A stretch of 63,903 bases of DNA, the filler included, from Vicugna vicugna (Eukaryota), in the NCBI GenBank assembly GCA_013265495.1. It is 81 parts of 79 records of this genome, joined end to end, with 100 filler letters (N's around TTAATTAATTAA, not from the genome) between each part and the next. Parts side by side here need not be neighbours in the genome. Positions count along the whole stretch, not along the records: positions 13,797 to 14,699 come from PNXW01007729.1; 80 more parts are not named here. One strand, 5' to 3'. This document shows, piece after piece, positions 1 through 63,903 of this stretch. A model generated the notes under the pieces. That model saw nothing but the letters and a program-made list of their open reading frames with translations. It was not told the DNA's origin and ran no database searches. Both the position numbers and the translations under genes were made by a program. Within the stretch, counting starts at the first letter, position 1; every line of letters starts with the position of its first letter.

Positions 1-824
1 AGGGAACACAAGCTAAGGGATTCTAATAGAACCCAGGAGCTGCTGAAATTTGGAGTAGCCTCCCCATGCTTAGGATTCCAGAAAACTTCTTCGTGTGTGT
101 GCTGTTGGTGGAGAAACAGTGTCCACGCATATTCCAGGGGGCAAAGGTATTCCCTTGTTGTGGGTTGTTGGTTAAACACCTCAACTTCCCATGGAGAGGC
201 ACTCCCCAATACTTGGATTTAGAGCCCAAATCCCACTTTGAACCGCACTCCAGCTTATGCAATCCATCGGGGAAGAGAAGTTTAAGGATTCTACTAGAAC
301 ACTGGCACTGCTCTCAGTTGGTGGAACTTTCCTACTCTCAGAATTCCGGAAGCCAACCTTGTGTGGCGGGGATTTGTGGAGCCACAATCCAAGTAGATGA
401 ATGGGGTCACACTTGTTTCCCATTAGGGAGAAGTCCTCTAAATAATTCCATATTCCATCGGGGGGCAGTTGCTGCTACTTGGCCTCCAAGCCAAACTTCG
501 AGATTTCCCTCTCAGAACGGCATAGGGAAACACTCAAGGAATACACGCTAAGGGATTCTATTAGAACCCAGGCGCTGCTGTCATTTGGAGGAGCCTCCCC
601 ACAATCAGAATACCTGAGCACGTCTCCGTGTGTGTGCTGGAGGTGCGGAATCAGAGTCCACGCATCTTTATGGGGGCACAGGTGTTCCAAGGTTGGGGAA
701 GAAGTTTCAAATCCTCCACTGCCCACAGAGATACACTCGCTTATTCTTGGCTTTAGAGCCCATTCCCAACCATCGCAGATTAGGGAATACAAGCTGAGTT
801 ATTCTATTTGAACGCAGGCGCTGC
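1..824 (+). repeat. Satellite family A (diverged ~267-bp monomers, higher-order array)
   Basis: Anchor AAGCTAAGGGATTCTATTAGAACCC-like motif recurs near 10, 279, 545 and 791. The same monomer types occur in five other scaffolds. Confidence 0.85.
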
Positions 825-924
825 NNNNNNNNNNNNNNNNNNNNNNNNNNNNNNNNNNNNNNNNNNNNTTAATTAATTAANNNNNNNNNNNNNNNNNNNN
901 NNNNNNNNNNNNNNNNNNNNNNNN
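825..924. other. Artificial scaffold-joining spacer N44-TTAATTAATTAA-N44 (first of about 80 in the window)
   Basis: Exactly 44 N + a palindromic 12-mer (869-880) + 44 N = 100 bp. It recurs identically throughout the window, the last at 63410-63509. TAA occurs in all six frames. Confidence 0.98.
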
Positions 925-1843
925 TCCCGAGGAATATCATGATAGACACACGGGGAAACAGAGCAGAAGATGGGTGTTAGGCAGCCCAGAAGAGCTCCTC
1001 TGTATTTCCGAGGCAAAGTGGGGCCGTTGACTTAATCACAGGGACAAAGTGAGGATGAACTTTTCCCTGCTCTGTCCCATACTTCATGATATGCTTTTCC
1101 CTGCATAAGGAGTTCATTCGGAAGTCCCTGGTGGTGTTTCTGNNNNNNNNNNNNNNNNNNNNNNNNNNNNNNNNNNNNNNNNNNNNNNNNNNNNNNNNNN
1201 NNNNNNNNNNNNNNNNNNNNNNNNNNNNNNNNNNNNNNNNNNNNNNNNNNNNNNNNNNNNNNNNNNNNNNNNNNNNNNNNNNNNNNNNNNNNNNNNNNNN
1301 NNNNNNNNNNNNNNNNNNNNNNNNNNNNNNNNNNNNNNNNNNNNNNNNNNNNNNNNNNNNNNNNNNNNNNNNNNNNNNNNNNNNNNNNNNNNNNNNNNNN
1401 NNNNNNNNNNNNNNNNNNNNNNNNNNNNNNNNNNNNNNNNNNNNNNNNNNNNNNNNNNNNNNNNNNNNNNNNNNNNNNNNNNNNNNNNNNNNNNNNNNNN
1501 NNNNNNNNNNNNNNNNNNNNNNNNNNNNNNNNNNNNNNNNNNNNNNNNNNNNNNNNNNNNNNNNNNNNNNNNNNNNNNNNNNNNNNNNNNNNNNNNNNNN
1601 NNNNNNNNNNNNNNNNNNNNNNNNNNNNNNNNNTCCTGGCTGAGGGATTAAGTGTCCACACTAACCCTAATAGAATCTCTCTGAAACAAAGGCGGATTCA
1701 CTTTTAAATGTCTGTAAACCGGCGGGCTGCACCTCCCTCCCCCCTTGGCTACAAGACAGTTCTCTTCCTTGCTGATTCCTTTCTGGATGTAGGGAAGCAA
1801 TCCGGCACACAGCCAGGGTGGACTGGCCTCCAGGTAGACTTAC

Positions 1844-1926
1844 CTTCTGTCTGTGTCCAGTCCCATGACGTCCTCCTTCTTGAACGGGATGTAGACGAGG
1901 GGGATCTTGTCCTCAGATTTCTTGGG
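1844..1926 (-). pseudogene. TRAPPC9: TRAPPC9-like first coding exon, 3' end (copy 2), followed by a GTAAGT donor and intron
   Basis: The minus strand reads PKKSEDKIPLVYIPFKKEDVMGLDTDRR|gtaagt, versus TRAPPC9 ..[27 protein letters not shown]. The intron (1843 down to ~1707) aligns with 14565-14699. The visible part is open, so pseudogene status is unproven. Confidence 0.8.
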
Positions 1927-2026
1927 NNNNNNNNNNNNNNNNNNNNNNNNNNNNNNNNNNNNNNNNNNNNTTAATTAATTAANNNNNNNNNNNNNNNNNN
2001 NNNNNNNNNNNNNNNNNNNNNNNNNN

Positions 2027-3300
2027 GAGCTCGAGAGACAACTCCACGAAGCTCTCTTCGGTGACAGGTTTTCCATGTACGGGGAGGTTCGAGAAATAAC
2101 TTCCCTGACCTTGGGGAGACAGCTTCTGACACTGGGAAATCCTGCAATCACCCCTAGCATTCCCTGGCACAGAGACATTAGGAAAACCCTCAGGGGAGAC
2201 GAGCTTAGGCATTCCGTTAGAACCCACGCGGTGCCGACCGTTGGTGGAACCTCCCCACNNNNNNNNNNNNNNNNNNNNNNNNNNNNNNNNNNNNNNNNNN
2301 NNNNNNNNNNNNNNNNNNNNNNNNNNNNNNNNNNNNNNNNNNNNNNNNNNNNNNNNNNNNNNNNNNNNNNNNNNNNNNNNNNNNNNNNNNNNNNNNNNNN
2401 NNNNNNNNNNNNNNNNNNNNNNNNNNNNNNNNNNNNNNNNNNNNNNNNNNNNNNNNNNNNNNNNNNNNNCGTGCTGCCGACCGTTGGTGGAACCTCCCCA
2501 CGCTCAGGATTCCGGAAACATTGTCAGTGCGTGGGGGAGCTCGAGAGACAACTCCACGCAGCTCTCTTAATTCACAGGTGTTCCCTGTGCGGAGAAGGCC
2601 GAGAATACATTCCTTGACATTGAGGAGGCAGCCTCTTTCCCTGGGATATCCTGCAATCACCGCTAGCAGTCCCTGGCTCAGAGACAATAAGAAAACACTT
2701 AGGAAAGACTAGCTTAGGAATTCCGTTAGAACCCACACGCTGCCGACCGCTGGTGGAACCTTCCCACGCTCAGGATTCCGGAACCATTGTCGGTGTGTGG
2801 GGGAGCTCGAGAGACAACTCCACGCAGCTCTCTTCAGTCACATGTTTTCCCTGTTCGGGGAAGTCCGAGAAATAACTTCCCTGAGCTTCGGGAGGCAGCC
2901 TCTGTCACTNNNNNNNNNNNNNNNNNNNNNNNNNNNNNNNNNNNNNNNNNNNNNNNNNNNNNNNNNNNNNNNNNNNNNNNNNNNNNNNNNNNNNNNNNNN
3001 NCGTTGGTGGAACCTCCCCACGCTCAGGATTCCGGAACCATTGTCAGTGCGTGGGGGAGCTCGAGAGACAACTCCACGCAGCTCACTTCAGTCACTGGTG
3101 TTCCATGTTCGGGGAAGCCCGATATATACCTTCCCTGAACTTGGGGAGGCACCCTCTGACACTGGGATATCCTGCAATCACCCCTAGCATTCCCTGGCAT
3201 AGAGAAATTAGGAAAACACTCAGGGGATACGAGTTTAGGCATTCAGTTAGAACCCACGCGCTGACGACCGTTGTGGGAACCTCCCCACGCTCAGGATTCC
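2027..3300 (+). repeat. Satellite family B (267-bp CpG-rich monomer)
   Basis: Repeated GAGCTCGAGAGACAACTCCACGCAGC...GTTGGTGGAACCTCCCCACGCTCAGGATTCCGGAACC units. Confidence 0.95.
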
Positions 3301-3400
3301 NNNNNNNNNNNNNNNNNNNNNNNNNNNNNNNNNNNNNNNNNNNNTTAATTAATTAANNNNNNNNNNNNNNNNNNNNNNNNNNNNNNNNNNNNNNNNNNNN

Positions 3401-4487
3401 TAGAGTATAGAATGAGGAACACAGAATATAGAATATAGAATAAAGGATATTGAACGCAGAATTTAGTACATGGAATGCAGAACACAAAATTTACAATATA
3501 GAATACAGAATACTGAATATAGAATTTCGAATATAGAATGTAGAAATCAGAATATAGAATATAGTATACAAAATCAAGAATATAGAATTAAGAAAAAGNN
3601 NNNNNNNNNNNNNNNNNNNNNNNNNNNNNNNNNNNNNNNNNNNNNNNNNNNNNNNNNNNNNNNNNNNNNNNNNNNNNNNNNNNNNNNNNNNNNNNNNNNN
3701 NNNNNNNNNNNNNNNNNNNNNNNNNNNNNNNNNNNNNNNNNNNNNNNNNNNNNNNNNNNNNNNNNNNNNNNNNNNNNNNNNNNNNNNNNNNNNNNNNNNN
3801 NNNNNNNNNNNNNNNNNNNNNNNNNNNNNNNNNNNNNNNNNNNNNNNNNNNNNNNNNNNNNNNNNNNNNNNNNNNNNNNNNNNNNNNNNNNNNNNNNNNN
3901 NNNNNNNNNNNNNNNNNNNNNNNNNNNNNNNNNNNNNNNNNNNNNNNNNNNNNNNNNNNNNNNNNNNNNNNNNNNNNNNNNNNNNNNNNNNNNNNNNNNN
4001 NNNNNNNNNNNNNNNNNNNNNNNNNNNNNNNNNNNNNNNNNNNNNNNNNNNNNNNNNNNNNNNNNNNNNNNNNNNNNNNNNNNNNNNNNNNNNNNNNNNN
4101 NNNNNNNNNNNNNNNNNNNNNNNNNNNNNNNNNNNNNNNNNNNNNNNNNNNNNNNNNNNNNNNNNNNNNNNNNNNNNNNNNNNNNNNNNNNNNNNNNNNN
4201 NNNNNNNNNNNNNNNNNNNNNNNNNNNNNNNNNNNNNNNNNNNNNNNNNNNNNNNNNNNNNNNNNNNNNNNNNNNAATATAGAAAACAAAATATAGAAGC
4301 CAGAATTTAGAACATGGAATGCAGAACACAAAATTTATAATATAGAAAACAGAATACTGAAGATAGAATTTAGAATATAGAATGTAGAACACAGTATAAA
4401 GAATATAGAATACGGGATTCAGAATATAGAATGTAGAGTATAGAATGAAGAACACAAAATACAGAATATAGAATAGAGAATATAGAA
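3401..4487 (+). repeat. Satellite family C (AGAATAT heptamer-based)
   Basis: Continuous 7-mers of form (A/G/T)GAA(T/C)NN; large internal gap. Confidence 0.95.
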
Positions 4488-4587
4488 NNNNNNNNNNNNN
4501 NNNNNNNNNNNNNNNNNNNNNNNNNNNNNNNTTAATTAATTAANNNNNNNNNNNNNNNNNNNNNNNNNNNNNNNNNNNNNNNNNNNN

Positions 4588-5299
4588 GAACACCTGTGCC
4601 CCCATAAAGTTGCATGGACTATGTATCCCCAACACCAGCACACACACAAAGAATTCTTTAGGTATCCTGAGTGTGGGGAGTCTCCTTCAAGTGACAGCAG
4701 CGCATGGGTTCTAATAGAATAACTCAGCTTGTATTCCTTGAGTGTTTCCCTAAGCCTGGCTGGGAGCAAATTTTGGGGGTTGGGCTTGGAGGCCAAGTAG
4801 AAACTTGTGCCAAAAGATTGACTCAGGAAGTACTTAGGGAACTCCCCTACAGGGGAACACCTGTGTCACCATTCATCTGCGTGGATTGGGGCTGCACACC
4901 TCCGCCACACAGAAGAGGGTCTCTGGAGATCTAAGTGTACGGAAGTTCCTCCAAATGACAGCAGCACCTCGGTTCAATACAATCTCTTATCTTGTCTTTC
5001 CTGATGGCTTGCCCTGCCAGGAGTGCGGGGGAAATTGGAGGTTGGGCTCTAAAACGAAATATTAGCGAGAGACTATCCTTGGGATGTGGGTGTATAACTT
5101 ACAACCCACAACCCTGAAATAACTCTGCCCCCTGAAATATGCTTTGACTCTGTTTCAATACATCCAGCACAGACACGAAGAATTGTTCTGGTTTCTGAGT
5201 GTGGGGAAGTTCCTTCAAATTACAGAGGCACCTGTATTCTAATAGGAATCACTTAGCTTGACTTCCCTAAGTCTTTTCCTAGACCTAGCAGTGAGCGAT
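4588..5299 (-). repeat. Satellite family A
   Basis: Reverse complement of the A anchor motifs (GGGTTCTAATAGAAT..CTTAGCTTG). Confidence 0.85.
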
Positions 5300-5399
5300 N
5301 NNNNNNNNNNNNNNNNNNNNNNNNNNNNNNNNNNNNNNNNNNNTTAATTAATTAANNNNNNNNNNNNNNNNNNNNNNNNNNNNNNNNNNNNNNNNNNNN

Positions 5400-5917
5400 A
5401 GATCACTATTCCACATGCTCACATGTCAGAAACGCATGTTTGCTTTATCCGTCATGCATATATCATGTACGTAACCCGGAATGCCATGTTGACGGAATTC
5501 ATGTAAATTACATATCTGTTAGGTGGAAATCGCTCTAGAAGTATTTTTCTGTGAAAAAAGCAAGAATTCGAAACTGGTGTTAGGGAAAGCTTGTGAAAAT
5601 GAGTACACGTGTCTAGATGAAAACATTCCATTTATANNNNNNNNNNNNNNNNNNNNNNNNNNNNNNNNNNNNNNNNNNNNNNNNNNNNNNNNNNNNNNNN
5701 NNNNNNNNNNNNNNNNNNNNNNNNNNNNNNNNNNNNNNNNNNNCTATTCAAATTACATATCTCTTGGGTAGAATTCGCTCAAGAGGGTTTTTCTGGGGTC
5801 AAAGTGTGATTCTTGAAACTGGTGATAGGAAGAAATTACGAAGTCAAAGTAAATATTTCAAAGCGCAGAGGAAAATTGTTTTGTGGTTGAAACATCAGTC
5901 ATGCACATGTTCACAAC
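5400..5917 (+). repeat. Satellite family D (~740-bp trimer)
   Basis: CCACATGCTC..ATCCGTCATGCAT..CCCGGAATGCCATGTT..AAATTACATATC motifs shared with 17 other scaffolds. Confidence 0.92.
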
Positions 5918-6017
5918 NNNNNNNNNNNNNNNNNNNNNNNNNNNNNNNNNNNNNNNNNNNNTTAATTAATTAANNNNNNNNNNNNNNNNNNNNNNNNNNN
6001 NNNNNNNNNNNNNNNNN

Positions 6018-6855
6018 AAAGAATACAGAATAAAGAATTAAGAATATAGAAAGTAGAACACACAATATAGAATATAGAATAGGCAATATAGAACCCAGAA
6101 TTTAGAACATGGGATGTAGAACACAGAATTTAAAATATAGAATGCAGAATACTGAATATAGAATATAGAATACAGAACGCAGAACACAGAATATAGAATA
6201 TAGAGTACGGAAAGTAGAATATAGTATAAAGAATATAGAATGTTGAACACAGAATATAGAATTAGGAAAACAGAATGCAGAACCCANNNNNNNNNNNNNN
6301 NNNNNNNNNNNNNNNNNNNNNNNNNNNNNNNNNNNNNNNNNNNNNNNNNNNNNNNNNNNNNNNNNNNNNNNNNNNNNNNNNNNNNNNNNNNNNNNNNNNN
6401 NNNNNNNNNNNNNNNNNNNNNNNNNNNNNNNNNNNNNNNNNNNNNNNNNNNNNNNNNNNNNNNNNNNNNNNNNNNNNNNNNNNNNNNNNNNNNNNNNNNN
6501 NNNNNNNNNNNNNNNNNNNNNNNNNNNNNNNNNNNNNNNNNNNNNNNNNNNNNNNNNNNNNNNNNNNNNNNNNNNNNNNNNNNNNNNNNNNNNNNNNNNN
6601 NNNNNNNNAAAATTTAGAACACAGAATATAGAATATGGAAAACAGAATACAGAACCCAGAATTTAGAAAATGGAATGCAGAACGCAGAATTTAGAATATA
6701 GAATACAGAATATTGAATATAGAATTTACAATATAGAATGAAGAACACAGAGTATAGAATATGGAATAAGGAATACTGAATATACAATTCAGAATATAGA
6801 ATGTAGACCTCAGAATATAGAATATAGAATAGAGAATATAAAACCCAGAATTTAT
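6018..6855 (+). repeat. Satellite family C
   Basis: AGAATAT/AGAACAC/AGAATTT heptamer array. Confidence 0.95.
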
Positions 6856-6955
6856 NNNNNNNNNNNNNNNNNNNNNNNNNNNNNNNNNNNNNNNNNNNNT
6901 TAATTAATTAANNNNNNNNNNNNNNNNNNNNNNNNNNNNNNNNNNNNNNNNNNNN

Positions 6956-7447
6956 TTCTGCAATCCGGAGTCTATATTCTATATATCTGTGTTCTACATT
7001 CTATATTCTTTATTCCATATTCTGCATTCCGTATTCTATATTCTATATTCTGCATTCTATATTCTAAAATTCTATATTCAGTATTCCGTATTCTATATTT
7101 TATACTCTGGCTTCTACATTCTATATTCTAAATTTCATATTAAGTATTCTGTATTCTTTATTCTAAATTCTGTGCTCTGCATTCCATGTACTTAATTCTG
7201 GGTTCTATATTCTCTATTCTATATTGTATATTTTGTGTTCATCATTCTATATACTATGTTCTATATTCTGCATTCTGTAGTCTATATTCTATTCTCTGTG
7301 TTCTACATTCTATATTCTTAATTCTACATTCAGTATTCTGTATTCTATAATATAAATTCTGTGTTCTGCCTTTCGTGTTCTAAGTTCTTGGTTCTATATT
7401 ATATAATCTATATTCTATTTTCTGTGTTCTATATTCTATATTCTAAA
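6956..7447 (-). repeat. Satellite family C
   Basis: ATATTCT heptamer array (reverse strand). Confidence 0.95.
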
Positions 7448-7547
7448 NNNNNNNNNNNNNNNNNNNNNNNNNNNNNNNNNNNNNNNNNNNNTTAATTAAT
7501 TAANNNNNNNNNNNNNNNNNNNNNNNNNNNNNNNNNNNNNNNNNNNN

Positions 7548-8320
7548 TCCAGTGATGATAATTCAGTGTTGAAATCTACAAATATGACTCCCGTTTTATA
7601 TCTGTTGGTAATTGTTTTATGTACTTAGGTGCTCCTGTATTTGGTGCATATGTATTAATGAGTGTGCTATCCTCATATTGTATCACTCCTTCAATCATTA
7701 TAAAACGTCCTTCTTTTTCTTTCTTTATGGCCTTTGTTTTAAAGATTATTTTGTCTGAAATCAGTTCTGCAACATCTGCTTTTTGGCTTTTCCAATTGTA
7801 TGGAATACCCTTTTCCATCCTTTCACTCTCAATCTATATGTGTCCTTCTCTCTGAAGGGGGTCTATTCTATGCAGCATATTGAATGTTCTTGCTTTATTA
7901 TCCAGCCTGCTACTCTGTGACTTTCGACTGGAGCATTTAGTCCATTAACATTTACAATAATTGATGACAGCCTTGTGTTTATTGCCAATTTGACCTTATA
8001 TTTGCAGTTGATTTGGTATTTCCTCTTTGTTCCTTTCATCTTCCTTTTATGGTTTGGTAACTTTCCTTTGTTATGTCAAGAATTTTACTTAGTTTTAGTG
8101 ACTCCCTGATAGGTTTTTGTCTTCTTGTTACCCTGTTTTATAAGTCCATTAGGCCATTACTATAATAAGTCCATTAGGCCATTACTATAACTGCTTCTAT
8201 TAAACGGATAGTAAGATGATCTCAAACCCATCCTACCGAGAAAAAAAATTTTAAAATAAAAGACCAAAAAAAAATTTCCTTTATTTTCCTGCCTCCCTCT
8301 CCGACTCTCAATGATTTGTA
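7548..8320 (-). mobile_element. LINE-1 fragment (ORF1 end, inter-ORF region and ORF2 endonuclease domain)
   Basis: Minus-strand translation KADVAELISDKIIFKTKAIKKEKEGRFIMIEGVIQYEDSTLINTYAPNTGAPKYIKQ matches the L1 ORF2 APE domain. Confidence 0.92.
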
Positions 8321-8420
8321 NNNNNNNNNNNNNNNNNNNNNNNNNNNNNNNNNNNNNNNNNNNNTTAATTAATTAANNNNNNNNNNNNNNNNNNNNNNNN
8401 NNNNNNNNNNNNNNNNNNNN

Positions 8421-8955
8421 AAATGTGTACACGAGTCTAGATGAAATTAGTACATTTATAGAGGAGAAAACATTACTAATCCAGATGACCTACACTCAGG
8501 AATGTATATTTGTTGAATCCGTCATATATGTAGCAAGTACGGAACATGGAATATCATGTAGATGGAATCTATTCAAATAAAATATCTCTAGGGAAGATTA
8601 CGCTCCAAAAGGGTTTTTGTGTGATCAAACTGTGATTCTAGAAACTGGTGATAGGAAGAAGCTACAAAGTCAAAGTAAATTTTTCAGAGTGCATAGGTAA
8701 CTTGTTTGGTGGTTGAAACAACAGTCATGCGCATGTTCACAACTCAGAAAACTCAGAAATGCATGTTTCAGGAATCCGTGATGCATGAAACATGCTCATA
8801 ATACGGAATTCCATGGTTATGTAAACAATGTAAATTACATGTGTATTGGTGAGAATTTGCTCATAGAGATTTTTCTGGTGCCATATGACCGAAGTAAAAC
8901 CTGGTGATACGAAAAATCTTTGAAGTCAGAGTAAATATTTCTAAGTCTATATACG
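8421..8955 (+). repeat. Satellite family D
   Basis: D subunit motifs (GTGTACACG..TCTAGATG, AAACTGGTGATAGGAAGAAGCTAC). Confidence 0.92.
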
Positions 8956-9055
8956 NNNNNNNNNNNNNNNNNNNNNNNNNNNNNNNNNNNNNNNNNNNNT
9001 TAATTAATTAANNNNNNNNNNNNNNNNNNNNNNNNNNNNNNNNNNNNNNNNNNNN

Positions 9056-9431
9056 AAAGAGTGTTTTCTGGTGTCAAATGTCCGATTTTAGAACATGGTG
9101 GAAGAAAAAAACTATGAAGTCAGTGTAAATTTTTCTAAGTGTATATATGCCTTGTATGGTCGGTGAAAGTTCAATAATCCACATGCTCACAACTCAGAGA
9201 CCCATGTTTTCGTATCTGTCATGCATGTAGCATGTACGGAACCCGGAATGCCATGTTGATAGAATTCATGTAAATTACATATATGTTAGAATATATGTTA
9301 GTTGGAAATCGCTCCAGAACTATTTTTCTGTGAAAAAGTACGAATTCAAAACGGGTGCTAGGGAAAGATTGTGAAAATGTGTACATGGGGCTAGATGAAA
9401 ATATTCCTTTTATAGAGGATGAAAGATTAGT
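9056..9431 (+). repeat. Satellite family D
   Basis: D subunit motifs. Confidence 0.92.
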
Positions 9432-9531
9432 NNNNNNNNNNNNNNNNNNNNNNNNNNNNNNNNNNNNNNNNNNNNTTAATTAATTAANNNNNNNNNNNNN
9501 NNNNNNNNNNNNNNNNNNNNNNNNNNNNNNN

Positions 9532-10442
9532 TTCCCTAACACCAGATTCAAATTCGTGCTTTTTTCACAGAAAAATCATTCTGGAGCGATTTCCACCTCA
9601 CAGATATGTAATTTAAATGAATTCCATCAACATGGCTTTCCAGGATCCGTACATGCTACATGCATGACGGATTCGGCAATCATACATTTCTGTCTTGTGA
9701 ACATGTGGATTACTGACCTTTCATTCACCAATAAGGCGTATATAGACTTAGAAATATTTACTCTGACTTCATAGTTTTTTCTATCACCAGGTTGTAAAAT
9801 TGGACATTTGGCACCAGAAAACACACTTTGAACGAATTATCACCAATACACATGTAATTTACATTGTTTACATAACTATGGCATTCCGTATTCCGAACAT
9901 GATTCATGCATCACGGATTCTTCAAACATGCATTTCTAAGTTGTGAACATGAGCATGACTGATGTTTCAAACACCAAACAAGTTACCAATGCACTTTGAA
10001 ATATTTATTTTGTCTTCGTAGCTTCTTCCTATCACCAGTTGAAAGAATCACAGATTGATCCCAGAAAAACCTTCTTGGAGCGGATTCTACACTAGAGATA
10101 TGAAATTTGAATAGATACCATCAACATGATATTCCGTGTTCCGTACATGATTCATACATGACGGATTCGATAAACATGCATTCCTGAGTTGAGAGCATGT
10201 GGATTACAAATCTTTCAACCTCTATAAAAGGAATATTTTCATCTAGACACGTGTACACATTTTCACAAGCTTTCCCTAACACCAGTTTCGTATTCGTGCA
10301 TTATTCACAGAAAAATAGTTCTGGAGCAGTTTAAGTTTCAACATAAGAGTAGGAAATTTACATGAATCCCAACAATATGGCATTCCGGGTTCTGTTGATG
10401 TTACATGCATGATGGATTCGGCAATCATGCATTTCTCACTTC
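9532..10442 (-). repeat. Satellite family D, more than one full ~740-bp unit
   Basis: TTCCCTAACACCAG at 9532 and 10272 (period 740) with no gap in between. Confidence 0.95.
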
Positions 10443-10542
10443 NNNNNNNNNNNNNNNNNNNNNNNNNNNNNNNNNNNNNNNNNNNNTTAATTAATTAANN
10501 NNNNNNNNNNNNNNNNNNNNNNNNNNNNNNNNNNNNNNNNNN

Positions 10543-11293
10543 TCAGACTGGGTTATTAAATATAATAGGAATTTTTTTCTTTACTCTCTTTATTTTCCTT
10601 TGTCAATTCCTTGTGATTTTAATATATAATATCATGTCATCTGGAATCAAAACAGTTTTATTTCTTTCTTTCTAATCTAGATGCTTTATTTTCTTTGTTT
10701 GCTTTGACTTGAACCTCTAGTACAATGTTGATTGTGTGAGGAAATATTTCAGTCTTTCAACATTATGTATGATCTTTGTTCCAGGTTTTTCATAGTTGTT
10801 CTCTGTCAAATTGAGGAACTTCTCTTCTATTTCTAGTTTTTATACATTTTTTCTATTAATATGGCATATTACATGAATTGACTTTTGTATGTTGAACTCC
10901 CTTTGCATACCTGGATATATCCCACTTAATTGTGGTCTATTATATATGTTACTGGATTGGATTTGTTTGTATTCTGTTGAGGATTTTTGCATTTATATTC
11001 ATAAGAGATAGTCTTTAGTTTTCTTGTGATGCCTTTGTCTGGTTTTGGTATCAGTGTGNNNNNNNNNNNNNNNNNNNNNNNNNNNNNNNNNNNNNNNNNN
11101 NNNNNNNNNNNNNNNNNNNNNNNNNNNNNNNNNNNNCATTGTTTTCTTTTTTTTGTTTGTTTTTTCTTTAAGTAGTTGATGGAATTCACCAGCAAAGCCA
11201 TACGGGCCTAGCATTTCCTTGTAGGAATGTTTTGGATTACTATTTTCATCACTAATTACTGTAGGATTATTTGAGTTTTCTATTTCTCCTTGA
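10543..11293 (-). mobile_element. Old, internally deleted LINE-1 ORF2 (RT region)
   Basis: Minus-strand TLIPKPDKGITRK..ISY..NAKILN-like L1 RT motifs; paralogous to 42304-42747. Confidence 0.85.
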
Positions 11294-11393
11294 NNNNNNN
11301 NNNNNNNNNNNNNNNNNNNNNNNNNNNNNNNNNNNNNTTAATTAATTAANNNNNNNNNNNNNNNNNNNNNNNNNNNNNNNNNNNNNNNNNNNN

Positions 11394-12294
11394 GATGCAC
11401 TCGCTAATACTTGGCTTTAGAGCCCATCCCCACCATCGATAACTGCTAGGCCTAGGAAAACAATTAGGGATGTCAAGCTAAGGGATTCTATTACAACCCA
11501 GGTGCTGCTTTCTGTTGGAGGAACCTCCCCACACTCAGAACCCCAGAAAACAACTTTCTTTGTGTGCTGGACGTGGGGAAAAATAGCACACGCATTTTTC
11601 AGGGGTCACAGTAATTCCCAAGTGGTGGGTTGTAGTTTAAACATCTCCACTACCCATGGAGAGGCCCACGCTAATACTTAATTTTAGATCCCAAATCCCA
11701 CTTTAATACACACACTGGCCTAGGCAAACCATCAGGGAAGACAAGCAAAAGGATTCTATTAAAACCAAGACGCTGATGTCAGTTGGAGGAACTACCCCNN
11801 NNNNNNNNNNNNNNNNNNNNNNNNNNNNNNNNNNNNNNNNNAAGCCCCACTCCATGCAGATGAATGGGTGCTCAGGTGTTTCCCTTTATGGAGAATTCAT
11901 CTAAATACTTCCTCAGTCCATCGGGGACACTCGCTGCTATTTGGCCTCAAAGCCCTAACCCCAGGTTTCTCTCAGAGTCAGTCCTAGGGAAACACTCATG
12001 GATTACAAGCTAAGGGACTCTATTAGAACCCAGCCGCTTCTGTCTCCTGAAATTGCCAGCCCACACACACGATAGCAGAAAACTTCTTCATGTGTGTTCT
12101 GGTGGTGGGGATACAGAGTCCACGCGTTTTTCAAGGAGCACAGGTATTCCCATGTTGTGGGTTTTTGGTTAATAACCTCCAAATCCCATGGAGAAGCAAT
12201 CGCTAATTCTTAGAGTTAGAGCCCAACCCACCCTTTCCCCAGCCATCCATATCAGGCAACCAAACAGGATAGACAAGTTAAGCGATTTTATAAG
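11394..12294 (+). repeat. Satellite family A
   Basis: AATACTT anchors at 11406 and 11673 (267-bp spacing); near-identical to 48857-49248. Confidence 0.9.
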
Positions 12295-12916
12295 NNNNNN
12301 NNNNNNNNNNNNNNNNNNNNNNNNNNNNNNNNNNNNNNTTAATTAATTAANNNNNNNNNNNNNNNNNNNNNNNNNNNNNNNNNNNNNNNNNNNNGTTGTG
12401 TCTTCAGGGCTGAGGCAGTTCTGAGAACGGAAAGTGTCAGTGTTGGTGTCTGGATGGATGCCACTAGAGGTGAGGGTACCTGCAAGCCGAAGGAAGAACA
12501 GAAATCATTCTCTGCTTTTTCTGTCTTGTTTCTTTGTTACTTTAAAAGAGAGGCGTAAATAAGATAGACAATCTTCCCTACTGAAATTTCAGTAATGGAA
12601 CCGTTTTTAAAGTGTTCACATCTTATATTCTGTCTATAACTGTCTTTTCAAAAAAGCATCATATTTATCAAATGTTAATTAACTCAGTTAATTAACTACC
12701 TGTTGAAACCCATTAAAGAACATGAAATGCACTATGTAATGTAAAACCGCCTGCAGTGACTATCTTAGCTTTCTTGACGGCAGTGCAGTCAGCCCCCACC
12801 ATCCCGTGGCCCTGAGNNNNNNNNNNNNNNNNNNNNNNNNNNNNNNNNNNNNNNNNNNNNTTAATTAATTAANNNNNNNNNNNNNNNNNNNNNNNNNNNN
12901 NNNNNNNNNNNNNNNN

Positions 12917-13696
12917 AACACAGAAGTACTAGACATAGGTAATTTACCATAAACTTAACAACTGAAGTAGTTCATAATCAAAGGTGGGAGAAATTGTCAA
13001 AGTAATTGTTATACAAGCTTGGTCTGGTGTCTTGGGTCAGCTGTCTACCTCATATCTTGTCTCCTTCTCATCCTGGCCTGGTAGCTTTTTCTCCATTTGG
13101 GCATTGTTTTAAGNNNNNNNNNNNNNNNNNNNNNNNNNNNNNNNNNNNNNNNNNNNNNNNNNNNNNNNNNNNNNNNNNNNNNNNNNNNNNNNNNNNNNNN
13201 NNNNNNNNNNNNNNNNNNNNNNNNNNNNNNNNNNNNNNNNNNNNNNNNNNNNNNNNNNNNNNNNNNNNNNNNNNNNNNNNNNNNNNNNAGGTCATGGGGC
13301 ATTGGAACTTTACCTAAGGATAGATTACTGAGCTTCAGAAACAAAACTAGTGTATCCTTTTCATAATCCAGTTAAACTGTAGAGAAATGTGACATAACAG
13401 CAACGAATGATCTGGGAAGTGTCTTAGTAAATATGGACTTCAATTAACAAAACTAGAATTTAATATCCACTAAAATATAATCTTTTTTCTCTCTAAAGTT
13501 ACACTCATTTTTCTCAAATATAGCCAAATCAAGACTAAATTCTTTACAAGTTAAGTCTGATTATTTGATCATATAGGCTTTTTTAAATTGGCTGTGTTGG
13601 AAGTTTTAATACCGTGTCTCAGGGTAGAATGTTAATAAGATTTGCCAAGGGCAGGAAAGCCACGTCAAGGGCTTGTCATGTATTTCTGCCTCACAG
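12917..13696. mobile_element. Possible ERV internal (AT-rich non-coding) fragment
   Basis: Composition and motifs resemble ERV1-type internal sequence, but no coding motif was recognised. Confidence 0.3.
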
Positions 13697-14000
13697 NNNN
13701 NNNNNNNNNNNNNNNNNNNNNNNNNNNNNNNNNNNNNNNNTTAATTAATTAANNNNNNNNNNNNNNNNNNNNNNNNNNNNNNNNNNNNNNNNNNNNCCTT
13801 CTCTGCAGGGGCAGGAAGCCTAGACCAAAAGCTGGGTAATGCGATCCGAGCTATGTGCAGACGCTGAGAACAAACTGTACCCCCGGATTTGCTTTGCCTT
13901 CCCTTGCCTTCTGGCTGGTACACACCAGATCACTGCAACCCAAATGCGCCCGCAGCCCACAGCACAGTATGTACCTCAATCTCCTCTCCCCTCTCCGCAG

Positions 14001-14564
14001 GGTCTGCAACATGAGCATCCCTGACTACGTGCAGTGTGCTGAGGTCTATGAGACTCTTCCCGTTGTGGTCCAACCCGTGGGGATCAACTCAGAGGAGAAT
14101 TTCTTTTGCAAAAGCGAATCTGTGAGCCAGATCAGACCGTGCGGCTCCCAGTGGGCACTCTGTATCCACTACAGGCACCACTATGCGCCCGAGAGTGGGT
14201 GGAGCAACTTCCAGACCCACCGCAAGGTGGTGGGCCCTGTCACCCTTACAGACTGCCTCTCTGCCAAGGCATTCTAGAAGCTCCATGTGCAGAGGAGCTG
14301 TATGGCACCACGCTTAATGACTCTCAGCTCTTTGTCTTTGTGCTGCATGGGGAGGTAGCTGAGCAGCCGCGCAGCGATGTGTCCTTCAATCTACGAGGAC
14401 TGCAGGGTGGTGGAGAAGAGGATTGAGGATTTAACTGAGTCATTCTTCATCTTGCCCAAGTCCAAGTGGCTGGATGCAGCCCCCAACAATTCTGGGGACA
14501 AGATCGCCCTCCGCTGCATCCCGTTTGAGAAGGAGGACACCATGGGACTGGACACAGACAGCAG
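14001..14564 (+). pseudogene. TRAPPC9: TRAPPC9-like first coding exon (copy 1), unprocessed and disabled
   Basis: Acceptor ctcccctctccgcag|14001 and ATG at 14011. [61 protein letters not shown]|gtaagt (donor at 14565) matches the TRAPPC9/NIBP N-terminus. Premature TAG at 14275-14277, followed by two frameshifts near 14292 and 14390. Confidence 0.93.
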
Positions 14565-14799
14565 GTAAGTTTCCCTGGAGGCCAGTCCACCCTGGCTGTG
14601 TTCCAGGTTTCTTCCCTACATCGAGAAAGGGATCAGCAAGGAAGAGGACTATGTTGTAGCCAAGGTGGAGGGAGGTAAAGCCAGCCGGTTTACGGACATN
14701 NNNNNNNNNNNNNNNNNNNNNNNNNNNNNNNNNNNNNNNNNNNTTAATTAATTAANNNNNNNNNNNNNNNNNNNNNNNNNNNNNNNNNNNNNNNNNNNN

Positions 14800-15289
14800 A
14801 TCTGAAAGAAATGAAAACATTAACTTAAAGATTTATTACCCACAGTGTTCTTAACATCATCATTCATATTACCCAAGGAAAGAAGTACAATTCAACTGCC
14901 CATCAAAAGATGATTGGCTGAAGTAGATGTGAGATATAGATAACATAATAAATAATTAGTCATTGTCATATTAAAAAATAAAATTCTGCCATTTGGAACA
15001 ATGTGACTGGGCCCAGAGAGTGTTGCTCATAGGAAAATAAGTCATACGGAGAAAAACACTCTATGTTGTCACTTAAATGAGGAAAATAAAGATATAAGAG
15101 AAATAATCATAAAAAAACAGGAACAGAATGACATATATATGTGCAGTGTACCAAGAAGTGGTTTCCTGTGGGGACAGGGAAGAAGGATGGAGAAGACAGA
15201 AATGTGCAAGCTACTAGTAATAAATTAGAGAATCAACAAACAAAGCTATATTTACAGCACAGAGAATTATTTTAATAATTTAATTGATT
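14800..15289 (+). mobile_element. Old LINE-1 3' end (ORF2 C-terminus and 3' UTR)
   Basis: CAACTGCCCATCAA..AAATTCTGCCATTTGGAACAATGTG..AATAAGTCATACGGAGAAA are L1 3' motifs. Confidence 0.75.
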
Positions 15290-15389
15290 NNNNNNNNNNN
15301 NNNNNNNNNNNNNNNNNNNNNNNNNNNNNNNNNTTAATTAATTAANNNNNNNNNNNNNNNNNNNNNNNNNNNNNNNNNNNNNNNNNNNN

Positions 15390-15916
15390 TAGGAGTGATT
15401 GCTGGATATCCCAGTGTCATAGGCTGCCTCCCAATGATCAGGGAAAGAATTTCTTTGATTTCCCCGAACAGGGAACACCTGTGATTGAAGAGAGCTGCGT
15501 TGAGTTGTCTCTCGAGCTCACCCACGCACTGACAATGGTTCCGGAATCCTGAGCGTGGGGAGGTTCCACCAACGGTCGGCAACGCGTGGGNNNNNNNNNN
15601 NNNNNNNNNNNNNNNNNNNNNNNNNNNNNNNNNNNNNNNNNNNNNNNNNNNNNNNNNNNNNNNNNNNNNNNNNNNNNNNNNNNNNNNNNNNNNNNNNNNN
15701 NNNNNNNNNNNNNNNNNNNNNNNNNNNNNNNNNNNNNNNNNNNNNNNNNNNNNNNNNNNNNNNNNNNCTCTCGAGCTCCCCCACGCACTGACAATGGTTC
15801 CGGAATCCTGAGCGTGGGGAGGTTCCACCAACGGTCTGCAGCGATTGGGTTCTAACGAATGCCTAAGCTCCTCTTCCCTGAGGGTTTTCCTAAAGTCTCT
15901 GTGCCAGGGAATGCTA
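15390..15916 (-). repeat. Satellite family B
   Basis: Reverse-complement B monomer. Confidence 0.95.
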
Positions 15917-16016
15917 NNNNNNNNNNNNNNNNNNNNNNNNNNNNNNNNNNNNNNNNNNNNTTAATTAATTAANNNNNNNNNNNNNNNNNNNNNNNNNNNN
16001 NNNNNNNNNNNNNNNN

Positions 16017-16425
16017 AAAAAATCTGTAATGTGCAAACAAAAATAAAAAGGAATCCAAGCATAACACAAAAGATAGTCATCAAATCATATGAGAAGAGAA
16101 CAAAAGAAGGAACAAAAAGACCTTCAAAAACAACCTTCAAATAATTAAAAAAATGGCAGTATGAATGTACATGGCAATAATTATTTTAAATGTAATGGAC
16201 TAAATGCTGCAATCAAAAGCTATAGGGTAGCTGAATGGATACATAAACAAGCCCCATATATGTGCTGCCTAAAAGAGATTCAGTTGAGATCTAAAGACAT
16301 ACACAGACTGAAACTGAGGGGATGGAAAATGGTATTCCATGCAAATGAAAATCAGAAGAAAGCCAGGGTAGACATCAGAAAAAATAGACTTTAAAATAAA
16401 GACTGTTATAAGAGACAAAGAAGGA
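16017..16425 (+). mobile_element. LINE-1 ORF2 N-terminus (endonuclease)
   Basis: NGLNAAIKSYRVAEWIHKQAPYMCCLKEIQLRSKDIHRLKLRGWKMVFHANENQKKA..IDFKIKTVIRDKEG. Confidence 0.93.
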
Positions 16426-17339
16426 NNNNNNNNNNNNNNNNNNNNNNNNNNNNNNNNNNNNNNNNNNNNTTAATTAATTAANNNNNNNNNNNNNNNNNNN
16501 NNNNNNNNNNNNNNNNNNNNNNNNNATCCTAGAGACTTTTCTATAAAATTAGATACAATGCCCCCCCCCCCCAAAAAAGGCTTCTGGCACTCCTTCTAGA
16601 AATCAGAATTATTGATTAAACCTAATAAATATAAAAATTAAAGGTATAAGATTTAATACAATTGAGATAAATTTTGTAAAGTTGGTAAATTTAAATGGTC
16701 TTTATATAAATCTTTTGCTTAATTATGTTGTGGGATAGATATGTTTCAATGGAAAAACGCTTCCCCTTCTTGGTATTATAAGGCTGGGCCCATATCTGTC
16801 CCTCAGAAAACATTAATTGAAGAAAGTAAAGGAAACCAGTAGAGTTACATGATCCATCCAATATAATGTAAAACTGAAAACTAATATTCAGTGGCTAATA
16901 AAAAATATAATAAAAGTTTACCCTGGGTTTAACTTATAACTCAAGGAAAAGAGACCTTGCTAAATGCCTTATGCAAGCTTTCAAAGACATGATAAAGTAA
17001 ACCTTAAAGTTTTAAAACATGGAATTCTTTGTTTACAGCTGTTCTCATTGATAAAAACATGCCAATTAAGGACATAAAATTGGGTCTGGGTGACAGAGCA
17101 GTTTTCTGGGGAACTGGAAGAGAAACTGGAAGAGCATATCTTTGTCTTGCTGATCAGAAATGTAAATACAGCAAACAGTGACCTAGGACTAAGGCTAATT
17201 AATTAGCTCAATGAAATAGAACTTAGGGCCAAGAAATTTNNNNNNNNNNNNNNNNNNNNNNNNNNNNNNNNNNNNNNNNNNNNTTAATTAATTAANNNNN
17301 NNNNNNNNNNNNNNNNNNNNNNNNNNNNNNNNNNNNNNN

Positions 17340-17814
17340 AGTGTTTTCTGGTGCCAAATGTTCGATTTTAGAATCTGGTGATAGAAAAAACTATGAAGTC
17401 ATAGTAAATATTTCTATGCCTATGTACGCCTTGTTTGGTGGATGAAAGGTCAGTAATCCACATGCTCACAATCCAGAAACTTATGATTGCCGAATCCGTC
17501 ATAAATGTAGCATGTACGGAACCCGGAATGCCATGTTGTTGGAATTCATGTAAATTACACANNNNNNNNNNNNNNNNNNNNNNNNNNNNNNNNNNNNNNN
17601 NNNNNNNNNNNNNNNNNNNNNNNNNNNNNNNNNNNNNNNNNNNNNNNNNNNNNNNNNNNNNNNNNNNNNNNNNNNNNNNNNNNNNNNNNNNNNNNNNNNN
17701 NNNNNNTTAATCCACATCAAATCAGGAATGCATGTTTGTCAAATCAGACATGTATGTAGTATGTAATTTAAACGGAATATCATGTAGTTTGAATGTATTC
17801 AAATTACATATCTC
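17340..17814 (+). repeat. Satellite family D
   Basis: D subunit motifs. Confidence 0.9.
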
Positions 17815-19329
17815 NNNNNNNNNNNNNNNNNNNNNNNNNNNNNNNNNNNNNNNNNNNNTTAATTAATTAANNNNNNNNNNNNNNNNNNNNNNNNNNNNNN
17901 NNNNNNNNNNNNNNCTCCAGACACCAGGGGAGACCCCGCCCTGTGTGGCGTGTGCTCTGTGCTCCGCCAGCCCTCTGTGGGGTCCTTCCTTTGCTGATTC
18001 TGTGAACGAGCTCCCTTTGATGCCAGCCCGTGGGGGTGGCAGATGCAGTAGGTGTTTCTAGGTCTAGAGACAGGATGGCTTCTCTAGGAAGCAGGGGCCA
18101 GAATGATCCCCACTGTGCCGATGGGGGATTGGGGAGTCCCTGAGAGTCNNNNNNNNNNNNNNNNNNNNNNNNNNNNNNNNNNNNNNNNNNNNTTAATTAA
18201 TTAANNNNNNNNNNNNNNNNNNNNNNNNNNNNNNNNNNNNNNNNNNNNGTCCCAAGGGGCATTCCCAAGCCATTCATACCAAAATTCACCAAGACCAGGT
18301 AAGCCTTTTCCCAGGTTTGGGAATAGCTAGCAAGCATATGCCCTTCCCTCCCCACCACTTAGGCATCCATTTTGAAGGATCAGTACCTGAGCTGCATTGA
18401 AGCCATTACCAGAAGAGCAAGCACCTCCATGAATCAGAGTTCCTCCAGCTTCACACTCTGTGAACAACAGTGAAATCTTTAAAGGTCAAATAGTCTCGGC
18501 TGAAATAGATAGGAATTGAATAATTAGCTCACACCTAAAAATGATGTCCTTCCGCTAGATTCAGCAAATGTTGTGTTTATGTCTTCCCTGGTTTGAAGGG
18601 ATTGTGGTAAGTGAGGGGAATATTTGACTGAACTTGAATCTGTATTATACCTCAGTTTTTCAAGACAGTATAGGTAAATAGCACAAGTCAGAAAGTGAAC
18701 TGTNNNNNNNNNNNNNNNNNNNNNNNNNNNNNNNNNNNNNNNNNNNNNNTTATGTGGATCGTTTTTCACTTGAGTCAAGCTCCCGGGGTCATTATATCAT
18801 GGCGGTGCAGACTTGGTTGGGTTAAAAGGCTTTACCCAACATGATCGGATGATTAAGAGTTCTCATCACTGATAAAAGAACACCTTGTTCTCCATAGACT
18901 ATCATAACTGCAGCAGGGTTCTCCTAGCTATAATGCCTCTAGGTGCTTTTGGATTCAAACCTAAATGTACATATTTGGTTTCTTTCCTCTTGTATTTTCC
19001 TAGAGAGCGATGTTACCCCTTGAAATGCCAACATTGGCCAGTAGGTGTCATTGGGAGTAAATTGCACCACATGCACAAGGTTAACCAACGTTGGGGGTTA
19101 TTTCATGTTTCCAATAGTTATTTCATGGTNNNNNNNNNNNNNNNNNNNNNNNNNNNNNNNNNNNNNNNNNNNNTTAATTAATTAANNNNNNNNNNNNNNN
19201 NNNNNNNNNNNNNNNNNNNNNNNNNNNNNATCCAACGTTAGAGTATCACTTTTTTGCTCGGTGACACTCCATTGCTCCGCAAATCCTTCAAAGGGAAAAA
19301 TGCCCACATCCTCACTGCAGACTCTAAGG

Positions 19330-19610
19330 CTCCACCCCCAAAATCACCACTTATTTCCTATTCACTGTGGCTCACACCAGTCTCCATGCTGTCTGCCCAG
19401 CGTGAGGGTCCTCCAGGCCTGTGATCACTGTTCCCTCTGCCCCTAGTCTGCCCACACCTTTGCTTCTGTCTTTGCCTTATTCAAAGGTCACTGCCCCATC
19501 CCCACTCCTCCCAAGCACACATTCCTCACCCTCCTTTATTTTCCTCCACAGCACTTATCACCAGCTCAAAGTCCCTGTATTACTTTCTTTTACTTATTTT
19601 CTCTGACGAT
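19330..19610. mobile_element. Probable L2 3' fragment
   Basis: TTCCTCCACAGCACTTATCACC..TTTACTTATTTTCTCTG resembles a degraded L2 3' end. Confidence 0.45.
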
Positions 19611-19819
19611 TTTCAGACTGGAAAGGCCATGGTGGATAATAGCAGAGAAATGGGGGTAAAAATGTCAAAAGAAGTAAAAAAGACAAATGAGGGATGGCAT
19701 CTTCTAAAAGCTAAAATGCNNNNNNNNNNNNNNNNNNNNNNNNNNNNNNNNNNNNNNNNNNNNTTAATTAATTAANNNNNNNNNNNNNNNNNNNNNNNNN
19801 NNNNNNNNNNNNNNNNNNN

Positions 19820-20604
19820 GAATAACACAGAATATAGAATATAGACTACGAGGTGGAGAAAATACAAGGTAGAATATAGACTGAATAACACAAAATGTAG
19901 AATATAGTATAGAGAATATAGAACCCAGAATATAGAAATGGAATGTAGAACAAAGAATTTAGAATATAGAATACATATTAATGAATATAGACTTTAGAAC
20001 ATAGAATGAAGAACACAGAATTTAGAATATAGAATGCAGAATACTGAATATAGATTATATAAACATTAATGCAGAACACAGAATTTAGAATATAGAATGA
20101 AGAAAACTGAATAGAGTATTTAGAATATAGAATGAAGAACACAGAATATAGAATANNNNNNNNNNNNNNNNNNNNNNNNNNNNNNNNNNNNNNNNNNNNN
20201 NNNNNNNNNNNNNNNNNNNNNNNNNNNNNNNNNNNNNNNNNNNNNNNNNNNNNNNNNNNNNNNNNNNNNNNNNNNNNNNNNNNNNNNNNNNNNNNNNNNN
20301 NNNNNNNNNNNNNNNNNNNNNNNNNNNNNNNNNNNNNNNNNNNNNNNNNNNNNNNNNNNNNNNNNNNNNNNNNAGAATGTAGAACACAGAATATAGAATA
20401 TGGAAAACAGAATACAAAACTCAGAATTGAAAAAATGGAATGGAAAACACAGAATTAAGAATATAGAATACAGAGTACTGAATATACAATTTAGAATACA
20501 GAATGTAGAACAGAGAATTTTAAATATAGAATATAGTATGCTGAATATAGAAATTAGATTATAGAATGTATAACACAGAATATAGAAATTAGAATAGAGA
20601 ATAT
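19820..20604 (+). repeat. Satellite family C
   Basis: Heptamer array. Confidence 0.95.
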
Positions 20605-20704
20605 NNNNNNNNNNNNNNNNNNNNNNNNNNNNNNNNNNNNNNNNNNNNTTAATTAATTAANNNNNNNNNNNNNNNNNNNNNNNNNNNNNNNNNNNNNNNN
20701 NNNN

Positions 20705-21460
20705 CTCAGGATTCCGGAAACACGGTCAGTTCTTGGGGGAGCTCGAGAGCAACTCCACACTGCTCTCTTCACTCACAGGTGTTCCCTGTTCGGGGAAGTC
20801 CGAGAAATATCTTCCCTGAACTTGGGGAGGCAGCCTCTGACACTGGGATATCCTGCAATCACCCCTAGCATTCCCTGGCACAGAGACATTAGGAAAAGCC
20901 TCAGGGTAGACGAGCTTAGGCATTCCGTTAGAACCCANNNNNNNNNNNNNNNNNNNNNNNNNNNNNNNNNNNNNNNNNNNNNNNNNNNNNNNNNNNNNNN
21001 NNNNNNNNNNNNNNNNNNNNNNNNNNNNNNNNNNNNNNNNNNNNNNNNNNNNNNNNNNNNNNNNNNNNNNNNNNNNNNNNNNNNNNNNNNNNNNNNNNNN
21101 NNNNNNNNNNNNNNNNNNNNNNNNNNNNNNNNNNNNNNNNNNNNNNNNNNNNNNNNNNNNNNNNNNNNNNNNNNNNNNNNNNNNNNNNNNNNNNNNNNNN
21201 NNNNNNNNNNNNNNNNNNNNNNNNNNNNNNNNNNNNNNNNNNNNNNNNNNNNNNNNNNNNNNNNNNNNNNNNNNNNNNNNNNNNNNNNNNNNNNNNNNNN
21301 NNNNNNNNNNNNNNNNNNNNNNNNNNNNNNNNNNNNNNNNNNNTTGGGGAGGCCTAACACTGGGATACCCTGCAATCACTCCTAGTATTCCCTGGCGCAG
21401 AGAAATTAGGAAAAGACTCAGGGGAGACGAGCTTAAGCATTACGTTAGAACCCACGCGCT
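20705..21460 (+). repeat. Satellite family B
   Basis: B monomer on both sides of a gap. Confidence 0.95.
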
Positions 21461-22818
21461 NNNNNNNNNNNNNNNNNNNNNNNNNNNNNNNNNNNNNNNN
21501 NNNNTTAATTAATTAANNNNNNNNNNNNNNNNNNNNNNNNNNNNNNNNNNNNNNNNNNNNAGGTTCCTAAGGTAAATGTGATTCTACCCACTAGCGTTCC
21601 ATGGGACATTTTTCTTCCCTCTTTCCTTTAGTTCAGGTCTCCATGCACAGTACCAATGGAGGAAAGTGTGTCCCTTTTCAGTTGATGTTTTCACACGTCT
21701 TTAAACTTTCTAACAGTTCACAGTACACAGATTCCCACTAAAGGAGACTTATGTTCCTATAATATCCGTACACCCGGAATACATATGCGTCGCCTGATTT
21801 CTGCTGAAACACCCGCACTCTCAGGACATGGATCNNNNNNNNNNNNNNNNNNNNNNNNNNNNNNNNNNNNNNNNNNNNNNNNNNNNNNNNNNNNNNNNNN
21901 NNNNNNNNNNNNNNNNNNNNNNNNNNNNNNNNNNNNNNNNNNNNNNNNNNNNNNNNNNNNNNNNNNNNNNNNNNNNNNNNNNNNNNNNNNNNNNNNNNNN
22001 NNNNNNNNNNNNNNNNNNNNNNNNNNNNNNNNNNNNNNNNNNNNNNNNNNNNNNNNNNNNNNNAGTCTACATCACGGACTAGGAATCCATTTGATTCCAA
22101 ATCGGCATTAGGGTTAGGTCACGATATGTTCTTAAATCAAAATAATATGAATGCACGCCTCTGATTTCCGAATACAAGTGTGCTGAGTACATGCAAGCCG
22201 CGATACTGTGTCAATGCATGCTGAATGATCCTTGAGATCAGCATAAGAATTTTGTTTTGAATAATCATGTTTCCCTTGGTGAATTTCAGCCAACCGTACC
22301 ATTTTGGTGCTTGTTTGTTGGTTTGATTCTTTGTTGGTCGGCTTCTCGCTTGTTTTGCAAACACGTCAGGCCATGCATCTCTCCTTTACCTTCAAACAGA
22401 GAGTCAAATAAGCTGATTCACTTAAGAGAGTGCTTCCAATCACCTATGATTTCCTGCTTCCCTCTCCCATCTTTAGGGTTTTGATGTCCTCCTTGCCTTC
22501 TTCTTGTTTCTTCTTTGCCACTCNNNNNNNNNNNNNNNNNNNNNNNNNNNNNNNNNNNNNNNNNNNNNNNNNNNNNNNNNNNNNNNNNNNNNNNNNNNNN
22601 NNNNNNNNNNNNNNNNNNNNNNNNAACTGCTGAATTCTTTTAAGATTTGCCGGTCTGTAGAATTCTCTAGCTGTGCCGATATTTGAAATGGTGTTCATGT
22701 GGCATAGGCTACCCTAGGNNNNNNNNNNNNNNNNNNNNNNNNNNNNNNNNNNNNNNNNNNNNTTAATTAATTAANNNNNNNNNNNNNNNNNNNNNNNNNN
22801 NNNNNNNNNNNNNNNNNN

Positions 22819-23331
22819 AAATTTTCATTTATAGAGGATGAAACATCAGTAATCCACATGCACTCATCTAAGAAATGCATGTTTTTCAAATCCGTCATGC
22901 ATGTAGCATGTACTGAATATGAAATATCATGTAGATAGAATCTATCAAATTACATATCTCTAAGGTAGGATTCGCTCCAAGCAGGTTTTTCTGGGATCAA
23001 AGTGTGATTCTTGAACCTGGTGATATGAAGAAAGTACGAAGACAAAGTATATATATTTAAGTGCATATGTAAGTTGTTATGATTGGGACATCATTCATGG
23101 GCATATACACAACTCAAAAATGCATGTTTGAGGAATCGGTATTGCATGAAACATGTTCGGAATATGGAATGCCATGGTTATGTAAACAATGTAAATTACA
23201 TGTGTATTGGTGAGAATTCGCTCAAAGAGGCTTTTCTAGTGCCAACTGTCCGATTTTAGTACCTTATGACAGAAAAAATCTATATATGACAGAAAAAATC
23301 TATGAAGTAAGAGTAAATATTTCTAAGTGTA
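22819..23331 (+). repeat. Satellite family D
   Basis: D subunit motifs; a more diverged copy. Confidence 0.9.
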
Positions 23332-23431
23332 NNNNNNNNNNNNNNNNNNNNNNNNNNNNNNNNNNNNNNNNNNNNTTAATTAATTAANNNNNNNNNNNNN
23401 NNNNNNNNNNNNNNNNNNNNNNNNNNNNNNN

Positions 23432-24299
23432 CTTAATTTCCAAAATATAAAGAGTTCATACAAACTAATAATAATATTTAAAAAAACAAGAAACCCAATT
23501 TGAAAATGGGCAGAAGCCCTGAACAAGCAATTCTCTAATAGAGACATACAAATGCCACATAGATATATGAAAAAAAAATTGCTCACTATCATTATCAGAG
23601 AAGGGCAATTCGAAACTCTAATGAAGTATCACCTCACAATAGTCACANNNNNNNNNNNNNNNNNNNNNNNNNNNNNNNNNNNNNNNNNNNNNNNNNNNNN
23701 NNNNNNNNNNNNNNNNNNNNNNNNNNNNNNNNNNNNNNNNNNNNNNNNNNNNNNNNNNNNNNNNNNNNNNNNNNNNNNNNNNNNAAAGAATAAAAATAGG
23801 CTTAACATACGATCCAGCAATCACACTTCTGGGTATAAACCAAAGTGAACCCAAATTCAAAAAGACACCTGTACCCCAATGTTCTTTGCAGTGCTATATA
23901 CAACAGCCACGACATGGAAGCAACCTAATTGTCCAACAACAGATAACAGTATTCAGAAGTTATCCCGTATTTACACAATGGAATACTTTTCTGCAATAAA
24001 AAATGATAAAACAATGACATTTGCAGCAAAATGGATGTCCCCAAAAAGTGTCATCTAATTGAAGTAAGCCAGAAAAAGAAAGAAAAATAATACATGACAT
24101 GACATATGCAGAACCTTAAAAAAAAATTTGGATGAGGACACTATGATTTCATCTACAAATCTGAAACAAACTCACAGATCTACTAAGCAATTATATGATT
24201 ACAATGGAAAGGGGCTGTGAGATGATATATTTGGGAGCTGTAGATTCATAAATCTTTTCCTCTATATATAAAAGTAGATTTTTTCAAAATTTCTCTTTA
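23432..24299 (+). mobile_element. LINE-1 ORF2 C-terminus and 3' UTR
   Basis: NPIxKWAEALNKQFSNRDIQMPHRYMKK..IIRE..MKYHLT..YDPAITLLGINQ motifs, followed by L1 3' UTR. Confidence 0.92.
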
Positions 24300-24399
24300 N
24301 NNNNNNNNNNNNNNNNNNNNNNNNNNNNNNNNNNNNNNNNNNNTTAATTAATTAANNNNNNNNNNNNNNNNNNNNNNNNNNNNNNNNNNNNNNNNNNNN

Positions 24400-24946
24400 A
24401 ACAATGCGTATATACACTTAGAATTATTTACACTGACTTCATAGTTTTTTCTATCACCAGGTTTTAAAATGGGACATCTGGTACCAGAAATCACTCTTTG
24501 AGTGAATTCTCACAAATACACATGTAATTTACATTGTTTACATAACCATGGAATTCCATATTACGAGCATGTTTCATGCATCACGGACTCCTCAAACATG
24601 CATTTCTGAGTTGNNNNNNNNNNNNNNNNNNNNNNNNNNNNNNNNNNNNNNNNNNNNNNNNNNNNNNNNNNNNNNNNNNNNNNNNNNNNNNNNNNNNNNN
24701 NNNNNNNNNNNNNNNNNNNNNNNNNNNNNNNNNNNNNNNNNNNNNNNNNNNNNNNNNNNNNNNNNNNNNNNNNNNNNNNNNNNNNNNNNNNNNNNNNNNN
24801 NNNNNNNNNNNNNNNNNNNNNNNNNNNNNNNNNNNNNNNNNNNNNNNNNNNNNNNNNNNNNNNNNNNNNNNNNNNNNNNNNNNNNNNNNNNNNNNTAAAA
24901 TAGTAATATTTTCTTCTAGACACGTGTACACATTTTTACAAGCTTT
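24400..24946 (-). repeat. Satellite family D
   Basis: Reverse D motifs. Confidence 0.92.
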
Positions 24947-25046
24947 NNNNNNNNNNNNNNNNNNNNNNNNNNNNNNNNNNNNNNNNNNNNTTAATTAATT
25001 AANNNNNNNNNNNNNNNNNNNNNNNNNNNNNNNNNNNNNNNNNNNN

Positions 25047-25236
25047 TTTCTTCTAGGCACGTGTACACATTTTCACAAGCTTTCCCTAAAAGTTGGTTCG
25101 AATTCGTGCATTTTTCACAAAGAAATATTTCTGGAGCGATTTCCACCTAATAGGTATGTAATTTACATGAATTCCATCAACATGGCATTCCGGGTTCCGT
25201 ACATGCTACATGCATGACGGATTCGGCAATCATGCA
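25047..25236 (-). repeat. Satellite family D
   Basis: Reverse D motifs. Confidence 0.92.
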
Positions 25237-25336
25237 NNNNNNNNNNNNNNNNNNNNNNNNNNNNNNNNNNNNNNNNNNNNTTAATTAATTAANNNNNNNN
25301 NNNNNNNNNNNNNNNNNNNNNNNNNNNNNNNNNNNN

Positions 25337-25521
25337 CCTAACACCAGGTTCGAACTCGTGCATTTTTCACAGAAAAATAGTTCTGGAGCGAATTCCACCT
25401 AACAGATATGTAATTTACATGTATTCCAACATCATGATATTCCGGGGTCCGTACATGCTACATGTATGACTGATTCAGCAATCATGCGTTTCTGACTTCT
25501 GAGCATGTGGATTACAGACCT
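25337..25521 (-). repeat. Satellite family D
   Basis: Reverse D motifs. Confidence 0.92.
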
Positions 25522-25621
25522 NNNNNNNNNNNNNNNNNNNNNNNNNNNNNNNNNNNNNNNNNNNNTTAATTAATTAANNNNNNNNNNNNNNNNNNNNNNN
25601 NNNNNNNNNNNNNNNNNNNNN

Positions 25622-26397
25622 TTCTAAATTCTGTGTTCTGCATTCCATATTGAAAATTCTCTATTCTCTATTCTATATTCTGTATCTACTTTCTATATTC
25701 TAAATACAATATTCAGTATTCTGTATTCTATATTCTAAATTCTCTGTTCTGCACTCCATGTTCTAAATCCTATATTCAGTATTCTTTATTCCATATTCTA
25801 AATTCTGTGTTCTGCATTCTATGTTCTAAGTTCAATGATAAGTATACTGTATTATTATATTTTTATTTCTGTGTTATGCATTCCATGTTCTAAATTCTGG
25901 GTTCTATAGTCTATATTCTATACTCTATATCTGTTTTCTACATTCTATATTCTAAATACTATATTCAGCTTTCTGTATTCTATATTATAAATTCTGTGTT
26001 CTACCTTCTATATTCTAAATTCTATATTCAGTATTATGTAATCTATATTCTAAATTCTGTGTACTGCATATCATGTTCTTTATTCTGGATTCTTTATTCT
26101 GTATTCTACATTCTATATTCTGTGTTCTACATTCTATATTCTAAATTCTATATTCAGTATTCTATAATATATATTCTAAATTCTGGGTTCTACATTCTAT
26201 ATTCTAAATTGTATATTCAGTATTCTGTATTCTATATTCTAAATACTGAGTTCTGATTTCCATGTTCCAAAATCTATACTGAGTTCTCCATGTTCCAAAA
26301 TCTGGCTTCCATATTCTCTAAGCTATATTTTTTATTCTGTTTTCTATATTCAATTTTCTAAATTATATTTTCAGTATTATGTGTTTTATATTCTATA
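25622..26397 (-). repeat. Satellite family C
   Basis: ATATTCT heptamer array. Confidence 0.95.
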
Positions 26398-26497
26398 NNN
26401 NNNNNNNNNNNNNNNNNNNNNNNNNNNNNNNNNNNNNNNNNTTAATTAATTAANNNNNNNNNNNNNNNNNNNNNNNNNNNNNNNNNNNNNNNNNNNN

Positions 26498-27266
26498 GTG
26501 GATTATTAATCTTTCACCCTCTATAAAAGGAATATATTCATCAAGACACGTGCACACATTTTCACAAGCTTTCCCTAACACCAAGTTTGAATTTGTGCAT
26601 TTTCCACAGTAAATTAGTTCTGGAGCGATTTCCTCCTAACAGATATATAATTTGCATGAATTCCAACAACATGGCATTCCGGGTTCCGTACATGCTACAT
26701 GTATGAATGTCGGATTTGGCAATCATGCGTTTCTGACTTGTGAGCATGTGGATTACTGACCTTTCATCCACCAAACAATGAGTATATATACACTTAGAAT
26801 TATTTATCCTGACTTCATAGATTTTTCTATCACCAGGTTCTAAAATCGGACATGTGGCTTCAGAAATCACTCTTTCCGCGAATTCTCACAAATAAACATG
26901 TAATTTACATTGTTTACATAACCATGGCATTCCGTATTACGAACATGTTTCATGCATCACGGATTCCTCAAACTTGAATTTCTCAGTTGTGAACATGCGC
27001 ATGACTGATGTTTCAACCACCAAACAGGTTACATATGCACTATGAAATATTTATTTTGACTTCGTAGCTTCTGCCTATCACCAGTTTCAAGAATCACACT
27101 TTGATCCCAGAAAAACCCTCTTGGAGCGAATTCTACCCTAGAAATATGTAATTTTAATAGACTCAATCTCCATTGTATTCCGTGTTCCTTACATGCTACA
27201 TATACTTTGGATTTGACAAAAATGCATTCCTGAGTTGAGAGCATGTGGAATAATAATCTTTCATCC
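26498..27266 (-). repeat. Satellite family D, one full unit
   Basis: GTGGA(T/A)TA(T/A)TAATCTTTCA at 26498 and 27245. Confidence 0.95.
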
Positions 27267-27366
27267 NNNNNNNNNNNNNNNNNNNNNNNNNNNNNNNNNN
27301 NNNNNNNNNNTTAATTAATTAANNNNNNNNNNNNNNNNNNNNNNNNNNNNNNNNNNNNNNNNNNNN

Positions 27367-28437
27367 AACACCAGAACAATTCTTCGCGTGTGTGCTGGAT
27401 GTAGGGAAACATTCAAAGCATCATTCAGGGGCACATTTATTCCATGGTTGAGGGTTGTAGGTTAAAAAACCANNNNNNNNNNNNNNNNNNNNNNNNNNNN
27501 NNNNNNNNNNNNNNNNNNNNNNNNNNNNNNNNNNNNNNNNNNNNNNNNNNNNNNNNNNNNNNNNNNNNNNNNNNNNNNNNNNNNNNNNNNNNNNNNNNNN
27601 NNNNNNNNNNNNNNNNNNNNNNNNNNNNNNNNNNNNNNNNNNNNNNNNNNNNNNNNNNNNNNNNNNNNNNNNNNNNNNNNNNNNNNNNNNNNNNNNNNNN
27701 NNNNNNNNNNNNNNNNNNNNNNNNNNNNNNNNNNNNNNNNNNNNNNNNNNNNNNNNNNNNNNNNNNNNNNNNNNNNNNNNNNNNNNNNNNNNNNNNNNNN
27801 NNNNNNNNNNNNNNNNNNNNNNNNNNNNNNNNNNNNNNNNNNNNNNNNNNNNNNNNNNNNNNNNNNNNNNNNNNNNNNNNNNNNNNNNNNNNNNNNNNNN
27901 NNNNNNNNNNNNNNNNNNNNNNNNNNNNNNNNNNNNNNNNNNNNNNNNNNNNNNNNNNNNNNNNNNNNNNNNNNNNNNNNNNNNNNNNNNNNNNNNNNNN
28001 NNNNNNNNNNNNNNNNNNNNNNNNNNNNNNNNNNNNNNNNNNNNNNNNNNNNNNNNNNNNNNNNNNNNNNNNNNNNNNNNNNNNNNNNNNNNNNNNNNNN
28101 NNNNNNNNNNNNNNNNNNNNNNNNNNNNNNNNNNNNNNNNNNNNNNNNNNNNNNNNNNNNNNNNNNNNNNNNNNNNNNNNNNNNNNNNNNNNNNNNNNNN
28201 NNNNNNNNNNNNNNNNNNNNNNNNNNNNNNNNNNNNNNNAATTCATCTAAATACTTCCTCAGTCCATCCGGGACACTCGCTACTATTTGGCCTCAAAGCC
28301 CAACCCCCAGGTTTCTCTCAGAATCAGTCCTAGGGAAACACTCAGGGATTACATGCTAAGGGATTCTATTAGAACCCAGCTGCTTCTGTCATCTGAAAAT
28401 GCCAGCCCACACTCAGGATAGCAGAAAACTTCTTCAT
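27367..28437 (+). repeat. Satellite family A
   Basis: 28240-28437 is near-identical to ~11895-12090; mostly gap. Confidence 0.85.
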
Positions 28438-28542
28438 NNNNNNNNNNNNNNNNNNNNNNNNNNNNNNNNNNNNNNNNNNNNTTAATTAATTAANNNNNNN
28501 NNNNNNNNNNNNNNNNNNNNNNNNNNNNNNNNNNNNNAGTTC

Positions 28543-28900
28543 TCAAATCATGAATGCCTCCTGGCTGGCCTTTTCTAGAACCGTTAGGGGCACGGTTAGA
28601 CAGCCTAAGAGGCATAGCCCAGCTGTGCTCCAGCCATCTTGGCATTCAAAGGCCCGAGGCAAATGATAACCACCACAGACAAAGACAAGACCTGTCGGGG
28701 CACAGCTCATTCCTCTTACCGAAGTACAGGGACTGGATTCATTCACAGGGACTGCTGTGTTTCCCTGTCCAAGCCAGAATCATCCTAAATTCTAGAGGTT
28801 CCTGCCCCCACCCTTTGCAATGCCTGGAATATCGAAATGAGGGCATTATCTTCCCAGGACAATGACAGAGGGAGGGAAAGAACAGAAGAAAGGTTTTCAT
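28543..28900 (-). mobile_element. Degraded, internally deleted ERV env fragment
   Basis: Minus strand: signal-like MKTFLLFFPSL, then (frameshifted) SWEDNALISIFQAL, then CAPTGLVFVCG..AFECQDGWSTAGLCLLGCLTVPLTV. The last segment matches the class I env SU C-terminal CxPxGxxFVCG..A..C..W..CxL..L.P pattern. Confidence 0.7.
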
Positions 28901-28923
28901 GTTTAGCTAAAGGAGGAAGTCTT

Positions 28924-29183
28924 TATTATTTATTTACTTTTATTTTTTCATTGAAATACATGATTTACAACACTGTGTTACTTTCTGCTGCACAGCATAG
29001 TGATTCAGTTTTATATATATACACATACACACACACATATATATACACATAATATATATAGATTCTTTTTCATTATAGGTTATTACAGGTATTGAATGTA
29101 GTTCCCTGTGCTGTACAGTAGGACCTTGCTGTTTATCTATTTTATATGTAGTAGTTTGTGTCTGCTAATCCCAACCTCCTAAT
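28924..29183 (-). mobile_element. 5'-truncated LINE-1 3' end with target-site duplication
   Basis: Cetartiodactyl-type L1 tail (TTTACAACACTGTGTTACTTTCTGCTGCACAGCATAGTGATTCAG..GTTCCCTGTGCTGTACAGTAGGACC), flanked by TAAAGGAGGAAGTCTT (28908-28923) and TAAAGGAGAAGTCTT (29184-29198). Confidence 0.85.
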
Positions 29184-29376
29184 TAAAGGAGAAGTCTTGG
29201 TCTGGCATGTTGGGCGGAAGCAGTCTACCTACACTGACGTCAGCTCCGTCTCTTCCTGGTCAGTGTGATTCAGTGTNNNNNNNNNNNNNNNNNNNNNNNN
29301 NNNNNNNNNNNNNNNNNNNNTTAATTAATTAANNNNNNNNNNNNNNNNNNNNNNNNNNNNNNNNNNNNNNNNNNNN

Positions 29377-30221
29377 ATTCTATATTCAAAATACTATATT
29401 CAGCTTTCTGTATTGTATATTATAAATTCTGTATACTACATTCTATATTCTAAATTCTATATTCAGTATTATGTAATCTATATTCTAAATTCTGTGTTCT
29501 GCATAGCATGTTGTTTATTATGGATTCTTTATTCTGTATTTTACAACCTATATTCTGAGTTCTACATTCTATATTCTAAAATCTATATTCAGTATTCTTT
29601 ATTATATATTCTAAATTCTGTGTNNNNNNNNNNNNNNNNNNNNNNNNNNNNNNNNNNNNNNNNNNNNNNNNNNNNNNNNNNNNNNNNNNNNNNNNNNNNN
29701 NNNNNNNNNNNNNNNNNNNNNNNNNNNNNNNNNNNNNNNNNNNNNNNNNNNNNNNNNNNNNNNNNNNNNNNNNNNNNNNNNNNNNNNNNNNNNNNNNNNN
29801 NNNNNNNNNNNNNNNNNNNNNNNNNNNNNNNNNNNNNNNNNNNNNNNNNNNNNNNNNNNNNNNNNNNNNNNNNNNNNNNNNNNNNNNNNNNNNNNNNNNN
29901 NNNNNNNNNNNNNNNNNNNNNNNNNNNNNNNNNNNNNNNNNNNNNNNNNNNNNNNNNNNNNNNNNNNNNNNNNNNNNNNNNNNNNNNNNNNNNNNNNNNN
30001 NNNNNNNNNNNNNNNNNNNNNNNNNNNNNNTTTAATTGTTAGTATTCTTTATACTATATCCTAAATTCTGTGTTTGCATTCCATGTTGTGAATTCTGGGT
30101 TTTATATTCTCTTTTCTATATTCTATATTCGCTGTTCTACATTGTATATTCTAATTTCTATATTCTGCATTCAGTGTTCTATATTCTTTATACTGTGTAC
30201 TACATTCTATATTCTTAATTC
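29377..30221 (-). repeat. Satellite family C
   Basis: Heptamer array; 29377-29620 closely matches ~25943-26190. Confidence 0.95.
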
Positions 30222-30819
30222 NNNNNNNNNNNNNNNNNNNNNNNNNNNNNNNNNNNNNNNNNNNNTTAATTAATTAANNNNNNNNNNNNNNNNNNNNNNN
30301 NNNNNNNNNNNNNNNNNNNNNAAAAAACAGAGGTCTTCAGCAGTGCTGCTTTCCAAATTTTGTAAATATGTAGGTTGTAGGAAGGGGGAAAGCAATTTGA
30401 AAGTTACAGAAAACTGAGAATAATGGACATCCAGAGATCAGAGCCTGGGCCCACTCTGATTATGAATTTGACAAATTTGTTTTTATATATTTAGGGGTTA
30501 TTAGGTACATTATAATTTTAAGATTGTTAGATGTTCCTGGAGAATATTCTCATAATACTGGTATCTTCTTGTCTTCTGTAACGCATTTTACCTGTGCTTG
30601 AATAGTGAGGCGCTGCAGACAAACACTCCTAAGATTCTTCAAAGTAGAAAACCTTAGAATCAAGGACAGGAGACACATTTGGCTTTGTGAGTGTGCACAC
30701 ACAGGTGTTTGGTTTGTGTNNNNNNNNNNNNNNNNNNNNNNNNNNNNNNNNNNNNNNNNNNNNTTAATTAATTAANNNNNNNNNNNNNNNNNNNNNNNNN
30801 NNNNNNNNNNNNNNNNNNN

Positions 30820-31104
30820 CAGAAGGCTGATTCTGGGAGAGGAGCTGCCTTTGATGTGGCAGGAAGACTGCCTCTGGGGCAAGGATATTTGACAGGCACA
30901 TATTTTAGAAATGTTTTTCAGGTAAAATTTTCATCCATAAAATTGTATTAACTGTCCCAACAGCCCCACTACAGAAGGCTGATTCTGGGAGAGGAGCTGC
31001 CTTTGATGTGGCAGGAAGACTGCCTCTGGGGCAAGGATATTTGACAGGCACATATTTTAGAAATGTTTTTCAGGTAAAATTTTCATCCATAAAATTGTAT
31101 TAAC
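30820..31104 (+). repeat. Perfect 133-bp direct duplication (period 152)
   Basis: 30820-30952 is identical to 30972-31104. Confidence 0.9.
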
Positions 31105-31465
31105 ATTTCAAACATGCAGCCCTCCAGAATTCAAAGACATACTCTCCGGAGAGATTCTTCCCTCCTTGTGGAGAGCTGTATTTTTTCTAGGGCAGAGGGA
31201 ACGTGATTTGCTCCAAATGCTTTCTTTACCCATGTCCCCGACCTCCGTTTCAACAGCAAACCTTTAACAAGCTAAGGGGGTTAGACATGGGATGACAATA
31301 AAAGGAGGGCAAAACAGAAAAAAAAAAAAAAAGCCCTCGGGATTAGAACTTCTAACTGGATGACANNNNNNNNNNNNNNNNNNNNNNNNNNNNNNNNNNN
31401 NNNNNNNNNTTAATTAATTAANNNNNNNNNNNNNNNNNNNNNNNNNNNNNNNNNNNNNNNNNNNN

Positions 31466-32148
31466 CCTATCAACAGTGTGCACGGTGTTCCTTTTTCTCC
31501 ACAATCTCACTGACATATATATATTTTCTTTTTGTTGAGAGCTTTCTGAAAATTGTGAGGTCTTGTCTCATTNNNNNNNNNNNNNNNNNNNNNNNNNNNN
31601 NNNNNNNNNNNNNNNNNNNNNNNNNNNNNNNNNNNNNNNNNNNNNNNNNNNNNNNNNNNNNNNNNNNNNNNNNNNNNNNNNNNNNNNNNNNNNNNNNNNN
31701 NNNNNNNNNNNNNNNNNNNNNNNNNNNNNNNNNGTGATCTAATCATGTTAGTTTTGCTTCTGCTTCCCTTGCCAGAGGAGACATATAAAGAATCAAATTA
31801 AGTCAAGTGTACTTCTTATGTTTTACCCTAGGATTCTTTGTTTTCAGGTTTATATTATATTNNNNNNNNNNNNNNNNNNNNNNNNNNNNNNNNNNNNNNN
31901 NNNNNNNNNNNNNNNNNNNNNNNNNNNNNNNNNNNNNNNNNNNNNNNNNNNNNNNNNNNNNNNNNNNNNNNNNNNNNNNNNNNNNNNNNNNNNNNNNNNN
32001 NNNNNNNNNNNNNNNNNNNNNCAGTCTTTATGTAGATATTTGAATGACAGCCCTTCTCACTACAGTGAGGTATAACATTATTTTATTTTTGTCTTGCCTT
32101 TGTATAATGATTAGCAATGTGTGCACATTTTTATGTTCCTGTCCTGTT
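31466..32148 (-). mobile_element. LINE-1 ORF2 3' fragments (degraded)
   Basis: CAACAGTGTG..GTTCCTTTTTCTCCACA..TGAGGT..CTCATT are antisense L1 motifs; heavily gapped. Confidence 0.6.
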
Positions 32149-32248
32149 NNNNNNNNNNNNNNNNNNNNNNNNNNNNNNNNNNNNNNNNNNNNTTAATTAA
32201 TTAANNNNNNNNNNNNNNNNNNNNNNNNNNNNNNNNNNNNNNNNNNNN

Positions 32249-32767
32249 TGCATGTTTGAGGAATCCGTGAGGCATGAAACATGTTCATAATACGGAATAC
32301 CATGATTATGTAAACAATGTAAATTACATTTCTATTGGTGAGAATTCGCTCAAAGAGTGTTTTCTGATGACAAATGTCCGATTTTGGAACCTGGTGATAG
32401 GAAAAACCTATGAAGTCATACTAAATATTTCTAAGTGAATATATGCCTTGCTTGGTGGATGAAAGGTCAGTAATCCACATGCTCACAAGTCAGAAACGCA
32501 TTGTTGCTGAATCCGTCATGCACATGCATGTAGCATGTACAGAACCCGGAATGCCATGTTGATGGAATTCATGTAAATTACATAGCTTTTAGGTGGAAGT
32601 CGCTCCAGAATTTTTCTTTTGTGAAAAATGCACGAATTAGAACCTGGTGTAATGGAAAGCTTGTGAAAATGTGTACACGGGTCTAGATGAAAATATTCCT
32701 TTAATAAAGAATGTAAGATTAATAATCCAGATGCCCTCAACTAAGGAATGCATGTTTGTCGAATCCG
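32249..32767 (+). repeat. Satellite family D
   Basis: D subunit motifs. Confidence 0.92.
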
Positions 32768-33219
32768 NNNNNNNNNNNNNNNNNNNNNNNNNNNNNNNNN
32801 NNNNNNNNNNNTTAATTAATTAANNNNNNNNNNNNNNNNNNNNNNNNNNNNNNNNNNNNNNNNNNNNAAATCCATTATTTTTTTCTGAAAAATGAGGACA
32901 GTGCCTTAAGTATTCAAGATTATAAGAAACTTTGCTTGCAACTATGAATCTTACCAGAAATCTAAATATAGGTAGAAAAGCTGCTTTTAAAAAGTGGCAT
33001 TCACCATTACTGCAAATGCTAACTCCTAAAATTTCATGAGTATAATATTTAAATATGCATTTTCCAAACAAGGAACTTCAAAATATCGTCAGCAATGTTC
33101 ATATTCTGATGATATTATCTTTGCATAGTAAACGTGAAATCTGAGGTTTTATTGGTTAGGCTTATTGTAGCCTTCTATTTTGGATAAAAATTACTAACAT
33201 CTTTCTCCTTTGGTTGTAG

Positions 33220-33583
33220 CTGCACTTGTATCATAATCCAAATTTTAAACGAGCCTGTCCCCAGCTTTTAGTGAGAATGAAAAGAAGAATTGAGATTAAA
33301 AATGCCTCTCTGTTATCTTCATTGGCTGTAGTTTCCAAAAAGAAGCACTTTAAAGCAGGGTGTAATGTGGATAATAATAATTCTATTTTTCTGGCTGACA
33401 CTAGTGGAGAATGTGCATTTTTACTTTCTACAAATTTAAACATGCCTCTAATAAGAAAGCCCTCAAACTAGCCACATAATATGTGATATAAATAACCCAA
33501 TCAGAGGTGATTTTTCTCCTCCATCATCAATGTCAGTAAGACCACCAGAACAAATTGTAGAGGATCAACGTGCTATTTTAAAT
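33220..33583 (+). pseudogene. HSFY: HSFY exon 2 (5' part) with upstream intron; +1 frameshift
   Basis: Branch point TACTAAC at 33192-33198 and acceptor ttctcctttggttgtag|33220. LHLYHNPNFKRACPQLLVRMKRRIEIKNAS..KKHFKAG..NLNMPLIRKPS, then an extra A in 33465-33467 giving TAG at 33469-33471. The shifted frame reads TSHIICDINNPIRGDFSPPSSMSVRPPEQIVEDQRAILN, colinear with HSFY. Confidence 0.92.
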
Positions 33584-34504
33584 NNNNNNNNNNNNNNNNN
33601 NNNNNNNNNNNNNNNNNNNNNNNNNNNTTAATTAATTAANNNNNNNNNNNNNNNNNNNNNNNNNNNNNNNNNNNNNNNNNNNNAGGAGGCCAGAACTCAC
33701 CACAGAAAGGACGCTGCATCACATTCTCAAAGCCAGGAGAAATTTCTCCTCCCCAGAGAAAACAGAAACTTGGGAGGAACGGCGGGGAGTGGCTGTGTGC
33801 CATCCTATCTGTGTCAGTGCCCTCTTCTGCCCTGACTCCCATCAGCTACCCTGGGAGCTAAGGAAGCTAAGGATGGGTTCTCCATGATGGTGTCCACTCA
33901 GGAAGTGCCTCATTTGGTGTGTGGATTTTAAAGGTGCCTTTTACTTAAAGGTGCTCATGTCATCCTTGAGCTGACTTTCCAGGGGCTTTTGTTTTGGTAA
34001 CAAATGGAGCTGCAAGGCACAGGTGGTAAGAAGAGCATGGTGTGTGGCCAGGCCCCTCAGGACCACCTGCCAGGTGCCTTTCTACAGCCATCATGGCACC
34101 AGATGCGCAGGGTAGTCTTGAGACTATGAGCCCCTGTGCATTATGGGAGTCAAGTGAGGTACAGGTGAGGCCACTGCTAAGTCTACTCAGCCCACTACTC
34201 ACACAGGGCAGGAGGAAAGGTGGGGCCCCACTCGCTGCACAGTATGCCTGCCCTCCACCTCTAACAGGAGGGGTGCCAGCCATGGACCCACCACAGGACA
34301 CGGGTGGCCACAGGTGGCTTCCCTAACTCAGACCTAAGGCAGTAGACACAGGCCCATATAATGCCCTCCAAAGTAGGACTCTAGGGTCAATGATACCAAA
34401 GAACNNNNNNNNNNNNNNNNNNNNNNNNNNNNNNNNNNNNNNNNNNNNTTAATTAATTAANNNNNNNNNNNNNNNNNNNNNNNNNNNNNNNNNNNNNNNN
34501 NNNN

Positions 34505-35304
34505 TAGAATATGGAATGCAGAACACAGAATTTAGAATGTAGAATACAGGATACTGAATATAGGATACAGAATATAGAATGTAGAACACAAAATATAGAA
34601 TATAGTATACGGAATGCAAAATATAGTATGTAGAATCTAGAATGAAAAACACAGAATTTAGAATATAGAATAGAGAATGTAGAACCTAGAATTTAGAACA
34701 TGGAATGCAGCACACAGAATTTAGAATATAGAATACAGAATACTGAATATAGAATTTAGAATATAGAATGTAGAACACAGAATAAAGAATATAGAATACG
34801 GAATGCAGAATNNNNNNNNNNNNNNNNNNNNNNNNNNNNGTATAGAATATAGGGAACGTAAAACCCAGAATTTAGTATATGGAAACAATTCCCAGAATTT
34901 AGAATATTGAATACAGAATTCTGAATATGGAATTGAAATTATGGAATGTAGAACACAGAATATACAATGTAGAACACATAATATACAACCCAGAATTTAG
35001 AACACGTAATAGAGAACACAGAACTTAGAATATAGAATATAGAATACTGAATATAGAATTTATAATATAGAATGTAGAACACAGAATATACAATGTAGAA
35101 CACATAATATACAACCCAGAATTTAGAACATGGAATTCAAAAACAGAATTAAGAATATAGAAAAGGGAAAACTGAATATAGAATTAAGAATATAGAATGA
35201 AGATCACAGAATATAGATAATAGAATAAGGAATATAGGATAAAGAATACAGAATATAGGATTTAGAACACAGAATATTGAATATGGAAAACAGAATACAG
35301 AACA
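34505..35304 (+). repeat. Satellite family C
   Basis: Heptamer array with a 126-bp internal period (34964/35090). Confidence 0.95.
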
Positions 35305-35404
35305 NNNNNNNNNNNNNNNNNNNNNNNNNNNNNNNNNNNNNNNNNNNNTTAATTAATTAANNNNNNNNNNNNNNNNNNNNNNNNNNNNNNNNNNNNNNNN
35401 NNNN

Positions 35405-36174
35405 AATCCGCCCCCAGAGAGCTGTCACTATTTGACCTATCACAAACTCTTGCTGTACAAACAGCCTGTCTCCAGTGTGTGTGTGTGTAAAACAATCAGC
35501 AGTGAGTATTTAACGTTACAACTGCCTGAGGCAGTGGTACCAGTAGAGGCTAACTAGATGTTGACTAGGAAACTTAGAAGGCAAAATTGAGTAATGAGAC
35601 GTTCTGTGGGTGGAGGTAGGGTTAAAAAGCTCCAAAAAATTCTGAGAATTGTAGAAGGCCGCACACATGTGTGGCACATGGCAAGGAAAGATCTGAGGAA
35701 ATCTTCAGCTTTCAACTCTGGCTGAACATGAGGTTCTGCATAAGCAAGAACTAAAGGCTACGGAAGTGCTGCAGACTGCCTGCCGGTGCTGAGGGCATCC
35801 CTCAGCACGTGGACACACAGCCACCTGGCAACAGCTCAAACGATTGGCTCCAGGCATTCAAAGAAATCACTGTCCGATCATTATTACAGTGATGACAACT
35901 AGGCTTTCTGCACACACACTGATCTCATGGCCATGCGTGATAAAGAATAGAGACTTAACAGAATTTGTTCAGGAAAGTAAATAAATAGCTNNNNNNNNNN
36001 NNNNNNNNNAATTGAAGCAACGATAAACCCTGGAGATGCGGAAAATCTGGCTTTCAGATCTGCCACATTGTAATATTTTAAACGTCCAGTTTTCAACAGA
36101 TAATTACAAGGTGTACAAAGAAACAGAATAGTTTGGCCATAACAGGGGGGAAAAGTAGTCAATAGAAACTCCCT
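35405..36174 (+). mobile_element. Old L1M 5' region (upstream of ORF1)
   Basis: GCCACATTGTAATATTTTAAACGTCCAGTTTTCAACA..TACAAAGAAACAGAATAGTTTGGCCATA..GTCAATAGAAACT is typical of ancient L1M 5' ends. Confidence 0.6.
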
Positions 36175-36274
36175 NNNNNNNNNNNNNNNNNNNNNNNNNN
36201 NNNNNNNNNNNNNNNNNNTTAATTAATTAANNNNNNNNNNNNNNNNNNNNNNNNNNNNNNNNNNNNNNNNNNNN

Positions 36275-37135
36275 CTGAGTTGTGAACATGCGCATGACTG
36301 ATGTTTTAAACACCAAACATGTTTCTTACGCACTCTGAAATATTTACAATGACTTCGTAGCTTCTTCCTATCACCAGTTTCAAGAATCACACTTTGATCC
36401 AAGAAAAACCATCTTGGAGTGAATTCTTCCCTAAAGATATGTAATTTGAATAGATTCCATCTACATGATATTCCGTGTTCCTTACATGCTACATACATGA
36501 CGGATTTGACAAACATGCATTCCTGAGTTGAGAGCATGTGGATTACGAATCTTTCATCCNNNNNNNNNNNNNNNNNNNNNNNNNNNNNNNNNNNNNNNNN
36601 NNNNNNNNNNNNNNNNNNNNNNNNNNNNNNNNNNNNNNNNNNNNNNNNNNNNNNNNNNNNNNNNNNNNNNNNNNNNNNNNNNNNNNNNNNNNNNNNNNNN
36701 NNNNNNNNNNNNNNNNNNNNNNNNNNNNNNNNNNNNNNNNNNNNNNNNNNNNNNNNNNNNNNNNNNNNNNNNNNNNNNNNNNNNNNNNNNNNNNNNNNNN
36801 NNNNNNNNNNNNNNNNNNNNNNNNNNNNNNNNNNNNNNNNNNNNNNNNNNNNNNNNNNNNNNNNNNNNNNNNNNNNNNNNNNNNNNNNNNNNNNNNNNNN
36901 NNNNNNNNNNNNNNNNNNNNNNNNNNNNNNNNNNNNNNNNNNNNNNNNNNNNNNNNNNNNNNNNNNNNNNNNNNNNNNNNNNNNNNNNNNNNNNNNNNNN
37001 NNNNNNNNNNNNATGCATCACTCTCAGACTTGAATTTCTGAGTTGTGAACAATCGCATGACTGATGTTTCAACCACCAAACAAATTACTGATGCACTCTG
37101 AAATATTTACTTTCACTTTGTAGCTTCTTCCTATC
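36275..37135 (-). repeat. Satellite family D
   Basis: Reverse D motifs on either side of a gap. Confidence 0.92.
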
Positions 37136-37840
37136 NNNNNNNNNNNNNNNNNNNNNNNNNNNNNNNNNNNNNNNNNNNNTTAATTAATTAANNNNNNNNN
37201 NNNNNNNNNNNNNNNNNNNNNNNNNNNNNNNNNNNAATGCAGAGCTGAGAACTTTTTGAAGCTTCATTTCCACAAGAGGAGGTTTCCTGCGCACTTTCAT
37301 AATTGTGAGATAAGCGTAATCAAAATGAGGTTATGCTAATCGAAATAGTACGGGTTTTTCATCACAGCAAAGGCAACACCAGCAATTGGAGATATACCAG
37401 ACAACACACACAGGAACAGGACATGGCATCAGTGTCTAGGAGAAATTGTCCTCACAGTAATCCCATGGAATTGCATAGAGCCAAGGGTCTAAACTTTTCA
37501 CTTAACAAAGCCCTTGAAGTCTACATTAGATGCCTGATATTACTTGACCAGTTGAAATGTAGAAGTACAGTAAAAGAAACAGGAAGTACATTCAGTTCCA
37601 TAGGGATTGAAGGCCCAAAAGATAAGCTTTCAAACAACTAGACTGCAAAACGCTACCAGGGCTAGTATTGAAAACGGAGATGAGGGAAACACTGGAGCAC
37701 AACCGTGTCTCAGAATCACAAAATCAGAATACCAGAAATGNNNNNNNNNNNNNNNNNNNNNNNNNNNNNNNNNNNNNNNNNNNNTTAATTAATTAANNNN
37801 NNNNNNNNNNNNNNNNNNNNNNNNNNNNNNNNNNNNNNNN

Positions 37841-38357
37841 GAATATCATGTAGATTGAGTCTAATCATATTATATATATCTAGGGCAGAATTCGCTCCAA
37901 GAGGTTTTTTCTGGGATCAAATTTTGATTCTGGATACTGGTGACAGGGAGAAGTAAAGAAGTCAAAGTTAATATTCAAATTGCCTAGGTACCCTGTTAAG
38001 GTTGAAATATCCTCATGCGCATGTTCACAACTAAGAAATGCATGTTTGAGGATTCCGTGTTTCATGAAACATGTTCGGAATACGGAATGCCATGGTTATG
38101 TAAACAATGTAAATTACATGTGTATTTGTGAGAAGTCGCTCAAAGAGTGTTTTCTGGTACCAAATGTCTGATTTTAGAATCTGGTGTTAGAAAAAACCTA
38201 TGAAGTCAGAGTAAATTTTTCTAAGTGTATATATGTCTTGTTTGGTGGATGAAAGGTCAATAATCCACGTGCTCACACCTCAGAAACGCAACCTCAGAAA
38301 CGCATGTTTGCAGATTCCGTCATGCATGAAGCATGTACGGAATCCGGAATGCCATGT
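37841..38357 (+). repeat. Satellite family D
   Basis: D subunit motifs. Confidence 0.92.
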
Positions 38358-38544
38358 NNNNNNNNNNNNNNNNNNNNNNNNNNNNNNNNNNNNNNNNNNN
38401 NTTAATTAATTAANNNNNNNNNNNNNNNNNNNNNNNNNNNNNNNNNNNNNNNNNNNNGGGGCTACCAGTGCATCCTCAACAGACAAATACTGCCTTTACG
38501 GCCATGACACACGCCAAGCGTGGCGGCTGCACAAAGTGTACAAT

Positions 38545-38745
38545 GCTAAGTACCAGTATGTTAAGTGCTTCATGTATACTATAATACTCTTTAGAACATA
38601 CAAAAATCCCTGGAAGAAATGAATATTATCATGCCCATTTCACAGATTCTCCAACAAGTTAAGAGAGGTTACATTCTAGTCCAAGGCCCTATGGTGAAGA
38701 AATGGCGATTTCAACCTGAATATGGGCCCAGGCCTGGGCTCCATC
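38545..38745 (-). mobile_element. MIR SINE
   Basis: TTAAGTGCTTCATGTATA..ATTATCATGCCCATTTCACAGAT..AGAGAGGTTA..TCCAAGG..GATTTCAACC MIR core pattern. Confidence 0.65.
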
Positions 38746-39654
38746 TCNNNNNNNNNNNNNNNNNNNNNNNNNNNNNNNNNNNNNNNNNNNNNNNNNNNNN
38801 NNNNNNNNNNNNNNNNNNNNNNNNNNNNNNNNNNNNNNNNNNNNNNNNNNNNNNNNNNNNNTTCTCAGAAATCACTTCAGAAAGAAAAGTTGGACTCACG
38901 TCCCTGCCCACAAAGAAGAGGAACTCTGCCTTGCCTTCTCCTGTAACGTGCAGAAACCCTTCCCATTCACCACTGAATCCTTTTGTATGCTTCCTCCGGG
39001 TTTATGTTTGCACACGTCTTATTAAAGTAGAAGGTACCTGCAGTAATTCCATGTCGGTTCTTTCCAAGGTTGCATATTATCCATAATCAGTGTAATATCA
39101 AAATGTCCTGTGAACGAAAATACTACAATGTGAATGAAAATACTGCAACCTTNNNNNNNNNNNNNNNNNNNNNNNNNNNNNNNNNNNNNNNNNNNNTTAA
39201 TTAATTAANNNNNNNNNNNNNNNNNNNNNNNNNNNNNNNNNNNNNNNNNNNNTGAGATTTAATTCAGATGAGCTTCCTTTTGCCTTGGGTTGAAATACAA
39301 GCCCACAAAAATCGAGTAATATGTTCACTGACTGACGTAAATGTGAATAGAGAGGTCCAGTACATGACCTCATGGACTCTCTAGAAGGGGGTTAGCCCTC
39401 TCATTCAGCATTTGTATCCAGTTTATTGAACATAACTACCCTGATACCTGAACACATGTAGTAGCAGCCAAATAGCTTACAGTATCTGAGTAAATAATGA
39501 AAGCCTAACTAATGTCAAAATATTTAAGAACTTTTTAAAAAGTAACCCCAGGACTAAAATTCTCCCTCAATGTAGTGTAATCACTCAGTTTAAGCCCCTG
39601 TCCACTTCTGGAGGATATCCTTGTGCAAGGTGAGTGTTTGATGAGTGTCGATAT

Positions 39655-39678
39655 GTGTGTGTGTGTGTGTGTGTGTGT
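39655..39678 (+). repeat. (TG)n microsatellite at scaffold end
   Basis: Perfect GT dinucleotide run ending at the gap. Confidence 0.9.
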
Positions 39679-39778
39679 NNNNNNNNNNNNNNNNNNNNNN
39701 NNNNNNNNNNNNNNNNNNNNNNTTAATTAATTAANNNNNNNNNNNNNNNNNNNNNNNNNNNNNNNNNNNNNNNNNNNN

Positions 39779-40265
39779 TGTTACATCCTCACCAGCAAGG
39801 GCTGCGTGCTCCGCTTCCTCTGTCCTCTTTAGTGCTTGTTACCCTTTTTTTTTAATTATACCCTATTGTAGTGAGTGTGAAGCGGTTTCTCCTAGTGGTT
39901 TTGACTTGATTTCCCTTACAGCTAATGCTATTGAACATCATTACATTGTGCTTTATGGACATTTGTATATTTTCCTTGAAAAATACCTTTTCAGATACTT
40001 TATTAACCTTTTAATTGAAAAATACCTTTTCAGATACTTTATTAACCTTTTAATTGAGTTGCCTTTTTATTGTTGAGTTGTAGGGTATTTTTTTTTCTTC
40101 ATTTTGAGATACAAATTCCTTACCAGATAAGTGATTTGAAAAAATTTTCTCCAGTGTGTTGTTTTTTCACTTTCTGGATGGTGCCCTTTGAAGCAAAGTT
40201 TTAAATTTTGATGAACTGCAATTTGCCTCTGTTTTCTTTGTTTCTCGTGCTTTTGGGGTATTATT
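39779..40265 (-). mobile_element. Old LINE-1 ORF2 3' region
   Basis: Antisense L1 motifs (CACCAGCAA..GTGGTTTTGACTTGATTTCCCT..TTATTGTTGAGTTGTAGG..TTTTAAATTTTGATG). Confidence 0.8.
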
Positions 40266-40289
40266 TAAACTCTGAGGTATTTTATTTAA

Positions 40290-40490
40290 GCTTTTATATA
40301 TAAAATAACTTAATTCTTAGGACCGTTACAGGAGATGGGTGCAGTTGTTGTCCCCAGTATATGGATAGGAGACTGAGATGCAGAAAATTTCACTGAAATA
40401 TCAGTGTCACATCTACCTAGTGCTGTGGGATTTCAGACCCTCATGTTTGTCCCCAGCACCTGTGATCTTCACCACCATGCTCCGCTACTG
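40290..40490 (-). mobile_element. MIR SINE
   Basis: GTCCCCAGTATATGGATAGGAGACTGAGATGCAGA..GTCACATCTACCTAG..GGGATTTCAGACCC MIR-like core. Confidence 0.55.
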
Positions 40491-40713
40491 CCTGGAATCG
40501 TTAATGAAAATGACTTCCATTTATCGATTTCTTGTTAGTTTGTTTTCTCATTGGGGACCTCATCTCCTNNNNNNNNNNNNNNNNNNNNNNNNNNNNNNNN
40601 NNNNNNNNNNNNTTAATTAATTAANNNNNNNNNNNNNNNNNNNNNNNNNNNNNNNNNNNNNNNNNNNNGTTCCCTAAAGTACACTGAAGTCAAAAGATTG
40701 TATCCGACTTCAT

Positions 40714-41079
40714 GTTTTTTATTTTACTTTATTGAGCTATAGTCAGTTTACAATGCTGTGTCAATTTCCAGTGTACAGCACAATTTTTCAGTTATACATG
40801 AACATACATATATTCATTGTTGCATTCTTTTTCACCGTGAGCTACCACAAGATCTTGTATATATTTCTCTGTGCTATGCAGTATGATCTTGGTTTATCTA
40901 CTCTACATATGCCTGTCAGTATCTACAAATTTTGAACTCCCAGTCTGTCCCTTCCCAACCCCCTCCTCCGGGCAACCACAAGTTTGTATTCTATGTCTAT
41001 GAGTCTGTTTCTGTTTTGTATTTATGTTCAACTGGTCTTTTTCTTTTCTTTTCTGTTTTTTTAGATTCCACATATGAGC
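40714..41079 (-). mobile_element. Young camelid-type LINE-1 3' end
   Basis: T-rich tail, then TTTACAATGCTGTGTCAATTTCCAGTGTACAGCACAATTTTTCAGTTATACATGAACATACATATATTCATTG..GAGCTACCACAAGATCTTG..TTAGATTCCACATATGAG, as I recall camelid L1 3' UTRs. Confidence 0.85.
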
Positions 41080-41731
41080 NNNNNNNNNNNNNNNNNNNNN
41101 NNNNNNNNNNNNNNNNNNNNNNNTTAATTAATTAANNNNNNNNNNNNNNNNNNNNNNNNNNNNNNNNNNNNNNNNNNNNTCTGGCCTCTGCTCAGAGGGC
41201 CTCTGTCCCAGGACTGACCGCAGCTTTTTCTTCCCTTGTCAACATTTGCTGTGCCTTTCGGAAGTTGGTCTCTTCTCTGCAATTCAACCCTGGCAGATGT
41301 GATGGTGGTCAGCGTGCTGGTGGGCAGTCACTTGGGGACTTCCAGGAGCCATGCTGTTTCCTCAGTCTCTCATTCGGGGTTACAGAACAGTCGAGCCCCG
41401 AAGGAAGCCCATTCACGTGAGGTCAACAGAGTATTTCATCACTTTCATTTTATTTTTAAATTTTCAGTGGAGAAATAATTTGTAGCAAACTGTTCCAGGT
41501 ATTCGGCCGCCTGCTTTCCTCACCACCTTTTCCTTGTTGCCTCTGGTGCTTGTTTTAAGAACATTTCCTTGTTGCCTATGGTGCTTGTTTTAAGAACGAG
41601 GTTTCTTCTCTGGTCATTTCTAGCAGCTGGGNNNNNNNNNNNNNNNNNNNNNNNNNNNNNNNNNNNNNNNNNNNNTTAATTAATTAANNNNNNNNNNNNN
41701 NNNNNNNNNNNNNNNNNNNNNNNNNNNNNNN

Positions 41732-42203
41732 AGTGACCGAGGCTGCCTCCCCAAGTACAGGGAATTTATTTCTCGGGCTTCCCCGAACAGGGAACACCTC
41801 TGACTGAAGAAAGCTGCGTGGAGTTGTCTCTCGAGCTCCCCCACGCACTGACAAGGGTTCCGGAATCCTGAGCGTGGGGAGGTTCCACCAACGGTCGGCA
41901 GCGCGTGGGTTNNNNNNNNNNNNNNNNNNNNNNNNNNNNNNNNNNNNNNNNNNNNNNNNNNNNNNNNNNNNNNNNNNNNNNNNNNNNNNNNNNNNNNNNN
42001 NNNNNNNNNNNNNNNNNNNNNNNNNNNNNNNNNNNNNNNNCCCGAACAGGGAAGACCTGTGACTGAAGAGAGCTGCGTGGAGTTGTCTCTCGAGCTCCCC
42101 CACGCACTGACAATGGTTCCGGAATCCTGAGCGTGGGTAGGTTCCACGAACGTTCGGCATCGCTTGAGTTCTAACGGAATGCATAAGCTCGTCTCCCCTG
42201 AGT
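41732..42203 (-). repeat. Satellite family B
   Basis: Reverse B monomer. Confidence 0.95.
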
Positions 42204-42303
42204 NNNNNNNNNNNNNNNNNNNNNNNNNNNNNNNNNNNNNNNNNNNNTTAATTAATTAANNNNNNNNNNNNNNNNNNNNNNNNNNNNNNNNNNNNNNNNN
42301 NNN

Positions 42304-42747
42304 TCATGTCATCTGGAATCAAAACAGTTTTATTTCTTTCTTTCAAATTAGAGGCTTTATTTTCTTTGTCTAGTTGCTTTGACTAGAACCTCTAGTACAA
42401 TGTTGATTGTGGGAGGAAATAATTCAGTCTTTCAACATTATGTATGATCTTTGCTCCAGGTTTTTCATAGATGTTCTCTGTCAAGTTGAGGAAGTTCTCT
42501 TCTATTNNNNNNNNNNNNNNNNNNNNNNNNNNNNNNNNNNNNNNNNNNNNNNNNNNNNNNNNNNNNNNNNNNNNNNNNNNNNNNNNNNNNNNNNNNNNNN
42601 NNNNNNNNNNNNNNNNNNNNNNNNNNNNNNNNNNNNNNNNNNNNNNNNNNNNTTTTTGCATTTATATTCATAAGAGATAGTCTTTAGTTTTCTTGTGATA
42701 CTTTTGTCTGGTTTTGGTATCAGTGTGATACTAGTCTTATTGAATGA
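42304..42747 (-). mobile_element. Old LINE-1 ORF2 fragment, paralogue of 10632-11058
   Basis: IEENFLNLTENIYEKPGAKIIHNVERL L1 RT motif; same decayed sequence as 10632 onward. Confidence 0.85.
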
Positions 42748-42847
42748 NNNNNNNNNNNNNNNNNNNNNNNNNNNNNNNNNNNNNNNNNNNNTTAATTAAT
42801 TAANNNNNNNNNNNNNNNNNNNNNNNNNNNNNNNNNNNNNNNNNNNN

Positions 42848-43418
42848 TTTCCAATGATGGTTTTCTCATTTCTATGTCATCCTGCTTCTTTTGTCATCAG
42901 GGTCAATAATTCTCAATCTTTCTTGCAGGGTAAGTTTCCTATTGCAAGATTCTTTCCGTGTTCGCGTGTCTGTGAAACTTTTGATCTCTCCGGTTATTCT
43001 AAAGTATTGTCTTGTGGCATAGGTTATGCTAGTTTGCACGTTCTTCCCTTTCAGGGATTTGTCTCTCTCTGTGAACTCCCTTCTTGGCCTGCGACATTTG
43101 TGTTGAGAAATCTGCTGAAAGCCTGATGGAGGTTCTCTTGTGATTGACTTGTTTTAAAGGAGGTTCTCTTGTGATTGACTTGTTTTAACTTTGGTGCACT
43201 TAGAATTGTTTCTTTATCATGAAATTAGGTCCTTTTCATGACAGCATATCTTATTGTCGGTCTCTATGTGTTTCTCTTGTTTGGATCCCACTGTGTTTCC
43301 TGTTTTGGGAGAGCTGATTCTTTCTTAAGCTTGGGAAATGTTATTCTGATTCCGTCAGTTCCCTTTTCCGAAACTTTTCTCTTCCTTTTCCATCTGGGGC
43401 CCCTTTGATTCATAGAAT
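42848..43418 (-). mobile_element. LINE-1 ORF1 fragment
   Basis: GTTGAGAAATCTGCTGAAAGCCTGATGG is the antisense of the L1 ORF1 IRLSADFS motif. Confidence 0.75.
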
Positions 43419-43518
43419 NNNNNNNNNNNNNNNNNNNNNNNNNNNNNNNNNNNNNNNNNNNNTTAATTAATTAANNNNNNNNNNNNNNNNNNNNNNNNNN
43501 NNNNNNNNNNNNNNNNNN

Positions 43519-44700
43519 TACTTTGACTTTGTAGCTTCTTCCTATCACCAGTTTCAATACTTAAACTTTGATCCCACAAAAAAACTTTTGGAGCAAATTC
43601 TTCCCTAGAGATATGTAAGTTGAATAGATTCCACCTACATGATATTCCGTGTTCCGTACATGCTACATACATGACGGATTCGACAAATATACATTCCTGA
43701 GTTGAGGTCATCTNNNNNNNNNNNNNNNNNNNNNNNNNNNNNNNNNNNNNNNNNNNNNNNNNNNNNNNNNNNNNNNNNNNNNNNNNNNNNNNNNNNNNNN
43801 NNNNNNNNNNNNNNNNNNNNNNNNNNNNNNNNNNNNNNNNNNNNNNNNNNNNNNNNNNNNNNNNNNNNNNNNNNNNNNNNNNNNNNNNNNNNNNNNNNNN
43901 NNNNNNNNNNNNNNNNNNNNNNNNNNNNNNNNNNNNNNNNNNNNNNNNNNNNNNNNNNNNNNNNNNNNNNNNNNNNNNNNNNNNNNNNNNNNNNNNNNNN
44001 NNNNNNNNNNNNNNNNNNNNNNNNNNNNNNNNNNNNNNNNNNNNNNNNNNNNNNNNNNNNNNNNNNNNNNNNNNNNNNNNNNNNNNNNNNNNNNNNNNNN
44101 NNNNNNNNNNNNNNNNNNNNNNNNNNNNNNNNNNNNNNNNNNNNNNNNNNNNNNNNNNNNNNNNNNNNNNNNNNNNNNNNNNNNNNNNNNNNNNNNNNNN
44201 NNNNNNNNNNNNNNNNNNNNNNNNNNNNNNNNNNNNNNNNNNNNNNNNNNNNNNNNNNNNNNNNNNNNNNNNNNNNNNNNNNNNNNNNNNNNNNNNNNNN
44301 NNNNNNNNNNNNNNNNNNNNNNNNNNNNNNNNNNNNNNNNNNNNNNNNNNNNNNNNNNNNNNNNNNNNNNNNNNNNNNNNNNNNNNNNNNNNNNNNNNNN
44401 NNNNNNNNNNNNNNNNNNNNNNNNNNNNNNNNNNNNNNNNNNNNNNNNNNNNNNNNNNNNNNNAATATTTTCATCTAGACACGTGTGCACATTTTCACAA
44501 GCTTTCCCTAACACCAGGTTCGAATTCGTGCTTTTTTCACAGAAACATAGTTTTCAGCGATTTCCATGTAACAGATATGTAATATACATGTATTCCAACA
44601 ACATGGCATTCCGGGTTCTGTACATGCTACATGTATGACGAATTTGGCAATTATATGTTTCTGACTTGTGAGCATGTGGATTACAGACCTTTCAACATCC
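43519..44700 (-). repeat. Satellite family D
   Basis: Reverse D motifs on either side of a long gap. Confidence 0.92.
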
Positions 44701-45704
44701 NNNNNNNNNNNNNNNNNNNNNNNNNNNNNNNNNNNNNNNNNNNNTTAATTAATTAANNNNNNNNNNNNNNNNNNNNNNNNNNNNNNNNNNNNNNNNNNNN
44801 GACTCGAAAGACCTTGTGTAACCTCAGGACCTTGGGATCTGGCCTGTCGGTAGCAGAATCGTGCTTATTTTGACTTGCTGCTGTTCTCTCCCCTCAACTC
44901 CTTTTTCAAAGCCCAGATCTAGTTTCATTTAAGTTGAATAAATACTTGCCAGAATTGACAATGTCACAATCAAGCAGTTTTACAACAACAATTTACTGTC
45001 AGTAAGACCGTTGTATTCCTTTTCTGTGACAGTTCTAAAATTCCCTGGCTTATTGCTTATTAGTTTCTAGCTGTCAGTGGAGGACAGGTGGAGAGCCACA
45101 GGAGTGCCATACCCCTTCCTGTAGTGGTACCAGCTCCATTAACGTTATAGGTGGATAAGAGGCCCTTACTGAGCCGGAGAAGGCAACTCTCCATAGTGTC
45201 ACTTCTTCACATGGGACGTGTTTATGAGCGTCACCACCTGAAAGAGACTCTGCTACTGTAAAACCCTAGTTAGCTCAGATGGTGCAGTTGCATCATCTTA
45301 ATGNNNNNNNNNNNNNNNNNNNNNNNNNNNNNNNNNNNNNNNNNNNNTTAATTAATTAANNNNNNNNNNNNNNNNNNNNNNNNNNNNNNNNNNNNNNNNN
45401 NNNAGTGCTCCTGAATTGCACAATTTCCGAGGGACAAAGTCTATATTTAATTAAAAGAAACTTAAAAAGGCAAAATAAAGGATGCCATGACCGATATGAA
45501 AGAAAGAGAGGAAAGTAAAATAAAAGCAAGCGCAAATCACTTCAGGGGAATGGAAGTCAAGGTCGGGTGCGGGTGGGGATTCATGGTGGGATTCTGAAGA
45601 AGAAGGTGCGGGTGGGCGCAGAGGGGGCACAGCCCCAGCCCAGNNNNNNNNNNNNNNNNNNNNNNNNNNNNNNNNNNNNNNNNNNNNNNNNNNNNNNNNN
45701 NNNN

Positions 45705-46050
45705 GGTGCAGCATCTTCAGGACCTTTGGAAGCAGCAGGAGCTGCGGGAGACTCAGGAGCAGCAGGAGCTGCGGGATGGTCACGAGCAGCAGGAGCGGCA
45801 GGATCTTCAGGAGCAGCGTTAGCTGCTGGAGCTGCAGAAGCTGCAGGAGCAGCAGGAGGGAGCTCGGGGTCTCCCGTTGGATCCTGATGGTCCTGGTGTT
45901 GGTCTCTGGCATCTTCCCCTGCCCCCGCCTGCTCTGGATCTGGGACTGTTGGAAGTGGAGAGAGCTTCCAGTCTCGTGGAGGCGCTCGCTCGTGCTGTGA
46001 GAGAGGAAAACATGAGGCTCGTGCCTCCCTTTCCGTGGGCCTCTTCAAGG
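45705..46050 (-). CDS. Unassigned open frame encoding a Pro/Ala-rich repeat (partial, candidate exon)
   Basis: Open from the scaffold edge to the gap: ..ERAPPRDWKLSPLPTVPDPEQ..PELPPAAPAASAAPAANAAPEDPAAPAARDHPAAPAAPESPAAPAAS. Built from in-frame 27-bp units at 45732, 45759, 45786, 45813 and 45840. Confidence 0.4.
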
Positions 46051-47013
46051 NNNNNNNNNNNNNNNNNNNNNNNNNNNNNNNNNNNNNNNNNNNNTTAATT
46101 AATTAANNNNNNNNNNNNNNNNNNNNNNNNNNNNNNNNNNNNNNNNNNNNAGTCATGTTTCTTTTTTTCCCCCTTGCTGAGTGTAGGCAAAAAAGCTTTA
46201 AGCCTGGGAAAGTGCTCCATCTGCAGAAATGTCTTTTACATTTGCATGGTGTAAAAATCTTGAGAGCTTTTAATCGTTGAGGCCAGTCTGTGGGGGGTAA
46301 TAGCCCGTGAAGCCTGGGTGAGAACGGGAAGAGCCACGCTTCCCTCCCGGACACGGGTGGGGATTTCACCCCCGTTAAGTGAAGGGCCCAAATCCGTGAG
46401 CGGAGTTGACAGTCGTGAATATTTACGTGTATCCACTGCTTGATCTTGGATATTAATTTCAAGCTGAGTCAGTTTGTGGTGGCAGCCTCATCCTACAACA
46501 GGAATTTATAGTATATGCTCTTTGAGGTGAAGACCTGACAGACTTGATAATTTAACAGTCTATCTTGAATTGATATCTCAAATTCCTTTGTCAAAAGCAA
46601 AACAGCAGAAATACAGACGTCCTTTAATGTCAATGTGGCCTGGAACGGGTTTAGTCTCTGTGCCTCAGTGGCCTTATCTGCTGGTGGGGAAGATGATAAC
46701 AGTGCTTCCCTCAGAGGGGCTGGTGAGGGGAGAGTGAGAAGCACAAATGGAGGACATACAAGAGATGCTCATGAATGACAAAATTTAGTGCTGTCAGCCT
46801 GGTGAGTCCTGGGGGCAGAGATGTCAGAACAGAGCAGTACTATCTGGAGCTCAATCCGTGTTGGCAGATGTTATGATCAGTATCACCACTGTGGATTATC
46901 AGGTAGTTATAAGNNNNNNNNNNNNNNNNNNNNNNNNNNNNNNNNNNNNNNNNNNNNTTAATTAATTAANNNNNNNNNNNNNNNNNNNNNNNNNNNNNNN
47001 NNNNNNNNNNNNN

Positions 47014-47760
47014 CTTTTTCTTCTATCACTTGTGCTCTTGGTATTGTATCTAGGAAACGAAAGCCTATCATAGGACCACAAATATTTATACTATCTTCTT
47101 TCAGAAAGTTTATAGGTTTAATTTTTACATTTCTGTCTGTGATTAATTTTGAATTAATTTTTCTTTGTTATATAAAATATGGGTGTTCAGATTCTAGATT
47201 GATTCTTTTGCCTGCAGATACCCAGGTGTCCCTGCACCATTTGTTGTATAGACTATTCTTTCAGTGGAGGTTTTTTGGCCCCCTTGTGGAAAACAGTCTG
47301 TAAGTGTAAATTTTTTTCCCCCTGGGTTTTTATTGTGTCTCACAGATTTATTTAACCTAACTTATGCCAGTACCATACTGACTTAGTACTATAGCATTTT
47401 AGTACCCTTTAAAGTGAGTCCTCCAACTTTACTCTTCTTTTTCAAGGTTGTTTTGGCTGTCATGGGCCCCTTGCACTTCCATATGAATTTTGGGATCAGT
47501 TTTTCAATTTTTGCAAGAAGTCAGCTGGAATTTTGATAGAGATTCCACTGAATATGTAGATCACTTTGAGGAGTCTTAACATTTTTAATAATATTGTCTA
47601 TCATTCCATGAAAATGGGATGTCTTCCATATATGTAGATCTTTTAAAATTAATATGTAGATAAAATTTATTTTGGTGATACTTCAAATGTTCAATGTACA
47701 AATCTTGTAAATTTTTGTTAAGTGTATCCCTTATTTTATTTTTAATGCTGTTGTAAATTG
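47014..47760 (-). mobile_element. Old LINE-1 ORF2 3' region
   Basis: Antisense L1 motifs (GCACCATTTGTTG..ATGCCAGTACCATACTG..TTCCATATGAATTTTGGGATCAG). Confidence 0.85.
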
Positions 47761-47904
47761 AAAGGCTGAGTTTCTTATGGGTGAGACAATATATCAATTT
47801 TCTTNNNNNNNNNNNNNNNNNNNNNNNNNNNNNNNNNNNNNNNNNNNNTTAATTAATTAANNNNNNNNNNNNNNNNNNNNNNNNNNNNNNNNNNNNNNNN
47901 NNNN

Positions 47905-48486
47905 TATTAGGTGGAAATCGCTCCAGAACTATTTTTCTCTGAAAAATGCCCGAATCCGATCCTGGTGTTAGGGAAAGCTTGTGAAAATGTGTACACGTGT
48001 CTAGATGAAAGTATTCCCTTTATAGAGGATTAAAGATTAGTAATCCACATGCTTTTAACTCAAGAATGCATGTTTATCAAAGCCGTCATGTATGTAGCAT
48101 GTACGGAAGACGGAATATTATGTAGATGGAATCTATGCAAATTACATATGTCTAGGGAAGAATTCGCACCAAGAGGGTTTTTGTGGGATCAAAAGATCAA
48201 AGTGTGATTCTTGAAACTGGTGATAGGAAGAAACTACAAAGTCAAAGTAAATATTTCAGAGGGCATAGGTAACTAGTTTGGTGGTTGAAACAACAGTCAT
48301 GCGCATGTTCACAATTCAGAAATGCATGTTTGAAGAATCCGAGATGCATGAATCATGCTCGTAATACGGAATGCCATGGTTATGTAAACAATGTAAAGTA
48401 CATGTTTATTAGTTAGAATTCGCTCAAAGAATGTTTTCTGCTGCCAAATGTTCGATTTTAAAACCTGGTGATAGGAAAAACCTATG
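47905..48486 (+). repeat. Satellite family D
   Basis: D subunit motifs. Confidence 0.93.
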
Positions 48487-48586
48487 NNNNNNNNNNNNNN
48501 NNNNNNNNNNNNNNNNNNNNNNNNNNNNNNTTAATTAATTAANNNNNNNNNNNNNNNNNNNNNNNNNNNNNNNNNNNNNNNNNNNN

Positions 48587-49315
48587 ATACTTGGTTTAGA
48601 GCCCAATCCCCACTTTCCCCCACTCTCCAGCATAGGCATGCTTTCAGGGAAGTCAAGCTAAGGGATACTATTAGAACCCAGGCGCTGCTATCATTTGGAG
48701 GAGCCTCCCCACAATCAGGATACCTGAGCACGTCTCCGTGTGTGTGCTGGAGGTGGGGAAACAGATTCCACGCATCTTTATTGGGCACAGGTGTTCCAAG
48801 GTTGGGNNNNNNNNNNNNNNNNNNNNNNNNNNNNNNNNNNNNNNNNNNNNNNNNNAATACTTGGCTTTAGAGCCCATCCCCCACCATCGCTTACTGCTAG
48901 GCCTTTAAAAAACACTTAGGGAATTCAAGCTAAGGGATTGTATTAAAACCCAGGTGCTGCTGACTGTTGGAGGAACCTCCCGACCGTCAGAACACCAGAA
49001 CACTTCTTCCTGTGTGTGCTGGATGTGGGGAAATATAACACACGCATTTTTCAGGGGTCACAGTAATTCCCAAGTTGTTGGTTGTAGTTTAAACATCTCC
49101 ACTGCCCATGGAGAGGCACACGCTAATACTAAGTTTTAGATCCCAAATCCCACTTTCAACCACACACTGGCCTAGGCAAACCATCAGGGAAGACAAGCAA
49201 AGGGATTCTATTAAAACCAAGACGCTGATGTCAGTTGGAGGAACTACCCCACACTCAGGATACTGGAATACAACATTGTGTGGTGGGGAGATTTGAAGCC
49301 CCACTCCACGCAGAT
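48587..49315 (+). repeat. Satellite family A
   Basis: Three consecutive diverged monomers; AATACT anchors at 48857 and 49125 (268 bp). Confidence 0.9.
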
Positions 49316-51028
49316 NNNNNNNNNNNNNNNNNNNNNNNNNNNNNNNNNNNNNNNNNNNNTTAATTAATTAANNNNNNNNNNNNNNNNNNNNNNNNNNNNN
49401 NNNNNNNNNNNNNNNAGATGACACAGAGATCACCTGCAGAGCTTGAGGGAGCAGTGCTTGTTCCTGTCTTGCCCGCCCCAGGCTCACTCATAAGACACCT
49501 GATTCTTGCAGGCACTGCAGTTCCCGTGGGGGGAGCTCTGCTCCTGGGGGTCTCTGCTCCTGTGGTGGGAGCTCTGCTCCTCGGGGAGCTGGGCACGGGA
49601 GTGCTCACAATGGAGCCGGTCGCAACAGCGCTGATCCCTCTCCATGTGATGAGCCCTTTGTGTAAGTAGTAGAGGTGGGATCCAGAGTCTTCCTGTGTCT
49701 ACAGGGTTCTCCAGTAAAGCCAGCTTGGAGGAAAGAAAGAAAATGCCTACTGTTTCAATACTGTGTCCTAAGGGTTTAAAGCTCACTGTGGAGTACACGT
49801 GAGATCTCATCCAGTAAATACTCTGGGGTCTTGACTCAGACTTGTCATGAATTTGGCATTCTCATAATGTTATTTCTCTTATAATATGTCTAAGCAATCA
49901 TTTTTGTGTGATGGTTATATGTGCATAAATGTCCTGAAGAAACTGTTGTTGATGGAAATGTGGGCATCAGTGATACCACAAGGGCTGGTGGCCCTGGGGG
50001 CTGNNNNNNNNNNNNNNNNNNNNNNNNNNNNNNNNNNNNNNNNNNNNNNNNNNNNNNNNNNNNNNNNNNNNNNNNNNNNNNNNNNNNNNNNNNNNNNNNN
50101 NNNNNNNNNNNNNNNNNNNNNNNNNNNNNNNNNNNNNNNNNNGGGTTCCCTGTCTAAAGGTGGCACTGGCACAAATCCTTTATTCATGGAGTAATGAAGC
50201 CCCCCAGTCTCGTGGCTAATTGGGCCTCCCTGTCCTTCTTCATGTGAGGAGCCAGAGGGTTTGGGTTAAGACCCCAAACCTGTTTATGGTGAGCTTTCAG
50301 CCCAATCAAACAACCTGGGTTGTCTCGTTTCAGTCACATGACTTTGATTTTTGCNNNNNNNNNNNNNNNNNNNNNNNNNNNNNNNNNNNNNNNNNNNNTT
50401 AATTAATTAANNNNNNNNNNNNNNNNNNNNNNNNNNNNNNNNNNNNNNNNNNNNGTTTGATGCAAAAATTACTAAACAAAGTATTTGCAGACTAAACCTT
50501 GCCATGTATGACAGAGTTGAGTTTATCTCAGGATTTTTTGTAGTTTTGATCTCCAGGATCTCTTTATCAGCTTATCATATGTAAAGAGCCTGTGGACCAC
50601 TTCTCAGAAAAATGTTTTAAAATCATAAGATTTAGAGAATAAAGAAGGAAGATAATTATACTGAAAAGCAGATACCAAAATATAGAAATGGGNNNNNNNN
50701 NNNNNNNNNNNNNNNNNNNNNNNTGAATTATTGACGTGTTGATTAAGAGGATCCAGTGATGGGTCTTTTAACCGCAACATTCTGCCATAGCAGTGAGTGT
50801 AAATCATCTTCTAAGATCTGCAACAGTTGCATTTGGATTGAAATAAAGTTAAATAACAAATAAGCCATGAAGTGTGGATTCATATTCAGAGGTATCTCGA
50901 GTCCATATCCCCACCACTTCCCAGAGCTNNNNNNNNNNNNNNNNNNNNNNNNNNNNNNNNNNNNNNNNNNNNTTAATTAATTAANNNNNNNNNNNNNNNN
51001 NNNNNNNNNNNNNNNNNNNNNNNNNNNN

Positions 51029-51524
51029 ATTAAAGAATTTAGAATATCGAATGCAGAACACAGATTTTAGAGTCCAGAATACAAAATAGTGACTAAAGAA
51101 ATTAGAATATTTAATGCAGATCACAGAATTTAGAATATAGAATACAGAATACTAAATATAGAATTTAGAATATAGAATGTAGAACACAGAATATAGAATA
51201 CGGAAAACCGAATACAGAACCCAGAATTTAAAACATGGAATGCAGAACACAGAATTTAGAATATATATTAAAGAATACTGATTATAGAATTTAAAATATC
51301 GAATGCAGAACACAGATTTTAGAGTACAGAATACAAAATAGTTACTAAAGAAATTAGAATATGGAATGCAGATCACAGAATTTAGAATATAGAATATAAA
51401 ATACTAAACATAATATATATAACATGGAATGCAGAAAGCAGAATTTAAAATATAGAAAAGAGAATACTGAATGTACATTTAGAATTTAGAATTTAGAATT
51501 TAGAACACAGAATTTAGAATAAAG
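51029..51524 (+). repeat. Satellite family C
   Basis: Heptamer array with a 252-bp period (51061/51313). Confidence 0.95.
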
Positions 51525-51624
51525 NNNNNNNNNNNNNNNNNNNNNNNNNNNNNNNNNNNNNNNNNNNNTTAATTAATTAANNNNNNNNNNNNNNNNNNNN
51601 NNNNNNNNNNNNNNNNNNNNNNNN

Positions 51625-51830
51625 GATTCCATTAAATTTGTAGATCACTTTGGGGAATCTTAACATTTTCGACAATATTGCCTACCATTTCATGAACATG
51701 GGATGCCTCCCATATATGTAGATCTCTTCAATATTTTTTGGTGATACTTCAAAATTTTCAATGTACAAATCTTGTAAAATTTTGTTAAATGTATCTCTCA
51801 TTTTATTTTTAATGCTGTTGTAAATGGAAA
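51625..51830 (-). mobile_element. Old LINE-1 fragment, paralogue of 47541-47760
   Basis: Shared L1 sequence and shared flank junction GTTGTAAAT(T/G)GAAAGGCTGA. Confidence 0.75.
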
Positions 51831-53354
51831 GGCTGAACTTCCTAAGGGTGGGACTATATAACAATTTATTTATTTCTAGGATTCCTACACAGCAAATACA
51901 CTACATTTGTATTTGCTACATAAATCTATCCACAATTCTTCCCATCCCTGTGTTATAAGAAACCAAGACCTAGGTTAAGCTGCCTGAACACNNNNNNNNN
52001 NNNNNNNNNNNNNNNNNNNNNNNNNNNNNNNNNNNNNNNNNNNNNNNNNNNNNNNNNNNNNNNNNNNNNNNNNNNNNNNNNNNNNNNNNNNNNNNNNNNN
52101 NNNNNNNNNNNNNNNNNNNNNNNNNNNNNNNNNNNNNNNNNNNNNNNNNNNNNNNNNNNNNNNNNNNNNNNNNNNNNNNNNNNNNNNNNNNNNNACCTAA
52201 TTTAATCTTTGAAGATTTATGTTTCAGGAGCTTTGAGGGAATAATACCTGTCTTTATTCAATAACTACAACTAAATGCTCAAGCAACATGTAAGAGTTTG
52301 AGCAAACTGCCCCCCCCCCGTAGTGCTCGGTGGCTGCAGCTGTAAATGGAGTCAGCGCTTACCTCTCCTAGTACGCTTGTGCTGATCTGCTCAAAGCGGT
52401 TTGCCCAACAGTTTNNNNNNNNNNNNNNNNNNNNNNNNNNNNNNNNNNNNNNNNNNNNTTAATTAATTAANNNNNNNNNNNNNNNNNNNNNNNNNNNNNN
52501 NNNNNNNNNNNNNNCACATAAGCTGTGTGTTTAATTTCATTGGCGGCTTTTACAGTACATTTCACATTCTGATTCTAATATTTACATTGTTGAAAACATT
52601 CTTGAAAAACTGAGGCCTAATACAGATTCAAGTTCAGTCAAAGTTTCCCCTCACTTACCACACTCCCTTCACCCCAGGGAAGACATAAACCCAGCATTTG
52701 CGGAATCTAGCGGAAGGCCATCGTTTCTTTGTGGGAGGTAANNNNNNNNNNNNNNNNNNNNNNNNNNNNNNNNNNNNNNNNNNNNNNNNNNNNNNNNNNN
52801 NNNNNNNNNNNNNNNNNNNNNNNNNNNNNNNNNNNNNNNNNNNNNNNNNNNNNNNNNNNNNNNNNNNNNNNNNNNNNNNNNNNNNNNNNNNNNNNNNNNN
52901 NNNNNNNNNNNNNNNNNNNNNNNNNNNNNNNNNNNNNNNNNNNNNNNNNNNNNNNNNNNNNNNNNNNNNNNNNNNNNNNNNNNNNNNNNNNNNNNNNNNN
53001 NNNNNNNNNNNNNNNNNNNNNNNTGTGGATTCTCACGACCTCTTCCAAGAACATGAGCATTTTGATCATCTCTGCCATCTCTTCTTTTGCAGACGTCAGG
53101 GATCTTGGACCCGTTCTTGGAGCAGAGAATCGAGGAACTTCCTCATGTCCACGTTGGCACTCCGTAGGTTTCTACCAGGATCAGCGAGGTTCAATATGTC
53201 TCATGAATAACTTTCGAGCCTGGTATCCTCTACAGCTGTCTCCAGGCCAGTATTNNNNNNNNNNNNNNNNNNNNNNNNNNNNNNNNNNNNNNNNNNNNTT
53301 AATTAATTAANNNNNNNNNNNNNNNNNNNNNNNNNNNNNNNNNNNNNNNNNNNN

Positions 53355-54533
53355 GACGTTCGTTCATCCAGCACAAAGGGAAACGGTTGCAGGAGAAAAC
53401 ATTACTCTGGTTTCTCAGTCTGTTTCCTGGTGGCGGTTTGAAATGCCTGCCGTTTTCACTGTAAAAACGAGTTGGAATTTGTACCTCCCCATATATATCT
53501 ATGGAGTGTATTTTGCAACTGAATAGTAACATTGTGTTCCCTTCAAGCTAGGTGAAGGACGGCTTTCACACACAATTATCTCTCAAAACTGAGCATGTGG
53601 AGAGACGTTCGTTCATCCAGCACAAAGGGAACGGGTTGCAGAAAAAACNNNNNNNNNNCTGTTTCCTAGTGCCAATTTGAAGTGCCTGCCGTTTTCACTG
53701 TAAAACCGAGTTGGAGCTTGTACCTAACCATATATATGTATGGAGTGGAGTTTGAAACTGAAAATAAACTTTGGGTTCCCTTCAAGCTAGCTGTAGGACG
53801 GCTTTCACATACACTTATCTCTCAGAACTGAGCATGTGGAAAGATTTTCGTTCATCCAGTACAAAGGGAACGGGTTGCAGGTAAACCCTTACTTTGGTTT
53901 CTCAATCTGTTTCCTAGTGCCAGTTTGAAGTGCCTGCCGTTTTCACTGTAAAACCGAGTTGGAGCTTGTACCTCCCCATATATATGTATGGAGTGGAGTT
54001 GGCAACTGAAAAGAAACTTGGTTNNNNNNNNNNNNNNNNNNNNNNNNNNNNNNNNNNNNNNNNNNNNNNNNNNNNNNNNNNNNNNNNNNNNNNNNNNNNN
54101 NNNNNNNNNNNNNNNNNNNNNNNNNNNNNNNNNNNNNNNNNNNNNNNNNNNNNNNNNNNNNNNNNNNNNNNNNNNNNNNNNNNNNNNNNNNNNNNNNNNN
54201 NNNNNNNNNNNNNNNNNNNNNNNNNNNNNNNNNNNNNNNNNNNNNNNNNNNNNNNNNNNNNNNNNNNNNNNNNNNNNNNNNNNNNNNNNNNNNNNNNNNC
54301 ACACACACTTATCTCTCAGAACTGAGCATGTGGAGAGACGTTCTTTCATCCAGCACAAAGGGAACGGGTTGCAGGAGAAACCCTTACTCTGGTTTCTCAG
54401 TCAGTTTCCTAGTGCCGGTTTGAAGTGCCTTCCGTTTTCACTGTAAAACGGTGTTGGAATTTGTACCTCCCCATATATATGTATGGATTGTATTTTGCAA
54501 CTGAATAGAAACATTGTGTTCCCTTCAAGCTAG
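53355..54533 (+). repeat. Satellite family E (~249-bp monomer)
   Basis: GACGTTCGTTCATCCAGCACAAAGGG at 53355 and 53604 (period 249). Confidence 0.95.
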
Positions 54534-54633
54534 NNNNNNNNNNNNNNNNNNNNNNNNNNNNNNNNNNNNNNNNNNNNTTAATTAATTAANNNNNNNNNNN
54601 NNNNNNNNNNNNNNNNNNNNNNNNNNNNNNNNN

Positions 54634-55101
54634 AGTTGTCTCTCGATCTCCCCCACGCACTGACAATTATTCCAGAATCCTGAGCATGGAGAGGTTCCAC
54701 CAACGGTCGGCAACGCCTGGGTTATAACGTAAAGCCTAAGCTCGTCTCCCCTGAGAGTTTTCCTAATGTCTCTGTGCCAGGGAATGCTAGGGGGGTAGGC
54801 AGGATATCCCAGTGAAAGAGGCTGCCTCCCCAAGNNNNNNNNNNNNNNNNNNNNNNNNNNNNNNNNNNNNNNNNNNNNNNNNNNNNNNNNNNNNNNNNNT
54901 CTCTCGAGCTCCCCCACGCTCTGACAATCGTTCTGGAATCCTGAGCGTGAGGAGGTTCCACCAACGGTCGGCAGCGCGTGGGTTCTAACGGAATGCCTAA
55001 GCTCGACTCCCCTGAGGTTTTTCCAAATGTCTCTGTGTCAGGGAATGCTAGGGGATTTTGCAGAACATCCCAGTGACAGAGGCTGCCTCCCCAAGGTCAG
55101 G
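54634..55101 (-). repeat. Satellite family B
   Basis: Reverse B monomer. Confidence 0.95.
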
Positions 55102-55201
55102 NNNNNNNNNNNNNNNNNNNNNNNNNNNNNNNNNNNNNNNNNNNNTTAATTAATTAANNNNNNNNNNNNNNNNNNNNNNNNNNNNNNNNNNNNNNNNNNN
55201 N

Positions 55202-55956
55202 ATTGTCAGTGCGTGGGGGAGCTCGATAGACAACCCCACGCAGCTCCCTTCAGTCACAGGTGTTTCCTGATCGGGGGAGTCCGAGAAATAATTTCCCTGA
55301 TCTTGGGGAGGCATCCTCTGACACTGGGATATCCTGCAAAGATACCTAGCATTCCCTGGCACACAGACATTAGGAAAACCCTCAGGGAAGACGAGCTTAG
55401 GCATTCCGTTAGAACCCACGCGCTGCCGACCGTTGGTGGAACCTCCCCACACTCAGGATTCCGGAACCATTGTCAGTGCGTGGGGGAGCTCGATAGACAA
55501 CCCCACGCAGCTCCCTTCAGTCACAGGTGTTCCCTGTTCGGGGAAGTCCGAGAAATACTTCCCCTGACCTTGGGGAGGCAGCCTCTGCCACTGGGATATC
55601 CTGCAAAGATACCTAGCATTCCCTGGCACACAGACATTAGGAAAACCCTCAGGGAAGACGAGCTTAGGCATTCCGTTAGAACCCACGCGCTGCCGACCGT
55701 TGGGGGAACCTCCCCATGCTCAGGATTCTGGAACCATTGTCAGTGCGTGGGGGAGCTCNNNNNNNNNNNNNNNNNNNNNNNNNNNNNNNNNNNNNNNNNN
55801 NNNNNNNNNNNNNNNNNNNNNNNNNNNNNNNNNNNNNNNNNNNNNNNNNNNNNCTGATCTTGGCAGCAACGGTCACTGGGATATCCTGCAATCACCCCTA
55901 GCAATCCCTGTGACAGAGACATTAGGAAAATCCTCAGGGGAGACGAGCTTAGGCAT
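55202..55956 (+). repeat. Satellite family B, more than two near-identical 267-bp monomers
   Basis: ATTGTCAGTGCGTGGGGGAGCTC at 55202, 55469 and 55736 (period exactly 267). Confidence 0.97.
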
Positions 55957-56056
55957 NNNNNNNNNNNNNNNNNNNNNNNNNNNNNNNNNNNNNNNNNNNN
56001 TTAATTAATTAANNNNNNNNNNNNNNNNNNNNNNNNNNNNNNNNNNNNNNNNNNNN

Positions 56057-57051
56057 AGAGCCCAACCCCCACTTTCCCCCACTCTCCATCCAAGGCATGC
56101 CTTCAGGGAATACAAGCTAAGGGGTTCTATTAGAACCCAGGCTCTGCTGTCATTTGGAGGAGCCTCCCCACAATCAGGATACCTGAGCACATCTCCGTGT
56201 GTGTGCTGGAGGTGGGGAAACAGATTCCACGCATCTTTATGGGGCACAGGTGTTNNNNNNNNNNNNNNNNNNNNNNNNNNNNNNNNNNNNNNNNNNNNNN
56301 NNNNNNNNNNNNNNNNNNNNNNNNNNNNNNNNNNNNNNNNNNNNNNNNNNNNNNNNNNNNNNNNNNNNNNNNNNNNNNNNNNNNNNNNNNNNNNNNNNNN
56401 NNNNNNNNNNNNNNNNNNNNNNNNNNNNNNNNNNNNNNNNNTTCTTCCTGTGTGTGCTGGAGGTGGGGAAACGTAGCACACGCATTTTTCAGGGGGCACA
56501 GTTATTCCATGGTTGTGGGTTGTAGGTCAAACACCCACATCCCATGGATAGGCTCTCGCTAATACTTGTTTTAGAGCCAAATCCCAACTTTCCCCCACAC
56601 ATCGGCATTTTCAATCCATCATGGAAGACAAGTTAAGGTATTGTATTAGAACCCTGGCACTGCTGTTAGAGGGAAGAACCTCCCCACACTCAAAACATCT
56701 AAACCGAATGCCGTGTGTGTGCTGGAGGAGGGAAACAGAGTCCATGCAGTTTTCTGGGGCACAGGTGTTCCCAGGTTGGGGATGTAGTTATAGACTTCCA
56801 CTGCTCATAGAGAGGCACTCGCTATTACTTTGGTTTATTGTCCAGCCACACCTTCGCTCACAGCCCGGCCTATGGAAACACTCAGGGAAGTCAAGACAAG
56901 TGATTCTATTAGATCCCAGGTGCTACTCACTCCATGGCACTCGCTACTATTTGGCCTCAAGGACCAACCCCCAGGTTTCTCTCAGAGTCAGTCCTAGGGA
57001 AACACTCTTGGATTACAAGCTAAGGGATTCTATTAGAACCCAGCCCAGCCG
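56057..57051 (+). repeat. Satellite family A
   Basis: A monomer types, with a truncated monomer near 56925. Confidence 0.88.
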
Positions 57052-57151
57052 NNNNNNNNNNNNNNNNNNNNNNNNNNNNNNNNNNNNNNNNNNNNTTAAT
57101 TAATTAANNNNNNNNNNNNNNNNNNNNNNNNNNNNNNNNNNNNNNNNNNNN

Positions 57152-57902
57152 GACTGAAGAGAGCTGAGTGGAGTTGTCTCTCGAGCTACCCCACGCTGTG
57201 ACAATTTTTCCGGAATCCTGAGCGTGCGCAGGTTCCACCAACGGTCGGCAGCGCGTGGGTTCTAACGGAAAGCCTAAGCTCGTCTCCCCTAAGGGTTTTC
57301 CTAATGTCTCTGTGCCAGGGAATGCTAGGGGGGTTTGCAGGATATAACGGNNNNNNNNNNNNNNNNNNNNNNNNNNNNNNNNNNNNNNNNNNNNNNNNNN
57401 NNNNNNNNNNNNNNNNNNNNNNNNNNNNNNNNNNNNNNNNNNNNNNNNNNNNNNNNNNNNNNNNNNNNNNNNNNNNCGTAATCCTGAGGGTGGGGAGGTT
57501 CCACCAACGTTCGGCAGTGCGTGGGTTCTAACGGAATGCCTGTGCTCGTCTCCCCTGATAGTTTTCCTCATTTCTCTGTTCCAGGGAATGCTAGGGAGGG
57601 TTACAGGAAATCCCAGTGTCAGAGGCTGCTCCCCAAGGTCAGGGAAGGTATTTCTCGGACTTCCCCGTACAGGGAACACCTGTGACTGTAGAGAGCTACG
57701 TGGAGTTGTCTCTGGAGCTCCCCAACTCAATGAAAATCCTTCCGGAATCCTGAGCGTGGGTAGGTACCACCAACTGTCGGTACCGCGTGTGTTCTAAGGG
57801 AATTCCTGTGCTCGTCTCCCCTCAGGTTTTTCCTCATGATTTCTGTGCCAGGGAATGCTAGGGGCATTGCAGGAAATCCCAGTGACAGAGGCTGCCTCCC
57901 CA
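57152..57902 (-). repeat. Satellite family B (more diverged copies)
   Basis: Reverse B monomer. Confidence 0.93.
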
Positions 57903-59056
57903 NNNNNNNNNNNNNNNNNNNNNNNNNNNNNNNNNNNNNNNNNNNNTTAATTAATTAANNNNNNNNNNNNNNNNNNNNNNNNNNNNNNNNNNNNNNNNNN
58001 NNCGGGAGTGCTCACATTGGAGCCGGTCGCAACAGCGCTGATCCCTCCCCACGTGATGATCCCTTTGTATAAGTAGTAGAGGTGGGATCCAGAGTCTTCC
58101 TGTGTCTACGGAGTTCTCCAGTAAAGCCAACTTGGAGGAAAGAAAGAAAATGCCTACTGTTTCAAGACTGTGTCCAATGNNNNNNNNNNNNNNNNNNNNN
58201 NNNNNNNNNNNNNNNNNNNNNNNNNNNNNNNNNNNNNNNNNNNNNNNNNNNNNNNNNNNNNNNNNNNNNNNNNNNNNNNNNNNNNNNNNNNNNNNNNNNN
58301 NNNNNNNNNNNNNNNNNNNNNNNNNNNNNNNNNNNNNNNNNNNNNNNNNNNNNNNNNNNNNNNNNNNNNNNNNNNNNNNNNNNNNNNNNNNNNNNNNNNN
58401 NNNNNNNNNNNNNNNNNNNNNNNNNNNNNNNNNNNNNNNNNNNNNNNNNNNNNNNNNNNNNNNNNNNNNNNNNNNNNNNNNNNNNNNNNNNNNNNNNNNN
58501 NNNNNNNNNNNNNNNNNNNNNNNNNNNNNNNNNNNNNNNNNNNNNNNNNNNNNNNNNNNNNNNNNNNNNNNNNNNNNNNNNNNNNNNNNNNNNNNNNNNN
58601 NNNNNNNNNNNNNNNNNNNNNNNNNNNNNNNNNNNNNNNNNNNNNNNNNNNNNNNNNNNNNNNNNNNNNNNNNNNNNNNNNNNNNNNNNNNNNNNNNNNN
58701 NNNNNNNNNNNNNNNNNNNNNNNNNNNNNNNNNNNNNNNNNNNNNNNNNNNNNNNNNNNNNNNNNNNNNNNNNNNNNNNNNNNNNNNNNNNNNNNNNNNN
58801 NNNNNNCAGGTTTCCCGTAGGGACAGTGAATAAATTTCAACCCATATGGTGTGTTTGGGGGCCTTGAGGACAAGTAGGGACCCACAGATATCTGGGTGGG
58901 TGGCGATTAGTCCCGAGTCTTGGAAGGACAGAGATTCCATTACTGTTGTAACAGTGNNNNNNNNNNNNNNNNNNNNNNNNNNNNNNNNNNNNNNNNNNNN
59001 TTAATTAATTAANNNNNNNNNNNNNNNNNNNNNNNNNNNNNNNNNNNNNNNNNNNN

Positions 59057-60154
59057 GTACGGAACCCGGAATGCCATGTTGAAGGAATTCATGTAAATTT
59101 CATACCTGTTAGTTTGAAATCGCTCCAGAATTATTTTTCTGTGAAAAAAGCACGAACTCGAAACTGGTTTTAGGAAAAGCTTGTGAAAATGTGTACCCGA
59201 GTCTAGATGATATTATTCATTTTATAGAGGATGAAAGATTAGTAATCCACATGCTCTCAACTCAAAATGCATATTTGTCAAATCCGTCATGTATGTAGCA
59301 TGTAAGGAACACGGAATATCATGTAGATGGAATCTATTCAAATTACATATCTCTAGGGTAGAATTCGCTCCAAGAGGTTTTTTCTTTGATCAAAGTGTGA
59401 TTCTTGACACTGTTGATAGGAAGAAGCTTCGAGGTCAAAGTAAATATTTCAGAGTGCATAGGTAACTTGTTTGGTTGTTGAAACATCAGTCATGCGCATG
59501 TTCACAACTCAGAAATGCATGTTTGAGGAATCCGTGACGCATGAAACATGTTCGTAGTACAGAATGCCATGGTTATGTAAACAATGCAAATTACATGTGT
59601 ATTGGTGAGATTTCGCTCAAAGAGTGTTTTCTGGTGCCAAATGTCGGATTTTAGNNNNNNNNNNNNNNNNNNNNNNNNNNNNNNNNNNNNNNNNNNNNNN
59701 NNNNNNNNNNNNNNNNNNNNNNNNNNNNNNNNNNNNNNNNNNNNNNNNNNNNNNNNNNNNNNNNNNNNNNNNNNNNNNNNNNNNNNNNNNNNNNNNNNNN
59801 NNNNNNNNNNNNNNNNNNNNNNNNNNNNNNNNNNNNNNNNNNNNNNNNNNNNNNNNNNNNNNNNNNNNNNNNNNNNNNNNNNNNNNNNNNNNNNNNNNNN
59901 NNNNNNNNNNNNNNNNNNNNNNNNNNNNNNNNNNNNNNNNNNNNNNNNNNNNNNNNNNNNNNNNNNNNNNNNNNNNNNNNNNNNNNNNNNNNNNNNNNNN
60001 NNNNNNNNNNNNNNNNNNNNNNNNNNNNNNNNNNNNNNNNNNNNNNNNNNNNNNNNNNNNNNNNNNNNNNNNNNNNNNNNNNNNNNNNNNNNNNNNNNNN
60101 NTAGAGGGTTTTTTTTGGGATCAAAGTGTGATTCTTAAAACTGGTGATAGGCAG
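59057..60154 (+). repeat. Satellite family D
   Basis: Subunit anchors at 59057, 59302 and 59550 (245 and 248 bp). Confidence 0.95.
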
Positions 60155-60884
60155 NNNNNNNNNNNNNNNNNNNNNNNNNNNNNNNNNNNNNNNNNNNNTT
60201 AATTAATTAANNNNNNNNNNNNNNNNNNNNNNNNNNNNNNNNNNNNNNNNNNNNGCAATGGAAACATCCACTCACGCAGCCCTTGGCACAGGACACTTGT
60301 CAAAGAGAGTTCTGTTAATTCCAAAGACAGGATGAGGCCTCAGAACACCTGGAAGCAGGAGAAGGAAAAGCAGGGAATGGATACCAGTGCATGGTCTGAG
60401 CCCTGTTGATGGAGCAGTAAAGGTGAAACTCTCTTTAAATTGGACGNNNNNNNNNNNNNNNNNNNNNNNNNNNNNNNNNNNNACATGGGATTGAAGGTGA
60501 TGCGCTGAGTGTTAGAAGAGTGCACAGCAGATGCTTGGCTGACAGAACTCAAAGAATCCAGTGCAAAATATCCCCACAGTTGATTCTGAGACCAAGCTCC
60601 GAGCTGCCAAATTTGAGGTAGCAGAGGCAGTGTTCAGGGAGGGATAGGGCTAAGGATGGTGGCACACGCTGAGTCTGAGGAATCTGGAGTGCGTTGTGGG
60701 ATGTGGTGGGTCCTATCAAGAGAGCAAACATAATTGTCGCCCCAATGAGCATGCAACCACCCTGGAGCGCGCAGTTGAAATTATNNNNNNNNNNNNNNNN
60801 NNNNNNNNNNNNNNNNNNNNNNNNNNNNTTAATTAATTAANNNNNNNNNNNNNNNNNNNNNNNNNNNNNNNNNNNNNNNNNNNN

Positions 60885-61686
60885 CACACACACTTATCTC
60901 TCAGAAGTGAGCATGTGGAGAGACATTCGCTCATCCAGCCCAAAGGGAACGGTTTGCAAGAGAAACACTTACTCTGGTTTCTCAGTCTGTTTCCTAGTGC
61001 CGGTTTGAAGTGCCTGCCGTTTTCACTATAAAACCGTGTTGGAGCTTGTACCTCCCCATATATATGTATGGAGTGGAGTTGGCAACTGAANNNNNNNNNN
61101 NNNNNNNNNNNNNNNNNNNNNNNNNNNNNNNNNNNNNNNNNNNNNNNNNNNNNNNNNNNNNNNNNNNNNNNNNNNNNNNNNNNNNNNNNNNNNNNNNNNN
61201 NNNNNNNNNNNNNNNNNNNNNNNNNNNNNNNNNNNNNNNNNNNNNNNNNNNNNNNNNNNNNNNNNNNNNNNNNNNNNNNNNNNNNNNNNNNNNNNNNNNN
61301 NNNNNNNNNNNNNNNNNNNNNNNNNNNNNNNNNNNNNNNNNNNNNNNNNNNNNNNNNNNNNNNNNNNNNNNNNNNNNNNNNNNNNNNNNNNNNNNNNNNN
61401 NNNNNNNNNNNNNNNNNNNNNNNNNNNNNNNNNNNNNNNNNNNNNNNNNNNNNNNNNNNNNNNNNNNNNNNNNNNNNNNNNNNNNNNNNNNNNNNNNNNN
61501 NNNNNTTTCACTGTAAAACCGAGTTGGAGCTTGTACCGCCCAATATATATGTATGGAGTGGAGTTGGCAAATGAAAAGAAACTTTGTGTTCCCTTCAAGC
61601 TAGGTGAAGGTCGGATTTCACACACACTTTTCTCTCAGAAGTGAGCATTTGGAGAGACGTTCGCTCATCCAGCACAAAGGGAACGG
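60885..61686 (+). repeat. Satellite family E
   Basis: Same monomer as 53355-54533. Confidence 0.95.
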
Positions 61687-61786
61687 NNNNNNNNNNNNNN
61701 NNNNNNNNNNNNNNNNNNNNNNNNNNNNNNTTAATTAATTAANNNNNNNNNNNNNNNNNNNNNNNNNNNNNNNNNNNNNNNNNNNN

Positions 61787-62889
61787 TTACATATCTGTTA
61801 GTTGGAAATCGCTCCAGCACTATTTTTCTGTAAAAAATGCATTAATTCGAACCTGGTGTTAGGGAAAGCTTCTGAAAATGTGTACACGTGTCTAGACGAA
61901 ATTATTCCTTTTATAGAGGATGAAAGATAAGTAATCCACATGCTCTCAACTCAGGAATGCATGTTTGTCGAATCCGTCATGTATGTAGCATGTACGGAAC
62001 ACGGAATATCATGTAGNNNNNNNNNNNNNNNNNNNNNNNNNNNNNNNNNNNNNNNNNNNNNNNNNNNNNNNNNNNNNNNNNNNNNNNNNNNNNNNNNNNN
62101 NNNNNNNNNNNNNNNNNNNNNNNNNNNNNNNNNNNNNNNNNNNNNNNNNNNNNNNNNNNNNNNNNNNNNNNNNNNNNNNNNNNNNNNNNNNNNNNNNNNN
62201 NNNNNNNNNNNNNNNNNNNNNNNNNNNNNNNNNNNNNNNNNNNNNNNNNNNNNNNNNNNNNNNNNNNNNNNNNNNNNNNNNNNNNNNNNNNNNNNNNNNN
62301 NNNNNNNNNNNNNNNNNNNNNNNNNNNNNNNNNNNNNNNNNNNNNNNNNNNNNNNNNNNNNNNNNNNNNNNNNNNNNNNNNNNNNNNNNNNNNNNNNNNN
62401 NNNNNNNNNNNNNNNNNNNNNNNNNNNNNNNNNNNNNNNNNNNNNNNNNNNNNNNNNNNNNNNNNNNNNNNNNNNNNNNNNNNNNNNNNNNNNNNNNNNN
62501 NNNNNNNNNNNNNNNNNNNGATAGAATTCATGTAAATTACATACCTATTAGATGGAAATCGCTCCAGAACAATTTTTCTGTGAAAAATGCACGAATTCGA
62601 ACCTGACGTTAGGGAAAGCTTGTGAAAATGTGTACACGTGTCTAGACGAAAATATTCCTTTTATAGAGGATGAAAGATTAGTAATCCACATGTTCTCAAC
62701 TGAGGAATGCATGTTTGTAGAATCCATCATGTATGTAGCATGTATGGAACATGGAATATCATGTAGATGGAATCTATTCAAATTATATATCTCTAGGGTA
62801 GAATTCGCTCCAAGAGTGTTTTTGTGGGAACAATGTGTGATTTATGAAACTGTTGATAGGAAGAAGCTACGAAGTCAAAGTAAATATTT
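61787..62889 (+). repeat. Satellite family D
   Basis: D motifs on either side of a gap. Confidence 0.93.
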
Positions 62890-62989
62890 NNNNNNNNNNN
62901 NNNNNNNNNNNNNNNNNNNNNNNNNNNNNNNNNTTAATTAATTAANNNNNNNNNNNNNNNNNNNNNNNNNNNNNNNNNNNNNNNNNNNN

Positions 62990-63409
62990 ATGCCTTGTTT
63001 GGTGGATGAAAGTTCAGTAATCCACGTGCTCACACCTCAGAAACACATGTTTGCCGATTCCGTCATGCATGAAGCATGTACGGAATCCGGAATGCCATGT
63101 TGATGGAATTCTTGTAAATTACATATCTGTTTGTTGGAAATAGCTCCAGAAGTATTTTTCTGTGAAAGATGCACGAATTCGAAACTGGTGTTAGGGAAAA
63201 CTTGTTAAAATGTGTACACGTGTCTAGATGAAANNNNNNNNNNNNNNNNNNNNNNNNNNNNNNNNNNNNNNNNNNNNNNNNNNNNNNNNCTCAACTCAGC
63301 ATGTTTGTCGAATCCGTCATGCATGAAACAGGTTCGGAACGCAGAATAACATGTAAATTGAATATATTCAAATTATATATCTCTAGTGTAGTATTCGCTC
63401 CAAGAGGGT
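62990..63409 (+). repeat. Satellite family D
   Basis: D motifs. Confidence 0.92.
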
Positions 63410-63509
63410 NNNNNNNNNNNNNNNNNNNNNNNNNNNNNNNNNNNNNNNNNNNNTTAATTAATTAANNNNNNNNNNNNNNNNNNNNNNNNNNNNNNNNNNN
63501 NNNNNNNNN

Positions 63510-63903
63510 TCTTTATTTTTAATTTTTTTTAGATTCCACATATGAGTGATATCATATATAATTTTCTTTTTCTTTCTGGCTTACTTCACTTAGAATGATA
63601 ACCTCCAGGTCCATCCATATTGCTGCAAATGACATTCTTTTATTCTTTTATGGCTGAGTAGTATTCCATTGTATAAATATTCCACAGTTTCTTTATCCAG
63701 CCATCTGTCAATGGACACTTAGGCTGCTTCCATGTCTTGGCTATTGCATATATTGCTGCTATGAACATTGGGGTGCATGTATCTTTTTGAATTAGGGTTA
63801 TCTCCAGATATATGCCCAGGAGTGTGATTGCTGGATCATATTGTAAGTTTATTTTTAGTTTAGTTTTTGTTAAGGAATCTCCATACTGTTTTCCATAATA
63901 GCT
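63510..63903 (-). mobile_element. LINE-1 3' UTR / ORF2 C-terminus
   Basis: TTAGATTCCACATATGAGTGATATCAT..CATCCATATTGCTGCAAATG..ATGGCTGAGTAGTATTCCATTG..GATTGCTGGATCAT antisense L1. Confidence 0.93.

What the first reader, a model, noticed from the sequence alone, without database searches (positions are those of the whole stretch)
13797..14699. Candidate amplified TRAPPC9-derived family: two diverged, intron-flanked copies of the first coding exon in one 64-kb sample
Seen: copy 1 (14001-14564, +) has an intact acceptor and GTAAGT donor, a nonsense codon (14275-14277) and two frameshifts. Its coding part is 554 nt, about 30 nt shorter than the canonical exon as I recall it. Copy 2 (1844-1926, -) ends at the same donor, and about 135 bp of its intron aligns with copy 1, yet the peptides differ ([25 protein letters not shown] vs SEDKIPLVYIPFKKEDVMGLDTDRR). 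Established: TRAPPC9/NIBP, a TRAPPII subunit, is normally single-copy and well conserved. Inference: these are DNA-level (non-retroposed) duplicates, far diverged from the parent and from each other. Two copies among ~81 scraps imply a sizeable lineage-specific amplified family, possibly with expressed members encoding only the TRAPPC9 N-terminal region.
Basis: partly seen in the sequence, partly recalled or inferred. Interest (0 to 1): 0.75.

Follow-up and report, generated by a model that had tools for sequence, protein, structure and literature searches.

The report
Amplified camelid TRAPPC9 pseudogene fragments
These scraps are broken copies of the front end of the trafficking gene TRAPPC9, which camels and alpacas carry in many repeated copies that drift like dead DNA and can be mistaken for the real gene.

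Summary
14001-14564 (+) is a TRAPPC9 first-coding-exon copy with both splice sites, 30 nt shorter than the cow protein implies. 1844-1926 (-) is a second copy, 87% alike; 12395-12479 (-) is a third scrap, from a later exon. The family is real: 28 of 70 homologue clusters are short camel or alpaca 'TRAPPC9-like' models, lying on 13 chromosome-scale alpaca sequences; read contigs suggest over a hundred copies. Models splice one unit into the next, implying head-to-tail units.

It is not a family of working N-terminal proteins. None of 89 models keeps the parent frame past codon 103, which removes a core strand. Amino-acid changes match neutral expectation (mean BLOSUM -0.35; neutral -0.39 to -0.42; orthologues +0.54) and ignore conserved sites. 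An older subtype shows that this frameshift came first and the frame-restoring one later. Some copies are probably transcribed.

Best reading: a camelid segmental-duplication family carrying a pseudogene, amplified before camels and llamas split. Print searches found only one table row and two GWAS that probably name a copy. This scan already noted the family on other DNA.

The parts
13797..14000 (+). End of the intron before the first coding exon, copy 1; pyrimidine tract and AG acceptor at 13999-14000
   Evidence: Sequence; covered at family-level depth in DNA runs X1 and X2
14001..14564 (+). Copy 1: TRAPPC9 first coding exon (parent aa 1-195), ATG at 14011, 554 coding nt, pseudogenised
   Evidence: tblastn E 1.5e-48 to pika TRAPPC9; 126 of 184 codons identical to cow, five gaps totalling 30 nt
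14275..14277 (+). TAG in place of parent E97; named models read E, K or D here, so it is particular to this copy or its subgroup
14293..14391 (+). Stretch read out of the parent frame, between the old -1 deletion (codon 103) and the later -5 deletion; replaces parent aa 103-137
   Evidence: holds parent strands 112-118 and 132-135 in the model
14356..14358 (+). Second TAG, in the shifted frame; models of both genera end here, others read W, Y, K or R
14565..14699 (+). GTAAGT donor and start of the next intron, copy 1
1844..1926 (-). Copy 2: last 83 nt of the same exon, cut by a gap
1634..1843 (-). Donor and intron of copy 2
   Evidence: 119 of 135 aligned positions identical to copy 1
927..1033 (-). 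Intron-derived cryptic exon used by camel models; same scaffold and strand as copy 2, about 0.8 kb downstream of its donor
   Evidence: tblastn E 4e-05 with P0010 and P0075
12395..12479 (-). Third scrap: start of a later TRAPPC9 exon (parent aa 287-315), AG acceptor at 12481-12480
   Evidence: tblastn E 7.5e-05 to pika, 5e-12 to alpaca models
12480..12816 (-). Intron upstream of that exon
   Evidence: Sequence
41185..41447 (+). Non-TRAPPC9 cryptic exon shared with camelid models P0014, P0015, P0018 and unnamed P0473; probably part of the repeated unit (inferred)
   Evidence: tblastn E 4e-16, 27 of 28 residues to P0473
47220..47294 (+). Weak match to the last exon of one camel model (P0074); may be an unrelated repeat
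   Evidence: tblastn E 4e-06, 1 query

Best explanation
A camelid-wide, high-copy segmental-duplication family whose unit carries a dead 5' piece of TRAPPC9. Shown: the copies keep introns and splice sites, cover only parent aa 1 to about 370-386, occur in all four annotated camelid species on many chromosomes, share lesions, and change neutrally. Shown by shared lesions: a -1 deletion at codon 103 is common to every type seen, while -3, -12 and -5 deletions and 28 residue changes mark the main type. Inferred: the front of the gene was copied at the DNA level on the camelid stem, died by the -1 frameshift, and was then multiplied in waves. The likely means are unequal crossing-over (head-to-tail units) and exchange between repeat-rich regions of different chromosomes, with young genus-specific bursts. 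Inferred: a copied promoter or read-through transcribes some units and the kept splice sites join one unit to the next; annotation pipelines call these RNAs 'TRAPPC9-like' proteins. The copies are passengers of the repeat, not selected proteins.
For: 28 of 70 clusters are short camelid models. Alpaca models lie on 13 sequences over 20 Mb and 7 smaller ones, Bactrian models on 7 (contig lengths counted by hand). 715 and 249 contigs of DNA runs X1 and X2 lie on 903 nt; two X2 contigs have depth 1946 and 1595 against 9.3-11.6 for five others, 137-210-fold. 88 of 89 camelid-type proteins align to cow, none beyond aa 386. Unit-to-unit splices in P0002, P0013, P0017, P0129, P0454. 0 of 89 keep the parent frame after codon 103. 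Neutrality: 199 changes with mean BLOSUM -0.35, neutral 95% range -0.62 to -0.16, orthologues +0.54; vertebrate-invariant sites vary in 75 of 104, others in 38 of 50; rho with animal-wide conservation -0.02 against -0.46 for orthologues; copy 1 private changes 5 synonymous of 18, neutral 27-31%; exon no more conserved than intron. Older type without the -5 deletion.
Against: No camelid genome could be searched, so copy number, unit length, tandem layout and chromosomal position are indirect; the read tool states that contig depth is no copy number. Selection tests use predicted proteins, not codons, pool all subfamilies, and could hide one constrained clade. Main-type founder changes fall less often on vertebrate-invariant sites (14 of 104 against 14 of 50, p 0.043), though not on animal-wide conserved sites (8 of 43 against 20 of 110). 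The main-type ancestor probably had an open frame across the exon. The AlphaFold model of an open-frame copy still folds (mean pLDDT 70). An intact camelid TRAPPC9 was not retrieved. The older type is unnamed; its camelid origin is inferred from a shared cryptic exon.
Confidence: 0.82

Rival explanations
1. A new protein family: the -1/-5 pair created a novel 33-residue segment inside an open frame of about 190 residues, and some copies encode a working small GTPase-like domain, for example a competitor of TRAPPC9 in TRAPPII assembly.
For: Several models of both genera read through the whole exon (P0004, P0011, P0015, P0023, P0123). The exon encodes one complete Trs120 N-terminal domain. The P0011 model keeps the fold at mean pLDDT 70. 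Exon cover exceeds flank cover 2.4-fold in RNA run X16 and 6-fold in X14, against 1.0-1.1 in DNA runs.
Against: Neutral substitution spectrum and no sparing of conserved sites. The -1 shift is older than the -5 shift, so the frame was broken first. 34 models stop seven residues after the shift and 7 stop at the second TAG. K103, Y106, T109, D112, S113, R114, G119 and Y135 (74-92% conserved across animals) are lost. pLDDT falls to 51-68 over residues 101-130 although the alignment was filled with parent-type rows. The largest young alpaca subfamily is truncated.
Confidence: 0.07
2. The protein is dead but the RNA or the repeat itself is functional: spliced multi-unit transcripts act as a non-coding regulator (for instance of TRAPPC9 mRNA), or the arrays help organise camelid heterochromatin.
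For: Splice sites are intact in all three window scraps. RefSeq lists many isoforms per locus. Depth drops 22-fold at the donor in run X14 and 4.7-fold in X16, against 2.0-2.3 in DNA runs. The family has persisted in both genera.
Against: Exon DNA is no more conserved than intron. X14 has no library record, X16 also covers the introns, and contig depth is a poor measure of expression. Persistence and leaky transcription are expected of neutral tandem repeats.
Confidence: 0.08
3. Assembly artefact or a few copies only: the scraps are misassembled pieces of the true gene or of one or two pseudogenes.
For: The window consists of tiny unplaced scraps. Copy 1 is at most 80-82% identical to any named model, and no run holds half of its sampled words.
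Against: The same lesions occur in independent models from four species. Hundreds of distinct contigs lie on the stretch in raw-data assemblies. P0454 shares 32 of 35 residues with copy 1's distinctive end.
Confidence: 0.02
4. Retroposed copies or a mobile element that captured the exon.
For: High copy number and dispersal over many chromosomes.
Against: Introns are kept on both sides of two different exons; models join units head to tail; no transposase or reverse-transcriptase family was found beside the scraps (72 window frames scanned, one L1 ORF1 hit in an unrelated scrap). The scraps are too short to show unit ends.
Confidence: 0.01

Closest known systems
TRAPPC9 / NIBP / Trs120 (Pfam PF08626), the parent gene
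   Same: Sequence, exon boundaries and splice sites; 68% codon identity of copy 1 to cow. The exon encodes the N-terminal domain that matches yeast Trs120 (7u06_A, E 4.4e-07) and small-GTPase folds.
   Different: Only the first third of the gene; frameshift at codon 103, stops, neutral change; many copies. Four open-frame models gave no Pfam hit, while cow did.
Pseudogene-rich repetitive blocks of alpaca chromosomes 11, 17 and 36 (NEK10-, ATF5-, FMN2-, ACTB-, ABHD17A-like; PMC13751797: first of 8 parts of the text, section 14, first part of section 15, term searches of text and the one held supplement)
   Same: Fragmented, multi-copy gene pieces in repeat-rich camelid DNA, explained by segmental duplication and decay.
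   Different: Those blocks are described as absent or much reduced in camel assemblies, sit on one or two chromosomes and hold 5-19 copies. This family is shared by both genera, spread over at least 13 alpaca chromosome-scale sequences and seems larger. 'TRAPP' has 0 hits in that text and supplement.
Primate pericentromeric and subtelomeric duplicon families with transcribed partial genes (recalled, not from a call: NF1, FRG1, ANKRD20A, BAGE pseudogene sets; NPIP/morpheus as the selected exception)
   Same: Intron-bearing partial gene copies spread between chromosomes, transcribed and spliced into chimeric RNAs.
   Different: Different lineage and gene; older (copies about 13% apart); head-to-tail units; no sign of the positive selection recalled for NPIP.
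[quoted passage not shown]
   Same: The same family as seen by gene annotation: 0, 4 and 8 members in domestic Bactrian, Arabian and wild Bactrian camel.
   Different: Listed as an ordinary gene family without analysis; the zero for the domestic Bactrian camel conflicts with the many C. bactrianus models.

Membership tests
Functional TRAPPC9/Trs120 orthologue | Full-length open frame of about 1,140 residues | tested here: not met
   No camelid-type model aligns beyond aa 386 (88 of 89 aligned); copy 1 has two stops and frameshifts
Functional TRAPPC9/Trs120 orthologue | Purifying selection on the N-terminal domain | tested here: not met
   orthologue controls show the constraint
Unprocessed (duplicated) pseudogene | Introns and splice sites of the parent retained | tested here: met
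   intron homology shown between copies, not against parent DNA
Unprocessed (duplicated) pseudogene | Disabling lesions and neutral change | tested here: met
Unprocessed (duplicated) pseudogene | An intact parent gene in the same genome | tested here: inconclusive
   No camelid full-length protein among the 120 best rows listed in each or the cluster members listed (15 shown of up to 515 per cluster); no genome held
Processed pseudogene (retrocopy) | Introns removed, exons joined | tested here: not met
   Intronic flanks on both sides of two exons
Interchromosomal segmental-duplication family | Multi-kilobase unit copied to many chromosomes | tested here: met
   Several exons plus cryptic exons per unit; 13 alpaca and 7 Bactrian chromosome-scale sequences. 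Unit length not measured here
Interchromosomal segmental-duplication family | At least 90% identity between copies (recalled convention) | tested here: inconclusive
   Window copies are 87% alike; young subfamilies are near-identical
Interchromosomal segmental-duplication family | Pericentromeric or subtelomeric location | not testable with these tools
   Window neighbours are artificial; satellite scraps are abundant in the same bin but give no linkage
Tandem macrosatellite-like array | Head-to-tail units | tested here: inconclusive
   Implied by models splicing a donor or later exon into the next first coding exon; no DNA spanning two units was seen
Selected lineage-specific duplicon gene family (NPIP-like) | Open frames kept under selection and translated | tested here: not met
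   Pooled protein-level tests neutral; many early stops; translation not testable
Sex-chromosome ampliconic gene family | Confined to X or Y, testis-expressed | tested here: not met
   Models on at least 13 chromosome-scale sequences in alpaca; male-female depth and testis data not testable

The most novel reading that the evidence does not exclude
Inside the neutral mass, one subfamily has become functional: either a de novo camelid protein in which two compensating frameshifts rewrote 33 residues of a GTPase-like Trs120 domain, or a highly expressed RNA spliced across tandem units that regulates TRAPPC9 or marks camelid heterochromatin. The pooled tests cannot exclude one constrained clade, and run X14 shows strong exon-bounded cover dominated by paralogue letters.
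Probability: 0.12. Interest if true: 0.65.

Novelty: new member of a known kind. Interest (0 to 1): 0.3.

Why it matters
It is probably one of the larger gene-derived repeat families of camelid genomes and, unlike the alpaca pseudogene blocks described in 2026, it predates the camel-llama split. Its ordered lesions offer a record of how camelid repeat-rich regions grew. Practically, it inflates gene annotation with dozens of 'TRAPPC9-like' proteins and probably misleads mapping studies. Two dromedary GWAS name 'TRAPPC9' as a growth or body-shape candidate at chromosome 14, 31.1-31.4 Mb, once beside 'POFUT2'. That these SNPs sit in a copy is my inference; the parent's position on another chromosome is recalled, not checked. 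It does not reveal new protein biology unless a constrained subfamily is found.

Tried and rejected
No genome is held for this window, so no direct copy count. JGI metagenome scan with P0004: 47 pattern matches, 0 confirmed. Pfam: 0 significant families for the 4 exon pieces; 72 of the 83 window frames of 75 codons or more were scanned, leaving out 11 (mostly satellite frames): one L1 ORF1 hit and one sub-threshold DUF7158 hit in a satellite. PDB sequence search with the first 88 residues gave only chance hits. A camelid full-length TRAPPC9 was sought and not found among the rows shown; this is no evidence of loss. Runs with small word shares were not used as habitat evidence. Summed depths were not used as copy number. 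I first read the second TAG as the founder state; one search shows W in 28 models, including the divergent P0029 and P0531, so TGG is more probably ancestral, with TAG early and Y and K derived from it. I first took all lesions to be in one founder; one search showed older types. 'The compensating frameshifts show selection for an open frame' was rejected because the -1 is older than the -5. The AlphaFold comparison is not decisive, since parent-type rows fill the alignment. Paper searches: TRAPPC9 with alpaca (0 papers), camel (17), dromedary (4), llama (5), full protein name with camelid and copies (1), with pseudogene, segmental duplication and partial copies (33, 20 listed), TRAPPC9-like or camel (8 listed, none with the first term). 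None analyses the family. The chromosome of the parent gene could not be confirmed from papers. Most subscription journals, including the alpaca reference paper cited in PMC13751797, were not searchable, and the supplements of bioRxiv 10.1101/2025.08.28.672513 (first of two parts read) were not seen.

Full report
What the window is. It is 81 short scaffolds joined by 80 identical artificial spacers, 45,224 called bases in all. Neighbouring scaffolds carry no linkage. Many are satellites. No genome is held. The organism is a camelid by its protein matches; I did not determine the genus.

The observation. Copy 1 has an AG acceptor at 13999-14000, ATG at 14011, a TAG at 14275-14277 and a GTAAGT donor at 14565. 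Against cow TRAPPC9 it lacks 9, 3, 12, 1 and 5 nt, 30 in all, and 126 of 184 aligned codons are identical. Over aa 1-102, seven other mammals are 92-97% identical to cow. Copy 2 ends at the same donor and differs from copy 1 at 12 of 83 exon and 16 of 135 intron positions. A third scrap at 12395-12479 (-) is a later exon with its acceptor. Three further scraps match non-TRAPPC9 exons of camelid gene models, one of them on copy 2's own scaffold. So 3 of 81 scaffolds hold TRAPPC9 exons and up to 5 belong to the unit.

The family. A search with the first 88 residues returned 70 clusters from 81 candidates; 28 are short models from Camelus ferus, C. dromedarius, C. bactrianus and Vicugna pacos, and the other 42 are ordinary TRAPPC9 of pika, lizard and fishes or unnamed full-length proteins. 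No short paralogue from another named mammal appeared, which is weak evidence for camelid specificity because the search words came from the camelid copy. Cluster members place alpaca models on 13 sequences over 20 Mb and 7 smaller ones, and Bactrian models on 7 (counted by hand). In public DNA runs X1 and X2, 715 and 249 contigs lie on the 903 nt. Two X2 contigs of 200 and 280 nt have depths of 1946 and 1595 against 9.3-11.6 for five others, 137- to 210-fold. The tool warns that depth is no copy number, so I read this only as 'of the order of a hundred or more'.

The unit. Of 89 camelid-type proteins (87 named, 2 unnamed), 88 align to cow TRAPPC9, only at aa 1-195, 287-327 and 333-371, with extensions to at most 386. 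Unnamed P0473 adds aa 247-287. Many models run from the exon's donor or from a later exon into the start of another first coding exon (P0002, P0013, P0017, P0129). P0454 does so with an end nearly identical to copy 1 (32 of 35 residues). This implies head-to-tail units; I saw no DNA that spans two.

Order of events. None of the 89 reads the parent frame after codon 103. The main type also shares the -3, -12 and -5 losses and 28 residue changes at 154 sites. Among the best 150 of 321 representatives at 50% identity, 19 unnamed ones are main-type. Six others keep the parent frame at aa 121-140, so lack the -5 loss, and two of them (P0477, P0503) show the -1 shift. The second half of P0492 has the shift but not the -3 or -12 loss. 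Their camelid origin is inferred from a cryptic exon shared with a Bactrian model and the window. So the gene piece was broken first and the frame was restored later, by chance. Both genera share the main-type lesions, so that type arose before their split, dated 11-25 million years in PMC13751797 (introduction). On a tree of 49 rows the 41 copies form one side (100/100). Camelus and Vicugna each need 4 changes, and 0% of 200 bootstrap trees give 1, but no starred branch forces more than one change and the bootstrap had not settled. Young single-genus clades are well supported (P0025 and rows with short cover left out).

Selection. Using 41 and 25 distinct rows over two segments, 199 changes among copies have mean BLOSUM -0.35. 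Neutral expectation from the window's codons is -0.39 to -0.42 (95% range -0.62 to -0.16 with CpG excess); vertebrate orthologues give +0.54 (p 1.6e-4). Vertebrate-invariant sites vary in 75 of 104 cases, others in 38 of 50. Variability is unrelated to animal-wide conservation (rho -0.02; orthologue control -0.46). Copy 1's own changes in the parent frame are 5 silent of 18, taken from the 40 of 218 differences the tool displayed. Between copies 1 and 2, 9 of 10 changed codons alter the residue. Against this reading: founder changes spare vertebrate-invariant sites slightly (14 of 104 against 14 of 50, p 0.043), though not animal-wide conserved ones (8 of 43 against 20 of 110). The tests also pool subfamilies and use predicted proteins.

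Structure. The parent exon folds as one alpha/beta domain (pLDDT 85) that matches yeast Trs120 and small GTPases. The shifted stretch covers strands 112-118 and 132-135 and eight residues 74-92% conserved across animals. An open-frame camel model still folds at pLDDT 70, with 51-68 over the shifted part, but its alignment was filled with parent-type rows; this is not decisive either way.

Expression. RefSeq lists many isoforms per locus, which usually reflects RNA-seq support (my knowledge of the pipeline). Exon-to-flank depth is 1.1 and 1.0 in the DNA runs, 2.4 in RNA run X16 and 6.0 in X14; the drop at the donor is 2.3, 2.0, 4.7 and 22-fold. X14's letters at 14487 and its loose ends match paralogues, not the parent. 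X14 has no library record, X16 also covers introns, and contigs measure expression poorly, so this is a hint of spliced transcription. Translation was not testable.

Mechanism. Most likely (0.82): a DNA-level duplication of the front of TRAPPC9 on the camelid stem, early death by frameshift, then waves of amplification by unequal crossing-over and exchange between repeat-rich chromosome regions, with passive transcription and splicing across units. Homology, intron retention, lesions, dispersal and neutrality are shown. Tandem layout, recombination mechanism, heterochromatic location and promoter retention are inferred.

What is known. PMC13751797 describes pseudogene-rich blocks in alpaca but not TRAPPC9. 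PMC10568864 lists a TRAPPC9-like orthogroup of 0, 4 and 8 genes without analysis. PMC10357240 and PMC8027435 (passages only) name TRAPPC9 as a candidate at dromedary chromosome 14, 31.1-31.4 Mb; I infer a copy. My searches found no analysis of the family. Earlier notes of this scan reached the same reading on other DNA and add a 54-kb unit and a link to POFUT2, neither checked here.

Verdict. New member of a known kind; interest 0.3.

Noticed in passing
whole window: 81 scaffolds are joined by 80 spacers of 44 N, a 12-base stop-in-all-frames linker and 44 N; adjacency is artificial.
   Followed up: yes
window 55202-55758, also 2027-3300, 15390-15916, 57152-57902: GC-rich 267-bp tandem satellite (2.1 copies, 95% match) with 85-90% relatives in several scraps. 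The unit length equals that recalled for the South American camelid NOR satellite; not confirmed.
   Followed up: partly
window 3401-3594, 4276-4487, 6020-7445, 19820-20604, 25622-26397, 29377-30221, 34505-35302, 51029-51524: AT-rich 7-bp satellite with 21- and 63-bp higher-order periods.
   Followed up: no
window 8421-10442, 22819-23331, 26498-27266, 32249-32767, 36275-36559, 37841-38357, 47905-48486, 59057-59654, 62520-62889: A further repeat family, 80-92% alike over 300-700 nt, about 36% GC with kept CpG; probably a long-unit satellite.
   Followed up: no
window 1-824, 4588-5299, 11394-12294, 48587-49315: Diverged (70-90%) relatives of each other and, weakly, of the 267-bp satellite.
   Followed up: no
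window 53355-54019: 239-bp tandem repeat, 2.7 copies.
   Followed up: no
window 42875-43153 (-): L1 ORF1 fragment, Pfam PF17490, E 1.7e-4, just under the curated cut-off.
   Followed up: no
window 45705-46050: GC-rich 9/27/54-bp repeat with open frames on both strands and no Pfam hit.
   Followed up: partly
window 13833 to 14272-14276: Contigs of DNA run X1 and RNA run X16 skip about 440 nt here: a family member with a genomic deletion of the acceptor and first half of the exon.
   Followed up: no
P0470, P0473, P0477, P0482, P0492, P0501, P0503 (unnamed): Older types of the family, closer to the parent and lacking some shared deletions; useful for dating the waves.
   Followed up: partly
PMC10357240 Table 2; PMC8027435: Dromedary GWAS hits at chr14:30.8-31.4 Mb are assigned genes such as TRAPPC9, POFUT2, DDX27, CSE1L and SUPT20H, and several other hits lie within 100 kb of chromosome starts; this pattern suggests collapsed repeats.
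   Followed up: partly
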